This document shows, in pieces, positions 1 through 32,000 of a DNA stretch of 32,000 bases. How positions within the stretch are numbered: position 1 is the first letter of the stretch; each line of letters opens with the position of its first letter. The notes beneath the pieces were generated by a model. The model searched no databases and was not told the DNA's origin. It worked only from the letters and a program-made list of their open reading frames with translations. This stretch comes from Planctomycetales bacterium (GTDB taxonomy: Bacteria > 4484-113 > JAFGCY01), in assembly GCA_022646745.1 (NCBI GenBank), contig CP060262.1, forward strand, positions 780,001 to 812,000. Direction: 5' to 3'. The position numbers were made by a program, and so were the translations under genes.

Positions 1-268
1 TCGTCCAGAAGAACCTGTCAGTGATGTCCTCTTCACTCTTGAGCAGGTCCTCATCGTTGAACACGGTGTACTTGGCGCGCAGGTCACCGATGTAGTTTCG
101 TCCGTTCTCGGCTTCCTGGGTGATCGCCACGGCCTTCGCCACGAAGCTATCCTGGATGGACTTGCTCACCCCGGTGCTCACGACGAATCCGTTGACGACG
201 AAGGCGATGATCAGCAATGCAATGATCACCATGATCAGTTTGGCCCTGATGGTCAGGTTCTTTAGCAT
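1..268 (-). CDS. N-terminal fragment of a membrane-anchored sensor protein (chemoreceptor/HAMP-type); the rest lies beyond the window start
   Basis: It is absent from the ORF track because it runs off the left edge. The reverse complement of 1-268 is an uninterrupted frame from ATG (266-268): MLKNLTIRAKLIMVIIALLIIAFVVNGFVVSTGVSKSIQDSFVAKAVAITQEAENGRNYIGDLRAKYTVFNDEDLLKSEEDITDRFFW. A GGGGG Shine-Dalgarno-like run (complement of 274-278) sits 5 nt upstream. A short basic N-terminus, one TM helix and then a periplasmic sensor region is the usual opening of MCP/HAMP sensors. The product call is by resemblance only. Confidence 0.55.
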   Translation of the reverse strand, partial: MLKNLTIRAKLIMVIIALLIIAFVVNGFVVSTGVSKSIQDSFVAKAVAITQEAENGRNYIGDLRAKYTVFNDEDLLKSEEDITDRFFWT

Positions 269-660
269 TTGGACCCCCGAGGTCACTAGTATTTCCGCCA
301 TTTGTCCGGCGGCGCTCTTATTGAAGGATGTTACGCGGATTGCAGCGTTCCATCTTTAACCTGCGATGCAATTGGGGTGCAGATTTGGTTGCGGCCCGCC
401 ATGTCGTGGCATGGAAGCTATCGTCGGCTGGATCCCGTTCTTGAACGGAGGGGTGTGGTAACTTTGCGGGTACTCAAACCGGAACAATCCAGCTGGACCA
501 AGAAAATTTTTGTTCCATCCGCAAGTCAGGCCAAAATCGGTGGAAATGTCCGCAATCTGTTAACGGAATTTGATTTTTGGACTGATGTTTTCAGTCCATA
601 TAATAGTGTGTTCTTCCAGTGTTAATCAGACGCATAAGCCACTTGATAACAAATTACCAC

Positions 661-688
661 TTGAAATTTTCGTAATATGTGCTATATA
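661..688 (+). promoter_or_regulatory. Candidate sigma-70 promoter for the NPC-repeat lipoprotein gene
   Basis: The sequence reads TTGAAA (661-666), a 16-nt spacer, then TATATA (683-688). It lies in the AT-richer 269-777 intergenic region, about 90 nt upstream of the ATG at 778. This is a sequence match only. Confidence 0.4.
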
Positions 689-777
689 TGTTCGTTCTTA
701 AGAGGTGGCCAGCGGCTACCCGGCGAATGGACAGACCTGACGGCTGTTATTCGCAATTTCCAATTTGGGAGTATAAA

Positions 778-1185
778 ATGCGTCTAGTAGTAGTTTTGAT
801 GGTGGGTCTGTTCCTGATGGCTCTGTGTGGCTGTCCCGCATCCGACAACGGTGGTAGCGATACCCCCGCCGTGACCGGTGGCACCTCTGATGCCGGCACC
901 GAAAACCCCTGCATGGGTGGTGAGGCTGCTGATGAGCACGCCGGCCATGACCACGCCGCTGGCGAGGGCCATGAGGACGGTGGCGAGAACCCGTGTGGTG
1001 AGAACCCCTGCGCGGGCGACAACCCCTGCAACCCCTGCGGCGGTGAGAATCCCTGTGGTGAAAACCCGTGTGGTGAGAACCCCTGCGGCGACAACCCGTG
1101 TGGCGACAACCCGTGTGGCGATAACCCCTGCGGCGACAACCCCTGCAACCCCTGCGGTGGCGGCGAGAACCCCTGCGGTCACTAG
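778..1185 (+). CDS. Small lipoprotein with a His-rich segment and about 14 tandem G-[E/D]-N-P-C pentapeptide repeats (Cys-rich, putative metal-binding)
   Basis: This is the in-frame ATG at 778 of ORF 679-1185, preceded by a GGGAG SD 6 nt upstream. The N-terminus MRLVVVLMVGLFLMALCGC is a signal peptide with a lipobox-like L-x-G-C. It is followed by HAGHDHAAGEGHED and then GENPCGENPCAGDNPCNPCGGENPCGENPCGENPCGDNPCGDNPCGDNPCGDNPCNPCGGGENPCGH. A strong terminator follows. Confidence 0.8.
   Translation: MRLVVVLMVGLFLMALCGCPASDNGGSDTPAVTGGTSDAGTENPCMGGEAADEHAGHDHAAGEGHEDGGENPCGENPCAGDNPCNPCGGENPCGENPCGENPCGDNPCGDNPCGDNPCGDNPCNPCGGGENPCGH
982..1176 (+). repeat. Coding tandem repeat, 15-bp unit (ggY gaN aac ccN tgY) with occasional 9-bp NPC units
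   Basis: Direct reading shows ggcgagaacccgtgt, ggtgagaacccctgc, then ggcgacaacccgtgt twice, ggcgataacccctgc and ggcgacaacccctgc. The periodicity keeps several frames open on both strands, which explains the ORF-track entries 747-1148(-), 784-1200(-) and 878-1192(+). Confidence 0.9.
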
Positions 1186-1213
1186 TAGATAAACGATCAA
1201 CAGAAACGAAACA

Positions 1214-1245
1214 GGCCCGCCGATCCGGCGGGCCTTTTCATTTTC
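1214..1245. terminator. Rho-independent terminator between convergent genes, usable in both directions
   Basis: A perfect 9-bp GC stem GGCCCGCCG (1214-1222), loop ATC, then CGGCGGGCC (1226-1234), followed by TTTTCATTTTC. On the other strand the stem is followed by TGTTTCGTTTCTG. It lies between the lipoprotein stop (1185) and the ABC ATPase stop (1289). Confidence 0.8.
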
Positions 1246-1288
1246 TGATTATGCTGGCGCAAGGCAGATGCAGCCTGCTTTCCCCAGA

Positions 1289-2017
1289 CTAATAATTGGG
1301 GCTGTGCACCTTTGATGGATCCGCCTTGCGGCGGTCCTTCACCGGCTCATCGTTGATGAGCAGGCCATCGCGGAAGCGCAGGATGCGCTTGCAGCACTGG
1401 GCCACCTCTTCCTCATGGGTCACGATCACAAGCGTGATGCCGCCGTCATTGAGCTCCTGGAAGATCTTCAGCACTTCCTCGCCACTCTTGGTGTCGAGGT
1501 TTCCCGTTGGCTCATCGGCGAGGATGATCGCCGGCTCATTCACGAGCGAACGTGCCACGGCGACACGCTGCTGCTGTCCGCCGGACAGCTCATTGGGCTT
1601 GTGGTGAATGCGGTCCCCCAGCCCGACCCGCTCCAGCGCACTCTGGGCACGCTTGCGCCGGTCACGCACGAAACCGCTGTAGACCATCGGCAGTTCGACA
1701 TTCTCAATCGCGGAAGTACGGGGCAGCAGGTTGAAGTTCTGGAACACGAAACCGATCTTGCGGTTCCGCACCCGGGCCAGCTCGCCGTCACGCATGCGTG
1801 ACACATCCGTCCCTTCCAGGCGGTAGGTCCCGCTGCTCGGGCGGTCCAGGCAGCCCATGATGTTCATCGCGGTGGACTTGCCGGATCCGGAGGTGCCCAT
1901 GATCGCCACGAACTCACCCTCCTCGATCGTGAAGTTCACGCCGGCAAGGGCGTGCACCTCATGCGTGCCCATCTTGTAGATCTTCTCAATGTCGATGAAT
2001 TCAATCAGCTTCTTCAT
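1289..2017 (-). CDS. ABC transporter ATP-binding protein, MacB/LolD/FtsE-type, stand-alone ATPase
   Basis: The start is placed at the internal ATG (2015-2017, MKKLIEFIDIEKIYK), 4 nt after the upstream stop; the longer ORF-track start would overlap the TolC-like gene. Walker A is GTSGSGKST. Also present are FQNFNLLPRTSAIENVELP, the signature LSGGQQQRVAVARSL, Walker B ILADEPTGNLD and the H-loop VTHE. Confidence 0.92.
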   Translation of the reverse strand: MKKLIEFIDIEKIYKMGTHEVHALAGVNFTIEEGEFVAIMGTSGSGKSTAMNIMGCLDRPSSGTYRLEGTDVSRMRDGELARVRNRKIGFVFQNFNLLPRTSAIENVELPMVYSGFVRDRRKRAQSALERVGLGDRIHHKPNELSGGQQQRVAVARSLVNEPAIILADEPTGNLDTKSGEEVLKIFQELNDGGITLVIVTHEEEVAQCCKRILRFRDGLLINDEPVKDRRKADPSKVHSPNY

Positions 2018-2021
2018 GATT

Positions 2022-3623
2022 TCAGAGCAGGTCCGCCAGAACCAGGATACTGCGGTAGGTTTCCTGGAAGGAAACCCGCGCCTGCAGGAGGGACAGTTCG
2101 GCTGCCAGCAGGTCGTCCTGCGCATCAATCACGTCCAGGGTGGTGGCCAGGCCGACGCGCTGGCGCTCCTCGGTGATCTTGAGGGTCTCGCGCAGCACCT
2201 GCACGTTCTTGATCTGCAGTTCGATGGTGCGGCTGCGAGTGTCCAGCTCGCGCTCCAGTGAACGCAGGGACTGCTTGAGCTGCAGCAGGGTCTCCTCGCG
2301 GTTGAGCTGCAGGTTCTCCAGGTCGAGCTGGGTCTGGGCCAGGCTGGCCTTCAGGTCGCGGTTGCGCCGGTCAAGCGACCAGCTGATGGAGGCCGTGATG
2401 CTCTCCTCATCAAGCCCGAGGATCGCATCGGCGAACTCGGCCTCGGCGGTGTTTCCCCGGCCGATGCTCAAACCGAAGTCCACGCGCGGCTCCATCTGGT
2501 CCAGCGTGGATTCACGGTTGATCTTGAGGTTGGCGATCGTCGTATCGATGCTGCGCAGGGTGAAGCTGGTGGCCTTCACGAGCTCCCACAGGTCCGGCGG
2601 CAGTTCATCGAAGCTGCTGTCCTCCAGCGCTCCCATGTCGAGTTCGATTTCGAACTCCTGCGGCAGGCCAACGAGTACCGTGAGCTGGTCCAGGCTGTCA
2701 TGGTAGCCCTGTATCGCTGCAATCAGGGCATTACCCTGGCTGATGACGGAATTCTCCGCCTGCAGCACATCGAGCGGGATGCCGAGGCCGACCTTGAGCC
2801 GTTCCATTGCGCGATCGAGCTGCAGTAGCGCAGTCTCAAGGTTCGCGCGGCGCACGTTGATTGATTCACGTGCCGCCATCGAGCGGTAGTAGCTGTTGAT
2901 CACATTGAGCTTCAGCTGGCGGATGTCATTGTCCAGGCTGTCGTAGCTGAGTTGCAGGCTGTTGCTTGCTGTGTACAGCGACAGGTTGTTGATGAATCGG
3001 CCACTGCCTCGCCTGAGCGGCTTCGTGTAGTTGAAGTTGAAGTTCTGGCTGTAGCTGTTGGAAAAGCCGCCGCCTCCCTTGGCACCACTCAGGCCGTAGG
3101 ACACGGACATCGCATCGCCATTGTCGAAGGGCTTGCTCCAGGTGGTCGAGGCACTGTAGGACTGGCTGTCAGTCCCGCCGGCGAAGGGCCACTCATCGGT
3201 GCTCGACCGGCTGGCGCGCAGGTCACCGCTCCACTGGGGATCCCAGCGGTAGTAGGTGCGGTCCACGCTGAAGTGGTTCTTCTCGATCGTGTTCTGCTGG
3301 TTGCGCAGGCCGTAATTGTTGGTGACGGCGAGCTCCAGCAGTTCCTCAAGCGAAACCAGCATCGCGCCATCATCAGAGAATGGTTCAGGTGTCAGGCGGA
3401 ACAGCTCAGCGGTTTCCATGCCGCTGTCCAGCGCATGCTGGAGTTCCTCGCCCCATGCCTTTCCCGTTTCCCCGGGTACAAGTCCAAATTCCTCTCCTGA
3501 AACCGTTACCGCCGCGTTCACAGATTCATCGCCTGCCAGCTCTTCAGCCCCAGCCGGCAGGGCAAGAATCAGGACCGTGGCAACGGGCAGCAGGCGCAGC
3601 GCAGTGCGCGTTGCTCCGTTCAC
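2022..3623 (-). CDS. TolC-family outer membrane efflux protein
   Basis: GTG start at 3623 with a GGAGGAGG SD 6 nt upstream. The signal peptide is LRLLPVATVLILALPAGA. LSLEELLELAVTNNYGLRNQQ and a second repeat half (LDRAMERLKVGLGIPLDVLQAEN ... RVGLATTLDVIDAQDDLLAAELSLLQARVSFQ) are typical of the two-repeat OEP/TolC architecture. Confidence 0.85.
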   Translation of the reverse strand: MNGATRTALRLLPVATVLILALPAGAEELAGDESVNAAVTVSGEEFGLVPGETGKAWGEELQHALDSGMETAELFRLTPEPFSDDGAMLVSLEELLELAVTNNYGLRNQQNTIEKNHFSVDRTYYRWDPQWSGDLRASRSSTDEWPFAGGTDSQSYSASTTWSKPFDNGDAMSVSYGLSGAKGGGGFSNSYSQNFNFNYTKPLRRGSGRFINNLSLYTASNSLQLSYDSLDNDIRQLKLNVINSYYRSMAARESINVRRANLETALLQLDRAMERLKVGLGIPLDVLQAENSVISQGNALIAAIQGYHDSLDQLTVLVGLPQEFEIELDMGALEDSSFDELPPDLWELVKATSFTLRSIDTTIANLKINRESTLDQMEPRVDFGLSIGRGNTAEAEFADAILGLDEESITASISWSLDRRNRDLKASLAQTQLDLENLQLNREETLLQLKQSLRSLERELDTRSRTIELQIKNVQVLRETLKITEERQRVGLATTLDVIDAQDDLLAAELSLLQARVSFQETYRSILVLADLL

Positions 3624-3685
3624 GGGTTGCCTCCTCCACTTATCCTCGTTCTAGGGGGACGCTAATCCACCTTTCAATGTTTCGC

Positions 3686-4564
3686 CTAAGGGCCTTCTGA
3701 TCCAGGTAGCTTGTAGCCGCTCTTGCTGAAGTCCAGCGAGACGACGTCTGATGCGAACTGCTCCACTGCCGGCGTGATGATCTTGCTGGTGACACCGAAG
3801 TAGATGCCGCCCATGATCAGGCTGTAGAGCAGGTAGCCGACGATAAGCTGGCCGAATCCAAGGTCAGTTGCCTGCATGAAGGCGATTGCATACAGGATGA
3901 CCGCGTATAGCATGATCACCGAACCCACTATGTAGAGAACGCTGTTCCCCATCAGTGAGGCGGGCTTGAATCCATCACCGAACACCGCGAAGCTGGAGAA
4001 GCTTGCGGCGGTATAGCAGCACCAGCCGATGGTGTAGAAGAACATCGGGTATGCGGTGGTGCTCATCATGTCGCTGAGTGAGACGGGCGAACCGAACATC
4101 TTCGCGGCCAGGAAAAAGACGAGACCGGCGATCACCCAGATGAACAGGCCGAACAGGCCAAGCCACAGCAGGTTGCTGTCGACCATGGTCTGGTACAGCA
4201 CATCAAGCTTGCCGGTCGCCCAGTTGGCCGCCACGTCGCGGTAGTTGCCATTGGGGTTGCTCATCGCAAGCTGCTTGCCGAACTCGACAGCGAATTCCTG
4301 GTATCCCGCGCTCATCTGCGCACGGTTCAGCACGAGCACAATCGAACCGATCAGGTGCCCGAGGAACACCACCGCGAATGAATAGAACGCGGTGTCGCTT
4401 TGGCCGTGGTGCTTCAGACTGGCACCGGGTGCAGTGACAACCTCAAAGAGATTGACAAAGAATTTCAGTCCGAGCACGACGAAGCTCACGAGCGTCAGCA
4501 CGACAAGTGCTATCAGCATCATGCCGGTTGTGTCGTCACCCTGCAGCATTGCTAGCGCAAACAT
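3686..4564 (-). CDS. Polytopic inner-membrane protein (about 6 TM), unknown function; possibly Yip1/YknW-like
   Basis: ATG at 4564 with an AGGGG SD 5 nt upstream. Six hydrophobic segments are readable: MMLIALVVLTLVSFVVLGL, AFYSFAVVFLGHLIGSIVLVL, LLWLGLFGLFIWVIAGLVFFLAA, AYPMFFYTIGWCCYTAASF, VLYIVGSVIMLYAVILYAIAF and LIVGYLLYSLIMGGIYFGV. A loop of about 50 aa follows TM2. The family assignment is not verifiable by eye. Confidence 0.75.
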   Translation of the reverse strand: MFALAMLQGDDTTGMMLIALVVLTLVSFVVLGLKFFVNLFEVVTAPGASLKHHGQSDTAFYSFAVVFLGHLIGSIVLVLNRAQMSAGYQEFAVEFGKQLAMSNPNGNYRDVAANWATGKLDVLYQTMVDSNLLWLGLFGLFIWVIAGLVFFLAAKMFGSPVSLSDMMSTTAYPMFFYTIGWCCYTAASFSSFAVFGDGFKPASLMGNSVLYIVGSVIMLYAVILYAIAFMQATDLGFGQLIVGYLLYSLIMGGIYFGVTSKIITPAVEQFASDVVSLDFSKSGYKLPGSEGP

Positions 4565-4607
4565 CGCAACCCCTACACACTAGGCCGGAATAAACGTCAA
4601 TTATAGC

Positions 4608-5780
4608 CTAGTTCAGTTTTATTTGAATGGTCTCATAGGCGTCGACACGCTTGACGCCTGAGTAATTGACCACCACCGTACCCGCAGCATAGTCATGCAG
4701 GCCGCGGAAGGCGGGGAAGAACCAGCTCAGGAACACGGCCGGCCCCTCGAACAGCACGATGAAGATCAGCGTGCGGATCAGCAGGCTGCCGAAACTGGCG
4801 AATTCACCCCACTCAGTCACGACCCGGATGCCCACCCAGCTCATGCCGATGCTCCTGTTCCAGAATGCAAGGGAAAGGAAGTAGTACAGGTAATCGGTGA
4901 TCGCAAACAGGATCAGCCAGTACGGGATCGGCTTCAGGTAGATGAAGGCATCGATGATCCTGCCCAGCTGGGTCCCGCCGCTGTCGTCATTGAAGAGGGC
5001 GAACAGCGGACTGCTGTTGCCTCCGGCGCCACCCATCACGAACAGGGCGCAAAGGACCAGGAAACGTGTGATTGTCCAGTCAATGCCAAGCGCCAGCAGC
5101 TTGCGCAGCGGATGGGCCGGCCGGCCCTCCATCCCGAAAGCACTGTTGCCGAGCTCGAACTCAGGCGGCTCCTCCGGCGCGATGTCCGGACCATAGTCCT
5201 CGCCACGCTCTGCGGCATCGAGGATCTCCTCCTCGCTGCGCACGAACATCGCCTCGGCGCAATCCACGCACAGCAGCTTGCCGCGCCGCACCGTCATCGC
5301 CTTCTGGCAGAAGAATGCCTGGCAGACCGGGCACTGTGTGGTGGCCACCTGGTCGGGATACTTGCGGCACATCACCTCGACCTGGCTGTCACGGTAGTAA
5401 TCACTTACGGCACTGTCAGCGTCACCCGGCTGGTCGGACTGGCGGCCCGATCGGCTGAAGTCCACATCGCCGGGCATTGCGTCGGGGTTGCTGAGGACCT
5501 GCTGCAGGAGCGAGACCTTCTCGGTCTCCGGCAGTTCCTGCCATTCCTCAGGCTCGAACCCGTCCGGGATGTCCTTGTCAAATTTTCGTTGCGGGCGCTG
5601 CTCGGCATTGTCATGGGCAGGCTTGTCCCCGCGCGACGAAGCGTCAGGGGAACTCCCGCTGCTGCCTTCCCGGCCGGTCGTTGGCTTGTCCCCTGCGCCA
5701 GACTGGCCGCCCTGGAGCAGCCTCCAGAGCTGGTTGTCCTCGTCGGGATTGCTCCCGGCGGGAGGTTGGTTGTCAATCAT
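4608..5780 (-). CDS. RDD-family membrane protein with a disordered N-terminus and a Cys-rich zinc-ribbon/B-box-like module
   Basis: The N-terminal ~125 aa are low complexity (P/G/S/D/E-rich). They are followed by C-x13-C-x2-C-x4-C-x13-C-x2-C (CRKYPDQVATTQCPVCQAFFCQKAMTVRRGKLLCVDC). The C-terminal half has the RDD pattern: R in HPLRKLLALGIDW, TM helices, and D in GLHDYAAGTVVV. Confidence 0.8.
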   Translation of the reverse strand: MIDNQPPAGSNPDEDNQLWRLLQGGQSGAGDKPTTGREGSSGSSPDASSRGDKPAHDNAEQRPQRKFDKDIPDGFEPEEWQELPETEKVSLLQQVLSNPDAMPGDVDFSRSGRQSDQPGDADSAVSDYYRDSQVEVMCRKYPDQVATTQCPVCQAFFCQKAMTVRRGKLLCVDCAEAMFVRSEEEILDAAERGEDYGPDIAPEEPPEFELGNSAFGMEGRPAHPLRKLLALGIDWTITRFLVLCALFVMGGAGGNSSPLFALFNDDSGGTQLGRIIDAFIYLKPIPYWLILFAITDYLYYFLSLAFWNRSIGMSWVGIRVVTEWGEFASFGSLLIRTLIFIVLFEGPAVFLSWFFPAFRGLHDYAAGTVVVNYSGVKRVDAYETIQIKLN

Positions 5781-5804
5781 TGGTACTGCGACCCTCCGGC
5801 ACCC

Positions 5805-6071
5805 TTAGAGTGCGTCAATCCGCTTCTTTATCTCAGCCTGCTCCGCCGTGTCGCGCGTGATCCGGTGCAGGCGCTCCCATGCATTCCTGGCCCTGTGGGC
5901 AAAGCCCTGCTTCTCGAAGGACTCCGCCAGGAAGCGGTGGGCTTCATGGTACTGTGGGTCCTTCTCCACCGCCTTCTTGAAGTATTCTTCCGCGCCTGAA
6001 TAATCACCGCGCGTGAAGGCAGTCTGCCCTTGGTCAAAGTACATCCTTGCGGTCAGGTCACTGCTTGGCAT
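5805..6071 (-). CDS. Small TPR-repeat protein
   Basis: ATG at 6071 with a GGGAG SD 5 nt upstream; the ORF-track start 6083 is a GTG. MYFDQGQTAFTRGDYSGAEEYFKKAVEKDPQYHEAHRFLAESFEKQGFAHRARNAWERL reads as two TPR units. The stop is 24 nt upstream of the RDD gene start. Confidence 0.7.
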   Translation of the reverse strand: MPSSDLTARMYFDQGQTAFTRGDYSGAEEYFKKAVEKDPQYHEAHRFLAESFEKQGFAHRARNAWERLHRITRDTAEQAEIKKRIDAL

Positions 6072-6097
6072 AGCTACTCCCACAGACTTGCATGTGC

Positions 6098-6173
6098 TGG
6101 TGGAGGAGATCGGATTCGAACCGACGACCTATTGCGTGCAAGGCAATTGCTCTGCCAGCTGAGCTACTCCCCC
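6098..6173 (-). tRNA. tRNA-Ala (anticodon UGC), CCA encoded
   Basis: The reverse complement folds by hand as GGGGGAG TA GCTC AGCTGGCA GAGC A ATTGC CTTGCAC GCAAT AGGTC GTCGG TTCGAAT CCGAT CTCCTCC A CCA. This gives a canonical cloverleaf with the G3:U70 alanine identity pair and anticodon loop C-U-UGC-A-C. Confidence 0.93.
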
Positions 6174-6280
6174 AGCACATGAACGGCCATAATTATACCG
6201 GAGTTTGCCTGCTTTGCCAGTCACCGCAATGCGCGCTGGCGTTCAGCCCAGTGCCAGTGCCTTGGGAATGAGGAGATTGC

Positions 6281-6649
6281 TCAGTCGCCCGTGACCTGGT
6301 GCACTGCTTCGATCAGCTGTTCGTTATCGATCGGCTTCTTCAGGGTGAGTGCCGCCCCGAGCATCCGTGCCATCGGCAGGTGGTCCAGCGAGATCTGCAG
6401 TCCCCCGCCGGAAATAGCGATGATCTGCACCTGCGGATACTCATTGCGCAGGCGGTTGATTGTCTCAAGCCCGTCTGATTCAGGCATGATGATGTCGGTG
6501 ATCACAAGGTCCGGAGCGAATTCCTCCATCACCTCGGAGATGTGCAGGCCGTTCGCTTCACTGCGGACCTGGTAGCCGTGGTGCGTGAGCAGGCGGGTAA
6601 GCATGCTGCGCACACCGCTCTCATCATCTATCACCAGGATCCTAGTCAT
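6281..6649 (-). CDS. Stand-alone response-regulator receiver domain (CheY-like)
   Basis: ATG at 6649 preceded by GAGGTGGAG; the ORF-track start 6655 is the GTG inside that SD. MTRILVIDDESGVRSMLTRLL ... DLVITDIIMPESDGLE ... IIAISGG ... LKKP supplies the DD / D / S-T / K receiver residues. There is no output domain. Confidence 0.88.
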   Translation of the reverse strand: MTRILVIDDESGVRSMLTRLLTHHGYQVRSEANGLHISEVMEEFAPDLVITDIIMPESDGLETINRLRNEYPQVQIIAISGGGLQISLDHLPMARMLGAALTLKKPIDNEQLIEAVHQVTGD

Positions 6650-7056
6650 CTCCACCTCATTGCCAGTGGCCCGTGTTTTTGCTTCTGCACAGAATTTACC
6701 GCTGCGGAATCCCTTGCGTTGGAAACTACGGTGAAACGATGGTTAGATGACAGTAAACACCGGCGCGAAAAGATCGGCGTTTTTCAGCAGCGGCAATAAC
6801 CAACCACACCAAGGGTCCGTCATGGTGATTGAAGTGTAGGTTGGCCGTGTAGCAGAGCCGGCCTGCCTCATCAGGGAAAGGGATCCAGGGGCCGGAACCT
6901 TGGCATGCTGGAACCGCCGGACGTAAAATGCCCAACCAGTGCCGGCGGGCCGGGACGGTAGAGCTGCATGCCTGTGGCAGCACCGTCCAGCCAGGGTGCC
7001 GGCCCCTCCCGAATCATCCGCCGTGGAACCATGGCGGCTGGTACCTTTAGACTGGA

Positions 7057-7572
7057 ATGAATTCCGGCGACCGGCAGATGCAGTTCGAGGCTCTGCTGAC
7101 AGCAGAGCTCTACCAGGCGGCCTGGGCCTACAGCTGCCGGCTTTGTGCGAACCCGCAAAGCGCCGAAGACCTGCTGCAGGAGGCACTGATTGTCGCGTTC
7201 ACCCGGTTCCACCAGTTGCGGGACAGGCAGACCTTCAAGGGCTGGCTGTTCTCCATCGTCCGCACCAAGTACATTGACCAGCGCCGCCGCCACATCAGCC
7301 GGCCGGCAACCCTGGAACTGCCTGTGCTCAGTGCAACGGAGAAGCGCAACCGGGATGCCGAGGTCGTCAACTCAGCGCTTTCGCAATTGCCGGAGAACCA
7401 GAGTGAACTGCTGTGCCTGTATTACTACGAGGAACTCAGTGTGAAGGAAGTGGCGATTGTGCTGGGCACAAGCGAAAACACCGTCAAGCAGCGGCTGCTG
7501 CGTGCCCGGGCGGCATTACGGCGGCTGCTGACACCGATGATTGATGCGACCGATACTTCGGCCTTGTTCTAG
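7057..7572 (+). CDS. ECF-type RNA polymerase sigma-70 family factor
   Basis: Region 2 is EDLLQEALIVAFTRFHQLRDRQTFKGWLFSIVRTKYIDQRRR. Region 4 is LPENQSELLCLYYYEELSVKEVAIVLGTSENTVKQRLLRARAALRRLL. The start is uncertain: ATG at 7057 or ATG at 7078. Confidence 0.88.
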   Translation: MNSGDRQMQFEALLTAELYQAAWAYSCRLCANPQSAEDLLQEALIVAFTRFHQLRDRQTFKGWLFSIVRTKYIDQRRRHISRPATLELPVLSATEKRNRDAEVVNSALSQLPENQSELLCLYYYEELSVKEVAIVLGTSENTVKQRLLRARAALRRLLTPMIDATDTSALF

Positions 7573-7581
7573 GGGAAAGAT

Positions 7582-8529
7582 GTGAGTCTCCATGAAAGGA
7601 TCATGCAGGACCGGATCAGCTCCGAGGAGCAGCTCAGCAGCGCGGAGCGCAGCCAGCTGGCTGCCGATCCCTCACTACGCAGCCTGATGGAGGAGAACCG
7701 GCTGCTGGAGCAGGCCCGGCCACGGGTCTGGCAGGCCCCGCAGCGCAGCCAGATGCTGCGCAATGTCTACCAGAAGTCGGCGCATGGCAAGGGAATCCTG
7801 TCGCTGTTCAGCATTAGCTTTGGCCCGCAGCGCCTGCGGGCCATCGCGGGCGGCGCTGCGATGCTGGTCATCCTTTTATCCGTCGGCCTGTACCTGCAGC
7901 AGTATTCCTCTCGCTGGCAACGCAGTGACGGATTCGAGATCAGCTACCGCCTGCAGCCTGATCCGGGCAGCGACCTGCAGTACTTCAGCAATCAGCTGGC
8001 CGGAGAGGCAAGCGCCATCGGTGAGTCCCACTTCGGCCGCGGCAGCGTGGAGCTGCTGGCACTGGAACCGGGGAATGACGGCATGGTGACCGCGGTACTG
8101 CGCCTGCGCAATGTCAGCCCACCGGACCTTGTGCAGTTCGATGCCGAGTTCAGCGGCCAGCGCAAGGTGGAGCGCACCGGTGTACGCCAGTCCAGCTGGT
8201 ACAGCAACCCGCGCCAGCCTGGACAATTGTACGAAAGCAGGCTGGTCACGATCAACAGCGATGCCGCCCTGTTCCCGCAGCAGTTCAGCCTGAGCGAGGT
8301 GCGTGAGCTGGACCAGCTGCTGCAGCTGATGAACGGGGAGGATGAGCTTTACATCCGTGGCATGAGCCTTGGCGACGGCAAGCGCTTCAGCCTCGGTGAG
8401 GTGGTCTCACTGGAGGTGGATGACGAAGGCAACCTGACAATCGAGGACAGTGCGGGCCAGCCAGCGGATGGCAGCAGCCCGCTTGAGTTCAGGGAAGTCG
8501 TATCAGGTGAGGAAGACGGAGCGGACTGA
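7582..8529 (+). CDS. Putative membrane-spanning anti-sigma factor (non-ZAS) with a periplasmic domain of about 200 aa
   Basis: It starts 10 nt after the sigma gene stop, at GTG 7582 preceded by AGGGGAAAG. It has one TM helix (AIAGGAAMLVILLSVGLYL) at about residue 95. No HxxxCxxC zinc motif is visible. The function is inferred from position only. Confidence 0.6.
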   Translation: MSLHERIMQDRISSEEQLSSAERSQLAADPSLRSLMEENRLLEQARPRVWQAPQRSQMLRNVYQKSAHGKGILSLFSISFGPQRLRAIAGGAAMLVILLSVGLYLQQYSSRWQRSDGFEISYRLQPDPGSDLQYFSNQLAGEASAIGESHFGRGSVELLALEPGNDGMVTAVLRLRNVSPPDLVQFDAEFSGQRKVERTGVRQSSWYSNPRQPGQLYESRLVTINSDAALFPQQFSLSEVRELDQLLQLMNGEDELYIRGMSLGDGKRFSLGEVVSLEVDDEGNLTIEDSAGQPADGSSPLEFREVVSGEEDGAD

Positions 8530-8742
8530 TCAGTTCCAGCCCGACGGGTCGTATGGTTCGCTTTCGTCCTTCTTGTTTGTCAGTGATGAGGAGCCGTCAT
8601 CACGGCCGTCGTCAATGATGGAGTTGTTCCAGCGGTTGATCCATGAATCCCGGTCCTGGTTGCCCCACCAGGGGGATACGAAGTAGTAGATTGCCGCAGC
8701 AATCAGGAGCAGCCCGATGAATTGTCCAATGGTGATCCGCAT
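8530..8742 (-). CDS. Small single-pass membrane protein, unknown function
   Basis: A 70-aa ORF, MRITIGQFIGLLLIAAAIYYFVSPWWGNQDRDSW..., with one TM helix, GC-rich third positions consistent with neighbouring genes, and GGGAA/GGAA upstream of the ATG. No recognisable motif. Confidence 0.45.
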   Translation of the reverse strand: MRITIGQFIGLLLIAAAIYYFVSPWWGNQDRDSWINRWNNSIIDDGRDDGSSSLTNKKDESEPYDPSGWN

Positions 8743-8857
8743 TTCCGACGTTCCCTACAGCTTGTTTGGTGAACCAATAGGATGGTAACCGCATGCCACG
8801 GAGCTGAATATCCTATCGGTCGGATTTGCCGTTACTTAACCTAAATATTACCGCAGG

Positions 8858-9655
8858 TCAGGATTCCTTGCCGGCCATACAGGCGCGCAACATCTGCGCC
8901 ATGCTGGCCGCTTCCAGCGATGCACCACCGATCAGCGCGCCATCTATATCCGGCTGGCTGAAATAGTCCGCGATGTTTGCCGGCTTGACGGATCCTCCGT
9001 ACAGCACAGGCATGGCCTCGGCCGCCTCCGCTGAGACGTGCTCACGGAACCAGCTGCGCACAAGTGCGGCCATTTCCTGGGCATCCTCGCGGCTGGCGTT
9101 CTCGCCGGTACCGATGGCCCAGATCGGTTCGTAGGCCAGCACCAGCTCACCCGGCTCGATGCCGGAGATGATGCCACGCTGGGCTTCGAGTTGCTGGCGG
9201 CAGTACTCCCCCGCCCGGCCGGAGCGGCGCGTCTCCAGGTCCTCGCCGATGCACAGGATCGGCACCAGGTCCTGCTCGATCGCCTGGCTGAGCCGCTGAG
9301 TGATGCTTTCCTCGCTGTCACCGAACAGGCCGCGTCGTTCGGAATGGCCGACGATCACATAGTCACAGCCGAGGTCCGCCACCATCTGCGCGCTGACCTC
9401 GCCGGTATAGGCTCCACCGCCCATGGTGCTCACGAGCTGGCTGCCGCTGAGCACGTGAGAATCCTCAAGCAGCGCACCCAGCAGCCCGAGGTAGCACAGC
9501 GGCGGGCAGACCAGCAGGTCAATCGGGGGCTCGGCTGAATCAGCGAAGTATTCGGGAAGTTCAGCGCGCAGCTCCTCGCAGTAATTCTCGATGTCCTGCC
9601 AGAGCAGGTTCTGCTTCCAGTTTGCGGCCAGGAGCGGCCGGCGGCTTGCTGCCAT
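8858..9655 (-). CDS. tpiA: Triosephosphate isomerase
   Basis: ATG at 9655 with an AAGGTGAG SD; the ORF-track 9661 is a GTG. Diagnostic motifs are LLAANWKQN, VIVGHSERR, ILCIGE, LAYEPIWAIGTG and VLYGGSVKPAN. Confidence 0.93.
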   Translation of the reverse strand: MAASRRPLLAANWKQNLLWQDIENYCEELRAELPEYFADSAEPPIDLLVCPPLCYLGLLGALLEDSHVLSGSQLVSTMGGGAYTGEVSAQMVADLGCDYVIVGHSERRGLFGDSEESITQRLSQAIEQDLVPILCIGEDLETRRSGRAGEYCRQQLEAQRGIISGIEPGELVLAYEPIWAIGTGENASREDAQEMAALVRSWFREHVSAEAAEAMPVLYGGSVKPANIADYFSQPDIDGALIGGASLEAASMAQMLRACMAGKES

Positions 9656-9657
9656 TT

Positions 9658-10158
9658 TCACTCACCTTGCCGGGAGCAGTCCTCAATTGCCTCGTCCCCG
9701 CCGGAACCACCCGGCCGGGCTGCGCCCCCATGGTCGTACCAGAACCGCATGATGTGGTCGCTGGCCTCAAGGTAGTGTAGCTCATCCACCTCCGGCCGCG
9801 GGAAATTGCGGATGTACATGCTGAACACCGGAGCAGCGCTGCAGCCTAGTTCCAGCAGGCGCGTTTGCAGGCGTCGCACGGTGCCCCCGCTCCAGCAGGA
9901 GGTATCGCAGATCAGCGGAGTGTGGAGCCTGCCAACCGGGATGTTGCCAACGTCACTGGCACAGAAGAAGGGCAGCTTCAGCTGGTGGCTGAGGAACACC
10001 GCAGGGAACAGGCCGCTGCGGATCACGCCGACGACGCAGTCGGGGCGGGGGTCCATCCCTTCGACGTAGCGCACCATGCGCCAAAGGAGCTGCGTGTACA
10101 GCTCCGCGCTGACGGCGTACTGCGCACCGGGACCGCCTGCCTGCCTGTCGGATGCCAC
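9658..10158 (-). CDS. Phosphoribosyltransferase-fold protein (Gpt-like layout) with a degenerate PRPP-binding motif
   Basis: GTG start at 10158. The order YAVSAELYTQLL ... VVGVIRSGLFPAVFLSHQLKL ... PLICDTSCWSGGTVRRL ... FWYD parallels E. coli Gpt (YIVTWDML ... [21 protein letters not shown] ... FIVIDDLVDTGGT ... QPWD). The acidic DD..D of the PRPP loop is largely replaced. The stop TGA lies 2 nt before the tpiA ATG. Confidence 0.65.
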   Translation of the reverse strand: MASDRQAGGPGAQYAVSAELYTQLLWRMVRYVEGMDPRPDCVVGVIRSGLFPAVFLSHQLKLPFFCASDVGNIPVGRLHTPLICDTSCWSGGTVRRLQTRLLELGCSAAPVFSMYIRNFPRPEVDELHYLEASDHIMRFWYDHGGAARPGGSGGDEAIEDCSRQGE

Positions 10159-10179
10159 GCGCAGATGATATCAGGCGCG

Positions 10180-11007
10180 CTACAGTTCCCGGTTGACAAC
10201 GCGCAGCGCGCGGCCGACGATCTCGACCTTCTCGCCGCTGCGTTCGACCAGCAGGGTCGAATGGGCGTAGTCAGAATTGGCAGGGGACAGCGCCAGCATC
10301 CCCTCGACCTCCATGTAGCTGCGCAGCTTGATCTGGTTGCGGTCGTTGATCGCCACCATGCAGCCGTTCACGGGCTTGCTGGATGGGCTGATCACCACCC
10401 AGTCCCCGGCATTGACGATCGGCGCCATCGCGTTGTCATCCACACTGAGCACGAAGGCATCGGTGTCGTCGTTGCAGAAGGCCGCGGGCAGGTGGAAGCC
10501 CGCCTGCTCTCCGGCGATGTTCGTCAGCGGCTGCCAGTTGGATTCATACACCGGCAGGTTCATCTCACTCGACAGTTCGTCGTTGCCTGCACTATGGGTG
10601 AACTGCGCCGCCGGCAGGCTGGAGATCTGGCCGCGCTGGCGGATCTGGCTCGTGATGTATTCAAGGTTGCTGATGCCGCGGCGCAGCATGTCCATCAGTT
10701 CTGTGCCGTCACTGACCTCGACCAGCGGGTCGGCCTCGAAGCTGCTCAGTCCGCTGCCGCTTTCCACTTCGCTGACCGCCGGGGCAATCGACTGCACGAT
10801 GCCTGCCTTGCGCAGCAGGTGGATCTCCGGCACGTTGTAGGCCCGTGCCAGCTTGGCCAGTGTCTTGGCGGAGGGGGTGTAGATCCCGTTCTCGATCTGG
10901 CTGATGTAGCCCTGGGTGATCCCCGTGACGCCCGCAGTCTGCGTCATCGTCATGTTGTTCTTGATACGCAGGAGCTTGATGTAGTTTCCCAGTTCGTTTC
11001 CACGCAT
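10180..11007 (-). CDS. XRE-family HTH transcriptional regulator fused to a LexA/CI-type S24-like C-terminal domain lacking the nucleophile Ser
   Basis: The start is the internal ATG at 11007 with a GAAGGGG SD 6 nt upstream. The HTH is LGNYIKLLRIKNNMTMTQTAGVTGITQGYISQIENGIYTPSAKTLAKLARAYNV. The C-terminus VLSVDDNAMAPIVNAGDWVVISP ... VAINDRNQIKLRSY aligns with the S24 pattern V.GDSM.P.i..GD.v.v ... KR, but has Ala where the catalytic Ser sits. Confidence 0.8.
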   Translation of the reverse strand: MRGNELGNYIKLLRIKNNMTMTQTAGVTGITQGYISQIENGIYTPSAKTLAKLARAYNVPEIHLLRKAGIVQSIAPAVSEVESGSGLSSFEADPLVEVSDGTELMDMLRRGISNLEYITSQIRQRGQISSLPAAQFTHSAGNDELSSEMNLPVYESNWQPLTNIAGEQAGFHLPAAFCNDDTDAFVLSVDDNAMAPIVNAGDWVVISPSSKPVNGCMVAINDRNQIKLRSYMEVEGMLALSPANSDYAHSTLLVERSGEKVEIVGRALRVVNREL

Positions 11008-11171
11008 GTTAAACCCCTTCAGGCCAATAAAACGGACAAGATAAGAAAATGAAATCTCTACTGACGGACCGATATTGGTTTTTATTAGCCAATCAGAATA
11101 TACAGGATATCGGCAGGCCTGATCGGACATAAAGGAGCAAATAGAAGGCTAAACCGGGATTTAACCAATTT

Positions 11172-12338
11172 TCAGGAGCGGGGTTCCAGCAGCATCAGCA
11201 CGTCGTCATCCAGCCTTGCACTGTCCAGCAGGTGGAAGCGCTGGGCATCGTCAACGGACTGCAGCGCGAACGAGGGAGCAAATGACATCGCATCAGCACC
11301 GAGCAGCACTGGCGTATGGACCAGCGCCAGCTGCTGCAGCGCGCCCTGCCCAAGCAGGCTGGCTGCGACGGATGCCCCGCCCTCCACCAGCAGGCTAAAG
11401 GTACCGCGTTGCCACAATTCGGCCGCCAGCTCATGGAAGTCGATCCTGCCAGACATGCCGATTAGGGGCAGCAATTCAGCAGAACCCTGCCAGCCGGACG
11501 GTGCATGTTGCTGCAGTCCGGCAACGATCAGCCGCGGCCGGCCCTCGCGGAACTCCCCGGACAGATCACTCACCGCATAGCGATCCAGATCAGTCAGCAG
11601 TTCGAAACGCGGATCCAGCAGCACCCTGGTAGGATGGCGCAGTTGAACGCTCTCCATATCCGCCAGGTACTCAGCCAGCACATCCCGGCGCGTTGTCAAC
11701 TTCGGGTTGTCGGCACGAACCGTGCCGCTGCCGACGAGGATCGCGTCATGCTTCTGGCGCAGGAAGTGCGCATAGCCGTGGCTGCGCCGCCCGCTGAGCC
11801 ACTGGCTGTGCCCATTCGCGCAGGCGATCCGCCCGTCCAGCGAACTGGCCAGCTTGAGGCAGGTGAAGCAGGACTGCCGTTCCTTGTTGTGGATGAAGTA
11901 ATCGAGCTGCAGCCGTGCCTCATCCGCCAAGAGGCCGCTCTGGACTTCGATGCCGGCAGCCCTGAGCAGGCCACTGGCCTGGCCGTGGCTGCGCGGATCC
12001 GGGTCGTCAAAGGCGAACAGCACGCGTGAAACACCAGCTTCAACCAGGGCGGTCGTGCAGCTGCGGGGCTGGCGGCCATGGTGCGAGCAGGGTTCCAGGC
12101 TGACATAGGCCACGGCCCCCCGGCTGTCGCCGGCGGCGGCCAGTGCTGCCACCTCCGCATGCGGTCCGCCATAGCTTGCATGCCAGCCCTCCCCGATCAG
12201 GTTGCCATCGCGCACCAGAACGCAGCCCACCAGTGGGTTGGGGCTGACCTGTCCCAGCCCGCGGCGGGCCAGCTGCAGCGCGCGGTACATCCAGTACTCG
12301 TCGCTGCCGGCGGGATGGGGGTTCGTGTCAGTGATCAT
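11172..12338 (-). CDS. ribD: Bifunctional riboflavin biosynthesis protein: diaminohydroxyphosphoribosylaminopyrimidine deaminase / 5-amino-6-(5-phosphoribosylamino)uracil reductase
   Basis: The deaminase motifs are PNPLVGCVLV, GGPHAEVAAL and LEPCSHHGRQP. The C-terminal reductase half contains ACANGHSQWLSG ... ILVGSGTVRADNPKLT ... LLVEGGASV. Confidence 0.92.
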   Translation of the reverse strand: MITDTNPHPAGSDEYWMYRALQLARRGLGQVSPNPLVGCVLVRDGNLIGEGWHASYGGPHAEVAALAAAGDSRGAVAYVSLEPCSHHGRQPRSCTTALVEAGVSRVLFAFDDPDPRSHGQASGLLRAAGIEVQSGLLADEARLQLDYFIHNKERQSCFTCLKLASSLDGRIACANGHSQWLSGRRSHGYAHFLRQKHDAILVGSGTVRADNPKLTTRRDVLAEYLADMESVQLRHPTRVLLDPRFELLTDLDRYAVSDLSGEFREGRPRLIVAGLQQHAPSGWQGSAELLPLIGMSGRIDFHELAAELWQRGTFSLLVEGGASVAASLLGQGALQQLALVHTPVLLGADAMSFAPSFALQSVDDAQRFHLLDSARLDDDVLMLLEPRS

Positions 12339-12808
12339 CAGGGATGCGCCAGATTAAGCCAATCCACGGCCTTTGTCCAGCTGCCATCTCCGCTGATTGA
12401 AAACTGGCGGGCCTCACAGGCAGCCAGGTCCAGCAGCCACTGGCCGGTGTCGTATTGCATCGGCATGCGGGCCTCGACCACCTGGCGGCCCCAGCTGGGG
12501 TCGTCAAAGCTGAAGACAACCTCAAGGGTGTAACTGCCATCGCCATGCTTCTCCATGCCGGTGATGCGGGTGCGCTGGAGGCTGCTGCCATGTCCCTTGA
12601 GCAGCGGTTCGATGAGCGAGCGTGCCATTCCGCGCTGGACGGGGATGATCCCGGCCTCAAGCCGGTTCATGTCCTCAGAGCGCACGGCGTCCCCGATTTG
12701 CAGCACCGCACTGCGCACGGCTCCGCGCGTCATCAGCGGCGGCAGCAGCAGGCCCAGCAGGCCGGCAAGCAGCACGAATGCGGCAAGGATCCAGACGGTA
12801 CGGTTCAC
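12338..12808 (-). CDS. Membrane-anchored hypothetical protein
   Basis: GTG start at 12808. There is an N-terminal TM or signal anchor (VWILAAFVLLAGLLGLLLPPL) followed by a soluble domain of about 125 aa. The stop overlaps the ribD ATG by 1 nt (TGATG), which implies co-transcription. Confidence 0.6.
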   Translation of the reverse strand: MNRTVWILAAFVLLAGLLGLLLPPLMTRGAVRSAVLQIGDAVRSEDMNRLEAGIIPVQRGMARSLIEPLLKGHGSSLQRTRITGMEKHGDGSYTLEVVFSFDDPSWGRQVVEARMPMQYDTGQWLLDLAACEARQFSISGDGSWTKAVDWLNLAHP

Positions 12809-12850
12809 GAGCTATGAAACCCCGCAGGCGGCGGCAGTATCGCAGTGGCC

Positions 12851-12883
12851 CAGAAAAGCAGAAGGCCCCGCCGCAGCGGGGCC
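12851..12883 (-). terminator. Rho-independent terminator after the poly-Gly secreted protein gene
   Basis: On the minus strand, GGCCCCGC TGCG GCGGGGCC (12864-12883) is followed by TTCTGCTTTTCTG. It begins 26 nt after the stop at 12909. Confidence 0.65.
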
Positions 12884-12908
12884 TCGGATGGTTCTGCTTT
12901 CGTAGGTC

Positions 12909-14219
12909 CTACTCAGCTTCAAGCTGGGCCAGGATGTTGAACACGATGTAGCGGCGCAGCTCCTTGGGCTCGATCTCCATCAGGCGCGGGCGGCCGGAGA
13001 TGTCAGTCACCTTGGTGTGATAGAAGAACTCCATCATCACGATCAGGCCCGGGAAGCGGACACCGAACACGCCGTCGAAGGGATAGGGAGCGCCGACGGG
13101 CTGGTCCACCGCGTTGGTGATGCTGTGGCGGTGGGGCGGCTTCTCGATGCCGAACACCACGCCGCGGTCAATGTCGAAGTAGTAACGGCTGGAGATGCCG
13201 ATGTTGCCCCAGCTCTTGAACTCGGTAAGCTCCTCGCTGGTGCGCTCCTCCCACTCCTTGTTCCACTCGGAAACACCGCTCATGTCAATGATCGCGAGGT
13301 TGCGGCCATTGATCTGGGTGTAGTCGATCAGCTTGTACATGAACTTGGTCATGATCGGCTCGTTCTCCGGCAGGCCGGGAACGTGGATCGGGAAGCTGTG
13401 GAACCAGATGTTGTCGTTGTAGACCGGGTAGTCCGGCAGGTACAGCAGGTGGGTCCACTCAAACACATGGGAGATGTTCAGGTCGATGTAGTTGCGGTCG
13501 GTATCGGCATCCGCAATCAGTCGGTTGCGGGAGACCTTGCGCAGCAGCTCGAGGCCGCCGACATCCAGCACCTCGCCCTGCTTGTTGCTGACGTATTCAA
13601 TATTGTTGACCGTGACGGAGTCAAGGTCGATTGAGTCGGACATGGAGCCGGCGAAACCGCCGCCATCATCTCCGCCACCGCCGTCACCACCGCCGCCGCC
13701 ACCGCCGCCGCCGCCCTGCATCGGGCCGCCCTTGCCGACGTTGGAAGGATCTGCGGGGGGAAGGTTCAGGTTCTTGATGAAGTCGTCACCGATGCCCATC
13801 GCACCACCGCCGCCGCCGTCTCCACCGGAGCCGCCGCCGTCGAGGTTGAAGTTGCTCCAGGAGTCATCACCGAAGCGCGGGTCGGTGCGGTCACGGCCGA
13901 GGAGCGAATCCAGGGCGCGCACGCGATAGGTGTAGAAGTTGATCCGGTTGCGGTTCAGGCCCGGACCGCTGTAGTTCACGACATCCTCGTAGACCGAGCC
14001 GATCGCGAACTCACCCCAGACGATCTCATCCTTGAAGCCGGGCGAGACCTGCTCACCGTTCATGATGAGCTGGAGCATGTAGCGGGTCTTGAGATCCTCC
14101 TCCGGGTTGAAGCGAAGAAGCTGTGCTTCCTCGATCTTGGCCTCGGCGGTGGAAAACGAGCCTGCCAGGGCAAACAAGGCCATGGCAACCATGCATAACT
14201 TCTTAAAAGCGTTGTTCAT
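12909..14219 (-). CDS. Secreted protein of unknown function with two poly-Gly/Asp low-complexity inserts
   Basis: The start is placed at ATG 14219 (MNNAFKKLCMVAMALFALAGSFSTAEA, a clear signal peptide, with an AAGGGTGG SD upstream). The ORF-track extension to 14360 reads through a tRNA gene and is rejected. The protein contains GGGSGGDGGGGGAMG and GGPMQGGGGGGGGGGDGGGGDDGGG between otherwise ordinary beta-rich sequence. Confidence 0.75.
   Translation of the reverse strand: MNNAFKKLCMVAMALFALAGSFSTAEAKIEEAQLLRFNPEEDLKTRYMLQLIMNGEQVSPGFKDEIVWGEFAIGSVYEDVVNYSGPGLNRNRINFYTYRVRALDSLLGRDRTDPRFGDDSWSNFNLDGGGSGGDGGGGGAMGIGDDFIKNLNLPPADPSNVGKGGPMQGGGGGGGGGGDGGGGDDGGGFAGSMSDSIDLDSVTVNNIEYVSNKQGEVLDVGGLELLRKVSRNRLIADADTDRNYIDLNISHVFEWTHLLYLPDYPVYNDNIWFHSFPIHVPGLPENEPIMTKFMYKLIDYTQINGRNLAIIDMSGVSEWNKEWEERTSEELTEFKSWGNIGISSRYYFDIDRGVVFGIEKPPHRHSITNAVDQPVGAPYPFDGVFGVRFPGLIVMMEFFYHTKVTDISGRPRLMEIEPKELRRYIVFNILAQLEAE
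13650..13716. repeat. Simple-sequence (GGN)n / (NCC)n tract encoding poly-Gly; a second shorter tract lies at about 13801-13840
   Basis: Direct reading gives gaaaccgccgccatcatctccgccaccgccgtcaccaccgccgccgccaccgccgccgccgcc. It also creates the antisense poly-Pro ORF 13492-13929. Confidence 0.8.
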
Positions 14220-14302
14220 ACAAACCACCCTTGGCATTCCCCGGTAGTCCAGTTCATTATGACTGCCGGAACGGTGATCGGTTGCAGTGAATTGAAAAAA
14301 AC

Positions 14303-14374
14303 TGGAGCTGAGGGGATTCGAACCCCTGACCCTCTGTCTGCCAGACAGATGCGCTACCACTGCGCCACAGCCCC
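14303..14374 (-). tRNA. tRNA-Ala (anticodon GGC), CCA not encoded
   Basis: The reverse complement folds as GGGGCTG TG GCGC AGTGGTA GCGC A TCTGT CTGGCAG ACAGA GGGTC AGGGG TTCGAAT CCCCT CAGCTCC A. The G3:U70 pair is present and the anticodon loop is C-U-GGC-A-G. The next bases are GTT, so CCA must be added after transcription. Confidence 0.9.
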
Positions 14375-14377
14375 GAC

Positions 14378-14770
14378 TCAGTTCATCTCAACCTCTCTGC
14401 CTGCCGCCCATAGGTCCTCCAGCCTGTAGAACTCCCTCAGTGCCGGAGTGAACAAATGGACGGTCAGAACGCCGAAATCGGCAAGTATCCACTCGCCGTT
14501 TTCATAACCGTTTAGGCCGTCCGGCATTATATCATACCTGGCCATTTCCTCAATCACGTAGTCCATGATGGCACGGTTGTGCAGCGCCGTCAGGCCGTTC
14601 GCGATCACGATGTAATCGAGGTAGTCGACCTGCTCGGAAACGTCGATAATCACGGGACGCTCACCCTTGCGCATGTCAATCGTGTCATGGATCCTGCGCA
14701 GGACTTCATCCATGCTCGGATCATCATCAGGATCCGTGACCTGCGGGCTTTTCTTCGGAATCTTGACCAT
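14378..14770 (-). CDS. rsfS: Ribosome silencing factor RsfS (Iojap family)
   Basis: The start is placed at the internal ATG 14770, because the longer ORF would overlap the upstream gene by 41 nt. DYLDYIVIANGLTALHNRAIMDYVIEEM ... GEWILADFGVLTVHLFTPALREFYRLEDLW matches the RsfS hallmark W.L.D.G...VH.F....R..Y.LE.LW. Confidence 0.88.
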   Translation of the reverse strand: MVKIPKKSPQVTDPDDDPSMDEVLRRIHDTIDMRKGERPVIIDVSEQVDYLDYIVIANGLTALHNRAIMDYVIEEMARYDIMPDGLNGYENGEWILADFGVLTVHLFTPALREFYRLEDLWAAGREVEMN

Positions 14771-14846
14771 ATATGTACGGTAGACCTCTTGGCCGAATCC
14801 GGCCGGGATTGATTCTAGCTGAAGGAGGCGGGAGCCGGTAGGCTGC

Positions 14847-16451
14847 TCAGCCCTCTGTGCTCTCAGCCGTGGCCGGTTCCGGGGCACCGAGCACCTTTAG
14901 CTTCAGTTCCCGCGTCTGGCTGTACTTGCCCATGTCATCCACCACCCTGATGTGGATGGTGAAGTCCCCGGGCTTCGGGAAGTCGCGCGCCAGCTGGGGC
15001 ACTTCACTTTGCTCCTCGAAGTTGCCGTCCCCGTTCCAGTCCACTTCCCAGCCGACCACCTTGCCGTCGCGGTCCGTGCTCTTCGAAGCGTCCAGCTTGA
15101 CCGTCATCGGGGCAAAGCCCTGCTCCTCCGCCAGCTTCGCGACCGCCACCGGCGGGGCGTTCATGTTCACGAGGAAGTCATGCACCTTCTGCACGTCGGA
15201 GGGTGCAACGTATTCATCGCTGGTATGCAGGTGCTGGTTCTCCGCGCTGACACCGGGCAGGTTGCGCTCATGCCCGGGCTCACGCGCCCAGTAGCTCTGC
15301 AGGCTCATGCTCTCCATCTCGTCAAGGTTGTAGTCCTCCGCGTGCTGGGCCAGGGCCAGCAGCTGGTCCACGCTCAGGCTGGTCTTGACGCTTTCTGAGA
15401 ACAGCCGGGTGAGCTGGGGCAGCTTCGGTATCATCTGCGGGCTGGCCATCTTCTTCAGCACGAGCTTGATCACCTTCTGCTGGCGCTGCATGCGGCCCTT
15501 GTCGGCCATTGCATCATGGCGGAAGCGCGAGTACTGCATCACCTGCTCACCATTGAGATGCTGCAGGCCCTTCTTCAGGTTGATGTGCAGGCCTGCGGCA
15601 CGGTCGGTGTACTTCATGTCCTTCTCGACATCGACCTCCAGGCCCCCGAGAGCGTCGATCAGCTCCACGAAACCGTCGAATTCGATCACGACATAGTGGT
15701 CAAATTCGATGTCGAGCAGCTTCGCAATTGATTCCGTGGAGCGGTTGATTCCACCTTCGGTGAGATCCTGCTTGGCCTTGGCGTTCTGCATCTGCCCAAA
15801 GGCATATGTATGCCCTAGTTTGTCATAGCCGTGGCTCTTGCCTTCCTGGAAGTGCTGCACCCAGCCGTCCCGCGGCAGGCTGGCCAGGCGGATCTGCTTC
15901 TTGTCGAAGTCCGTGCTGGCGATCAGGATGCTGTCGCAGCGGTGGATAAGGCCGGGGTCCTTCTTTGTGGTCGGTGTATGGTCCAGGCCGAGCATCAGGA
16001 TGTTGATCCGCTCCTTGCCGTTGAAGCTCTCGGTCAGGGAAGCCTTCGGGCTGACGATGTTGCGTGCCAGCTTCACGCCCTGCTCCCAGCGGGTGTGGGT
16101 CTCGCCCGTGACCTGGTTTTCGATCGGCACCGTGAACCAGTTCCAGGTGAAGATGGCGGCCACTACCGCCAGGAAGATCGCGGGATAGAGCAGGCTGCTG
16201 CGCATCTGCAGCGGCTTGCGCTTCAGCTTGCGTCTGCTGCCACGGACTATGTTGCGGCTGAGCTTCGGGGACTGGGGAATATATGGAACGTATGGCTGTT
16301 CCGCAAGCGGCTCAACGGCGGGCTCAGCCTTGGCGGGAGCAGGTGCGCCGTTGGAGGCGGCAGCAACCGCATGCTGCGCATCGGCATGGCCGTTGTGTCC
16401 GGCTAGTTCAGTTCCCGGCTGGCCATCCGCTTCCTCAAGCTGGTCCAGCAT
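14847..16451 (-). CDS. LCP (LytR-CpsA-Psr) family protein with an N-terminal TM anchor and a C-terminal PKD-like domain
   Basis: The TM helix is LLYPAIFLAVVAAIFTWNWF. The LCP core is INILMLGLDH ... RCDSILIAS ... IRLASLPRD ... FDHYVVIEFDGFVELIDALGGLEVDV ... GLQHLNGEQVMQYSRFRH ... GRMQRQQKV. The C-terminus VKLDASKSTDRDGKVVGWEVDWNGDGNFEE ... GDFTIHIRVVDDMG is PKD-like. The start is ATG 16451, 10 nt after the yqeK stop; the alternative at 16502 would overlap yqeK. Confidence 0.85.
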   Translation of the reverse strand: MLDQLEEADGQPGTELAGHNGHADAQHAVAAASNGAPAPAKAEPAVEPLAEQPYVPYIPQSPKLSRNIVRGSRRKLKRKPLQMRSSLLYPAIFLAVVAAIFTWNWFTVPIENQVTGETHTRWEQGVKLARNIVSPKASLTESFNGKERINILMLGLDHTPTTKKDPGLIHRCDSILIASTDFDKKQIRLASLPRDGWVQHFQEGKSHGYDKLGHTYAFGQMQNAKAKQDLTEGGINRSTESIAKLLDIEFDHYVVIEFDGFVELIDALGGLEVDVEKDMKYTDRAAGLHINLKKGLQHLNGEQVMQYSRFRHDAMADKGRMQRQQKVIKLVLKKMASPQMIPKLPQLTRLFSESVKTSLSVDQLLALAQHAEDYNLDEMESMSLQSYWAREPGHERNLPGVSAENQHLHTSDEYVAPSDVQKVHDFLVNMNAPPVAVAKLAEEQGFAPMTVKLDASKSTDRDGKVVGWEVDWNGDGNFEEQSEVPQLARDFPKPGDFTIHIRVVDDMGKYSQTRELKLKVLGAPEPATAESTEG

Positions 16452-16461
16452 CCTGTTGTCA

Positions 16462-17073
16462 TCATCCGTCAATTCGTTCTTCCCGCAGTAACCGGCGCGC
16501 ATGCTCCCGGTATTCGTTGTAAAGGGCCACCGTATTAGATTCGATCATCAGGCCGCGTTCGATAATACTGCGCAGCTTTCCACTGGCAACTGCGAACACC
16601 GCGGCGTCGAGGTCCTGCCGGGAGATCTCCCGCACTTCCTCCACGCCAGGGAAGCTGCGGTCAGCACTGGTGTAGTCCGCCACGTAGAGCAGCTTCGAGA
16701 GCAGCCCCATCCCCGGGCGGCCGGTCACATGGTCACAGACCGCCTGCTCCACCTCAGGGTCATCAATCCCGAAGCGGCGTTTCAGCAACAATGCCCCGAC
16801 CTTGCCGTGCAGCAGCTCAGGGCTGTTTTCCTCCTCAGGGCTGACGGGCAGGCCACGCTCACGGGCGATGGCCAGCTGGTCCGGCACCGGCATCTTCTTG
16901 GCGTTGTCGTGCAGCAAGCCGGCGATTTCCGCCTGGTCCTCCAGCTGCGGAGCATGCAGCTGGGCCAGGCGCACGCAGGCAGTCGCAACCTTCACGCTGT
17001 GGTCATGGCGCTTGGCTCCCATGAAGTCCTTCAGCAGGTTCGTCAGGCGTTCGCGTTCGCTGTGGTCCAGCAC
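16462..17073 (-). CDS. yqeK: HD-domain protein YqeK (bis(5'-nucleosyl)-tetraphosphatase family)
   Basis: GTG start at 17073. HSVKVATACVRLA ... IAGLLHDNAKK ... LLHGKVGALLL ... AVCDHVTGRPGMGLLSKLLYVADYTSADR follows the H..HD..H..D layout typical of YqeK. It sits in the classic yqeK-rsfS neighbourhood. Confidence 0.85.
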   Translation of the reverse strand: MLDHSERERLTNLLKDFMGAKRHDHSVKVATACVRLAQLHAPQLEDQAEIAGLLHDNAKKMPVPDQLAIARERGLPVSPEEENSPELLHGKVGALLLKRRFGIDDPEVEQAVCDHVTGRPGMGLLSKLLYVADYTSADRSFPGVEEVREISRQDLDAAVFAVASGKLRSIIERGLMIESNTVALYNEYREHARRLLREERIDG

Positions 17074-17105
17074 GGCGCAGATTATATCCGCGCCGGAAGC
17101 ATGCG

Positions 17106-17816
17106 TCAGGCTGGCGGGCGGCGGAAAACGGTGACGTAGCGTACCCGCGGCGGGTCCTCCCCATCGCTTAGCAGCTCAAAGCGCTCATTCTCAAGCCCGT
17201 GGTCGGCAGTGAGCATGTCCAGCTCGCTGCGGCACAGCGCCCAGGGCGGGCCCTCAATGCGCTCGCCCTCCTCGCGCACCCGGCAGATCACCACCAGCCT
17301 GCCGCCGGGGGCCAGCATGCCGGCCAGCGGGGCGAACATCCGCAGGCGCAGGGCATCCGGCACGGCCTGCAGGGTGTTGATTTCCACCACGAGGCCAAAG
17401 CGGCCATGCATTTCAGCAGGCAGGTGCAGCAGGTCAGCCGCGCGATAGTCCACCGGGCTGTCTGGCCAGCGCTCATGGCACCAGTTGATGGCGGTCTCGG
17501 ACAGGTCGAAAGCCGTCACGCTGAGGCCCCGGCGGGCCAATTCCTCCGCATCGTCCCCCAGGCCGCAGCCGACCACCACCGCAGGCCCATCCGGCTTGGG
17601 CAGGTGTGCATCCAGCAGCTGCAGAAGCAGCGGACTGGGCTGCAGGTCAGCCCAGGGCACGAAGGAAGGGTCTCCTTCGGCCTGGCGGTACAACTCCTCG
17701 AACCAGCCCTGGCTGTCGCCGCGTGCCATGAATTCACGTGCCAGTTCCTGTGAACTGCGCCTGTCCTTTCCATCCATGCCGGGATTATATGCCTGGCTCG
17801 CTCGATTGAACCCCAT
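17106..17816 (-). CDS. Class I SAM-dependent methyltransferase (TPMT-like)
   Basis: ATG at 17816 with an AGGA SD 6 nt upstream. SAM motif I is AVVVGCGLGDDAEELARRG, followed by the acidic post-I FDLSE. Also present are VVEINTLQAV and PGGRLVVI. Confidence 0.8.
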   Translation of the reverse strand: MGFNRASQAYNPGMDGKDRRSSQELAREFMARGDSQGWFEELYRQAEGDPSFVPWADLQPSPLLLQLLDAHLPKPDGPAVVVGCGLGDDAEELARRGLSVTAFDLSETAINWCHERWPDSPVDYRAADLLHLPAEMHGRFGLVVEINTLQAVPDALRLRMFAPLAGMLAPGGRLVVICRVREEGERIEGPPWALCRSELDMLTADHGLENERFELLSDGEDPPRVRYVTVFRRPPA

Positions 17817-17885
17817 AGCCGATCCTGCTGTCTGGGGAAATGAGGGTCCGGTTTTGCCAAAGTGTCGTTATAATTCCTCACTTCA

Positions 17886-18905
17886 ATGAAGCGAGTACCG
17901 CTTTTCGAGCTGCTGCTGCTGGCCTGCCTGATATTGCTGCCCCAGTCCGCGTATGCGGATGCACTCAATGACGAACAGGTGGCGATCGCCGCCGAACGCA
18001 ACGGTGACAAGGACAGCGCACTCAAGCTTTACCAGTCAGCCTTTGATGGCTACAGCGATGACGAACAGTTTGCAGAAGCCGCCCGAGTGGCCCAGTCGCT
18101 GATGCTGCTGCAGATCAGCCTCGGGATGATCGGCGAAGCTGTCGACTCCAGCGCCAGGGCCCGCCACATGCTGGTGCAGGCCGGGCGCAGCTCGCAGGCC
18201 GCACAGCTTGCCAACCAGCTCGCCAGCCTGCTCAAGGCGCGTAGCGAGTACAAGCTGGCTGAGGAAAGTTACCTTGCGGCGCTGGACATCTACACGCAGG
18301 ATGGCAACCGCGTCAGCATGGCCGGGACGCTGATGAGCCTCGGGGTGCTGGCGGAACTGCAGGAGCAGCCGCTGCGCAGTGCAGAGTACTACGAGCAGGC
18401 CGGCGACGTGTTCCTCGCCCTGAGCGACGAGCGCGGCCTGATGCACAGCTACGGCAGTGCTGGCAATGCACGGCTGGCGGCCAGTGATGACGTTGGCGCG
18501 GAGCAGGCCTTCCGCCAGGCGCTGTTCCTCTGCGAGAAGCTTGACGACCCGCTGGTCTGCGTGGACCTTGAGCTCGGCCTCAGTGCTGCACTGCGTGGGA
18601 TGGAGCGCTTGAAGGAAGCGCTGGACAGCACCGACAGCTGCCTCGGGATGCTGGCGCAGTCCCCCGACCGCTTCCTGCAGGCCCGCACCATGCTTGAACG
18701 GGGACGGATCCTCGGCCTGCAGGATGACAGGGCAGCGGCGCTGGACGCGATGGTGCAGGCCTGGGAGCTGTTTGGCAAGGATGGCCGGATGGAACAGCAG
18801 GCGGCGATGGCAACGGAGCTGATCGAGGCCGCCCAACAGGCAGGCCGCAACGACCTGGTGCAGCGCTACCGCCAGCTCCGCAGCGAACTCAACGTCTCAT
18901 CCTGA
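17886..18905 (+). CDS. Secreted TPR-like helical-repeat protein
   Basis: The signal peptide is MKRVPLFELLLLACLILLPQSAYA. It is followed by repeated helix-pair units of about 40 aa (A..Y..AL..Y, G..L..LG pattern). The 3' end overlaps convergent rodA by 17 nt. Confidence 0.7.
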   Translation: MKRVPLFELLLLACLILLPQSAYADALNDEQVAIAAERNGDKDSALKLYQSAFDGYSDDEQFAEAARVAQSLMLLQISLGMIGEAVDSSARARHMLVQAGRSSQAAQLANQLASLLKARSEYKLAEESYLAALDIYTQDGNRVSMAGTLMSLGVLAELQEQPLRSAEYYEQAGDVFLALSDERGLMHSYGSAGNARLAASDDVGAEQAFRQALFLCEKLDDPLVCVDLELGLSAALRGMERLKEALDSTDSCLGMLAQSPDRFLQARTMLERGRILGLQDDRAAALDAMVQAWELFGKDGRMEQQAAMATELIEAAQQAGRNDLVQRYRQLRSELNVSS

Positions 18906-20007
18906 GCGCGCGGAAGTCGCGCCGGCTGTTGAAGTACAGCGACTGGATGATGGCGAGCACCAGCCACATCGTCATCAGTGACGATCCCCCCTGCGAGATG
19001 AATGGCAGCGGCAGGCCGGTCACCGGGGTAAGCCGGATCGTCATTCCGGCGGCCACGAACACGTGGAAGAAGAAGAACGCGCTGGCCCCGTAGCAGATGT
19101 AGCGCTCGTAGTTGCTCTGCACGTCCCGTGAGATTGCCAGGATGCGCGCGATCAGGAAGAAGTACATCGTCAGCACGTACAGGCAGCCGAGGAAGCCGTA
19201 CTCCTCGGCGATCAGCGCGAAGATGAAGTCGCTTTCTATCACCGGGATGAAGCCGCCCCGGGTCTGGGTGCCGCGCAGGAAGCCCTTGCCGGTCAGCCCG
19301 CCGCTGCCGACGGCGATCTCGCTCTGGTTGATCTGGTAGCCAATGCCCTGCGGGTCGGCCTTGGGGTCGAGGAAGGCGCGGATGCGGTCCTTCTGGTGCG
19401 GGTAGAACAGGAACTGCCAGGCGAAGATGCCCATCAGCACGAAGCCGACGAGCGTTGCCAGGATCAGGCGGCGGCGCACCGGGGTGAACAGCGCCATCAC
19501 GAAGAACACGGCGACGAACACCATCGCCGTGCCGAGGTCCGGCTGCAGCAGCACAAGTGCCAGCAGTGACATCAGCACACCCAGTGCAGTAAGGTAGGCC
19601 CGGTCTGCGCGCAGCCCCTCACGTGAGAACAGCCAGGCGAGGATCAGGATGAAGGCCAGCTTGGCGAACTCCGAGGGCTGGATGTCAACGGGACCGATGG
19701 AGATCCAGCGGTTGGCACCCATGCCGTGGCTGGCACCGATCAGAAGCACGAGCACGAGTGCGGCGGCGACCGGCACATAGAACCACAGCCAGCTTTCCGG
19801 GCGCAGTCCCCAATTCACGCGGCGCACGAAGTGGTGCACGACGAGCGCGATCACCAGCCAGACGATCTGCTTGATCTCGACGATGGAGAAGAACACGCCG
19901 GGGGTGTCGCCGGCTTCCCAGGTCGCGCTGTACACGTAGACCAGCCCCGAGATGGACAGGGCCAGACCAAGCAGGAACAGGACCCAGTCGAAGCTCAGGC
20001 TGCGCAC
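18889..20007 (-). CDS. rodA: SEDS-family peptidoglycan glycosyltransferase RodA (FtsW/RodA/SpoVE family)
   Basis: GTG start at 20007. Family motifs are IQPSEFAKLAFILILAW, LLQPDLGTAMVF, GYQINQSEIAVGSGGLTGKGF, ESDFIFALIAEEYGF and GLPLPFISQGGSS. It could equally be called ftsW, but there is no division-cluster context. Confidence 0.88.
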   Translation of the reverse strand: MRSLSFDWVLFLLGLALSISGLVYVYSATWEAGDTPGVFFSIVEIKQIVWLVIALVVHHFVRRVNWGLRPESWLWFYVPVAAALVLVLLIGASHGMGANRWISIGPVDIQPSEFAKLAFILILAWLFSREGLRADRAYLTALGVLMSLLALVLLQPDLGTAMVFVAVFFVMALFTPVRRRLILATLVGFVLMGIFAWQFLFYPHQKDRIRAFLDPKADPQGIGYQINQSEIAVGSGGLTGKGFLRGTQTRGGFIPVIESDFIFALIAEEYGFLGCLYVLTMYFFLIARILAISRDVQSNYERYICYGASAFFFFHVFVAAGMTIRLTPVTGLPLPFISQGGSSLMTMWLVLAIIQSLYFNSRRDFRALRMRR

Positions 20008-20033
20008 GGGGAGATTATAGAGGGATATAGGAG

Positions 20034-20159
20034 GTCAGGTGAAAACCTGACAGGGGATGGGGACAGGGAGGATCTGGGAGTCCCGCCAAAGGCGGGATTG
20101 TAGGGAGTAGCGGATTGTAGCTCTTAGAGCTACTTGGACTTGTCGGTCTAAGACCGACA
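20034..20159. repeat. Cluster of four perfect short hairpins plus a 9-nt direct repeat in the rodA-oxidoreductase intergenic region
   Basis: The hairpins are GTCAGGT gaaa ACCTGAC (20034-20051), TCCCGCC aaa GGCGGGA (20081-20097), GTAGCTC tta GAGCTAC (20117-20133) and TGTCGGTC taa GACCGACA (20141-20159). GGATTGTAG occurs at 20095-20103 and again at 20112-20120. Confidence 0.7.
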
Positions 20160-20330
20160 CTCCTATCAGCTTTCGCCTACTGTCCACTGCTTCTTACCCT
20201 TCTGCCTTCTACCTTCCGTCCACCATTCCATTGTGCGCAAGCAAGTTCCGCACTTCCGCTTTCTGCCCATCCCGCATCCCGCATCCCACGAAAGCGAGCC
20301 AACGGCTCTCGCTCCTTCTATAATCCCCGC

Positions 20331-21476
20331 GTGGGGCTTCCCGATGCTCAGATAGTGATTGCCGGCGGCGGGCCGGCCGGATCCATGTCCGCGGGCCTCT
20401 TGGCGCGCGCTGGCTTTGATGTGCTGCTGCTCGAATCCGGCGGGCCTGACAACGATGTGCTGTGCAGCGGTTTGCTCAACCCGGAGGCGCAGGCCGCGCT
20501 CGGCGTGAGCCCGCCGGCGCATGTGCTGCGCGATCCACTGGCTCCGCTGCTGCAGTACCACGACCGTGACAACTGCGTGAGACTTGAATACGACCCGCGC
20601 TATGTCAACACCAGCCGCCCGGCCTTTGATGCCTGGCTGCGTGAAGAGGCCCAGGCGCAGGGCGTGAAGATCCATTACGAGACCCGGGCGAAGCGCATCA
20701 GCCATGACGAGCGCGGCATCAGCCTGGCAACGAGTGCCGGCGAACTGTCCTGCCGCGTGCTGCTGGACTGCACCGGCTGGCGCGCGTTGTCAAGGAAGCA
20801 GAGCGAACGCCGGCCGGCCCCGGCCGTGCATGCCTTCCAGGGCACGATCACGGCCGACCTGCCACCCGGCAGCATGTGGGCCATCTTTGACAGCGCACTG
20901 ACGGACTACTACGCCTGGATCGTGCCGAAGGGCGGGCAGCGCTTCCTGCTGGGGGCCGGCTACCTGCAGGCCAGCGAGGTGACCCGCGACCAGGCGGACA
21001 ACCCCTGGGGTAAGCTGACGCGCATGCTGGACTACCTCGATGCGCTCGGCTGTTCAGTCGAGCTGGAGGATGCCAAGCCGCTCGGTTCGCCGATCACCAC
21101 CCCGACGGACATGCGCCAGCTGTGGTGGGGAGAACGCGGCGTGGTCCCGGTTGGCGAGGCCAGCGGGATGGTCAGCCCGTCAAGCGGCGACGGAATCAGC
21201 TTCTGCCTGCAGGGCGGGATCTCCATCGCACAGACACTGACGCAGTTCCGCAGCGAACTGTCCAGCCCTGTAAGTGAGGACCTGCACCGGCGCATCCTGC
21301 GGCGCTACCTGGCCGGGATGGCACCGGCGCTGTCCGAGCTACGCTTCAATATCCTCAAGGCGCGCACCGCCGCCGACCCGCTGTGGCGCAATGCCGCGGT
21401 TCGCCTACTGCCGCTGTTCCTGCGCCGGCCGGTGCAGCACCTCGACTGGGCCGCAGGCCATGCCCGCAGTGCCTGA
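20331..21476 (+). CDS. FAD-dependent oxidoreductase, geranylgeranyl-reductase-like family
   Basis: The dinucleotide fold is IVIAGGGPAGSMSAGLLARAGFDVLLLE. YYAWIVPKGG resembles the GGR Y.W.FPK motif, and VGEASGMVSPSSGDGISFCLQGG resembles the C-terminal FAD motif GDAAG..P..GeGI. The start is GTG at 20331 or GTG at 20355. Confidence 0.8.
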   Translation: MGLPDAQIVIAGGGPAGSMSAGLLARAGFDVLLLESGGPDNDVLCSGLLNPEAQAALGVSPPAHVLRDPLAPLLQYHDRDNCVRLEYDPRYVNTSRPAFDAWLREEAQAQGVKIHYETRAKRISHDERGISLATSAGELSCRVLLDCTGWRALSRKQSERRPAPAVHAFQGTITADLPPGSMWAIFDSALTDYYAWIVPKGGQRFLLGAGYLQASEVTRDQADNPWGKLTRMLDYLDALGCSVELEDAKPLGSPITTPTDMRQLWWGERGVVPVGEASGMVSPSSGDGISFCLQGGISIAQTLTQFRSELSSPVSEDLHRRILRRYLAGMAPALSELRFNILKARTAADPLWRNAAVRLLPLFLRRPVQHLDWAAGHARSA

Positions 21477-21524
21477 AGTTATAATCAGCCTGCTCCGCAG
21501 ATGGGCGGCGCGAGGTGCAAGGAA

Positions 21525-21986
21525 ATGATGATCATCAGGTGGATCACGGGCTTCTTCAAGACCCTGGTCAATCTGTGGGACTGGCAGGAATGGTCCTACT
21601 ACACGAAGACCGGCTTCGACCCGAAGATGCCCGCATCACAGCGCTGGGAGGCATTCGTCAAGGTATCCGACAAGGTGCCTGAGACGGAGGCCGAGGAAGT
21701 GATGCCGGTCAAGAACCGCCGCGTGTTCCTGAAGGACAAGTACGGCCAGGCGGCCGACGAGATGATCTACGGCAGCACCGACGACTACAAGGTTGACGCC
21801 GTGATGGAGCAGTACGAGAAGGAACTGCGCAGCCGCACCGCCGGCAACTTCTACGCCACGATGATTGTCAACCGCAACCTCGACTACTTCCACAACACCC
21901 GCCCGCCGGATGACCCGATGAGCGAAGCGCTTGACGCCGACCGCAAGTACCGCGAGGAACAGGCAAGAAGGAACAGGGAACAGTAA
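21525..21986 (+). CDS. Hypothetical protein
   Basis: ATG at 21525 with a GAGG 9 nt upstream; the ORF-track start is 21501. MMIIRWITGFFKTLVNLWDWQEWSYYTKTGFDPKMPASQRWEAFVKV... is charged and aromatic-rich with no motif I recognise. Its codon bias resembles the neighbours. Confidence 0.6.
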   Translation: MMIIRWITGFFKTLVNLWDWQEWSYYTKTGFDPKMPASQRWEAFVKVSDKVPETEAEEVMPVKNRRVFLKDKYGQAADEMIYGSTDDYKVDAVMEQYEKELRSRTAGNFYATMIVNRNLDYFHNTRPPDDPMSEALDADRKYREEQARRNREQ

Positions 21987-22177
21987 CCCAGGTTGCAGGG
22001 AGCTGGTTGCTGGTTGAAGATCGAAGGCTGAAGGTTACTGGATGCAGTTTTCAGGTGCGGTGCCGTGCTGCGCATTACCAGGCAAGAACACTGAGAAGCG
22101 AAGCTTCACAAATCCCCGCTAAGCTGGTCTTTGCGACCAGCAACCCGAAACCTGTTGTCTGGCCAGCGGCCTGACAA

Positions 22178-22735
22178 CTAGCCCTTCTCGCGCGTGATGC
22201 GGATGCAGTCGTCAATCAGCGCCTCGACGAAGTCCTGCAGCAGGTTGCCAACCAGCTCCGGCTTGAAGTCTTCCCCCTCGTCAATCCGCAGGGTGCTGCG
22301 TGACAGGGTGGCCGTCAACCTGCGCAGGCGGCCGTCGCGGTCCTCGCTGCACTTCAGCGCGGCTCGCAGGCGCGGTTCGGTGTGCGTGGCCGACAGCGTG
22401 ATGATGAAGTAGCGGTTGAAGGTGCCGACGCCGATGATGGCAACGCCGACCTGCGCCTCCCAGTCGCTGCGCTCCAGTTTCGGCAGGCGGTCCAGCTCAC
22501 GAATGTAGCCGGCGATGCTGGACGGCGGCTGCTCAAGCAGGATCACGGTGTCCAGCCCGCGGGCCTCGGTCAGGCGCTGGTAATGCGCCACGGCATTCTC
22601 CACCGCCTCATCCAGCAGCGGTATCACCTGGGTCTCCATGAAGCCGATGCGCTCGCGCAGCTGGGCTGCCGCCTGCTGCTTCTTCGCACGCGCCGCCTTG
22701 ACCTCCTGCGCCAGCCTGTCCAGTTCGCTGCCCAT
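22178..22735 (-). CDS. Hypothetical protein (N-terminal coiled-coil-like helix, then an alpha/beta region), divergent from the TetR gene
   Basis: MGSELDRLAQEVKAARAKKQQAAAQLRERIGFMETQ... The start is uncertain, with ATGs at 22735, 22765 and 22831. I prefer 22735 because the longer versions run through the palindromic operator-like region and add a Cys/Phe-rich, atypical N-terminus. Confidence 0.55.
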   Translation of the reverse strand: MGSELDRLAQEVKAARAKKQQAAAQLRERIGFMETQVIPLLDEAVENAVAHYQRLTEARGLDTVILLEQPPSSIAGYIRELDRLPKLERSDWEAQVGVAIIGVGTFNRYFIITLSATHTEPRLRAALKCSEDRDGRLRRLTATLSRSTLRIDEGEDFKPELVGNLLQDFVEALIDDCIRITREKG

Positions 22736-22763
22736 GGAGCAATTATAGAAGGAGCAATCAGCC

Positions 22764-22856
22764 ATGAAGAGTGAGCATTGAGTCAATTGAAAGGCGAGAT
22801 AACCTAAGGGCAGGTTAGGCTCATTGCTCATCTCTCACTCTTCATTGCTCAATTGA
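22764..22856. promoter_or_regulatory. Candidate TetR operator region: nested inverted repeats and two copies of the palindrome TCAATTGA
   Basis: ATGAAGAGTGAG (22764-22775) pairs with CTCACTCTTCAT (22834-22845) as a perfect 12-bp inverted repeat. An inner hairpin is TAACCT aagggc AGGTTA (22800-22817). TCAATTGAAA occurs at 22783-22792 and 22849-22858. The region lies between divergent genes, as is typical for TetR-family operators. Confidence 0.35.
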
Positions 22857-22891
22857 AACAGATCTGCGCCCTTGGGGATAATGTACTGGAT

Positions 22892-23509
22892 ATGGTCAGG
22901 ACCACGGCCCTCACGGAGCAGCAGAAGCTCGAGCTGCGCGAACGCATCCTCGAATGCGCGATGAACATCCTCGCGCAGGACGGGGCGCACGGGCTGAGCA
23001 TGCGCCGGCTGGCAACTGATGTCGGCTTCTCCACGATGGTGCTGTACAACTTCTTCCGTGACAAGGAAGAGATCATCACCGCACTCTACCTGCGTGGCTT
23101 CGAGGAACTGGGGGCGGAGCTTAAGGCCGTGCGCCGCTTCAGCGATGCGCAGCGCCACATTGAGGCGCTCGGCCATGCCTACCGCCGCTTCGCCCTGAAG
23201 CGCCCGGCCTGCTACCAGCTGATGTTCGGCACGCCGGTACGCGAGTTCACACCAGACCAGGACTGCCTCGAGAAGAGCTACCTGTGCATGGAGGTGCTGA
23301 TCGGCGCTGTCAACGAGGGTGTCACACAGGGACTGTTCATTGAGCTGCCGGTGGAAATGATCGTGCTGCAGCTCTGGAGCGCCGTGCACGGGATGGTCAG
23401 CCTCGAGCTGCGCGGCTACTTCGAGACCCGTGCCGACGCCACTGCGGCATTCGAGATCCGTGTGGAGACCGCCCTGCGTGGACTGCAGAAGGAAATCGCC
23501 GAGTGTTGA
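22892..23509 (+). CDS. TetR/AcrR-family transcriptional regulator
   Basis: ATG at 22892; the ORF-track start 22853 is a TTG. The N-terminal HTH is RERILECAMNILAQDGAHGLSMRRLATDVGFSTMVLYNFFRDKEEI, followed by a helical ligand-binding domain. Confidence 0.88.
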   Translation: MVRTTALTEQQKLELRERILECAMNILAQDGAHGLSMRRLATDVGFSTMVLYNFFRDKEEIITALYLRGFEELGAELKAVRRFSDAQRHIEALGHAYRRFALKRPACYQLMFGTPVREFTPDQDCLEKSYLCMEVLIGAVNEGVTQGLFIELPVEMIVLQLWSAVHGMVSLELRGYFETRADATAAFEIRVETALRGLQKEIAEC

Positions 23510-23988
23510 TCGGACTTTTGGCAACTTTGGTCAGCAGCTTTGTACTGCTGTTGATGATTGGAAGAAGATGGCCCGCAAGCGGACTGTCCGCTCAACGCAG
23601 CGGCATGCTGGCAATGGCTCTGCTTTTCCTGATAACGGGCAGCGTGCATTTCGCCATGACTGATGGAATGGCAAGGATGATTCCCGAATTCATGCCTGCC
23701 CCCAACCTGATCGTCATCCTCAGCGGAGTGGCGGAAATTGCGCTTGCTGTTGGTCTGGCAATCCCCCGCACATCTCGCATGGCAGCTGCCGCAGCCATCT
23801 TCTTCCTGGTGGCGGTTCTGCCTGTCAACATCCACAGCGCTGTGAACCATGTGGACTTCGGCGGACATTCCGCCGGTCCCAGCTACCTGCTGTTGCGTAT
23901 TCCCTTCCAGTTGCTCTTGATTTCGTGGCTCTGGTGGTTCGGGATCCGCAGGCCGGCAAAAAACCAGCTACAGCAGCCCGCTTCCTGA
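23503..23988 (+). CDS. DoxX-like small membrane protein (4 TM)
   Basis: GTG start overlapping the TetR stop by 7 nt. There are four hydrophobic helices. HF ... MP ... LSGVAEIALAVGLAIP ... VAVLPVNIHSA resembles DoxX-like family proteins. The assignment is by resemblance. Confidence 0.65.
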   Translation: MLIGLLATLVSSFVLLLMIGRRWPASGLSAQRSGMLAMALLFLITGSVHFAMTDGMARMIPEFMPAPNLIVILSGVAEIALAVGLAIPRTSRMAAAAAIFFLVAVLPVNIHSAVNHVDFGGHSAGPSYLLLRIPFQLLLISWLWWFGIRRPAKNQLQQPAS

Positions 23989-23996
23989 GCTCGTGA

Positions 23997-25529
23997 TTAC
24001 CCCTTGTCATCAAGCAGGCTGCTTCCGTCCCAGCTTGCCGGCTTGTCGATGCCCAGCAGCTCGAGGATGGTCGGGGCCACGTCGCGCAGCGACCATTGCG
24101 CCGGGGGTTTGAGTTCCCTGCGCGGCTCGCTGACAAGTACGAAAGGCGAGTCGTTCATGCTGTGCTGCGTATGTGGCGTGCCGTCCGGCCAGGTCAGCAC
24201 ATCGCAGTTGCCATGGTCGGCGGTGACGATCACCGTAACCTGCTCACCCCAGCCGGCTTCATCCAGCACTCGCCTCAGGCAGGCATCCACCGTTTCGCAG
24301 GCCGCGATGCAGGCCTGCTTCACGCCGGTGTGCCCGACCATGTCGCCATTGGCGTAATTGACAACGTACAGGTCGTGACCTTGCTGCTGCATGTCCTCCA
24401 CCAGCCTGTCCGTCACCTCACTGACGGACATTTCCGGCTGCAGGTCGTAGGTCGCAACTTTGGGGCTCGGCACCAGCACACGCTCCTCGCCGGGCCAGGG
24501 CTTTTCCAGCCCTCCGTTGAAGAAGTAGGTCACATGCGCGTACTTCTCGGTCTCGGCACTCTTGTAAGTCGTCAGGCCATGCTGGCTGACAACCTGTGCG
24601 AGTGTCTCGTCCACGGTGTCACGGCTGATCAGCACCGGATTGCCAAAATGCGCTTCGTAGCGCCGGACGGAGAACAGTGGCAGCGGGCTGTAGTCGCCCC
24701 GGTCGAAGCCCTCGAAGTCCGGCTGGGTCCAGGCGGCCACGCTCTGGCGCATGCGGTCGGCACGGAAGTTGAAGCAGAGGATGCGGTCATCCGCTTCAAA
24801 GCCGGCGTAGTCACCGATCACCGTGGGGGTGATGAATTCATCGCCCTCGTCCCGGTTGCGCGCGGCGGCGACCGCGGTCTGCCAGTCCCTGGCAACCGGC
24901 CCCATCCCATGCGTGATCACGTCCCAGTGCTGCTGGGTGCGCTCCCAGCGGTGGTCGCGGTCCATCAGGAAGTAGCGCCCGCCGACGGAAGCGAAGAATG
25001 CGTTGTCAGGCAGCTCGCGTTGCGCCAGCTCGAAATACTGCTCGCAGCACTTCGGTGCGGTATCGCGCCCGTCGGTCAGTGCATGGATCGCGATGCGCCG
25101 GACACCGACAGAGGCTGCATGCCTGGCCAGGCCGAGCAGGTGATTGATATGGCTGTGGATACCACCGTCGCTGAACAGGCCAATGAAATGCAGCGTGCCG
25201 CCGCTGTCATGCATCGGTGCGAGGAATTCATTGAGCGGGCCATGCGTTGCCAGCTCGCCGGCATCGATCAGGCGCGTCACCTCCAGCAGGTCCTGGCGCA
25301 CCACGCGTCCGGCGCCGAGGTTCAGGTGCCCGACCTCGCTGTTGCCCATCTGGCCCTCCATCAGGCCGACATGCGTGCCGTGCGGAATCAGCCGCGTGTG
25401 CGGGTATTCCCGCCAGATACGGTCCCAGGTGGGGGTGTTGGCGAGGTCGATCGCCGAATTGGATGGATCCTCGGCGAGGCCCCAGCCATCGAGGATCAGC
25501 AGGAGAACGGGTTTGTCAGCGCGTGGCAT
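23997..25529 (-). CDS. gpmI: 2,3-bisphosphoglycerate-independent phosphoglycerate mutase
   Basis: Diagnostic motifs are LLILDGWG, MGNSEVGHLNLGAGR, HFIGLFSDGGIHSH, ALTDGRDT, NGDMVGHTG and VTADHGN. Confidence 0.93.
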   Translation of the reverse strand: MPRADKPVLLLILDGWGLAEDPSNSAIDLANTPTWDRIWREYPHTRLIPHGTHVGLMEGQMGNSEVGHLNLGAGRVVRQDLLEVTRLIDAGELATHGPLNEFLAPMHDSGGTLHFIGLFSDGGIHSHINHLLGLARHAASVGVRRIAIHALTDGRDTAPKCCEQYFELAQRELPDNAFFASVGGRYFLMDRDHRWERTQQHWDVITHGMGPVARDWQTAVAAARNRDEGDEFITPTVIGDYAGFEADDRILCFNFRADRMRQSVAAWTQPDFEGFDRGDYSPLPLFSVRRYEAHFGNPVLISRDTVDETLAQVVSQHGLTTYKSAETEKYAHVTYFFNGGLEKPWPGEERVLVPSPKVATYDLQPEMSVSEVTDRLVEDMQQQGHDLYVVNYANGDMVGHTGVKQACIAACETVDACLRRVLDEAGWGEQVTVIVTADHGNCDVLTWPDGTPHTQHSMNDSPFVLVSEPRRELKPPAQWSLRDVAPTILELLGIDKPASWDGSSLLDDKG

Positions 25530-25568
25530 TTGGAGAGTATAAGAGCGGGAGGAGCGAGAGGAGGAAGA

Positions 25569-25668
25569 TTAACCACAGAGAGCACTGAGGACACTAAGAG
25601 CACAGAAATGATTATGTATTCTTTGCCGACCAGAATTCCTCTGTGCTCTCTGTGTTCTCTGTGGTTAG
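25569..25668. repeat. Imperfect inverted repeat whose arms are 9-bp tandem units (RRCACAGAG / CTCTGTGYT); REP/MITE-like element
   Basis: The left arm is TTAACCACAGAG AGCACTGAG GACACTAAG AGCACAGAA (25569-25608). The right arm is CTCTGTGCT CTCTGTGTT CTCTGTGGTTA (25640-25668). The outer 12 nt TAACCACAGAGA/TCTCTGTGGTTA and the inner 9 nt GAGCACAGA/TCTGTGCTC are perfectly complementary. The stop codon of CDS 25612-26532 sits in the loop. Confidence 0.7.
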
Positions 25669-26532
25669 GTTCTCCGTGTTCTCCTCCCCCTCTCTGATCT
25701 CCAGCTCCCCCCAGGCAAGCTCTCCCCCCACCAGCTCGCTGCAGCGCACCAGCGCCTGCGGTTCCTCGCCTGCGCGCGGGTCCGTGCCGCAGAACAAGAG
25801 ACCACCGAGCATGATGCGGCCTGTCGCCGTCACGCTGCCGCCGCTGAGGATGCCGGCCCCGCTGCTCAGCTCGCCGCCGCAGTCAATGCTCGCACCGCAG
25901 CGGATGCCATCCTGCCCGCCGCAGTCCTGCCCGCTGCTTATGCCGCCGCGCGACTCCAGCAGCCCACCGCTCCAGATCCGGCCACCGGCCGTGATGGAAC
26001 CGCCGCTGTACAGCCAGCCGCCGGCGGCAATGCTACGGGCCACATCAATGTCGCCGCCCACGCTGATCGCCGCCCGGGCCAGTACGGAAGATGTGCTCGA
26101 AAGAGTGCTATCCACGCGGATCGCCTGGTCCACCTGCAGTGAATCCTGCAGCTCGAGCGAGCCGCCGCAGCGCAGCTCACCGCCTACCTTGATCCGGCTG
26201 CCGGGGAAACTGCGCAGGTCCCCACGCAGGCGCAGAGATCCGGGGAAGAACAGCTCACCAAGCCCGCCTTCAATATCAATGTCCCCCAGCCACTGGTCCA
26301 GGCGGTGCTCGCCGCTGTAACTGAGCGACTCATCGAAGTCAGCACGCGTAAGCGTCAGGCTCGGGATCAGCTCGAGGCTCTGCTCCTCCGGCTCATCCGG
26401 TTCAAAGCCCGGCAGCGGCAGCTCGGGGTACTTGCCCTGGCCGCGGTCCAGCTCCGGCGGCAGCTCATCCTGCGCCAGGAGTGGGCTGGCGGGCAGCAGC
26501 AGCAAGGCCATCAGCAGGCTGAGGAAACTCAT
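25612..26532 (-). CDS. Secreted protein with hexapeptide-period Gly-rich beta-helix-like repeats
   Basis: ATG at 26532; 26538 is a GTG. The signal peptide is MSFLSLLMALLLLPASPLLA-QDE. The central region is GGWLYS GGSITA GGRIWS GGLLES RGGISS ... GASIDC GGELSS GAGILS GGSVTA TGRIML GGLLFC, a strict 6-residue period with an aliphatic residue at position 4. The C-terminal tail ENTENLTTENTESTEEF is encoded by the repeat element at 25640-25668. Confidence 0.7.
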   Translation of the reverse strand: MSFLSLLMALLLLPASPLLAQDELPPELDRGQGKYPELPLPGFEPDEPEEQSLELIPSLTLTRADFDESLSYSGEHRLDQWLGDIDIEGGLGELFFPGSLRLRGDLRSFPGSRIKVGGELRCGGSLELQDSLQVDQAIRVDSTLSSTSSVLARAAISVGGDIDVARSIAAGGWLYSGGSITAGGRIWSGGLLESRGGISSGQDCGGQDGIRCGASIDCGGELSSGAGILSGGSVTATGRIMLGGLLFCGTDPRAGEEPQALVRCSELVGGELAWGELEIREGEENTENLTTENTESTEEFWSAKNT

Positions 26533-26702
26533 TCGCACAGCTGATTCTATCCCGCTGCATTAAGTGTTCGTTCACTTCCCGCCAAGCCACTCAAGCGCTG
26601 GTGCAAGCCTTCCGATCTACAAGCCAGATACAGCACTGGAACCCAGAAAGCCGGGGAAAAGGATAAATGCGGAAAAAACCGCCAGTTTTTCCTGAATTGC
26701 CC

Positions 26703-26729
26703 TAAAGCAGTGGAATTTCGCGCCGATGG
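26703..26729 (+). promoter_or_regulatory. Sigma-28 (FliA)-type promoter upstream of flgM
   Basis: The sequence reads TAAA (26703-26706), a 15-nt spacer (gcagtggaatttcgc), then GCCGATGG (26722-29). The consensus is TAAA-N15-GCCGATAA. It lies 116 nt upstream of the flgM ATG. flgM is a classical sigma-28-dependent gene. Confidence 0.6.
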
Positions 26730-26844
26730 AAGAGTTGTGGCGCAATTGCGACCATTGCCCGGGCGGCATTCGGCATGTCTGGATCAGGCCGTCGGGAGAA
26801 GAGTGGACAAGTTGGAAGCTTGGAACCTTTAGGAAGTGAGTGCT

Positions 26845-27138
26845 ATGAGAATACCTGACATAAAGGGAATGATCTCCCTTGCCAAGGACCTTCACGAGAG
26901 TCCGACCCGCGTCCCCGCGCAGCGCAGCGCAGCGCCGCAGCGGCCCGGGGACAGCATCGAGCTGTCCAGCCAGGGCCAGCAGGTGCAGAAGCTCACCGCC
27001 CAGCGCAGTGACCAGAGCCAGCGTGCCTCGATGGTGGCGGCCCTGAAGAGCCAGTTCGAGCGCGGTGAAATGAAACTCGACCAGCAGGCCACCGCCGAGG
27101 CGATGGTCTCCGAGGGTATCTTCGATGACCTCATCTGA
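26845..27138 (+). CDS. flgM: Anti-sigma-28 factor FlgM
   Basis: ATG at 26845 with an AGGAAG SD 8 nt upstream; the ORF-track start is a GTG at 26836. DSIELSSQGQQV and the C-terminal RASMVAALKSQFERGEMKLDQQATAEAMV match the FlgM pattern (V.LS..a ... kV..lk..I..G.Y.vD...iA..m). The size and the position before flgN-flgK fit. Confidence 0.8.
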   Translation: MRIPDIKGMISLAKDLHESPTRVPAQRSAAPQRPGDSIELSSQGQQVQKLTAQRSDQSQRASMVAALKSQFERGEMKLDQQATAEAMVSEGIFDDLI

Positions 27139-27610
27139 TCCCGCATCCGCTGAGCTGCATGAACTGCTCAGCCGTGAGCTGGACCTGATGGACCAGCTGG
27201 CGGACGTGATGCAGCGCAAGCAGCGCCTGCTGGTGGCCAGCAGCACCGCGGGACTTGCGGAACTGAGCCACCAGGAGGAGGAGCTGGCCCAGCGCCTGGC
27301 CCGCCTCGAACGGCAGCGCATCGCACTCGTGGCCCGGCAGCACGGCCTCGACCCGCAGGATGCGGCCCGGCTCAGTGCCGCGGAGTCCAGCGGGGACGCG
27401 CAGCTGGACGAGCTGGCCGGCGGGATGCGCCTGCGCATCGACGAGCTGCAGCAGCTGCAGGATGACAACCGGGTGCTGACCGAGCGCCTGGTGGAGTACG
27501 GCGAGCTCGTGCTGAGGCTCGTCACCCAGGGCGAGGGCCAGCCCGGCTACAACAGCCATGGCCGCCCGGCGGAGGGCTCGCGCCGCGAGCTGCTCAACTG
27601 CCGCGTCTGA
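27125..27610 (+). CDS. flgN: Flagellar export chaperone FlgN-family protein
   Basis: It overlaps flgM by 14 nt. It is helical and Leu/Gln/Glu-rich: LHELLSRELDLMDQLADVMQRKQRLLVASSTAGLAELSHQEEELAQRLARLERQR ... LQQLQDDNRVLTERL. This is the usual FlgN composition and its position immediately before flgK. The assignment rests partly on synteny. Confidence 0.7.
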   Translation: MTSSDPASAELHELLSRELDLMDQLADVMQRKQRLLVASSTAGLAELSHQEEELAQRLARLERQRIALVARQHGLDPQDAARLSAAESSGDAQLDELAGGMRLRIDELQQLQDDNRVLTERLVEYGELVLRLVTQGEGQPGYNSHGRPAEGSRRELLNCRV

Positions 27611-27636
27611 CAACCCGACAACAACGGAAATGACAA

Positions 27637-27662
27637 CAGGCCCTGCCGCAAGGCGGGGCCTG
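27637..27662 (+). other. Stable stem-loop after flgN with no U-tract
   Basis: CAGGCCCTGCC gcaa GGCGGGGCCTG forms an 11-bp stem with one U-G pair and a GNRA-type loop. It is followed by TCTGCGTCC, so it is not a canonical intrinsic terminator. Confidence 0.45.
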
Positions 27663-27674
27663 TCTGCGTCCGGC

Positions 27675-27701
27675 TCAAGTCCACCAATATCCCGCCGATA
27701 A
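27675..27701 (+). promoter_or_regulatory. Sigma-28 (FliA)-type promoter upstream of flgK
   Basis: The sequence reads TCAA (27675-78), a 15-nt spacer (gtccaccaatatccc), then GCCGATAA (27694-27701). The -10 element matches 8 of 8 and the -35 core 3 of 4. It lies 36 nt upstream of the flgK ATG. flgKL is sigma-28 dependent in enteric bacteria. Confidence 0.65.
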
Positions 27702-27736
27702 ACATTGCAGGAGATATGTGACAAGGATGGTGTCGG

Positions 27737-29545
27737 ATGCTTCGTGGAACCTTCCTCGGGCTTGAGACCAGCAAGAAGGGCCTCCTCACGGCCCGCGCCG
27801 CGCTGGACGTTACCGGGCACAACATTGCCAATGCGAACACGGAGGGCTACAGCCGCCAGCGCGTGAACATCAGCGCCAGCGACCCGCTGTCCTTCCCCGG
27901 TGCGTTCGTGACGATCCGCCCCGGCCAGGTTGGCACGGGTGCGACCGTGACCTCGATCACGCGCATCCGCAGCATTTTCATCGAGAGCCAGCTGCACCAG
28001 GAGAACGGCCGCAGCACGCTGTACCAGACGATGAGCGACGCCTACATCCGCGTGGAGGACATCTTCAACGAGCCCTCCGAGAACGGGCTGAACTCGCTGA
28101 TGGACAACTTCTTCAACGCCTGGGAGGACCTCTCGAACGACCCGGAGAGTGCCAGCACCCGCACCAACCTGGCGCAGGCCGGGCTGGCAATGACCGAATT
28201 CGTCAACGAGCAGGACCGCCGCCTCGACCGCGAGGTGATGAACATCAACGAGCAGCTGCAGGACCGCGTTGACAGGCTCAACCAGCTCAACAGCCAGATC
28301 GCGGTGATCAACAAGCAGATCATCCAGATCGAGAGCGGCGGTGACAACGGCCAGATGAAGGCCAATGACCTGATGGACCAGCGCGACCGCATGATCGAGG
28401 AGGTCAGCAACATCATCAATGCCCGCGTGCAGTTCAACAACGACGGCAGCGTGAGCGTGCTGGTGCAGGGCCACCCGATGGTCAGCGGCGTGGACTTCCA
28501 CGAGATCCGCCTGCAGCAGAACCAGCAGGACCTGACCCGGCCCTACATCGAGTTCAGCAAGTCGCGCATCCGGCTGGACATCCGCTCCGGCGAACTGGGC
28601 GGGATGCTGCAGATGCGCGACGTGGAGCTGCCAACTGTGCGCCTCGAGCAGGAGAAGCTGGTGACGGCCTTCACCAACCGTGTCAACAAGCTGCACATCG
28701 CCGGTTATGGCCTGGACGGCCTGCAGGGGCGCAGCTTCTTCACCGACTATCGCACGGAGCAGTACGGCGGCAGCACGGCGCTGCCGGCCGGCACGACGCT
28801 GGACACCACCCTGGACCAGCTCGGCTTCACCAGCGGCGACTTCTTCATCCAGGGCCAGCGCATCGAGATCACCCCCGGCGAGGTACTGGCCAGCACCGCG
28901 ATCACGCTGGGTGACCTGTTCCAGCGCATCGAGCAGGCGACGCAGGACGTGCGCGTCAGCATCGACGGCTCGCTCGGCTTTGACCGGGTGGTGTTCGAGC
29001 AGTACAACCCGGTTGACGCGGACACCACCCTGAAGATCAAGGACGGCTCTAGCAACTTCTTTGAGCAGCTCGGGCTGGATAACGCCACGCACCAGACATT
29101 CTTCCTCGATCCGCCTTACCGCAACTCACTTGCCAACTTCGGGCTCAACCCGCAGGTCCTCTCCGACCTGGACAGCATCGCGGCCGCCGGTGATGACGGC
29201 ACGGGCTTCCCCGGCCCCGGTGACAACCGCACCGCGCTGGCGATCGCTGACCTGCGCAATGACAACAAGGCGCTTCTGAACTCCAGCTTCGGCGAGTACT
29301 ACCAGGGCCTCGTCTCCAGCATCGGCGCCACGGCACTGACCGCGCAGCGCAGCCATACCACCCAGACGCTTGTGGTGGAGCAGCTGGTGGAGCGCCGCCT
29401 CGAGATCAGCGGTGTCAACCTGGACGAGGAAGCCGTCAACATCGTCAAGTACCAGTCCGCCTACGAAGCGAACGCCCGGGCGCTGAACGTGGTGGACGAG
29501 GTGCTGGACCTGATCGTCAACCGTCTCGGCACGGTGGGCAGGTAA
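27737..29545 (+). CDS. flgK: Flagellar hook-associated protein 1 (hook-filament junction protein FlgK)
   Basis: AAGGA SD 9 nt upstream. The N-terminus is FLGLETSKKGLLTARAALDVTGHNIANANTEGYSRQRV. The C-terminus is SGVNLDEEAVNIVKYQSAYEANARALNVVDEVLDLIVNRLG. Both are FlgK hallmarks. Confidence 0.92.
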   Translation: MLRGTFLGLETSKKGLLTARAALDVTGHNIANANTEGYSRQRVNISASDPLSFPGAFVTIRPGQVGTGATVTSITRIRSIFIESQLHQENGRSTLYQTMSDAYIRVEDIFNEPSENGLNSLMDNFFNAWEDLSNDPESASTRTNLAQAGLAMTEFVNEQDRRLDREVMNINEQLQDRVDRLNQLNSQIAVINKQIIQIESGGDNGQMKANDLMDQRDRMIEEVSNIINARVQFNNDGSVSVLVQGHPMVSGVDFHEIRLQQNQQDLTRPYIEFSKSRIRLDIRSGELGGMLQMRDVELPTVRLEQEKLVTAFTNRVNKLHIAGYGLDGLQGRSFFTDYRTEQYGGSTALPAGTTLDTTLDQLGFTSGDFFIQGQRIEITPGEVLASTAITLGDLFQRIEQATQDVRVSIDGSLGFDRVVFEQYNPVDADTTLKIKDGSSNFFEQLGLDNATHQTFFLDPPYRNSLANFGLNPQVLSDLDSIAAAGDDGTGFPGPGDNRTALAIADLRNDNKALLNSSFGEYYQGLVSSIGATALTAQRSHTTQTLVVEQLVERRLEISGVNLDEEAVNIVKYQSAYEANARALNVVDEVLDLIVNRLGTVGR

Positions 29546-29548
29546 CTC

Positions 29549-32000
29549 ATGAGAATCCCGAACACACTGCTGACAAGCAACTACATGGCGGACCTGCAGC
29601 GCGTGCAGCAGGACATGGCCCGGCTGCTGCGCCAGACCAGCACCGGCAAGCTCTACGAGCGGCCGCGTGACAACCCGAGCGCCGTCAGCACCAGCCTCAA
29701 CCTGAGCCGCGTGATCTCCAGCACCACGCAGTACACGCGAAATGTTGACAACGGGCTCGGGAGGCTGAACTTCACCGAGATCACGCTCAGCGAGGTCAAT
29801 ACCCAGATCCAGCGCGTGCGTGAACTGACAGTGCAGGGCAGCTCGACGGTGCTGACCCGCGATGACCGCACGGCGATCGCGCAGGAGATCAACCAGCTGC
29901 TGGAGCATACGGTCACGCTGTCCAACAGCAACTTCAGCGGGCGCTACGTGTTCAGCGGCTTCGAGACCCTGACCGAGAGCTTCCGCATCAACAGCAACAC
30001 ATCCGACGGCTTCACGAACTCCGTCACCTACCAGGGGGACTTCGGCAAGATCGGACGCAACATCGGCATCCAGCGCGACCTCGATGTGAACTTCGACGGG
30101 CATTCGATCTTCCTCGACCATACCTGGCAGGCCCAGGGCCGGCAGATGAGCGGCCAGCCGCTCGGCTACAGCGGCACCTTCGAGATCAACGAACGCCTGA
30201 TCGTCGTCAACCCGGCGGATACGCTGGCGGATGTGGCCCGCAGGATCAACTCGGATACCCTGACCGAGGTCAAGGCTGAGGTCTCAAGTGACTTCCGCCT
30301 GCAGCTGACCAGCCTCAACAGTTCCAAGAGCATCAAGCTGCGCGACCTGGCCGGCACCGTGCTGGAGGACATGGAGATCCTGCCGCAGGGCGCCTTCAAC
30401 AAAGCACAGACCGGTGTCACGCTGCCACTGACGGACAGCACCGGCGCGATCCATGACGGTGGCCCGCTGGTCTATCCGCTCAACCTGACAACCAACCTGC
30501 AGGACATGGTGATCACTCTCGGAGGCGCTGCCAACGATGGCTTCACTGAGACCAAGGCCATCAAGCTGGATGCGGTTACCTACAACAATGCTGCCGAGCT
30601 GGCGGCAGAGATCCAGAAGAAGGCTGACCTGGCCTTCGGCGAAGACAAGCTGATCGTGCGAGACGATGGCCTCGGCGGGATTGACATCGAGACCAATGTA
30701 CAGAACAGCAGCGTGCTGATCGGCGACCTGATGCTGGGCGGCACTGCCCCGGACGGCACGGCTGACACCGCCAGCGCGGTGATCTTCGGCTATGCGGGAC
30801 AGACTGCCGCCGGATTCGCCGGCACGGATGGCAATGACCGCTTCACGATCGACCTCGGACCGGATGCATACATCACCAGGCCCGGCGAGGAGCCGATTGA
30901 CTTAAGCCCGGTGGAGATCAACCTCGATGCCTCCGCCGCCACGCTGCAGGACATCATTGACGATATCAACCGCCAGGTGCTTGACAACAAGTACCTGAGC
31001 GGGCTGGTCAGGGCCGAGGATGACGGTGGGCGGCTGCGCATCGTGACCACGGCAACCGGCACCAAGGTCGGCATCGACGACCTGGTGCTGCGCAACAGCG
31101 TGCCTGGCCCGCCCGTGCTGGCAACGGACACGCTTGGTGGGCTGGGCTTCTACGTTGAAGCGACCACCGGCGAAAGTGCCCCGCCGGTGCCTGCCCAGGT
31201 GCAGAACACACTCGCATGGCCTGCTCCTGGTGTTGGAACAATCATCGGTCCGGGAAATGAGAGCTTCAGCATCGATCTTGGTCCCGGTTCCAGTATCGAC
31301 GGCACTGATCCCGCGCCCGTGACTATCACCCTGCCGGCCGGTGGATTCATCGACGAGAACGACATGGCCGCGAAGATCAACAATCAGATCGCGTTGTCTC
31401 CGATCCTCAAGAACGCCGTGATCGCTGTGGTTGTCAACCGTGGCGGTAGTAATTATGTGGATATCCAGACCACCAATGTCGGCAGTGGAGTGGAGGCATC
31501 AGATCTCACCCTGGCGGATGTGGATGCCGGCATGCTTGCAAACCTGGGACTCGCTGCGCCAACCATTCCCGGCGGTGGCACGCAGCCCGGCATCGGAGAG
31601 ATCACCGAAGCTGACAACATGATCAACACCATGATCCAGCTGCGTGACGAGCTGCTGGGTTACAGTGCGGCCACCAGCCGCCTGAGCGACCTGCATGACG
31701 TGAATGGCGTCAGCTACGACCTTGCGCCGGGCACGGAAATCCGCATCTCCAGCGACGGCACCACCTCCAGCTTCATCGTGCAGCGCTTCAGCACCATGCA
31801 GGACCTGGCGGACGCCATCGAGCAGCAGCTCGGTGTCAGCCTGGAAGTGGAGGTGCAGCGCGACGGCCGCATCCGCGTGTTCAACCCGAACAATACCGTC
31901 GTCAATGACATCAGCATCGAGGCCTATGGCCTGAAGGGCCAGCGCCTGTCGACCTTCGAGGAGCGCATGAGCGGCATCAGCGGGCGGCTGATCTACCGTT
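29549..32000 (+). CDS. flgL: Flagellar hook-associated protein 3 (FlgL), 5' part; unusually long with a repeated central module, and the frame is still open at the window end
   Basis: It is absent from the ORF track because no stop falls within the window. I translated the frame from ATG 29549, 3 nt after the flgK stop, and found no stop in 817 codons. The sequence is MRIPNTLLTSNYMADLQRVQQDMARLLRQTSTGKLYERPRDNPSAVSTSLNLSRVISSTTQYTRNVDNGLGRLNFTEITLSEVNTQIQRVRELTVQGSSTVLTRDDRTAIAQEINQLLEHTVTLSNSNFSGRYVFSGFET, a flagellin-N/FlgL-type N-domain. It is followed by at least 5 divergent modules of about 70-85 aa. Confidence 0.85.
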   Translation, partial: MRIPNTLLTSNYMADLQRVQQDMARLLRQTSTGKLYERPRDNPSAVSTSLNLSRVISSTTQYTRNVDNGLGRLNFTEITLSEVNTQIQRVRELTVQGSSTVLTRDDRTAIAQEINQLLEHTVTLSNSNFSGRYVFSGFETLTESFRINSNTSDGFTNSVTYQGDFGKIGRNIGIQRDLDVNFDGHSIFLDHTWQAQGRQMSGQPLGYSGTFEINERLIVVNPADTLADVARRINSDTLTEVKAEVSSDFRLQLTSLNSSKSIKLRDLAGTVLEDMEILPQGAFNKAQTGVTLPLTDSTGAIHDGGPLVYPLNLTTNLQDMVITLGGAANDGFTETKAIKLDAVTYNNAAELAAEIQKKADLAFGEDKLIVRDDGLGGIDIETNVQNSSVLIGDLMLGGTAPDGTADTASAVIFGYAGQTAAGFAGTDGNDRFTIDLGPDAYITRPGEEPIDLSPVEINLDASAATLQDIIDDINRQVLDNKYLSGLVRAEDDGGRLRIVTTATGTKVGIDDLVLRNSVPGPPVLATDTLGGLGFYVEATTGESAPPVPAQVQNTLAWPAPGVGTIIGPGNESFSIDLGPGSSIDGTDPAPVTITLPAGGFIDENDMAAKINNQIALSPILKNAVIAVVVNRGGSNYVDIQTTNVGSGVEASDLTLADVDAGMLANLGLAAPTIPGGGTQPGIGEITEADNMINTMIQLRDELLGYSAATSRLSDLHDVNGVSYDLAPGTEIRISSDGTTSSFIVQRFSTMQDLADAIEQQLGVSLEVEVQRDGRIRVFNPNNTVVNDISIEAYGLKGQRLSTFEERMSGISGRLIYR

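What the first reader, a model, noticed from the sequence alone, without database searches (positions are those of the whole stretch)
778..1185. Lipoprotein made almost entirely of G-[E/D]-N-P-C pentapeptide repeats with a His-rich head
After a lipoprotein-type signal peptide, the mature protein of about 115 aa has a His cluster (HAGHDHAAGEGHED). This is followed by about 16 Cys spaced every 3-6 residues, mostly 5, in the motif NPC. Each Cys is flanked by an acidic residue and a turn-forming Asn-Pro-Gly context.

I cannot assign this to a characterised family. The combination of His and regularly spaced thiols on an exported lipoprotein suggests a periplasmic or surface metal-sequestering protein, metallothionein-like for Cu, Zn or Cd. 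A disulfide-laddered structural fibre is the alternative.

The gene has its own near-consensus promoter and strong terminator. It sits in an AT-richer 500-bp island between housekeeping-type genes.
Basis: partly seen in the sequence, partly recalled or inferred. Interest (0 to 1): 0.65.

Follow-up and report, generated by a model that had tools for sequence, protein, structure and literature searches.

The report
Lipid-anchored His-plus-NPC cysteine-repeat protein
A small, real, exported lipoprotein from an uncultured bacterium (candidate phylum UBP7) consists of a histidine cluster followed by a disordered run of Asn-Pro-Cys pentapeptides; this repeat module is widespread and apparently undescribed, and it most likely binds metals outside the cytoplasm, though that is inferred and not shown.

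Summary
Window 778-1185 (+) encodes a 135-aa protein with a lipoprotein signal (lipobox LCGC, Cys19), a His cluster and 14 NPC motifs. All differences among the 11 G[D/E]NPC units lie at codon position 3, so the reading frame is under selection.

The protein matches no Pfam, NCBIfam or PDB entry. AlphaFold2 predicts the whole mature part to be disordered.

The NPC array is not unique to this gene. A profile search found 622 protein clusters in at least six bacterial lineages, nearly all with signal peptides. The arrays stand alone or flank SoxA/TsdA-like haem domains, cytochrome P460, DM13 and YHS domains. In this lineage they also flank a cyclophilin and a solute-binding protein.

Three things favour a metallothionein-like extracytoplasmic metal buffer (confidence about 0.45):
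- The head motif DEHAGHDH recurs in heavy-metal ATPases, CzcB-like adaptors, a CusF-like protein and a COG0523-like GTPase.
- 11 of 30 stand-alone relatives begin their predicted mature chain with X-H-H-E, a copper/nickel-type N-terminus.
- YHS domains are both adjacent to and fused with NPC arrays.

There is no metal-resistance locus nearby and no maturase, so a RiPP reading is not supported. Rivals are a tether or cross-linked envelope protein and a SoxY-like sulfur carrier. The promoter and 5' leader are the best-conserved part of the locus.

The parts
661..688 (+). Candidate sigma-70-type promoter: -35 TTGAAA (661-666), 16-nt spacer, extended -10 TGc-TATATA (680-688)
   Evidence: Read from the sequence. 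The -35, TG and -10 elements are invariant in four genomes, while sequence further upstream is about 50% identical. The consensus scan tool did not list this site because its rule requires T at position 6 of the -10 hexamer.
690..777 (+). Conserved 5' leader of about 85 nt with three candidate hairpins (704-720, 723-754, 755-773). The third pairs UUUCC with the Shine-Dalgarno GGGAG (767-771).
   Evidence: Promoter plus leader is 82-86% identical to L009 and L001, against 66-74% for the first 210 nt of the CDS. RNAalifold gives three hairpins, with changes on both sides at two pairs of hairpin 1. Four sequences are too few for significance (121/500 shuffles). The single-sequence fold has z = -2.5 but a different minimum-energy structure. 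No Rfam match. A covariance model finds the leader only upstream of orthologues.
778..1185 (+). CDS of the 135-aa NPC-repeat lipoprotein (stop TAG 1183-1185)
   Evidence: Variation among repeat units is confined to third codon positions. Orthologues: L008 99%, L009 76%, P0002 62%.
778..834 (+). Lipoprotein signal peptide (residues 1-18) and the Cys19 predicted to be lipidated, in lipobox L-C-G-C
   Evidence: The lipobox rule is met. The signal is conserved in L008, L009 and P0002, the last with LSGC. AlphaFold2 predicts a confident helix for residues 2-16 only.
904..912 (+). Isolated NPC (residues 43-45) in the tether, before the His cluster
   Evidence: Present in all four orthologues as [ED]NPC[MG]G.
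931..978 (+). His/acidic cluster DEHAGHDHAAGEGHED (residues 52-67)
   Evidence: The motif DEHAGHDH recurs in Hymenobacter P1B-type ATPases, CzcB/HlyD-like adaptors, a CusF-like lipoprotein tail, a COG0523-like GTPase insert and a TRASH/YHS-like lipoprotein (L051, 71% identical over residues 49-72). The domain assignments for these loci are my reading of the translated sequences.
982..1176 (+). NPC array: 13 NPC in residues 69-133 (11 G[D/E]NPC pentapeptides, two NPCNPC doublets that give C-N-P-C), followed by the C-terminal Gly-His
   Evidence: Repeat number varies between assemblies: L002 (P0001) lacks 75 bp, or five units, in otherwise identical DNA. pLDDT is below 50 throughout.
1213..1245 (.). 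Bidirectional intrinsic terminator shared with the convergent ABC-ATPase gene (stem-loop 1213-1235, then a T-run)
   Evidence: 10-bp stem, 9 G-C pairs, 3-nt loop, T-rich tails on both strands. The stem is partly conserved in L001.

Best explanation
The gene encodes a small protein that is exported through the Sec pathway, lipidated on Cys19 and held at a membrane facing the periplasm.

Its 117-residue mature chain has no fixed fold. It joins two low-complexity metal-ligand modules. The first is a His/Asp/Glu cluster (DEHAGHDHAAGEGHED) of the kind found on metal transporters. The second is an array of 13 Asn-Pro-Cys units. In each unit an Asn-Pro turn would present one thiol, about every five residues, and two C-N-P-C (CxxC) pairs are included.

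Proposed mechanism (inferred): the His/carboxylate head captures incoming ions, and the thiolate array holds several thiophilic ions (Cu(I), Zn(II), Cd(II) or similar) as thiolate clusters. The chain would fold only on binding, as metallothioneins do. It would therefore act as a periplasmic metal buffer, sink or donor.

Shown here:
- The gene and its reading frame are real.
- The protein carries an export and lipidation signal.
- The repeat is conserved and widespread.
- The mature chain is predicted to be disordered.
- The array associates with His motifs, YHS domains and redox domains.

Inferred: metal binding, which metal, the thiol redox state and the physiological role.
For: 1. The frame is under purifying selection, and orthologues keep the order signal, lipobox, single NPC, His cluster, NPC array.

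2. Cys, Pro and Asn of the unit are nearly invariant across 152 NPC-rich proteins, while spacer residues and charge vary freely (AA, AAK, GA, AV, GD, GE). Selection therefore acts on the thiol and its turn, not on a packed fold.

3. 147 of 152 NPC-rich proteins, and 30 of 30 stand-alone ones, have a signal-peptide-like N-terminus.

4. The His head motif is shared with a P1B heavy-metal ATPase, CzcB-like adaptors, a CusF-like protein, a COG0523-like GTPase and a TRASH/YHS-like lipoprotein.

5. His clusters recur next to NPC arrays in independent lineages:
- L041 has a C-terminal EEGHEGHDH.
- P0003 and P0007 carry internal His runs.
- Tails end in NPCAH or NPCGH.
- 11 of 30 stand-alone proteins have [A/D/E]-[H/S]-H-E directly after a predicted A-x-A cleavage site. 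This gives His at mature position 3, the amino-terminal Cu(II)/Ni(II) pattern.

6. A periplasmic YHS-domain protein lies directly upstream of the NPC proteins P0003 and P0007 on separate contigs. YHS is fused to NPC arrays in four further proteins; one of them scores E = 1e-44 against NF041384.

7. AlphaFold2 gives pLDDT below 50 and no secondary structure for the mature chain with alignments of 6 and of 24 sequences. This is consistent with an apo-metallothionein-like chain.

8. Free-Cys counts are odd in 8 of 24 stand-alone relatives (my count), which argues against an obligatory all-disulfide design.

9. C-terminal arrays on solute-binding proteins and cytochromes cannot be tethers.

10. 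There is precedent that exported Cys-every-fifth peptides bind Cu(I): HvfA/oxazolin, after enzymatic modification (PMC11252979).
Against: - No metal-resistance, metal-sensing or metal-transport gene is linked to the gene in the window or in orthologous loci. The only conserved neighbours are a convergent ABC-ATPase/OEP/RDD operon, and that fits plain synteny.
- Neighbours of eight Myxococcota loci show no enriched metal family.
- In the same lineage the array is attached to a cyclophilin and to a LivJ-like binding protein, which have no obvious metal role.
- The commonest partner is a SoxA/TsdA-like haem domain (about 54 of the top 120 hits, my count). That points at sulfur or redox chemistry at least as much as at metals.
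- His is not enriched overall in stand-alone relatives (2.6%).
- In an oxidising periplasm the thiols could be disulfide-bonded.
- There is no experimental datum of any kind.
- Disorder prediction on shallow alignments of a repeat is weak evidence.
Confidence: 0.45

Rival explanations
1. Spacer or structural envelope lipoprotein. The pentapeptide array would be an extended, flexible stalk, functionally like the Neisseria AAEAP repeats of H.8/Lip and Laz. It might be cross-linked through disulfides into the envelope, like the small Cys-rich chlamydial lipoprotein OmcA or the cystine- and proline-rich wall proteins of planctomycetes. The stand-alone protein would then be an abundant structural or surface-coating component.
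For: - The architecture parallels H.8/Lip, a lipoprotein made of pentapeptide repeats, and Laz, where the same repeats tether a redox domain (PMC3916388).
- Here the same array lies between lipobox and domain in cyclophilin lipoproteins (L010, L017, P0147) and cytochrome P460 lipoproteins (P0005, P0084, L019).
- The commonest unit family-wide, AANPC, is rich in Ala and Pro like known linkers.
- The gene has a strong conserved promoter and a strong terminator, as expected for an abundant small lipoprotein.
- Repeat number varies between assemblies.
- The chain is predicted to be disordered.
- One related genome is labelled Planctomycetales in its NCBI record.
Against: - A pure spacer does not explain a nearly invariant Cys and Asn.
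- It does not explain arrays at C-termini of soluble domains (L011, L015, L016 and the SoxA-like proteins).
- It does not explain the conserved His cluster, the X-H-H-E N-termini or the YHS linkage.
- Odd free-Cys counts in a third of relatives do not fit a fixed intramolecular disulfide ladder, although intermolecular links remain possible.
- There is no match to chlamydial OMP families.
Confidence: 0.2
2. Sulfur-carrier or thiol-redox arm. The flexible Cys arrays would carry sulfane sulfur or thiosulfonate, or cycle between thiol and disulfide. They would work like the SoxY GGCGG swinging arm that SoxAX loads. The stand-alone lipoprotein would be a multi-Cys carrier or redox buffer serving periplasmic haem enzymes.
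For: - The most frequent architecture is a SoxA/TsdA-like monohaem domain (PF21342; weak TIGR04484 SoxA similarity) flanked on both sides by NPC arrays: 11 of 43 proteins, and about 54 of the top 120 hits.
- These domains keep a Cys in a conserved NFCM motif about 35 residues after CxxCH (seen in the sequences). That Cys could be the axial ligand typical of SoxA/TsdA (established knowledge: these haems form S-S bonds to a carrier Cys).
- Other partners (cytochrome P460, DM13) are also redox domains.
Against: - The window protein has no haem domain, and no sox or dsr genes are in the 32-kb window.
- His clusters, X-H-H-E termini and the YHS linkage are not explained.
- Cyclophilin and solute-binding fusions are not explained.
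- The haem ligand assignment is untested.
Confidence: 0.15
3. RiPP-type precursor. The Cys of the repeats would be enzymatically modified before or during export, as in HvfA/oxazolin and bufferins (MNIO enzymes) or the NCBIfam 'Cys-every-fifth RiPP peptide CefA', by a maturase encoded elsewhere in the genome.
For: - NPC arrays give hits to NF038108 (CefA): P0022 scores 32.5 bits against a cut-off of 30, and stand-alone relatives score 13-27 bits.
- They also give weak hits to NF050188 (HvfA), 17-20 bits.
- HvfA is a Sec-exported peptide with Cys every fifth residue (PMC11252979).
- MNIO enzymes accept diverse signal-peptide-bearing Cys-rich precursors (PMC12452194).
Against: - The window protein and its repeat region give no hit to either model even at E = 10.
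- The HvfA scores are far below its cut-off of 95 bits.
- No DUF692/MNIO, DUF2063 or DoxX gene appears in the window or in any locus examined.
- No radical-SAM gene lies next to an NPC gene. The one seen, near P0074, lies beyond an opposite-strand gene and its locus could not be read.
- Arrays are often fused to large folded periplasmic domains, unlike RiPP cores.
- The MNIO survey does not mention NPC.
Confidence: 0.07

Closest known systems
Metallothioneins, including the bacterial SmtA/BmtA and MymT
   Same: Small, very Cys-rich and without a stable apo fold. Metallothioneins fold on metal binding (PMC7558416). The window protein has CxxC pairs and short Cys spacings, and SmtA likewise has accompanying His ligands.
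   Different: There is no sequence similarity. The bacterial examples are treated as part of the cytosolic Cu pool (PMC7558416), whereas this protein is exported and lipid-anchored. It has a strictly periodic single-Cys pentapeptide instead of CxC/CC clusters. Metal binding is untested.
HvfA/oxazolin and the Buf_EGKCG precursors (MNIO-modified RiPP metallophores)
   Same: A signal peptide followed by pentapeptide repeats with one Cys each (EGKCG versus G[D/E]NPC). The product is exported, and for HvfA Cu(I) binding is established.
   Different: HvfA needs an adjacent MNIO enzyme and its partner, which convert the Cys to oxazolone/thioamide or thiooxazole. No such genes occur here. The HMM score is nil for the window protein and 17-20 bits (cut-off 95) for relatives. 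AlphaFold2 gives a beta-helix for Buf_EGKCG proteins but disorder here.
NCBIfam NF038108 'Cys-every-fifth RiPP peptide CefA'
   Same: It is the only curated model that recognises NPC arrays at all. The shared feature is the Cys-every-fifth periodicity.
   Different: The window protein does not match. Stand-alone relatives fall below the cut-off. No maturase is present in the surrounding genes. I found no publication on CefA, so its other defining features could not be checked.
Neisseria H.8/Lip and Laz (AAEAP pentapeptide-repeat lipoproteins)
   Same: A lipoprotein whose body is a tandem pentapeptide array, with the same array reused as an N-terminal tether for periplasmic redox domains in the same organisms (PMC3916388).
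   Different: AAEAP contains no Cys, His or Asn. It is an analogy of architecture, not homology. NPC arrays also occur at C-termini.
His- and Cys-rich metal-binding tails and storage proteins (Helicobacter Hpn, the SlyD C-terminal tail, the Tat-exported Cys-lined copper store Csp1)
   Same: A low-complexity His (and Cys) stretch that buffers or delivers metal. Hpn begins MAHHE and contains Cys pentapeptides (own knowledge). SlyD is a prolyl isomerase with a metal-binding tail, like the NPC-cyclophilin fusions. Csp1 is an exported multi-Cu(I) thiolate store (PMC7558416).
   Different: Hpn and SlyD are cytosolic and mainly His-based. Csp1 is a folded four-helix bundle exported by the Tat pathway. 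None shows sequence similarity to this protein.

Membership tests
Bacterial lipoproteins (Lgt/LspA substrates) | N-terminal signal with a basic n-region, an uncharged hydrophobic core and a lipobox [LVI][ASTVIC][GAS]-C within residues 15-35 | tested here: met
   A PS51257-type rule matches MRLVVVLMVGLFLMALCGC with Cys19. The signal is conserved in L008, L009 and P0002, the last with LSGC.
Bacterial lipoproteins (Lgt/LspA substrates) | Actual diacylglyceryl modification and cleavage by signal peptidase II | not testable with these tools
   Requires globomycin sensitivity, lipid labelling or mass spectrometry.
Metallothionein (SmtA/BmtA, MymT) | Sequence membership in a metallothionein family model | tested here: not met
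   No Pfam or NCBIfam hit at E up to 10.
Metallothionein (SmtA/BmtA, MymT) | High Cys content, no stable apo fold, multiple metal ions held in thiolate clusters | tested here: inconclusive
   The mature chain has 15 Cys in 117 residues, 14 of them free once Cys19 is lipidated, and predicted disorder. Both fit. Cluster formation cannot be computed.
HvfA/oxazolin (NF050188) and other MNIO-dependent precursors | HMM score at or above the curated cut-off (95 bits) | tested here: not met
   The window protein gives no hit. Relatives P0004 and P0255 score 17-20 bits.
HvfA/oxazolin (NF050188) and other MNIO-dependent precursors | Adjacent MNIO (DUF692) gene with a DUF2063-type partner and DoxX (PMC11252979, PMC12452194) | tested here: not met
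   None among the window ORFs scanned or in the loci.
HvfA/oxazolin (NF050188) and other MNIO-dependent precursors | Sec-type signal peptide plus Cys-containing pentapeptide repeats | tested here: met
CefA, 'Cys-every-fifth RiPP peptide' (NF038108) | HMM score at or above the curated cut-off (30 bits) | tested here: not met
   Neither the window protein nor its repeat region gives a hit at E up to 10. The orthologue L009 scores 13.8 bits. Only the cytochrome fusion P0022 reaches 32.5 bits.
CefA, 'Cys-every-fifth RiPP peptide' (NF038108) | Co-located peptide maturase. I expect this of a RiPP, but I could not verify the family's defining partner because no paper was found. | tested here: inconclusive
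   No radical-SAM or other maturase lies next to the gene in any locus examined. The family definition itself could not be read.
Pentapeptide-repeat proteins (A(D/N)LXX right-handed beta-helix) | Pfam pentapeptide model match and a quadrilateral beta-helix | tested here: not met
   No Pfam hit. AlphaFold2 shows no strands and pLDDT below 50. The unit lacks the central Leu/Phe.
H.8/Lip-type repeat lipoproteins | AAEAP repeat sequence | tested here: not met
   The unit here is G[D/E]NPC.
H.8/Lip-type repeat lipoproteins | A lipoprotein consisting of a tandem pentapeptide array, with the same array reused as a tether on other lipoproteins | tested here: met
   The window protein, and L010, L017, P0147, P0005, P0084 and L019. 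This is a resemblance of architecture only.
Chlamydial cysteine-rich outer-membrane lipoprotein (OmcA) | Sequence membership, and disulfide cross-linking into an outer-membrane complex | tested here: not met
   No Pfam hit. Cross-linking is not testable here.

The most novel reading that the evidence does not exclude
NPC arrays ([A/G]-x-N-P-C repeated) would be a widespread, so far undescribed extracytoplasmic thiol module of bacteria. The window gene would be its minimal, lipid-anchored form and the first periplasmic, membrane-tethered, unmodified metallothionein-like protein. It would use a His/carboxylate capture head and a thiolate array, under the control of a dedicated, highly conserved structured 5' leader. 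A still bolder variant is that the arrays are multi-Cys swinging arms that exchange metal or sulfur with the SoxA/TsdA-like, P460, DM13 and YHS domains they flank.
Probability: 0.35. Interest if true: 0.75.

Novelty: new variant of a known kind. Interest (0 to 1): 0.55.

Why it matters
Bacterial metallothioneins are rare and are described as part of the cytosolic metal pool. The known periplasmic metal buffers are either folded proteins such as Csp1, CusF and CopC or enzymatically modified peptides such as bufferins and oxazolin.

An unmodified, lipid-anchored Cys-repeat protein would add a third and simpler solution. It would also give a function to a repeat module found in hundreds of exported proteins from Cyanobacteria, Myxococcota, Thermodesulfobacteriota, Gemmatimonadota, Gammaproteobacteria and UBP7. 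That module currently has no Pfam or NCBIfam model of its own, and one source labels it only an 'uncharacterized low-complexity protein'.

The repeated fusion to SoxA/TsdA-like haem, P460, DM13 and YHS domains gives direct experimental handles. The conserved leader offers a possible new cis-regulatory element.

If the module proves to be only a spacer, the finding reduces to a curiosity of low-complexity sequence.

Tried and rejected
- Pfam and NCBIfam scans of the protein and of its repeat region alone gave nothing. A PDB sequence search gave nothing.
- Rfam gave only two tRNAs at gathering thresholds and only a chance microRNA hit in E-value mode over 560-820.
- Literature searches found no description of the module. 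I searched for NPC repeat strings, 'Asn-Pro-Cys', 'NPC motif' and 'Cys-every-fifth/CefA'.
- An alignment-based locus search failed because no stretch was conserved enough, so I used the single protein instead.
- An exact 23-nt leader pattern found nothing in the metagenome contigs. The covariance model found the leader only upstream of orthologues, so no regulon emerged.
- Pfam enrichment among 55 neighbouring ORFs of eight Myxococcota NPC loci showed no metal, MNIO or maturase family in the 25 families listed of 56, only local synteny such as APH and methyltransferases.
- About 100 of the best 150 phmmer hits were unrelated low-complexity proteins without NPC, and I discarded them.
- Two AlphaFold2 runs gave no usable model, so I did not run a fold search.
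- Cys parity as a disulfide test gave 16 even against 8 odd, which is not decisive.
- The pentapeptide-repeat beta-helix and chlamydial OmcA readings were rejected for lack of any model match.
- A spurious ORF was rejected on the third-position variation pattern and the conserved signal peptide.
Full report
**What is in the sequence.** Window 778-1185 (+) is an ORF of 135 codons. A GGGAG ribosome-binding site lies 7 nt upstream, and the stop is a double TAG.
- Residues 1-19 (MRLVVVLMVGLFLMALCGC) satisfy a PROSITE-type lipobox rule with Cys19 as the acylated residue. The orthologue P0002 has the canonical LSGC.
- The mature chain has 117 residues: 26 Gly, 16 Pro, 15 Cys, 15 Asn, 22 Asp+Glu, 5 His and no Lys or Arg.
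- In order, it contains a Ser/Thr/Gly tether, one isolated NPC (residues 43-45), the His cluster DEHAGHDHAAGEGHED (52-67) and an array of 13 NPC units (69-133) that ends in Gly-His.
- Fourteen NPC motifs compare with 0.25 expected from shuffling. Tandem Repeats Finder sees the 15-nt period.
- Among the 11 G[D/E]NPC units every nucleotide difference is at a third codon position, and no first or second position varies. Together with the signal peptide and its conservation, this shows the frame is genuinely coding. The overlapping ORFs in other frames are by-products of the repeat.

**Setting.** The gene stands alone.
- Upstream, a membrane-protein gene runs in the opposite direction off the window edge.
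- Downstream, a convergent operon encodes an ABC ATPase, an OEP/TolC-like protein, an unassigned membrane protein and an RDD protein.
- The two transcription units share a bidirectional terminator at 1213-1235.
- The rest of the 32 kb is ordinary: triose-phosphate isomerase, RibD, RsfS, FtsW/RodA, phosphoglycerate mutase, FlgK, an ECF sigma factor and two tRNAs. No metal-resistance gene and no peptide maturase is present.

**Origin and orthologues.** A genome scan places the window in candidate phylum UBP7.
- Locus L008, from MAG 'UBP7 HKST-UBA01', is 99% identical at the protein level.
- Orthologues occur in a MAG labelled Planctomycetales (L009, 76%) and in a 4484-113 MAG (P0002/L001, 62%). 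They keep the same downstream genes but have different upstream ones.
- All keep the order signal, lipobox, single NPC, His cluster, array. The arrays are homogenised differently in each lineage: GDNPC x11 in L009 and GDNPCNPC x8 in P0002.
- A further assembly (L002/P0001) is identical in DNA except for an in-frame 75-bp (five-unit) gap in the array. This is either repeat-number polymorphism or assembly collapse.

**The NPC array is a widespread module.** Of the best 150 phmmer hits against 1.84 billion representatives, 45 carry six or more NPC motifs. The remainder are unrelated low-complexity proteins. A profile of stand-alone members found 622 clusters at E <= 1e-5.
- Architectures:
  - short stand-alone secreted proteins or lipoproteins;
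  - SoxA/TsdA-like monohaem cytochromes flanked on both sides by arrays, the commonest form (about 54 of the top 120 by my count);
  - cytochrome P460 with an N-terminal array;
  - DM13 and YHS domains behind an array, in proteins that include one from the cyanobacterium Leptolyngbya (P0206, DM13);
  - an unassigned beta domain of about 100 aa between two arrays;
  - in UBP7 and its relatives, a cyclophilin behind a lipobox-plus-array tether, and a LivJ-like solute-binding lipoprotein with a C-terminal array.
- Source labels include Myxococcota, Thermodesulfobacteriota, Gemmatimonadota, Cyanobacteria and Amphritea.
- 147 of 152 NPC-rich proteins have a signal-peptide-like N-terminus, and the five exceptions look truncated.
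- N, P and C are nearly invariant, while the spacer is free. AA is by far the commonest, then AAK, GA and AV. The acidic GD/GE spacer is a lineage peculiarity.
- One source calls a member an 'uncharacterized low-complexity protein'. Five literature searches found no description.

**Evidence bearing on function.**
- *His head.* The pattern DEHAGHDH retrieved Hymenobacter P1B-type ATPases, CzcB/HlyD-like adaptors, a CusF-like lipoprotein, a MacB/FtsX-type permease loop and a COG0523-like GTPase insert. It also retrieved a TRASH/YHS-like lipoprotein whose head is 71% identical to window residues 49-72. I assigned these domains by reading the translations. Low-complexity motifs can converge, but the company this one keeps is consistently metal handling.
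- *His next to NPC arrays elsewhere.* Examples are L041 (C-terminal EEGHEGHDH), P0003/P0007, and tails ending NPCAH or NPCGH. In 11 of 30 stand-alone proteins a predicted A-x-A cleavage site is followed directly by [A/D/E]-[H/S]-H-E. This puts His at mature position 3, the classical amino-terminal Cu(II)/Ni(II) pattern. The cleavage sites come from the -3/-1 rule only.
- *YHS linkage.* A periplasmic YHS-domain protein sits immediately upstream of the NPC proteins P0003 and P0007 on unrelated contigs. YHS is also fused to arrays in four proteins.
- *Structure.* AlphaFold2, with alignments of 6 and of 24 sequences, is confident only for the signal helix. Almost all of the mature chain has pLDDT below 50, and there is no meaningful secondary structure.
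- *Cys parity.* Free-Cys counts are odd in 8 of 24 stand-alone relatives, so an obligatory disulfide ladder is unlikely.
- *Position of arrays.* Arrays at C-termini cannot be tethers.

**Most likely mechanism.** On this evidence I favour a disordered, membrane-tethered metal buffer or donor. The His/carboxylate head would capture ions, and the thiolate array, including its two C-N-P-C pairs, would hold several thiophilic ions. The chain would fold only when loaded, as metallothioneins do (PMC7558416). The metal cannot be named. The head's associates point to Zn, Co, Cd or Cu, and the X-H-H-E termini point to Cu(II) or Ni(II). I put this at about 0.45, because there is no linked metal gene anywhere and no experiment.

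**Rivals.**
- *Tether or structural lipoprotein (0.2).* The parallel with Neisseria H.8/Lip and Laz (AAEAP pentapeptides; PMC3916388) is striking, and the array does sit in the tether position of several lipoproteins. A spacer, however, explains neither the invariant Cys and Asn nor the C-terminal arrays and His features.
- *SoxY-like sulfur carrier or thiol redox arm (0.15).* The dominance of SoxA/TsdA-like partners suggests it. These partners keep a conserved Cys after the CxxCH motif. The window holds no sulfur-oxidation genes, and the His features stay unexplained.
- *RiPP precursor (0.07).* NPC arrays give hits to NCBIfam CefA ('Cys-every-fifth RiPP peptide') and HvfA that fall below threshold, except one cytochrome fusion at 32.5 bits. 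HvfA is an exported EGKCG-repeat copper binder. Against this, the window protein matches neither model and no MNIO, DUF2063 or DoxX gene is present in any locus examined. The one radical-SAM gene seen, near P0074, lies beyond an opposite-strand gene. Many arrays are also fused to large folded domains.

**Regulation (side finding).** From the -35 element to the start codon (about 659-777) the locus is 82-86% identical between genomes. The first 210 nt of the CDS are only 66-74% identical, and sequence further upstream is at random level.
- The promoter reads TTGAAA, 16 nt, TGc-TATATA.
- The leader of about 85 nt can form three hairpins, the last pairing with the Shine-Dalgarno sequence.
- Two pairs of hairpin 1 change on both sides, but four sequences give no statistical weight. 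The single-sequence minimum-energy fold is different.
- There is no Rfam match, and the model finds the element only in front of orthologues.
- It could be a structured regulatory RNA or a protein operator. Either way, expression of this gene appears to be tightly controlled.

**Verdict.** The protein is a member of a widespread and apparently undescribed Cys-repeat module rather than a unique oddity. Its function, most plausibly extracytoplasmic metal buffering, remains inferred. I rate it a new variant of a known kind, with interest 0.55.

Noticed in passing
window 659-777 (also L008 5882-6000, L009 5882-6000, L001 about 9880-10000): The promoter and an 85-nt 5' leader are the most conserved part of the locus: 82-86% identity against 66-74% for the CDS. 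The leader can form three candidate hairpins, the last sequestering the Shine-Dalgarno sequence. No Rfam family matches, and the element is found only upstream of orthologues.
   Followed up: partly
window about 988-1062 versus L002: A second assembly is identical in DNA except for a 75-bp in-frame gap of five pentapeptide units inside the array. This is either repeat-number polymorphism or collapse of the repeat during assembly.
   Followed up: partly
L010 5602-6738, L017 1914-2750, L011 4531-6183, L015 4504-6168, L016 4783-6159: In UBP7 and related MAGs the same NPC array is attached to ordinary lipoproteins. It lies between the lipobox and a cyclophilin domain, and forms a C-terminal tail (ending NPCAH or NPCG) on a LivJ-like solute-binding protein.
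   Followed up: partly
P0022, P0014, P0019, P0021, P0027, P0029, P0042, P0045, P0127, P0145 and about 54 of the top 120 hits: The commonest NPC architecture is a SoxA/TsdA-like monohaem cytochrome c domain flanked on both sides by arrays. The domain keeps a Cys in an NFCM motif about 35 residues after CxxCH, which is a possible His/Cys-ligated haem.
   Followed up: no
L003 2112-3117, L007 1002-2020; P0221, P0225, P0226, P0262: A periplasmic YHS-domain (seleno)protein family member lies directly upstream of NPC proteins on two unrelated contigs. It is fused to NPC/DPC arrays in four other proteins.
   Followed up: partly
L057-L060 and L062, genes at about 2700-5230: In Myxococcota-like genomes the [A/D/E]HHE-type NPC peptide (70-75 aa) follows, on the same strand, a pair of genes encoding an RnfD/NqrB-like membrane protein and a DUF2330 protein. 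The arrangement is conserved between two species.
   Followed up: no
L021-L029, L031, L033, L035-L039, L048, L050, L051, L054, L055: The motif DEHAGHDH recurs as a low-complexity insert or tail in P1B-type ATPases, CzcB-like adaptors, a CusF-like lipoprotein, an FtsX-type permease, a COG0523-like GTPase and a TRASH/YHS-like lipoprotein from Bacteroidota and Planctomycetota. It looks like a portable His-rich metal-binding tag.
   Followed up: partly
window 1289-5780 (-): The operon encodes RDD, an unassigned 292-aa membrane protein, an OEP/TolC-like protein and an ABC ATPase. No permease or adaptor gene was recognised among the ORFs scanned. Its order is conserved in L001 and L002.
   Followed up: no
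window 6101-6173 (-) and 14303-14374 (-): Two tRNA genes, the only Rfam matches at gathering thresholds in the window.
   Followed up: no
P0206, P0175 and five further PF10517 proteins: In a set of DM13-domain proteins, including P0206 from the cyanobacterium Leptolyngbya, the unit alternates AANPC with AADPC. Asp can therefore replace Asn before Pro-Cys.
   Followed up: no

Follow-up and report, generated by a model that had tools for sequence, protein, structure and literature searches.

An undescribed, lineage-restricted envelope module with a TolC-family channel and a MacB/LolD-class ABC ATPase behind a tRNA-Ala gene

Genes for ABC ATPases and their permeases are usually adjacent, and for the MacB/LolD/FtsE class a split which is stable over a divergence as large as the one described below is unusual. 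In E. coli, lptB is encoded with lptC/lptA, apart from lptF/lptG, and Acidobacteria possess orphan duplicated FtsX permeases (ADOP family, NCBIfam TIGR03434). Protein genes co-transcribed behind tRNA genes from the tRNA promoter are found in the tufB operon of E. coli. A Yip1-family protein encoded with a MacB-type ATPase, YknW, is reported to modulate assembly of the YknXYZ pump (PMC4887032).

Here, we analyzed a locus from uncultivated bacteria (records labelled 'UBP7' or 'Planctomycetales bacterium') in a window of 32,000 nucleotides, the whole stretch of DNA examined. We conclude that the locus is a real, undescribed and lineage-restricted envelope module. An initial annotation had proposed such a module with unrelated membrane proteins in place of the canonical transmembrane and adaptor parts; the module itself is real and conserved in six neighbourhoods, but a replacement of permease and adaptor by its membrane proteins is disfavoured by the canonical ATPase.

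Gene order and transcription

Five open reading frames were confirmed on the minus strand: the TPR gene (5805-6083 as ORF), the zinc-module/RDD gene (4608-5780), the gene of a 6-TM protein (3686-4564), the TolC-like gene (2022-3623) and the ATPase gene (1289-2017, counted from ATG). Gaps between them are 24, 43, 62 and 4 nt. Re-reading of the ORFs and of the terminator stem agreed with the initial annotation in each of these points. An HMM scan of the five proteins, which had also been proposed, gave TPR_2, RDD, OEP and ABC_tran in addition to a weak Yip1 match.

A part of the unit had been overlooked. The 197-nt 'intergenic' stretch 5' of the TPR gene contains a tRNA-Ala(UGC) gene (6098-6173; Rfam tRNA 70.5 bits, and ARAGORN) on the same strand as the protein genes, and the unit reads tRNA-Ala(UGC), TPR, zinc-module/RDD, Yip1-like, TolC-family channel, type VII ABC ATPase. 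In all 12 loci checked, the tRNA gene is located 14-43 nt upstream of the first coding gene, with position and strand retained in L007, L008, L011, L012, L014, L016, L018, L019, L020, L021 and L023. A consensus scan detected a promoter-like site, CTGGCA-17-TATAAT (6192-6220, minus strand; 10/12 matches), approx. 18 nt upstream of the tRNA gene, and a perfect TATAAT is present shortly upstream of the tRNA in nine of ten aligned loci. This site is likely the promoter of the whole unit. Since the tRNA gene has its own TATAAT and precedes the coding genes so closely, no space is left for a separate promoter, and the whole unit is, judging from spacing alone, most likely transcribed together from the tRNA promoter. 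Expression would be constitutive and housekeeping-like.

The TPR ORF is open back to a GTG at 6083, but the most likely start is the conserved ATG at 6071, preceded by a GGGAG ribosome-binding site. Both elements are kept across loci, and public gene calls give the resulting 88 aa (5805-6071). The protein matches TPR_2 (39.4 bits, cut-off 27) and TPR_16 (35.8 bits); it has no signal peptide and is predicted to be a small cytoplasmic protein.

At the other end, a bidirectional intrinsic terminator (1213-1235, both strands; 10-bp stem with nine G-C pairs, T-rich tails) is common to the ATPase gene and a small convergent lipoprotein gene (778-1185, plus strand; lipobox ...LCGC-P). Its product has a His-rich patch followed by (G-D/E-)N-P-C repeats with an array period of 15 nt, and no match to protein families was obtained. 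Four of the five lineages having DNA downstream of the ATPase (the window group, L018, L019 and L021) carry a lipobox-plus-Pro lipoprotein gene there, at a distance of 100-126 nt from the ATPase stop. This gene is possibly a sixth module member which the initial annotation missed.

Conservation in divergent relatives

In six neighbourhoods whose flanks are unrelated (the window/L001-L012 group, L018, L019, L021/L022, a JGI 3300056388 contig and L023), the RDD, Yip1-like, OEP and ATPase genes share one order and one strand. Such recurrence is far beyond chance, and the gene set is kept as a unit in divergent relatives: identity across neighbourhoods is 27-50% for the membrane proteins and 69-80% for the ATPase. 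In L023, identities to the window proteins are 34% (RDD), 27% (Yip1-like), 29% (OEP) and 69% (ATPase), all being homologous. Of the six neighbourhoods, L023 alone is without the TPR gene.

This conservation of order at 27-50% identity already contradicts a reading of the genes as chance neighbours, or as cargo carried by a mobile island that inserted at the tRNA gene, which we regard as very improbable. An island would fit the tRNA gene at one end and the flanks that vary between lineages. However, the tRNA is always upstream, on the same strand and with a conserved promoter, no second copy of its 3' end occurs in the window, no integrase was found in any flank examined, and the G+C content is unremarkable.

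One sublineage (JGI 3300075153 contigs and L015) carries TPR-RDD-Yip1-TolC with no ATPase downstream, and in L020 the TPR-RDD pair stands alone behind the same tRNA. Both arrangements would suit an ATP-independent functional unit made of the TPR, RDD, Yip1-like and TolC-like proteins, e.g., a regulated channel or a system for ion/metal handling, with a housekeeping ATPase, e.g., the lineage's LolD equivalent, merely sharing the tRNA-driven transcript. The higher identity of the ATPase would be as for a housekeeping enzyme, and the adjacent lipoprotein, Cys/His-rich or poly-acidic, suggests cation binding. Moreover, one RDD protein is reported to be a Na+(Li+,K+)/H+ antiporter (PMC5996927). On the other hand, the OEP-ATPase gap of only 4-50 nt in the six neighbourhoods points to co-transcription of the ATPase in all lineages but one, the ATPase falls below NCBIfam LolD cut-offs (234 vs. 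308 and 204 vs. 360), and ABC systems generally show higher conservation of the ATPase domain. Hence, we consider an ATP-independent unit unlikely.

The ATPase, the channel and their membrane partners

The initial annotation of the last two genes as a TolC-family factor and a MacB/LolD/FtsE-type ATPase holds. The 533-aa outer-membrane factor matches Pfam OEP in two stretches (104.5 bits); it carries a signal peptide and is extended at the N-terminus by approx. 100 aa. Against TIGR01844 (TolC) it reaches 73 bits, under the cut-off of 225. The 242-aa ATPase (ABC_tran 119.8 bits) belongs to the MacB/LolD/FtsE (type VII) class, its top NCBIfam models being the MacB N-terminal part (275 bits), LolD (234 bits), DarD and FtsE. 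Walker A, Walker B, Q-loop, signature and H-loop motifs read as intact, and alignments with the PDB matches Spr0694 (3e-73), MJ0796 (9e-68) and MacB (5e-67) are gap-free. The helical subdomain is near-identical to those of MacB, Spr0694 and MJ0796; the segment after the Q-loop is ENVELPMVYSG here and QNVEVPAVYAG in E. coli MacB. By these features, the protein is classified as a canonical MacB/LolD-class motor. When 66 module-clade ATPases were compared with the 47 nearest outgroup ATPases, which were assumed from solved relatives to be FtsX-partnered, only 4 of 242 positions were clade-specific. Therefore, there is no sign that the ATPase switched its partner.

A permease and an adaptor are absent from the operon and the window, as had been noted before: Pfam scans of 24 further window ORFs (on the plus strand up to 29545) gave no FtsX, MacB_PCD or HlyD, and no FtsX or HlyD gene is found within approx. 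10 kb in any of the six neighbourhoods. That the partners are encoded elsewhere in the genome is plausible, though somewhat short of an even chance, and this reading is at least as likely as a replacement.

The 292-aa 6-TM protein had been described as being of unknown family. This description has to be abandoned, as Yip1 is the best Pfam family in 12 of 12 aligned family members (best E 1.3e-8), and the precedent of YknW, which the initial annotation had named, proves apt. Taken singly, the window protein reaches 13.5 bits (Pfam cut-off 28.6), and we classify it, from the family alignment, as a very divergent Yip1-domain protein. Six TM helices and a helical hairpin (aa 81-127) are predicted, and the AF2 model has a pLDDT of 80 and a pTM of 0.77. 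No known ABC permease family accounts for it: none was matched in Pfam/NCBIfam up to E = 1, Foldseek found nothing in the PDB below E = 0.68, and neither by sequence nor by fold was a PDB relative obtained.

Whether the Yip1-like and RDD proteins stand in for permease and adaptor, as suggested initially, bears on a second alternative, namely a self-contained new ABC machine in which the Yip1-like protein, with or without RDD, partners the ATPase and reaches the TolC-like channel without an adaptor. The ATPase stays with these membrane proteins, without a permease, in six neighbourhoods despite their 27-50% identity. About 66 of the 120 best ATPase matches form a group of 240-260-aa proteins with at least 70% identity, at least 11 of which are tied to an RDD-family member by a longest contig of equal length. 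The Yip1-like protein differs from generic Yip1 proteins, with a family of only 28 clusters among 1.84 billion representative proteins. Candidate contacts would be the hairpin or the helix-break-helix after TM1 (aa 34-57); aa 31-57 are the most conserved stretch, with 17 invariant positions, and in the model they prolong TM1 and then form a short helix, a coupling-helix layout. However, despite an ATPase of 69% identity, L023 shows no special conservation of this stretch, and aa 36-58 are predicted to be periplasmic by K/R bias vs. cytoplasmic by Yip1 analogy. Furthermore, the membrane-facing helical subdomain of the ATPase lacks clade-specific remodelling, and no component is obviously a periplasm-spanning adaptor. 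Thus, the two membrane proteins are indeed conserved together, but their role as stand-ins is countered by the canonical ATPase, by the absence of any Yip1-like/ATPase fusion among the 28 matches in 1.84 billion representatives and by the sublineage whose four-gene core has no ATPase behind it. Altogether, a self-contained machine appears possible but rather doubtful.

In the 390-aa RDD protein, a disordered N-terminal tail of approx. 125 aa, which includes an LWxLL motif, precedes a zinc module (aa 135-178; 5247-5378, minus strand) and the RDD domain (aa 222-366), which forms the transmembrane part. The domain and the tail are as initially annotated, with Pfam RDD at 32.1 bits (cut-off 24.1) and a pLDDT below 50 for the tail in the AF2 model, in which the zinc module has 83-88. 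The proposed Cys6 zinc-ribbon is present insofar as six cysteines occur (138, 150, 153, 158, 171 and 174), but it is not the original form. In the family (43 members, 256-409 aa, all E <= 1e-62), most relatives keep C-x2-H...C-x2-C...C-x2-C...C-x2-C, with His/Cys at positions 141/161, which are Tyr/Ala here. The alignment thus marks the Cys6 ribbon as a decayed remnant of an ancestral eight-ligand, two-zinc module. Foldseek gave only non-significant LIM/B-box resemblances for it.

Our preferred reading of the whole, which we hold tentatively and at less than even confidence, is an envelope export or remodelling system, ATP-powered and TolC-dependent, with an ordinary motor. The FtsX-type partner of this motor in the membrane and, if there is one, the periplasmic adaptor would be encoded elsewhere in the genome, and the Yip1-like protein may be a membrane scaffold modulating assembly, by analogy to YknW in YknWXYZ. 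TPR and RDD proteins would associate into a subcomplex on the cytoplasmic side, with the conserved LWxLL helix of the disordered tail as the probable binding site of the TPR protein. The joint absence of the TPR gene and the LWxLL tail from L023 is counted in favour of this reading.

Comparison with known systems

The ATPase is of the same class as that of MacAB-TolC from E. coli (gap-free alignment to the MacB domain, 5lj9 and 5nik, E 5e-67 to 8e-67), and here, too, the gene of a TolC-family factor adjoins that of the ATPase. In contrast, an FtsX/MacB transmembrane domain with a periplasmic core domain and a MacA/HlyD adaptor are both lacking in the locus, the window and approx. 10 kb of flank in the six neighbourhoods, and Yip1-like, zinc-module/RDD and TPR proteins are found instead.

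In YknWXYZ of B. subtilis and B. amyloliquefaciens, a Yip1-family protein and a MacB-type ATPase are encoded together, as here. However, that system also has the adaptor YknX and the FtsX permease YknZ, neither of which is at our locus, and its host has no outer membrane and hence no TolC. Further, an additional N-terminal TM helix distinguishes the Yip1-like protein described here, whose score is under the Pfam Yip1 cut-off.

The lptCAB split and the orphan FtsX permeases of Acidobacteria offer a precedent for an ATPase with a distant permease, and by analogy such an arrangement may apply here. In LptB2FGC, the gene of an envelope ATPase lies beside non-permease partners with the transmembrane subunits distant, although LptB is of another ATPase class and Lpt-family proteins are not present at our locus. 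ADOP indicates that the genes of type VII permeases and ATPases need not be linked and that one ATPase may serve several permeases; there, orphan permeases are known, whereas here only the orphan ATPase side was observed. Finally, the tufB operon of E. coli (thrU-tyrU-glyT-thrT-tufB) likewise has tRNA genes ahead of a protein-coding gene, but while a translation factor follows the tRNAs in that operon, it is a five-gene envelope module that follows the tRNA here.

Gene arrangement and the tRNA gene ahead of the module

On the minus strand, open reading frames for a TPR protein (5805–6083, with a conserved ATG inside this range), a zinc-module/RDD protein (4608–5780), a Yip1-like protein (3686–4564), a TolC-like protein of the OEP family (2022–3623) and an ABC ATPase (1289–2017, counted from its ATG) follow one another with gaps of only 24, 43, 62 and 4 nt. 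A terminator stem (1213–1235) of ten base pairs, all but one G-C, with T-rich tails on both strands, sits between the ATPase gene and a convergent gene for a small lipoprotein (778–1185, plus strand). These coordinates and the stem bear out the initial annotation, which had described five closely spaced, co-directional genes ending at a strong terminator. Two parts of the locus are absent from that annotation, namely the small lipoprotein gene and a tRNA-Ala(UGC) gene (6098–6173, minus strand), which lies 26 nt ahead of the conserved TPR ATG.

The tRNA-Ala(UGC) gene was found on the same strand, 14–43 nt ahead of the module's first gene, in each of the 11 other loci with DNA at this place, including the divergent loci L020 and L023. 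A perfect TATAAT is present shortly upstream of the tRNA in nine of ten aligned loci; the window copy has CTGGCA as its partner element, with 17 nt between the two. The spacer between tRNA and module can hold no more than a GGGAG ribosome-binding site, so that tRNA and protein genes most likely share one transcript, an arrangement with a precedent in the tufB operon of E. coli. Expression from a tRNA promoter suggests a constitutive, growth-tied role rather than stress-induced efflux. Apart from the tRNA itself, the Rfam search for riboswitches or leader RNAs returned only a sub-threshold match on the terminator. A mobile island integrated at the tRNA gene was considered and rejected, because the window holds no second copy of the tRNA 3′ end and the flanks encode no integrase.

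Two loci deviate in detail. The pair tRNA-Ile(GAU)/tRNA-Ala(UGC) normally sits in rRNA spacers; in L023, tRNA-Ile(GAU) precedes tRNA-Ala(UGC) with no rRNA gene nearby. L019 is alone in having a hairpin (GGGCAGC-CTCT-GCTGCCC) in its tRNA-TPR spacer (approx. 3856–3898); no T-tract follows, and the hairpin may serve in processing or attenuation.

The remaining genes of the window represent ordinary chromosome (TIM, RibD, a LexA-like repressor, RodA/FtsW, iPGM, FlgK). Neither a permease nor an adaptor is among them, as the initial annotation had stated: a Pfam scan of 24 further ORFs, covering the plus strand up to 29545, gave no match to FtsX, MacB_PCD or HlyD. Upstream of the tRNA gene, a single-domain response regulator is encoded (6281–6655, minus strand); using tblastn, it was detected at 66–99% identity in L001–L004, L006, L007 and L009–L011, and was not found in L008 and L012. 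Being present in only part of the window group (L001–L012), it lies outside the module. Divergent from the module are an ECF sigma factor (7057–7572, plus strand) and a 315-aa protein without family match (7582–8529, plus strand), a possible anti-sigma factor; the metagenome contig JGI 3300056388 has another ECF sigma factor approx. 9 kb upstream of its module copy. Long ORFs of up to 434 aa are found antisense to real genes (4695–5999 and 2140–2706, both plus strand, and others), probably as a side effect of the G+C content of about 60%. When the ORF pair at 23997–25697 was scanned, the iPGM matches fell on the minus-strand ORF and none on the antisense ORF of 533 aa.

Conservation of the gene order

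Every sequence in our comparison derives from metagenome assemblies. The window sequence matches contig JAGRNS010000012 of the MAG GCA_020440665.1, and its near relatives are MAGs labelled “bacterium isolate UBP7 HKST-UBA01/03” and “Planctomycetales bacterium”. When conservation of the gene neighbourhood was checked, six neighbourhoods with unrelated flanks proved to share the order and strand of the RDD, Yip1-like, OEP and ATPase genes: the window group, L018, L019, the JGI 3300056388 contig, L021/L022 and L023. The TPR gene comes first in five of them, while L023 retains the four-gene set without it and its RDD protein has a short N-terminus. Compared with the window proteins, those of L018, L019, L021 and L023 share 48–62% identity for TPR, 34–50% for RDD, 27–38% for the Yip1-like protein, 29–45% for OEP and 69–80% for the ATPase. 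No FtsX or HlyD gene was found in the flanks of the six neighbourhoods (approx. 10 kb per side where the contig allows), no HlyD-family membrane-fusion adaptor in the window or any flank, and no FtsX/MacB_PCD subunit, as a companion gene or as part of the ATPase itself, in the scanned window ORFs or the six gene lists. We conclude that the locus very probably forms one functional, vertically inherited envelope module.

Smaller sets of these genes also occur. In one sublineage, represented by metagenome contigs JGI 3300075153 and by L015, the series TPR-RDD-Yip1-OEP is kept and no ATPase comes after OEP; its place is taken by a dockerin-type lipoprotein or by a gene on the opposite strand. This sublineage speaks for a reading which we nevertheless rank third and regard as unlikely, that of a four-gene core needing no ATP, with a housekeeping ATPase hitch-hiking on it. 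The impression of a non-conserved ATPase add-on, gained from three contigs of one sublineage, was discarded when divergent RDD and ATPase homologues revealed the ATPase in all six neighbourhoods. L020 has the TPR-RDD pair alone (793–2341), located behind the tRNA and followed by an ECF sigma factor, without Yip1-like, OEP and ATPase genes, so the pair can form an independent unit.

The convergent lipoprotein gene follows 100–126 nt past the ATPase stop codon in the window group, L018 (14660–14980), L019 (9125–9583) and L021 (10852–11238), in each of the latter three on the minus strand, and is absent in L023. All copies have a lipobox with Pro after it. The remainder of the protein carries a His-rich patch and (G-D/E-)N-P-C repeats in the window group and L019 and is poly-acidic in L018 and L021; the number of repeats differs even between L002 and L005, which are near-identical strains. 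No known family matched the lipoprotein.

Other genes recur around the module. Divergently upstream in L019 (241–3616) and L021 (2222–5675), whose neighbourhoods are otherwise different, lie genes for a FapA-domain protein and for one of approx. 650 aa without family match, and large PKD-domain proteins are found near the module in L018, L019 and L023, as well as in the window (14847–16502).

Properties of the encoded proteins

The initial annotation had assigned the ATPase to the MacB/LolD/FtsE type, and sequence comparison agrees with this (type VII) class: ABC_tran of Pfam is matched with 119.8 bits, NCBIfam scores are highest for the N-terminal part of MacB (275 bits), followed by LolD (234), DarD (230) and FtsE (212), and Walker A, Walker B, Q-loop, LSGGQ and H-loop are all present. 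An assignment to LolD itself is not borne out, as scores stay below the equivalog cut-offs (TIGR02211, 233.9 vs. 307.75; PRK11629, 204 vs. 360) and no FtsX-type gene (lolC/lolE or lolF) adjoins the ATPase gene. Among the best 120 matches, 66 are proteins of at least 230 aa with at least 70% identity, and matches below approx. 68% identity come from Chloroflexi and Anaerolineae. For no fewer than 11 of the 66, the longest contig has the length recorded for a member of the RDD family. The closest solved relatives are Spr0694 of S. pneumoniae (5xu1, 3e-73), MJ0796, the MacB domain, LolD, YbbA, BceA and FtsE, all of which partner FtsX-type proteins. Alignments to them are gap-free, and the membrane-facing helical subdomain after the Q-loop is nearly identical to that of MacB. 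No more than four positions (F7, A50, S114, P118) set the module clade apart, being conserved there and rare in an outgroup defined by sequence alone; accordingly, no trace of a remodelled docking surface is seen. These observations speak against the idea of a self-contained ABC machine of a new kind, which we consider doubtful; in its favour, the ATPase has remained stably linked to the membrane proteins of the module, with no permease, while these diverged to about 30% identity.

The initial annotation had listed the product of 3686–4564 as a six-TM protein of no assigned family. The six helices were recovered in the AF2 model, but a family can be proposed: judged by profile comparisons, this is probably a divergent Yip1-domain protein. 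The window protein alone reaches 13.5 bits against Pfam Yip1 (PF04893; cut-off 28.6), with a match spanning profile positions 2–170 of 173, and Yip1 is the top Pfam family in each of the 12 aligned members (best E 1.3e-8); three homologues carry a precomputed Yip1 match. In public records the protein is named “hypothetical”. The model (pLDDT 80, pTM 0.77) is all-helical, with one extra N-terminal membrane helix before the five of the Yip1 domain, a helical hairpin at residues 81–127 and a strongly conserved helix-break-helix at residues 34–57. K/R counts favour an N-in/C-in topology; the charge across TM1 and the topology of eukaryotic Yip1 favour N-out.

A known ABC permease, an identity that had been raised initially, was also considered for this protein and rejected. 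Pfam with E up to 1 returned only Yip1 and three marginal, unrelated families, and NCBIfam nothing. No PDB relative was found by sequence, and the best Foldseek hit of the model in PDB had an E-value of 0.68, there being no solved Yip1 structure for comparison of the fold; ABC-2 and other permeases remained at noise level (Wzm ABC-2 permease, TM 0.15). The family is small, with 13 clusters among 5.8 billion proteins in a word-indexed search and 28 among 1.84 billion representatives in an exhaustive profile search. None of the 28 matches is fused to an ATPase; their lengths range from 81 to 333 aa with one exception of 436 aa, which has an N-terminal extension of 176 aa and Yip1 as its only Pfam match.

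An RDD membrane domain had been proposed for the product of 4608–5780, and Pfam RDD (PF06271) is matched above its cut-off (32.1 bits vs. 24.1; aa 222–366). We found 43 homologues of 256–409 aa (weakest E = 1e-62). In an alignment of 26 sequences, D234, D296 and the motifs NR-x2-GMSW and RG-x-HD are invariant, as is the C-terminal motif NY-x-G-x-KR-x-D-x-Y. The N-terminal approx. 120 residues are predicted to be disordered, with short helices at a nearly invariant LWxLL motif (residues 15–22) and at residues 91–97. In the AF2 model (overall pLDDT 59), only the zinc module (pLDDT 83–88) and the first TM helices are usable. The six cysteines of the previously described Cys6 zinc-ribbon are present in the window protein, but they are a remnant of an eight-ligand module kept in most relatives, which has four ligand pairs (C-x2-H, C-x2-C, C-x2-C, C-x2-C); in the window subgroup, H141 is replaced by Tyr and C161 by Ala. 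Given a cross-brace arrangement, H141 and C161 would share one zinc site, in which case the site of C150, C153, C171 and C174 would be intact and the other decayed. No Pfam zinc finger matches the window protein, and Foldseek with the zinc module gave only weak LIM/B-box matches (E > 1).

The TPR protein (Pfam TPR_2, 39.4 bits) has no signal peptide and is therefore cytoplasmic. The TPR gene and the LWxLL tail of the RDD protein are both absent from L023, and this joint absence, a single data point, suggests that the TPR protein binds the LWxLL motif.

The TolC-like protein matches Pfam OEP with 104.5 bits in two stretches and the NCBIfam models of TolC and NodT below their cut-offs; no PDB relative was found by sequence at E ≤ 0.001. 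A TolC-family outer-membrane factor, as required in the tripartite pumps MacAB-TolC and DevBCA-HgdD, is thus present. Two different assemblies show its gene split or interrupted at one shared position near residue 165–180 (L007, 10964–12525; L012, approx. 10952–12515); an assembly error, a frameshift or a variable insert could account for this.

Possible function and comparison with known systems

To our knowledge, little has been established about what RDD proteins do, and next to nothing about the mechanism of bacterial Yip1 proteins. The module ties both families, in a single operon, to a TolC-family channel and a motor whose workings are well understood; each family thereby gains a concrete, testable setting. 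No literature linking RDD, Yip1 and TolC was found in the searched library. A PADLOC search for anti-phage defence gave generic ATPase-domain matches only and none for the Yip1-like, RDD and OEP proteins.

Split systems are known, since lptB is encoded apart from lptFG and Acidobacteria carry orphan FtsX permeases. Considering these precedents, the canonical ATPase, the lack of fusions and the detachable ATPase of one sublineage, our leading reading, held tentatively, is that an FtsX-type partner is encoded elsewhere in the genome. The Yip1-like protein would then be a scaffold beside this partner; as a Yip1 protein, YknW is an accessory to a pump of the MacB type (PMC4887032).

The doubtful self-contained machine would, in its full form, span the envelope: the MacB/LolD-class ATPase would work with the Yip1-like protein, with or without RDD, instead of FtsX, and engage the TolC-family channel without an adaptor. 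Expressed constitutively from the tRNA promoter, it would perform a core envelope function of the candidate phylum, possibly handling the adjacent lipoprotein or metal cations; this extended version we likewise judge improbable. Handling of lipoproteins or cations by the module is speculative, the hints being the neighbouring lipoprotein gene and a report of one RDD protein as a cation/proton antiporter (PMC5996927).

The module would be categorically new only if no FtsX partner exists genome-wide. If no FtsX serves the ATPase, the module would provide the first case of a type VII ABC motor with another membrane partner, and a TolC-dependent system without an adaptor; both novelties, if true, would change how such machines are defined. 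Even with a permease encoded elsewhere, the module would be a phylum-level signature, and an envelope operon led by a tRNA suggests a housekeeping role in a lineage without a cultured member. While the FtsX permease and the adaptor, which define both MacAB-TolC and YknWXYZ, are absent locally, the module has the ATPase class and the outer-membrane factor in common with MacAB-TolC, and the pairing of Yip1 and ATPase in common with YknWXYZ.
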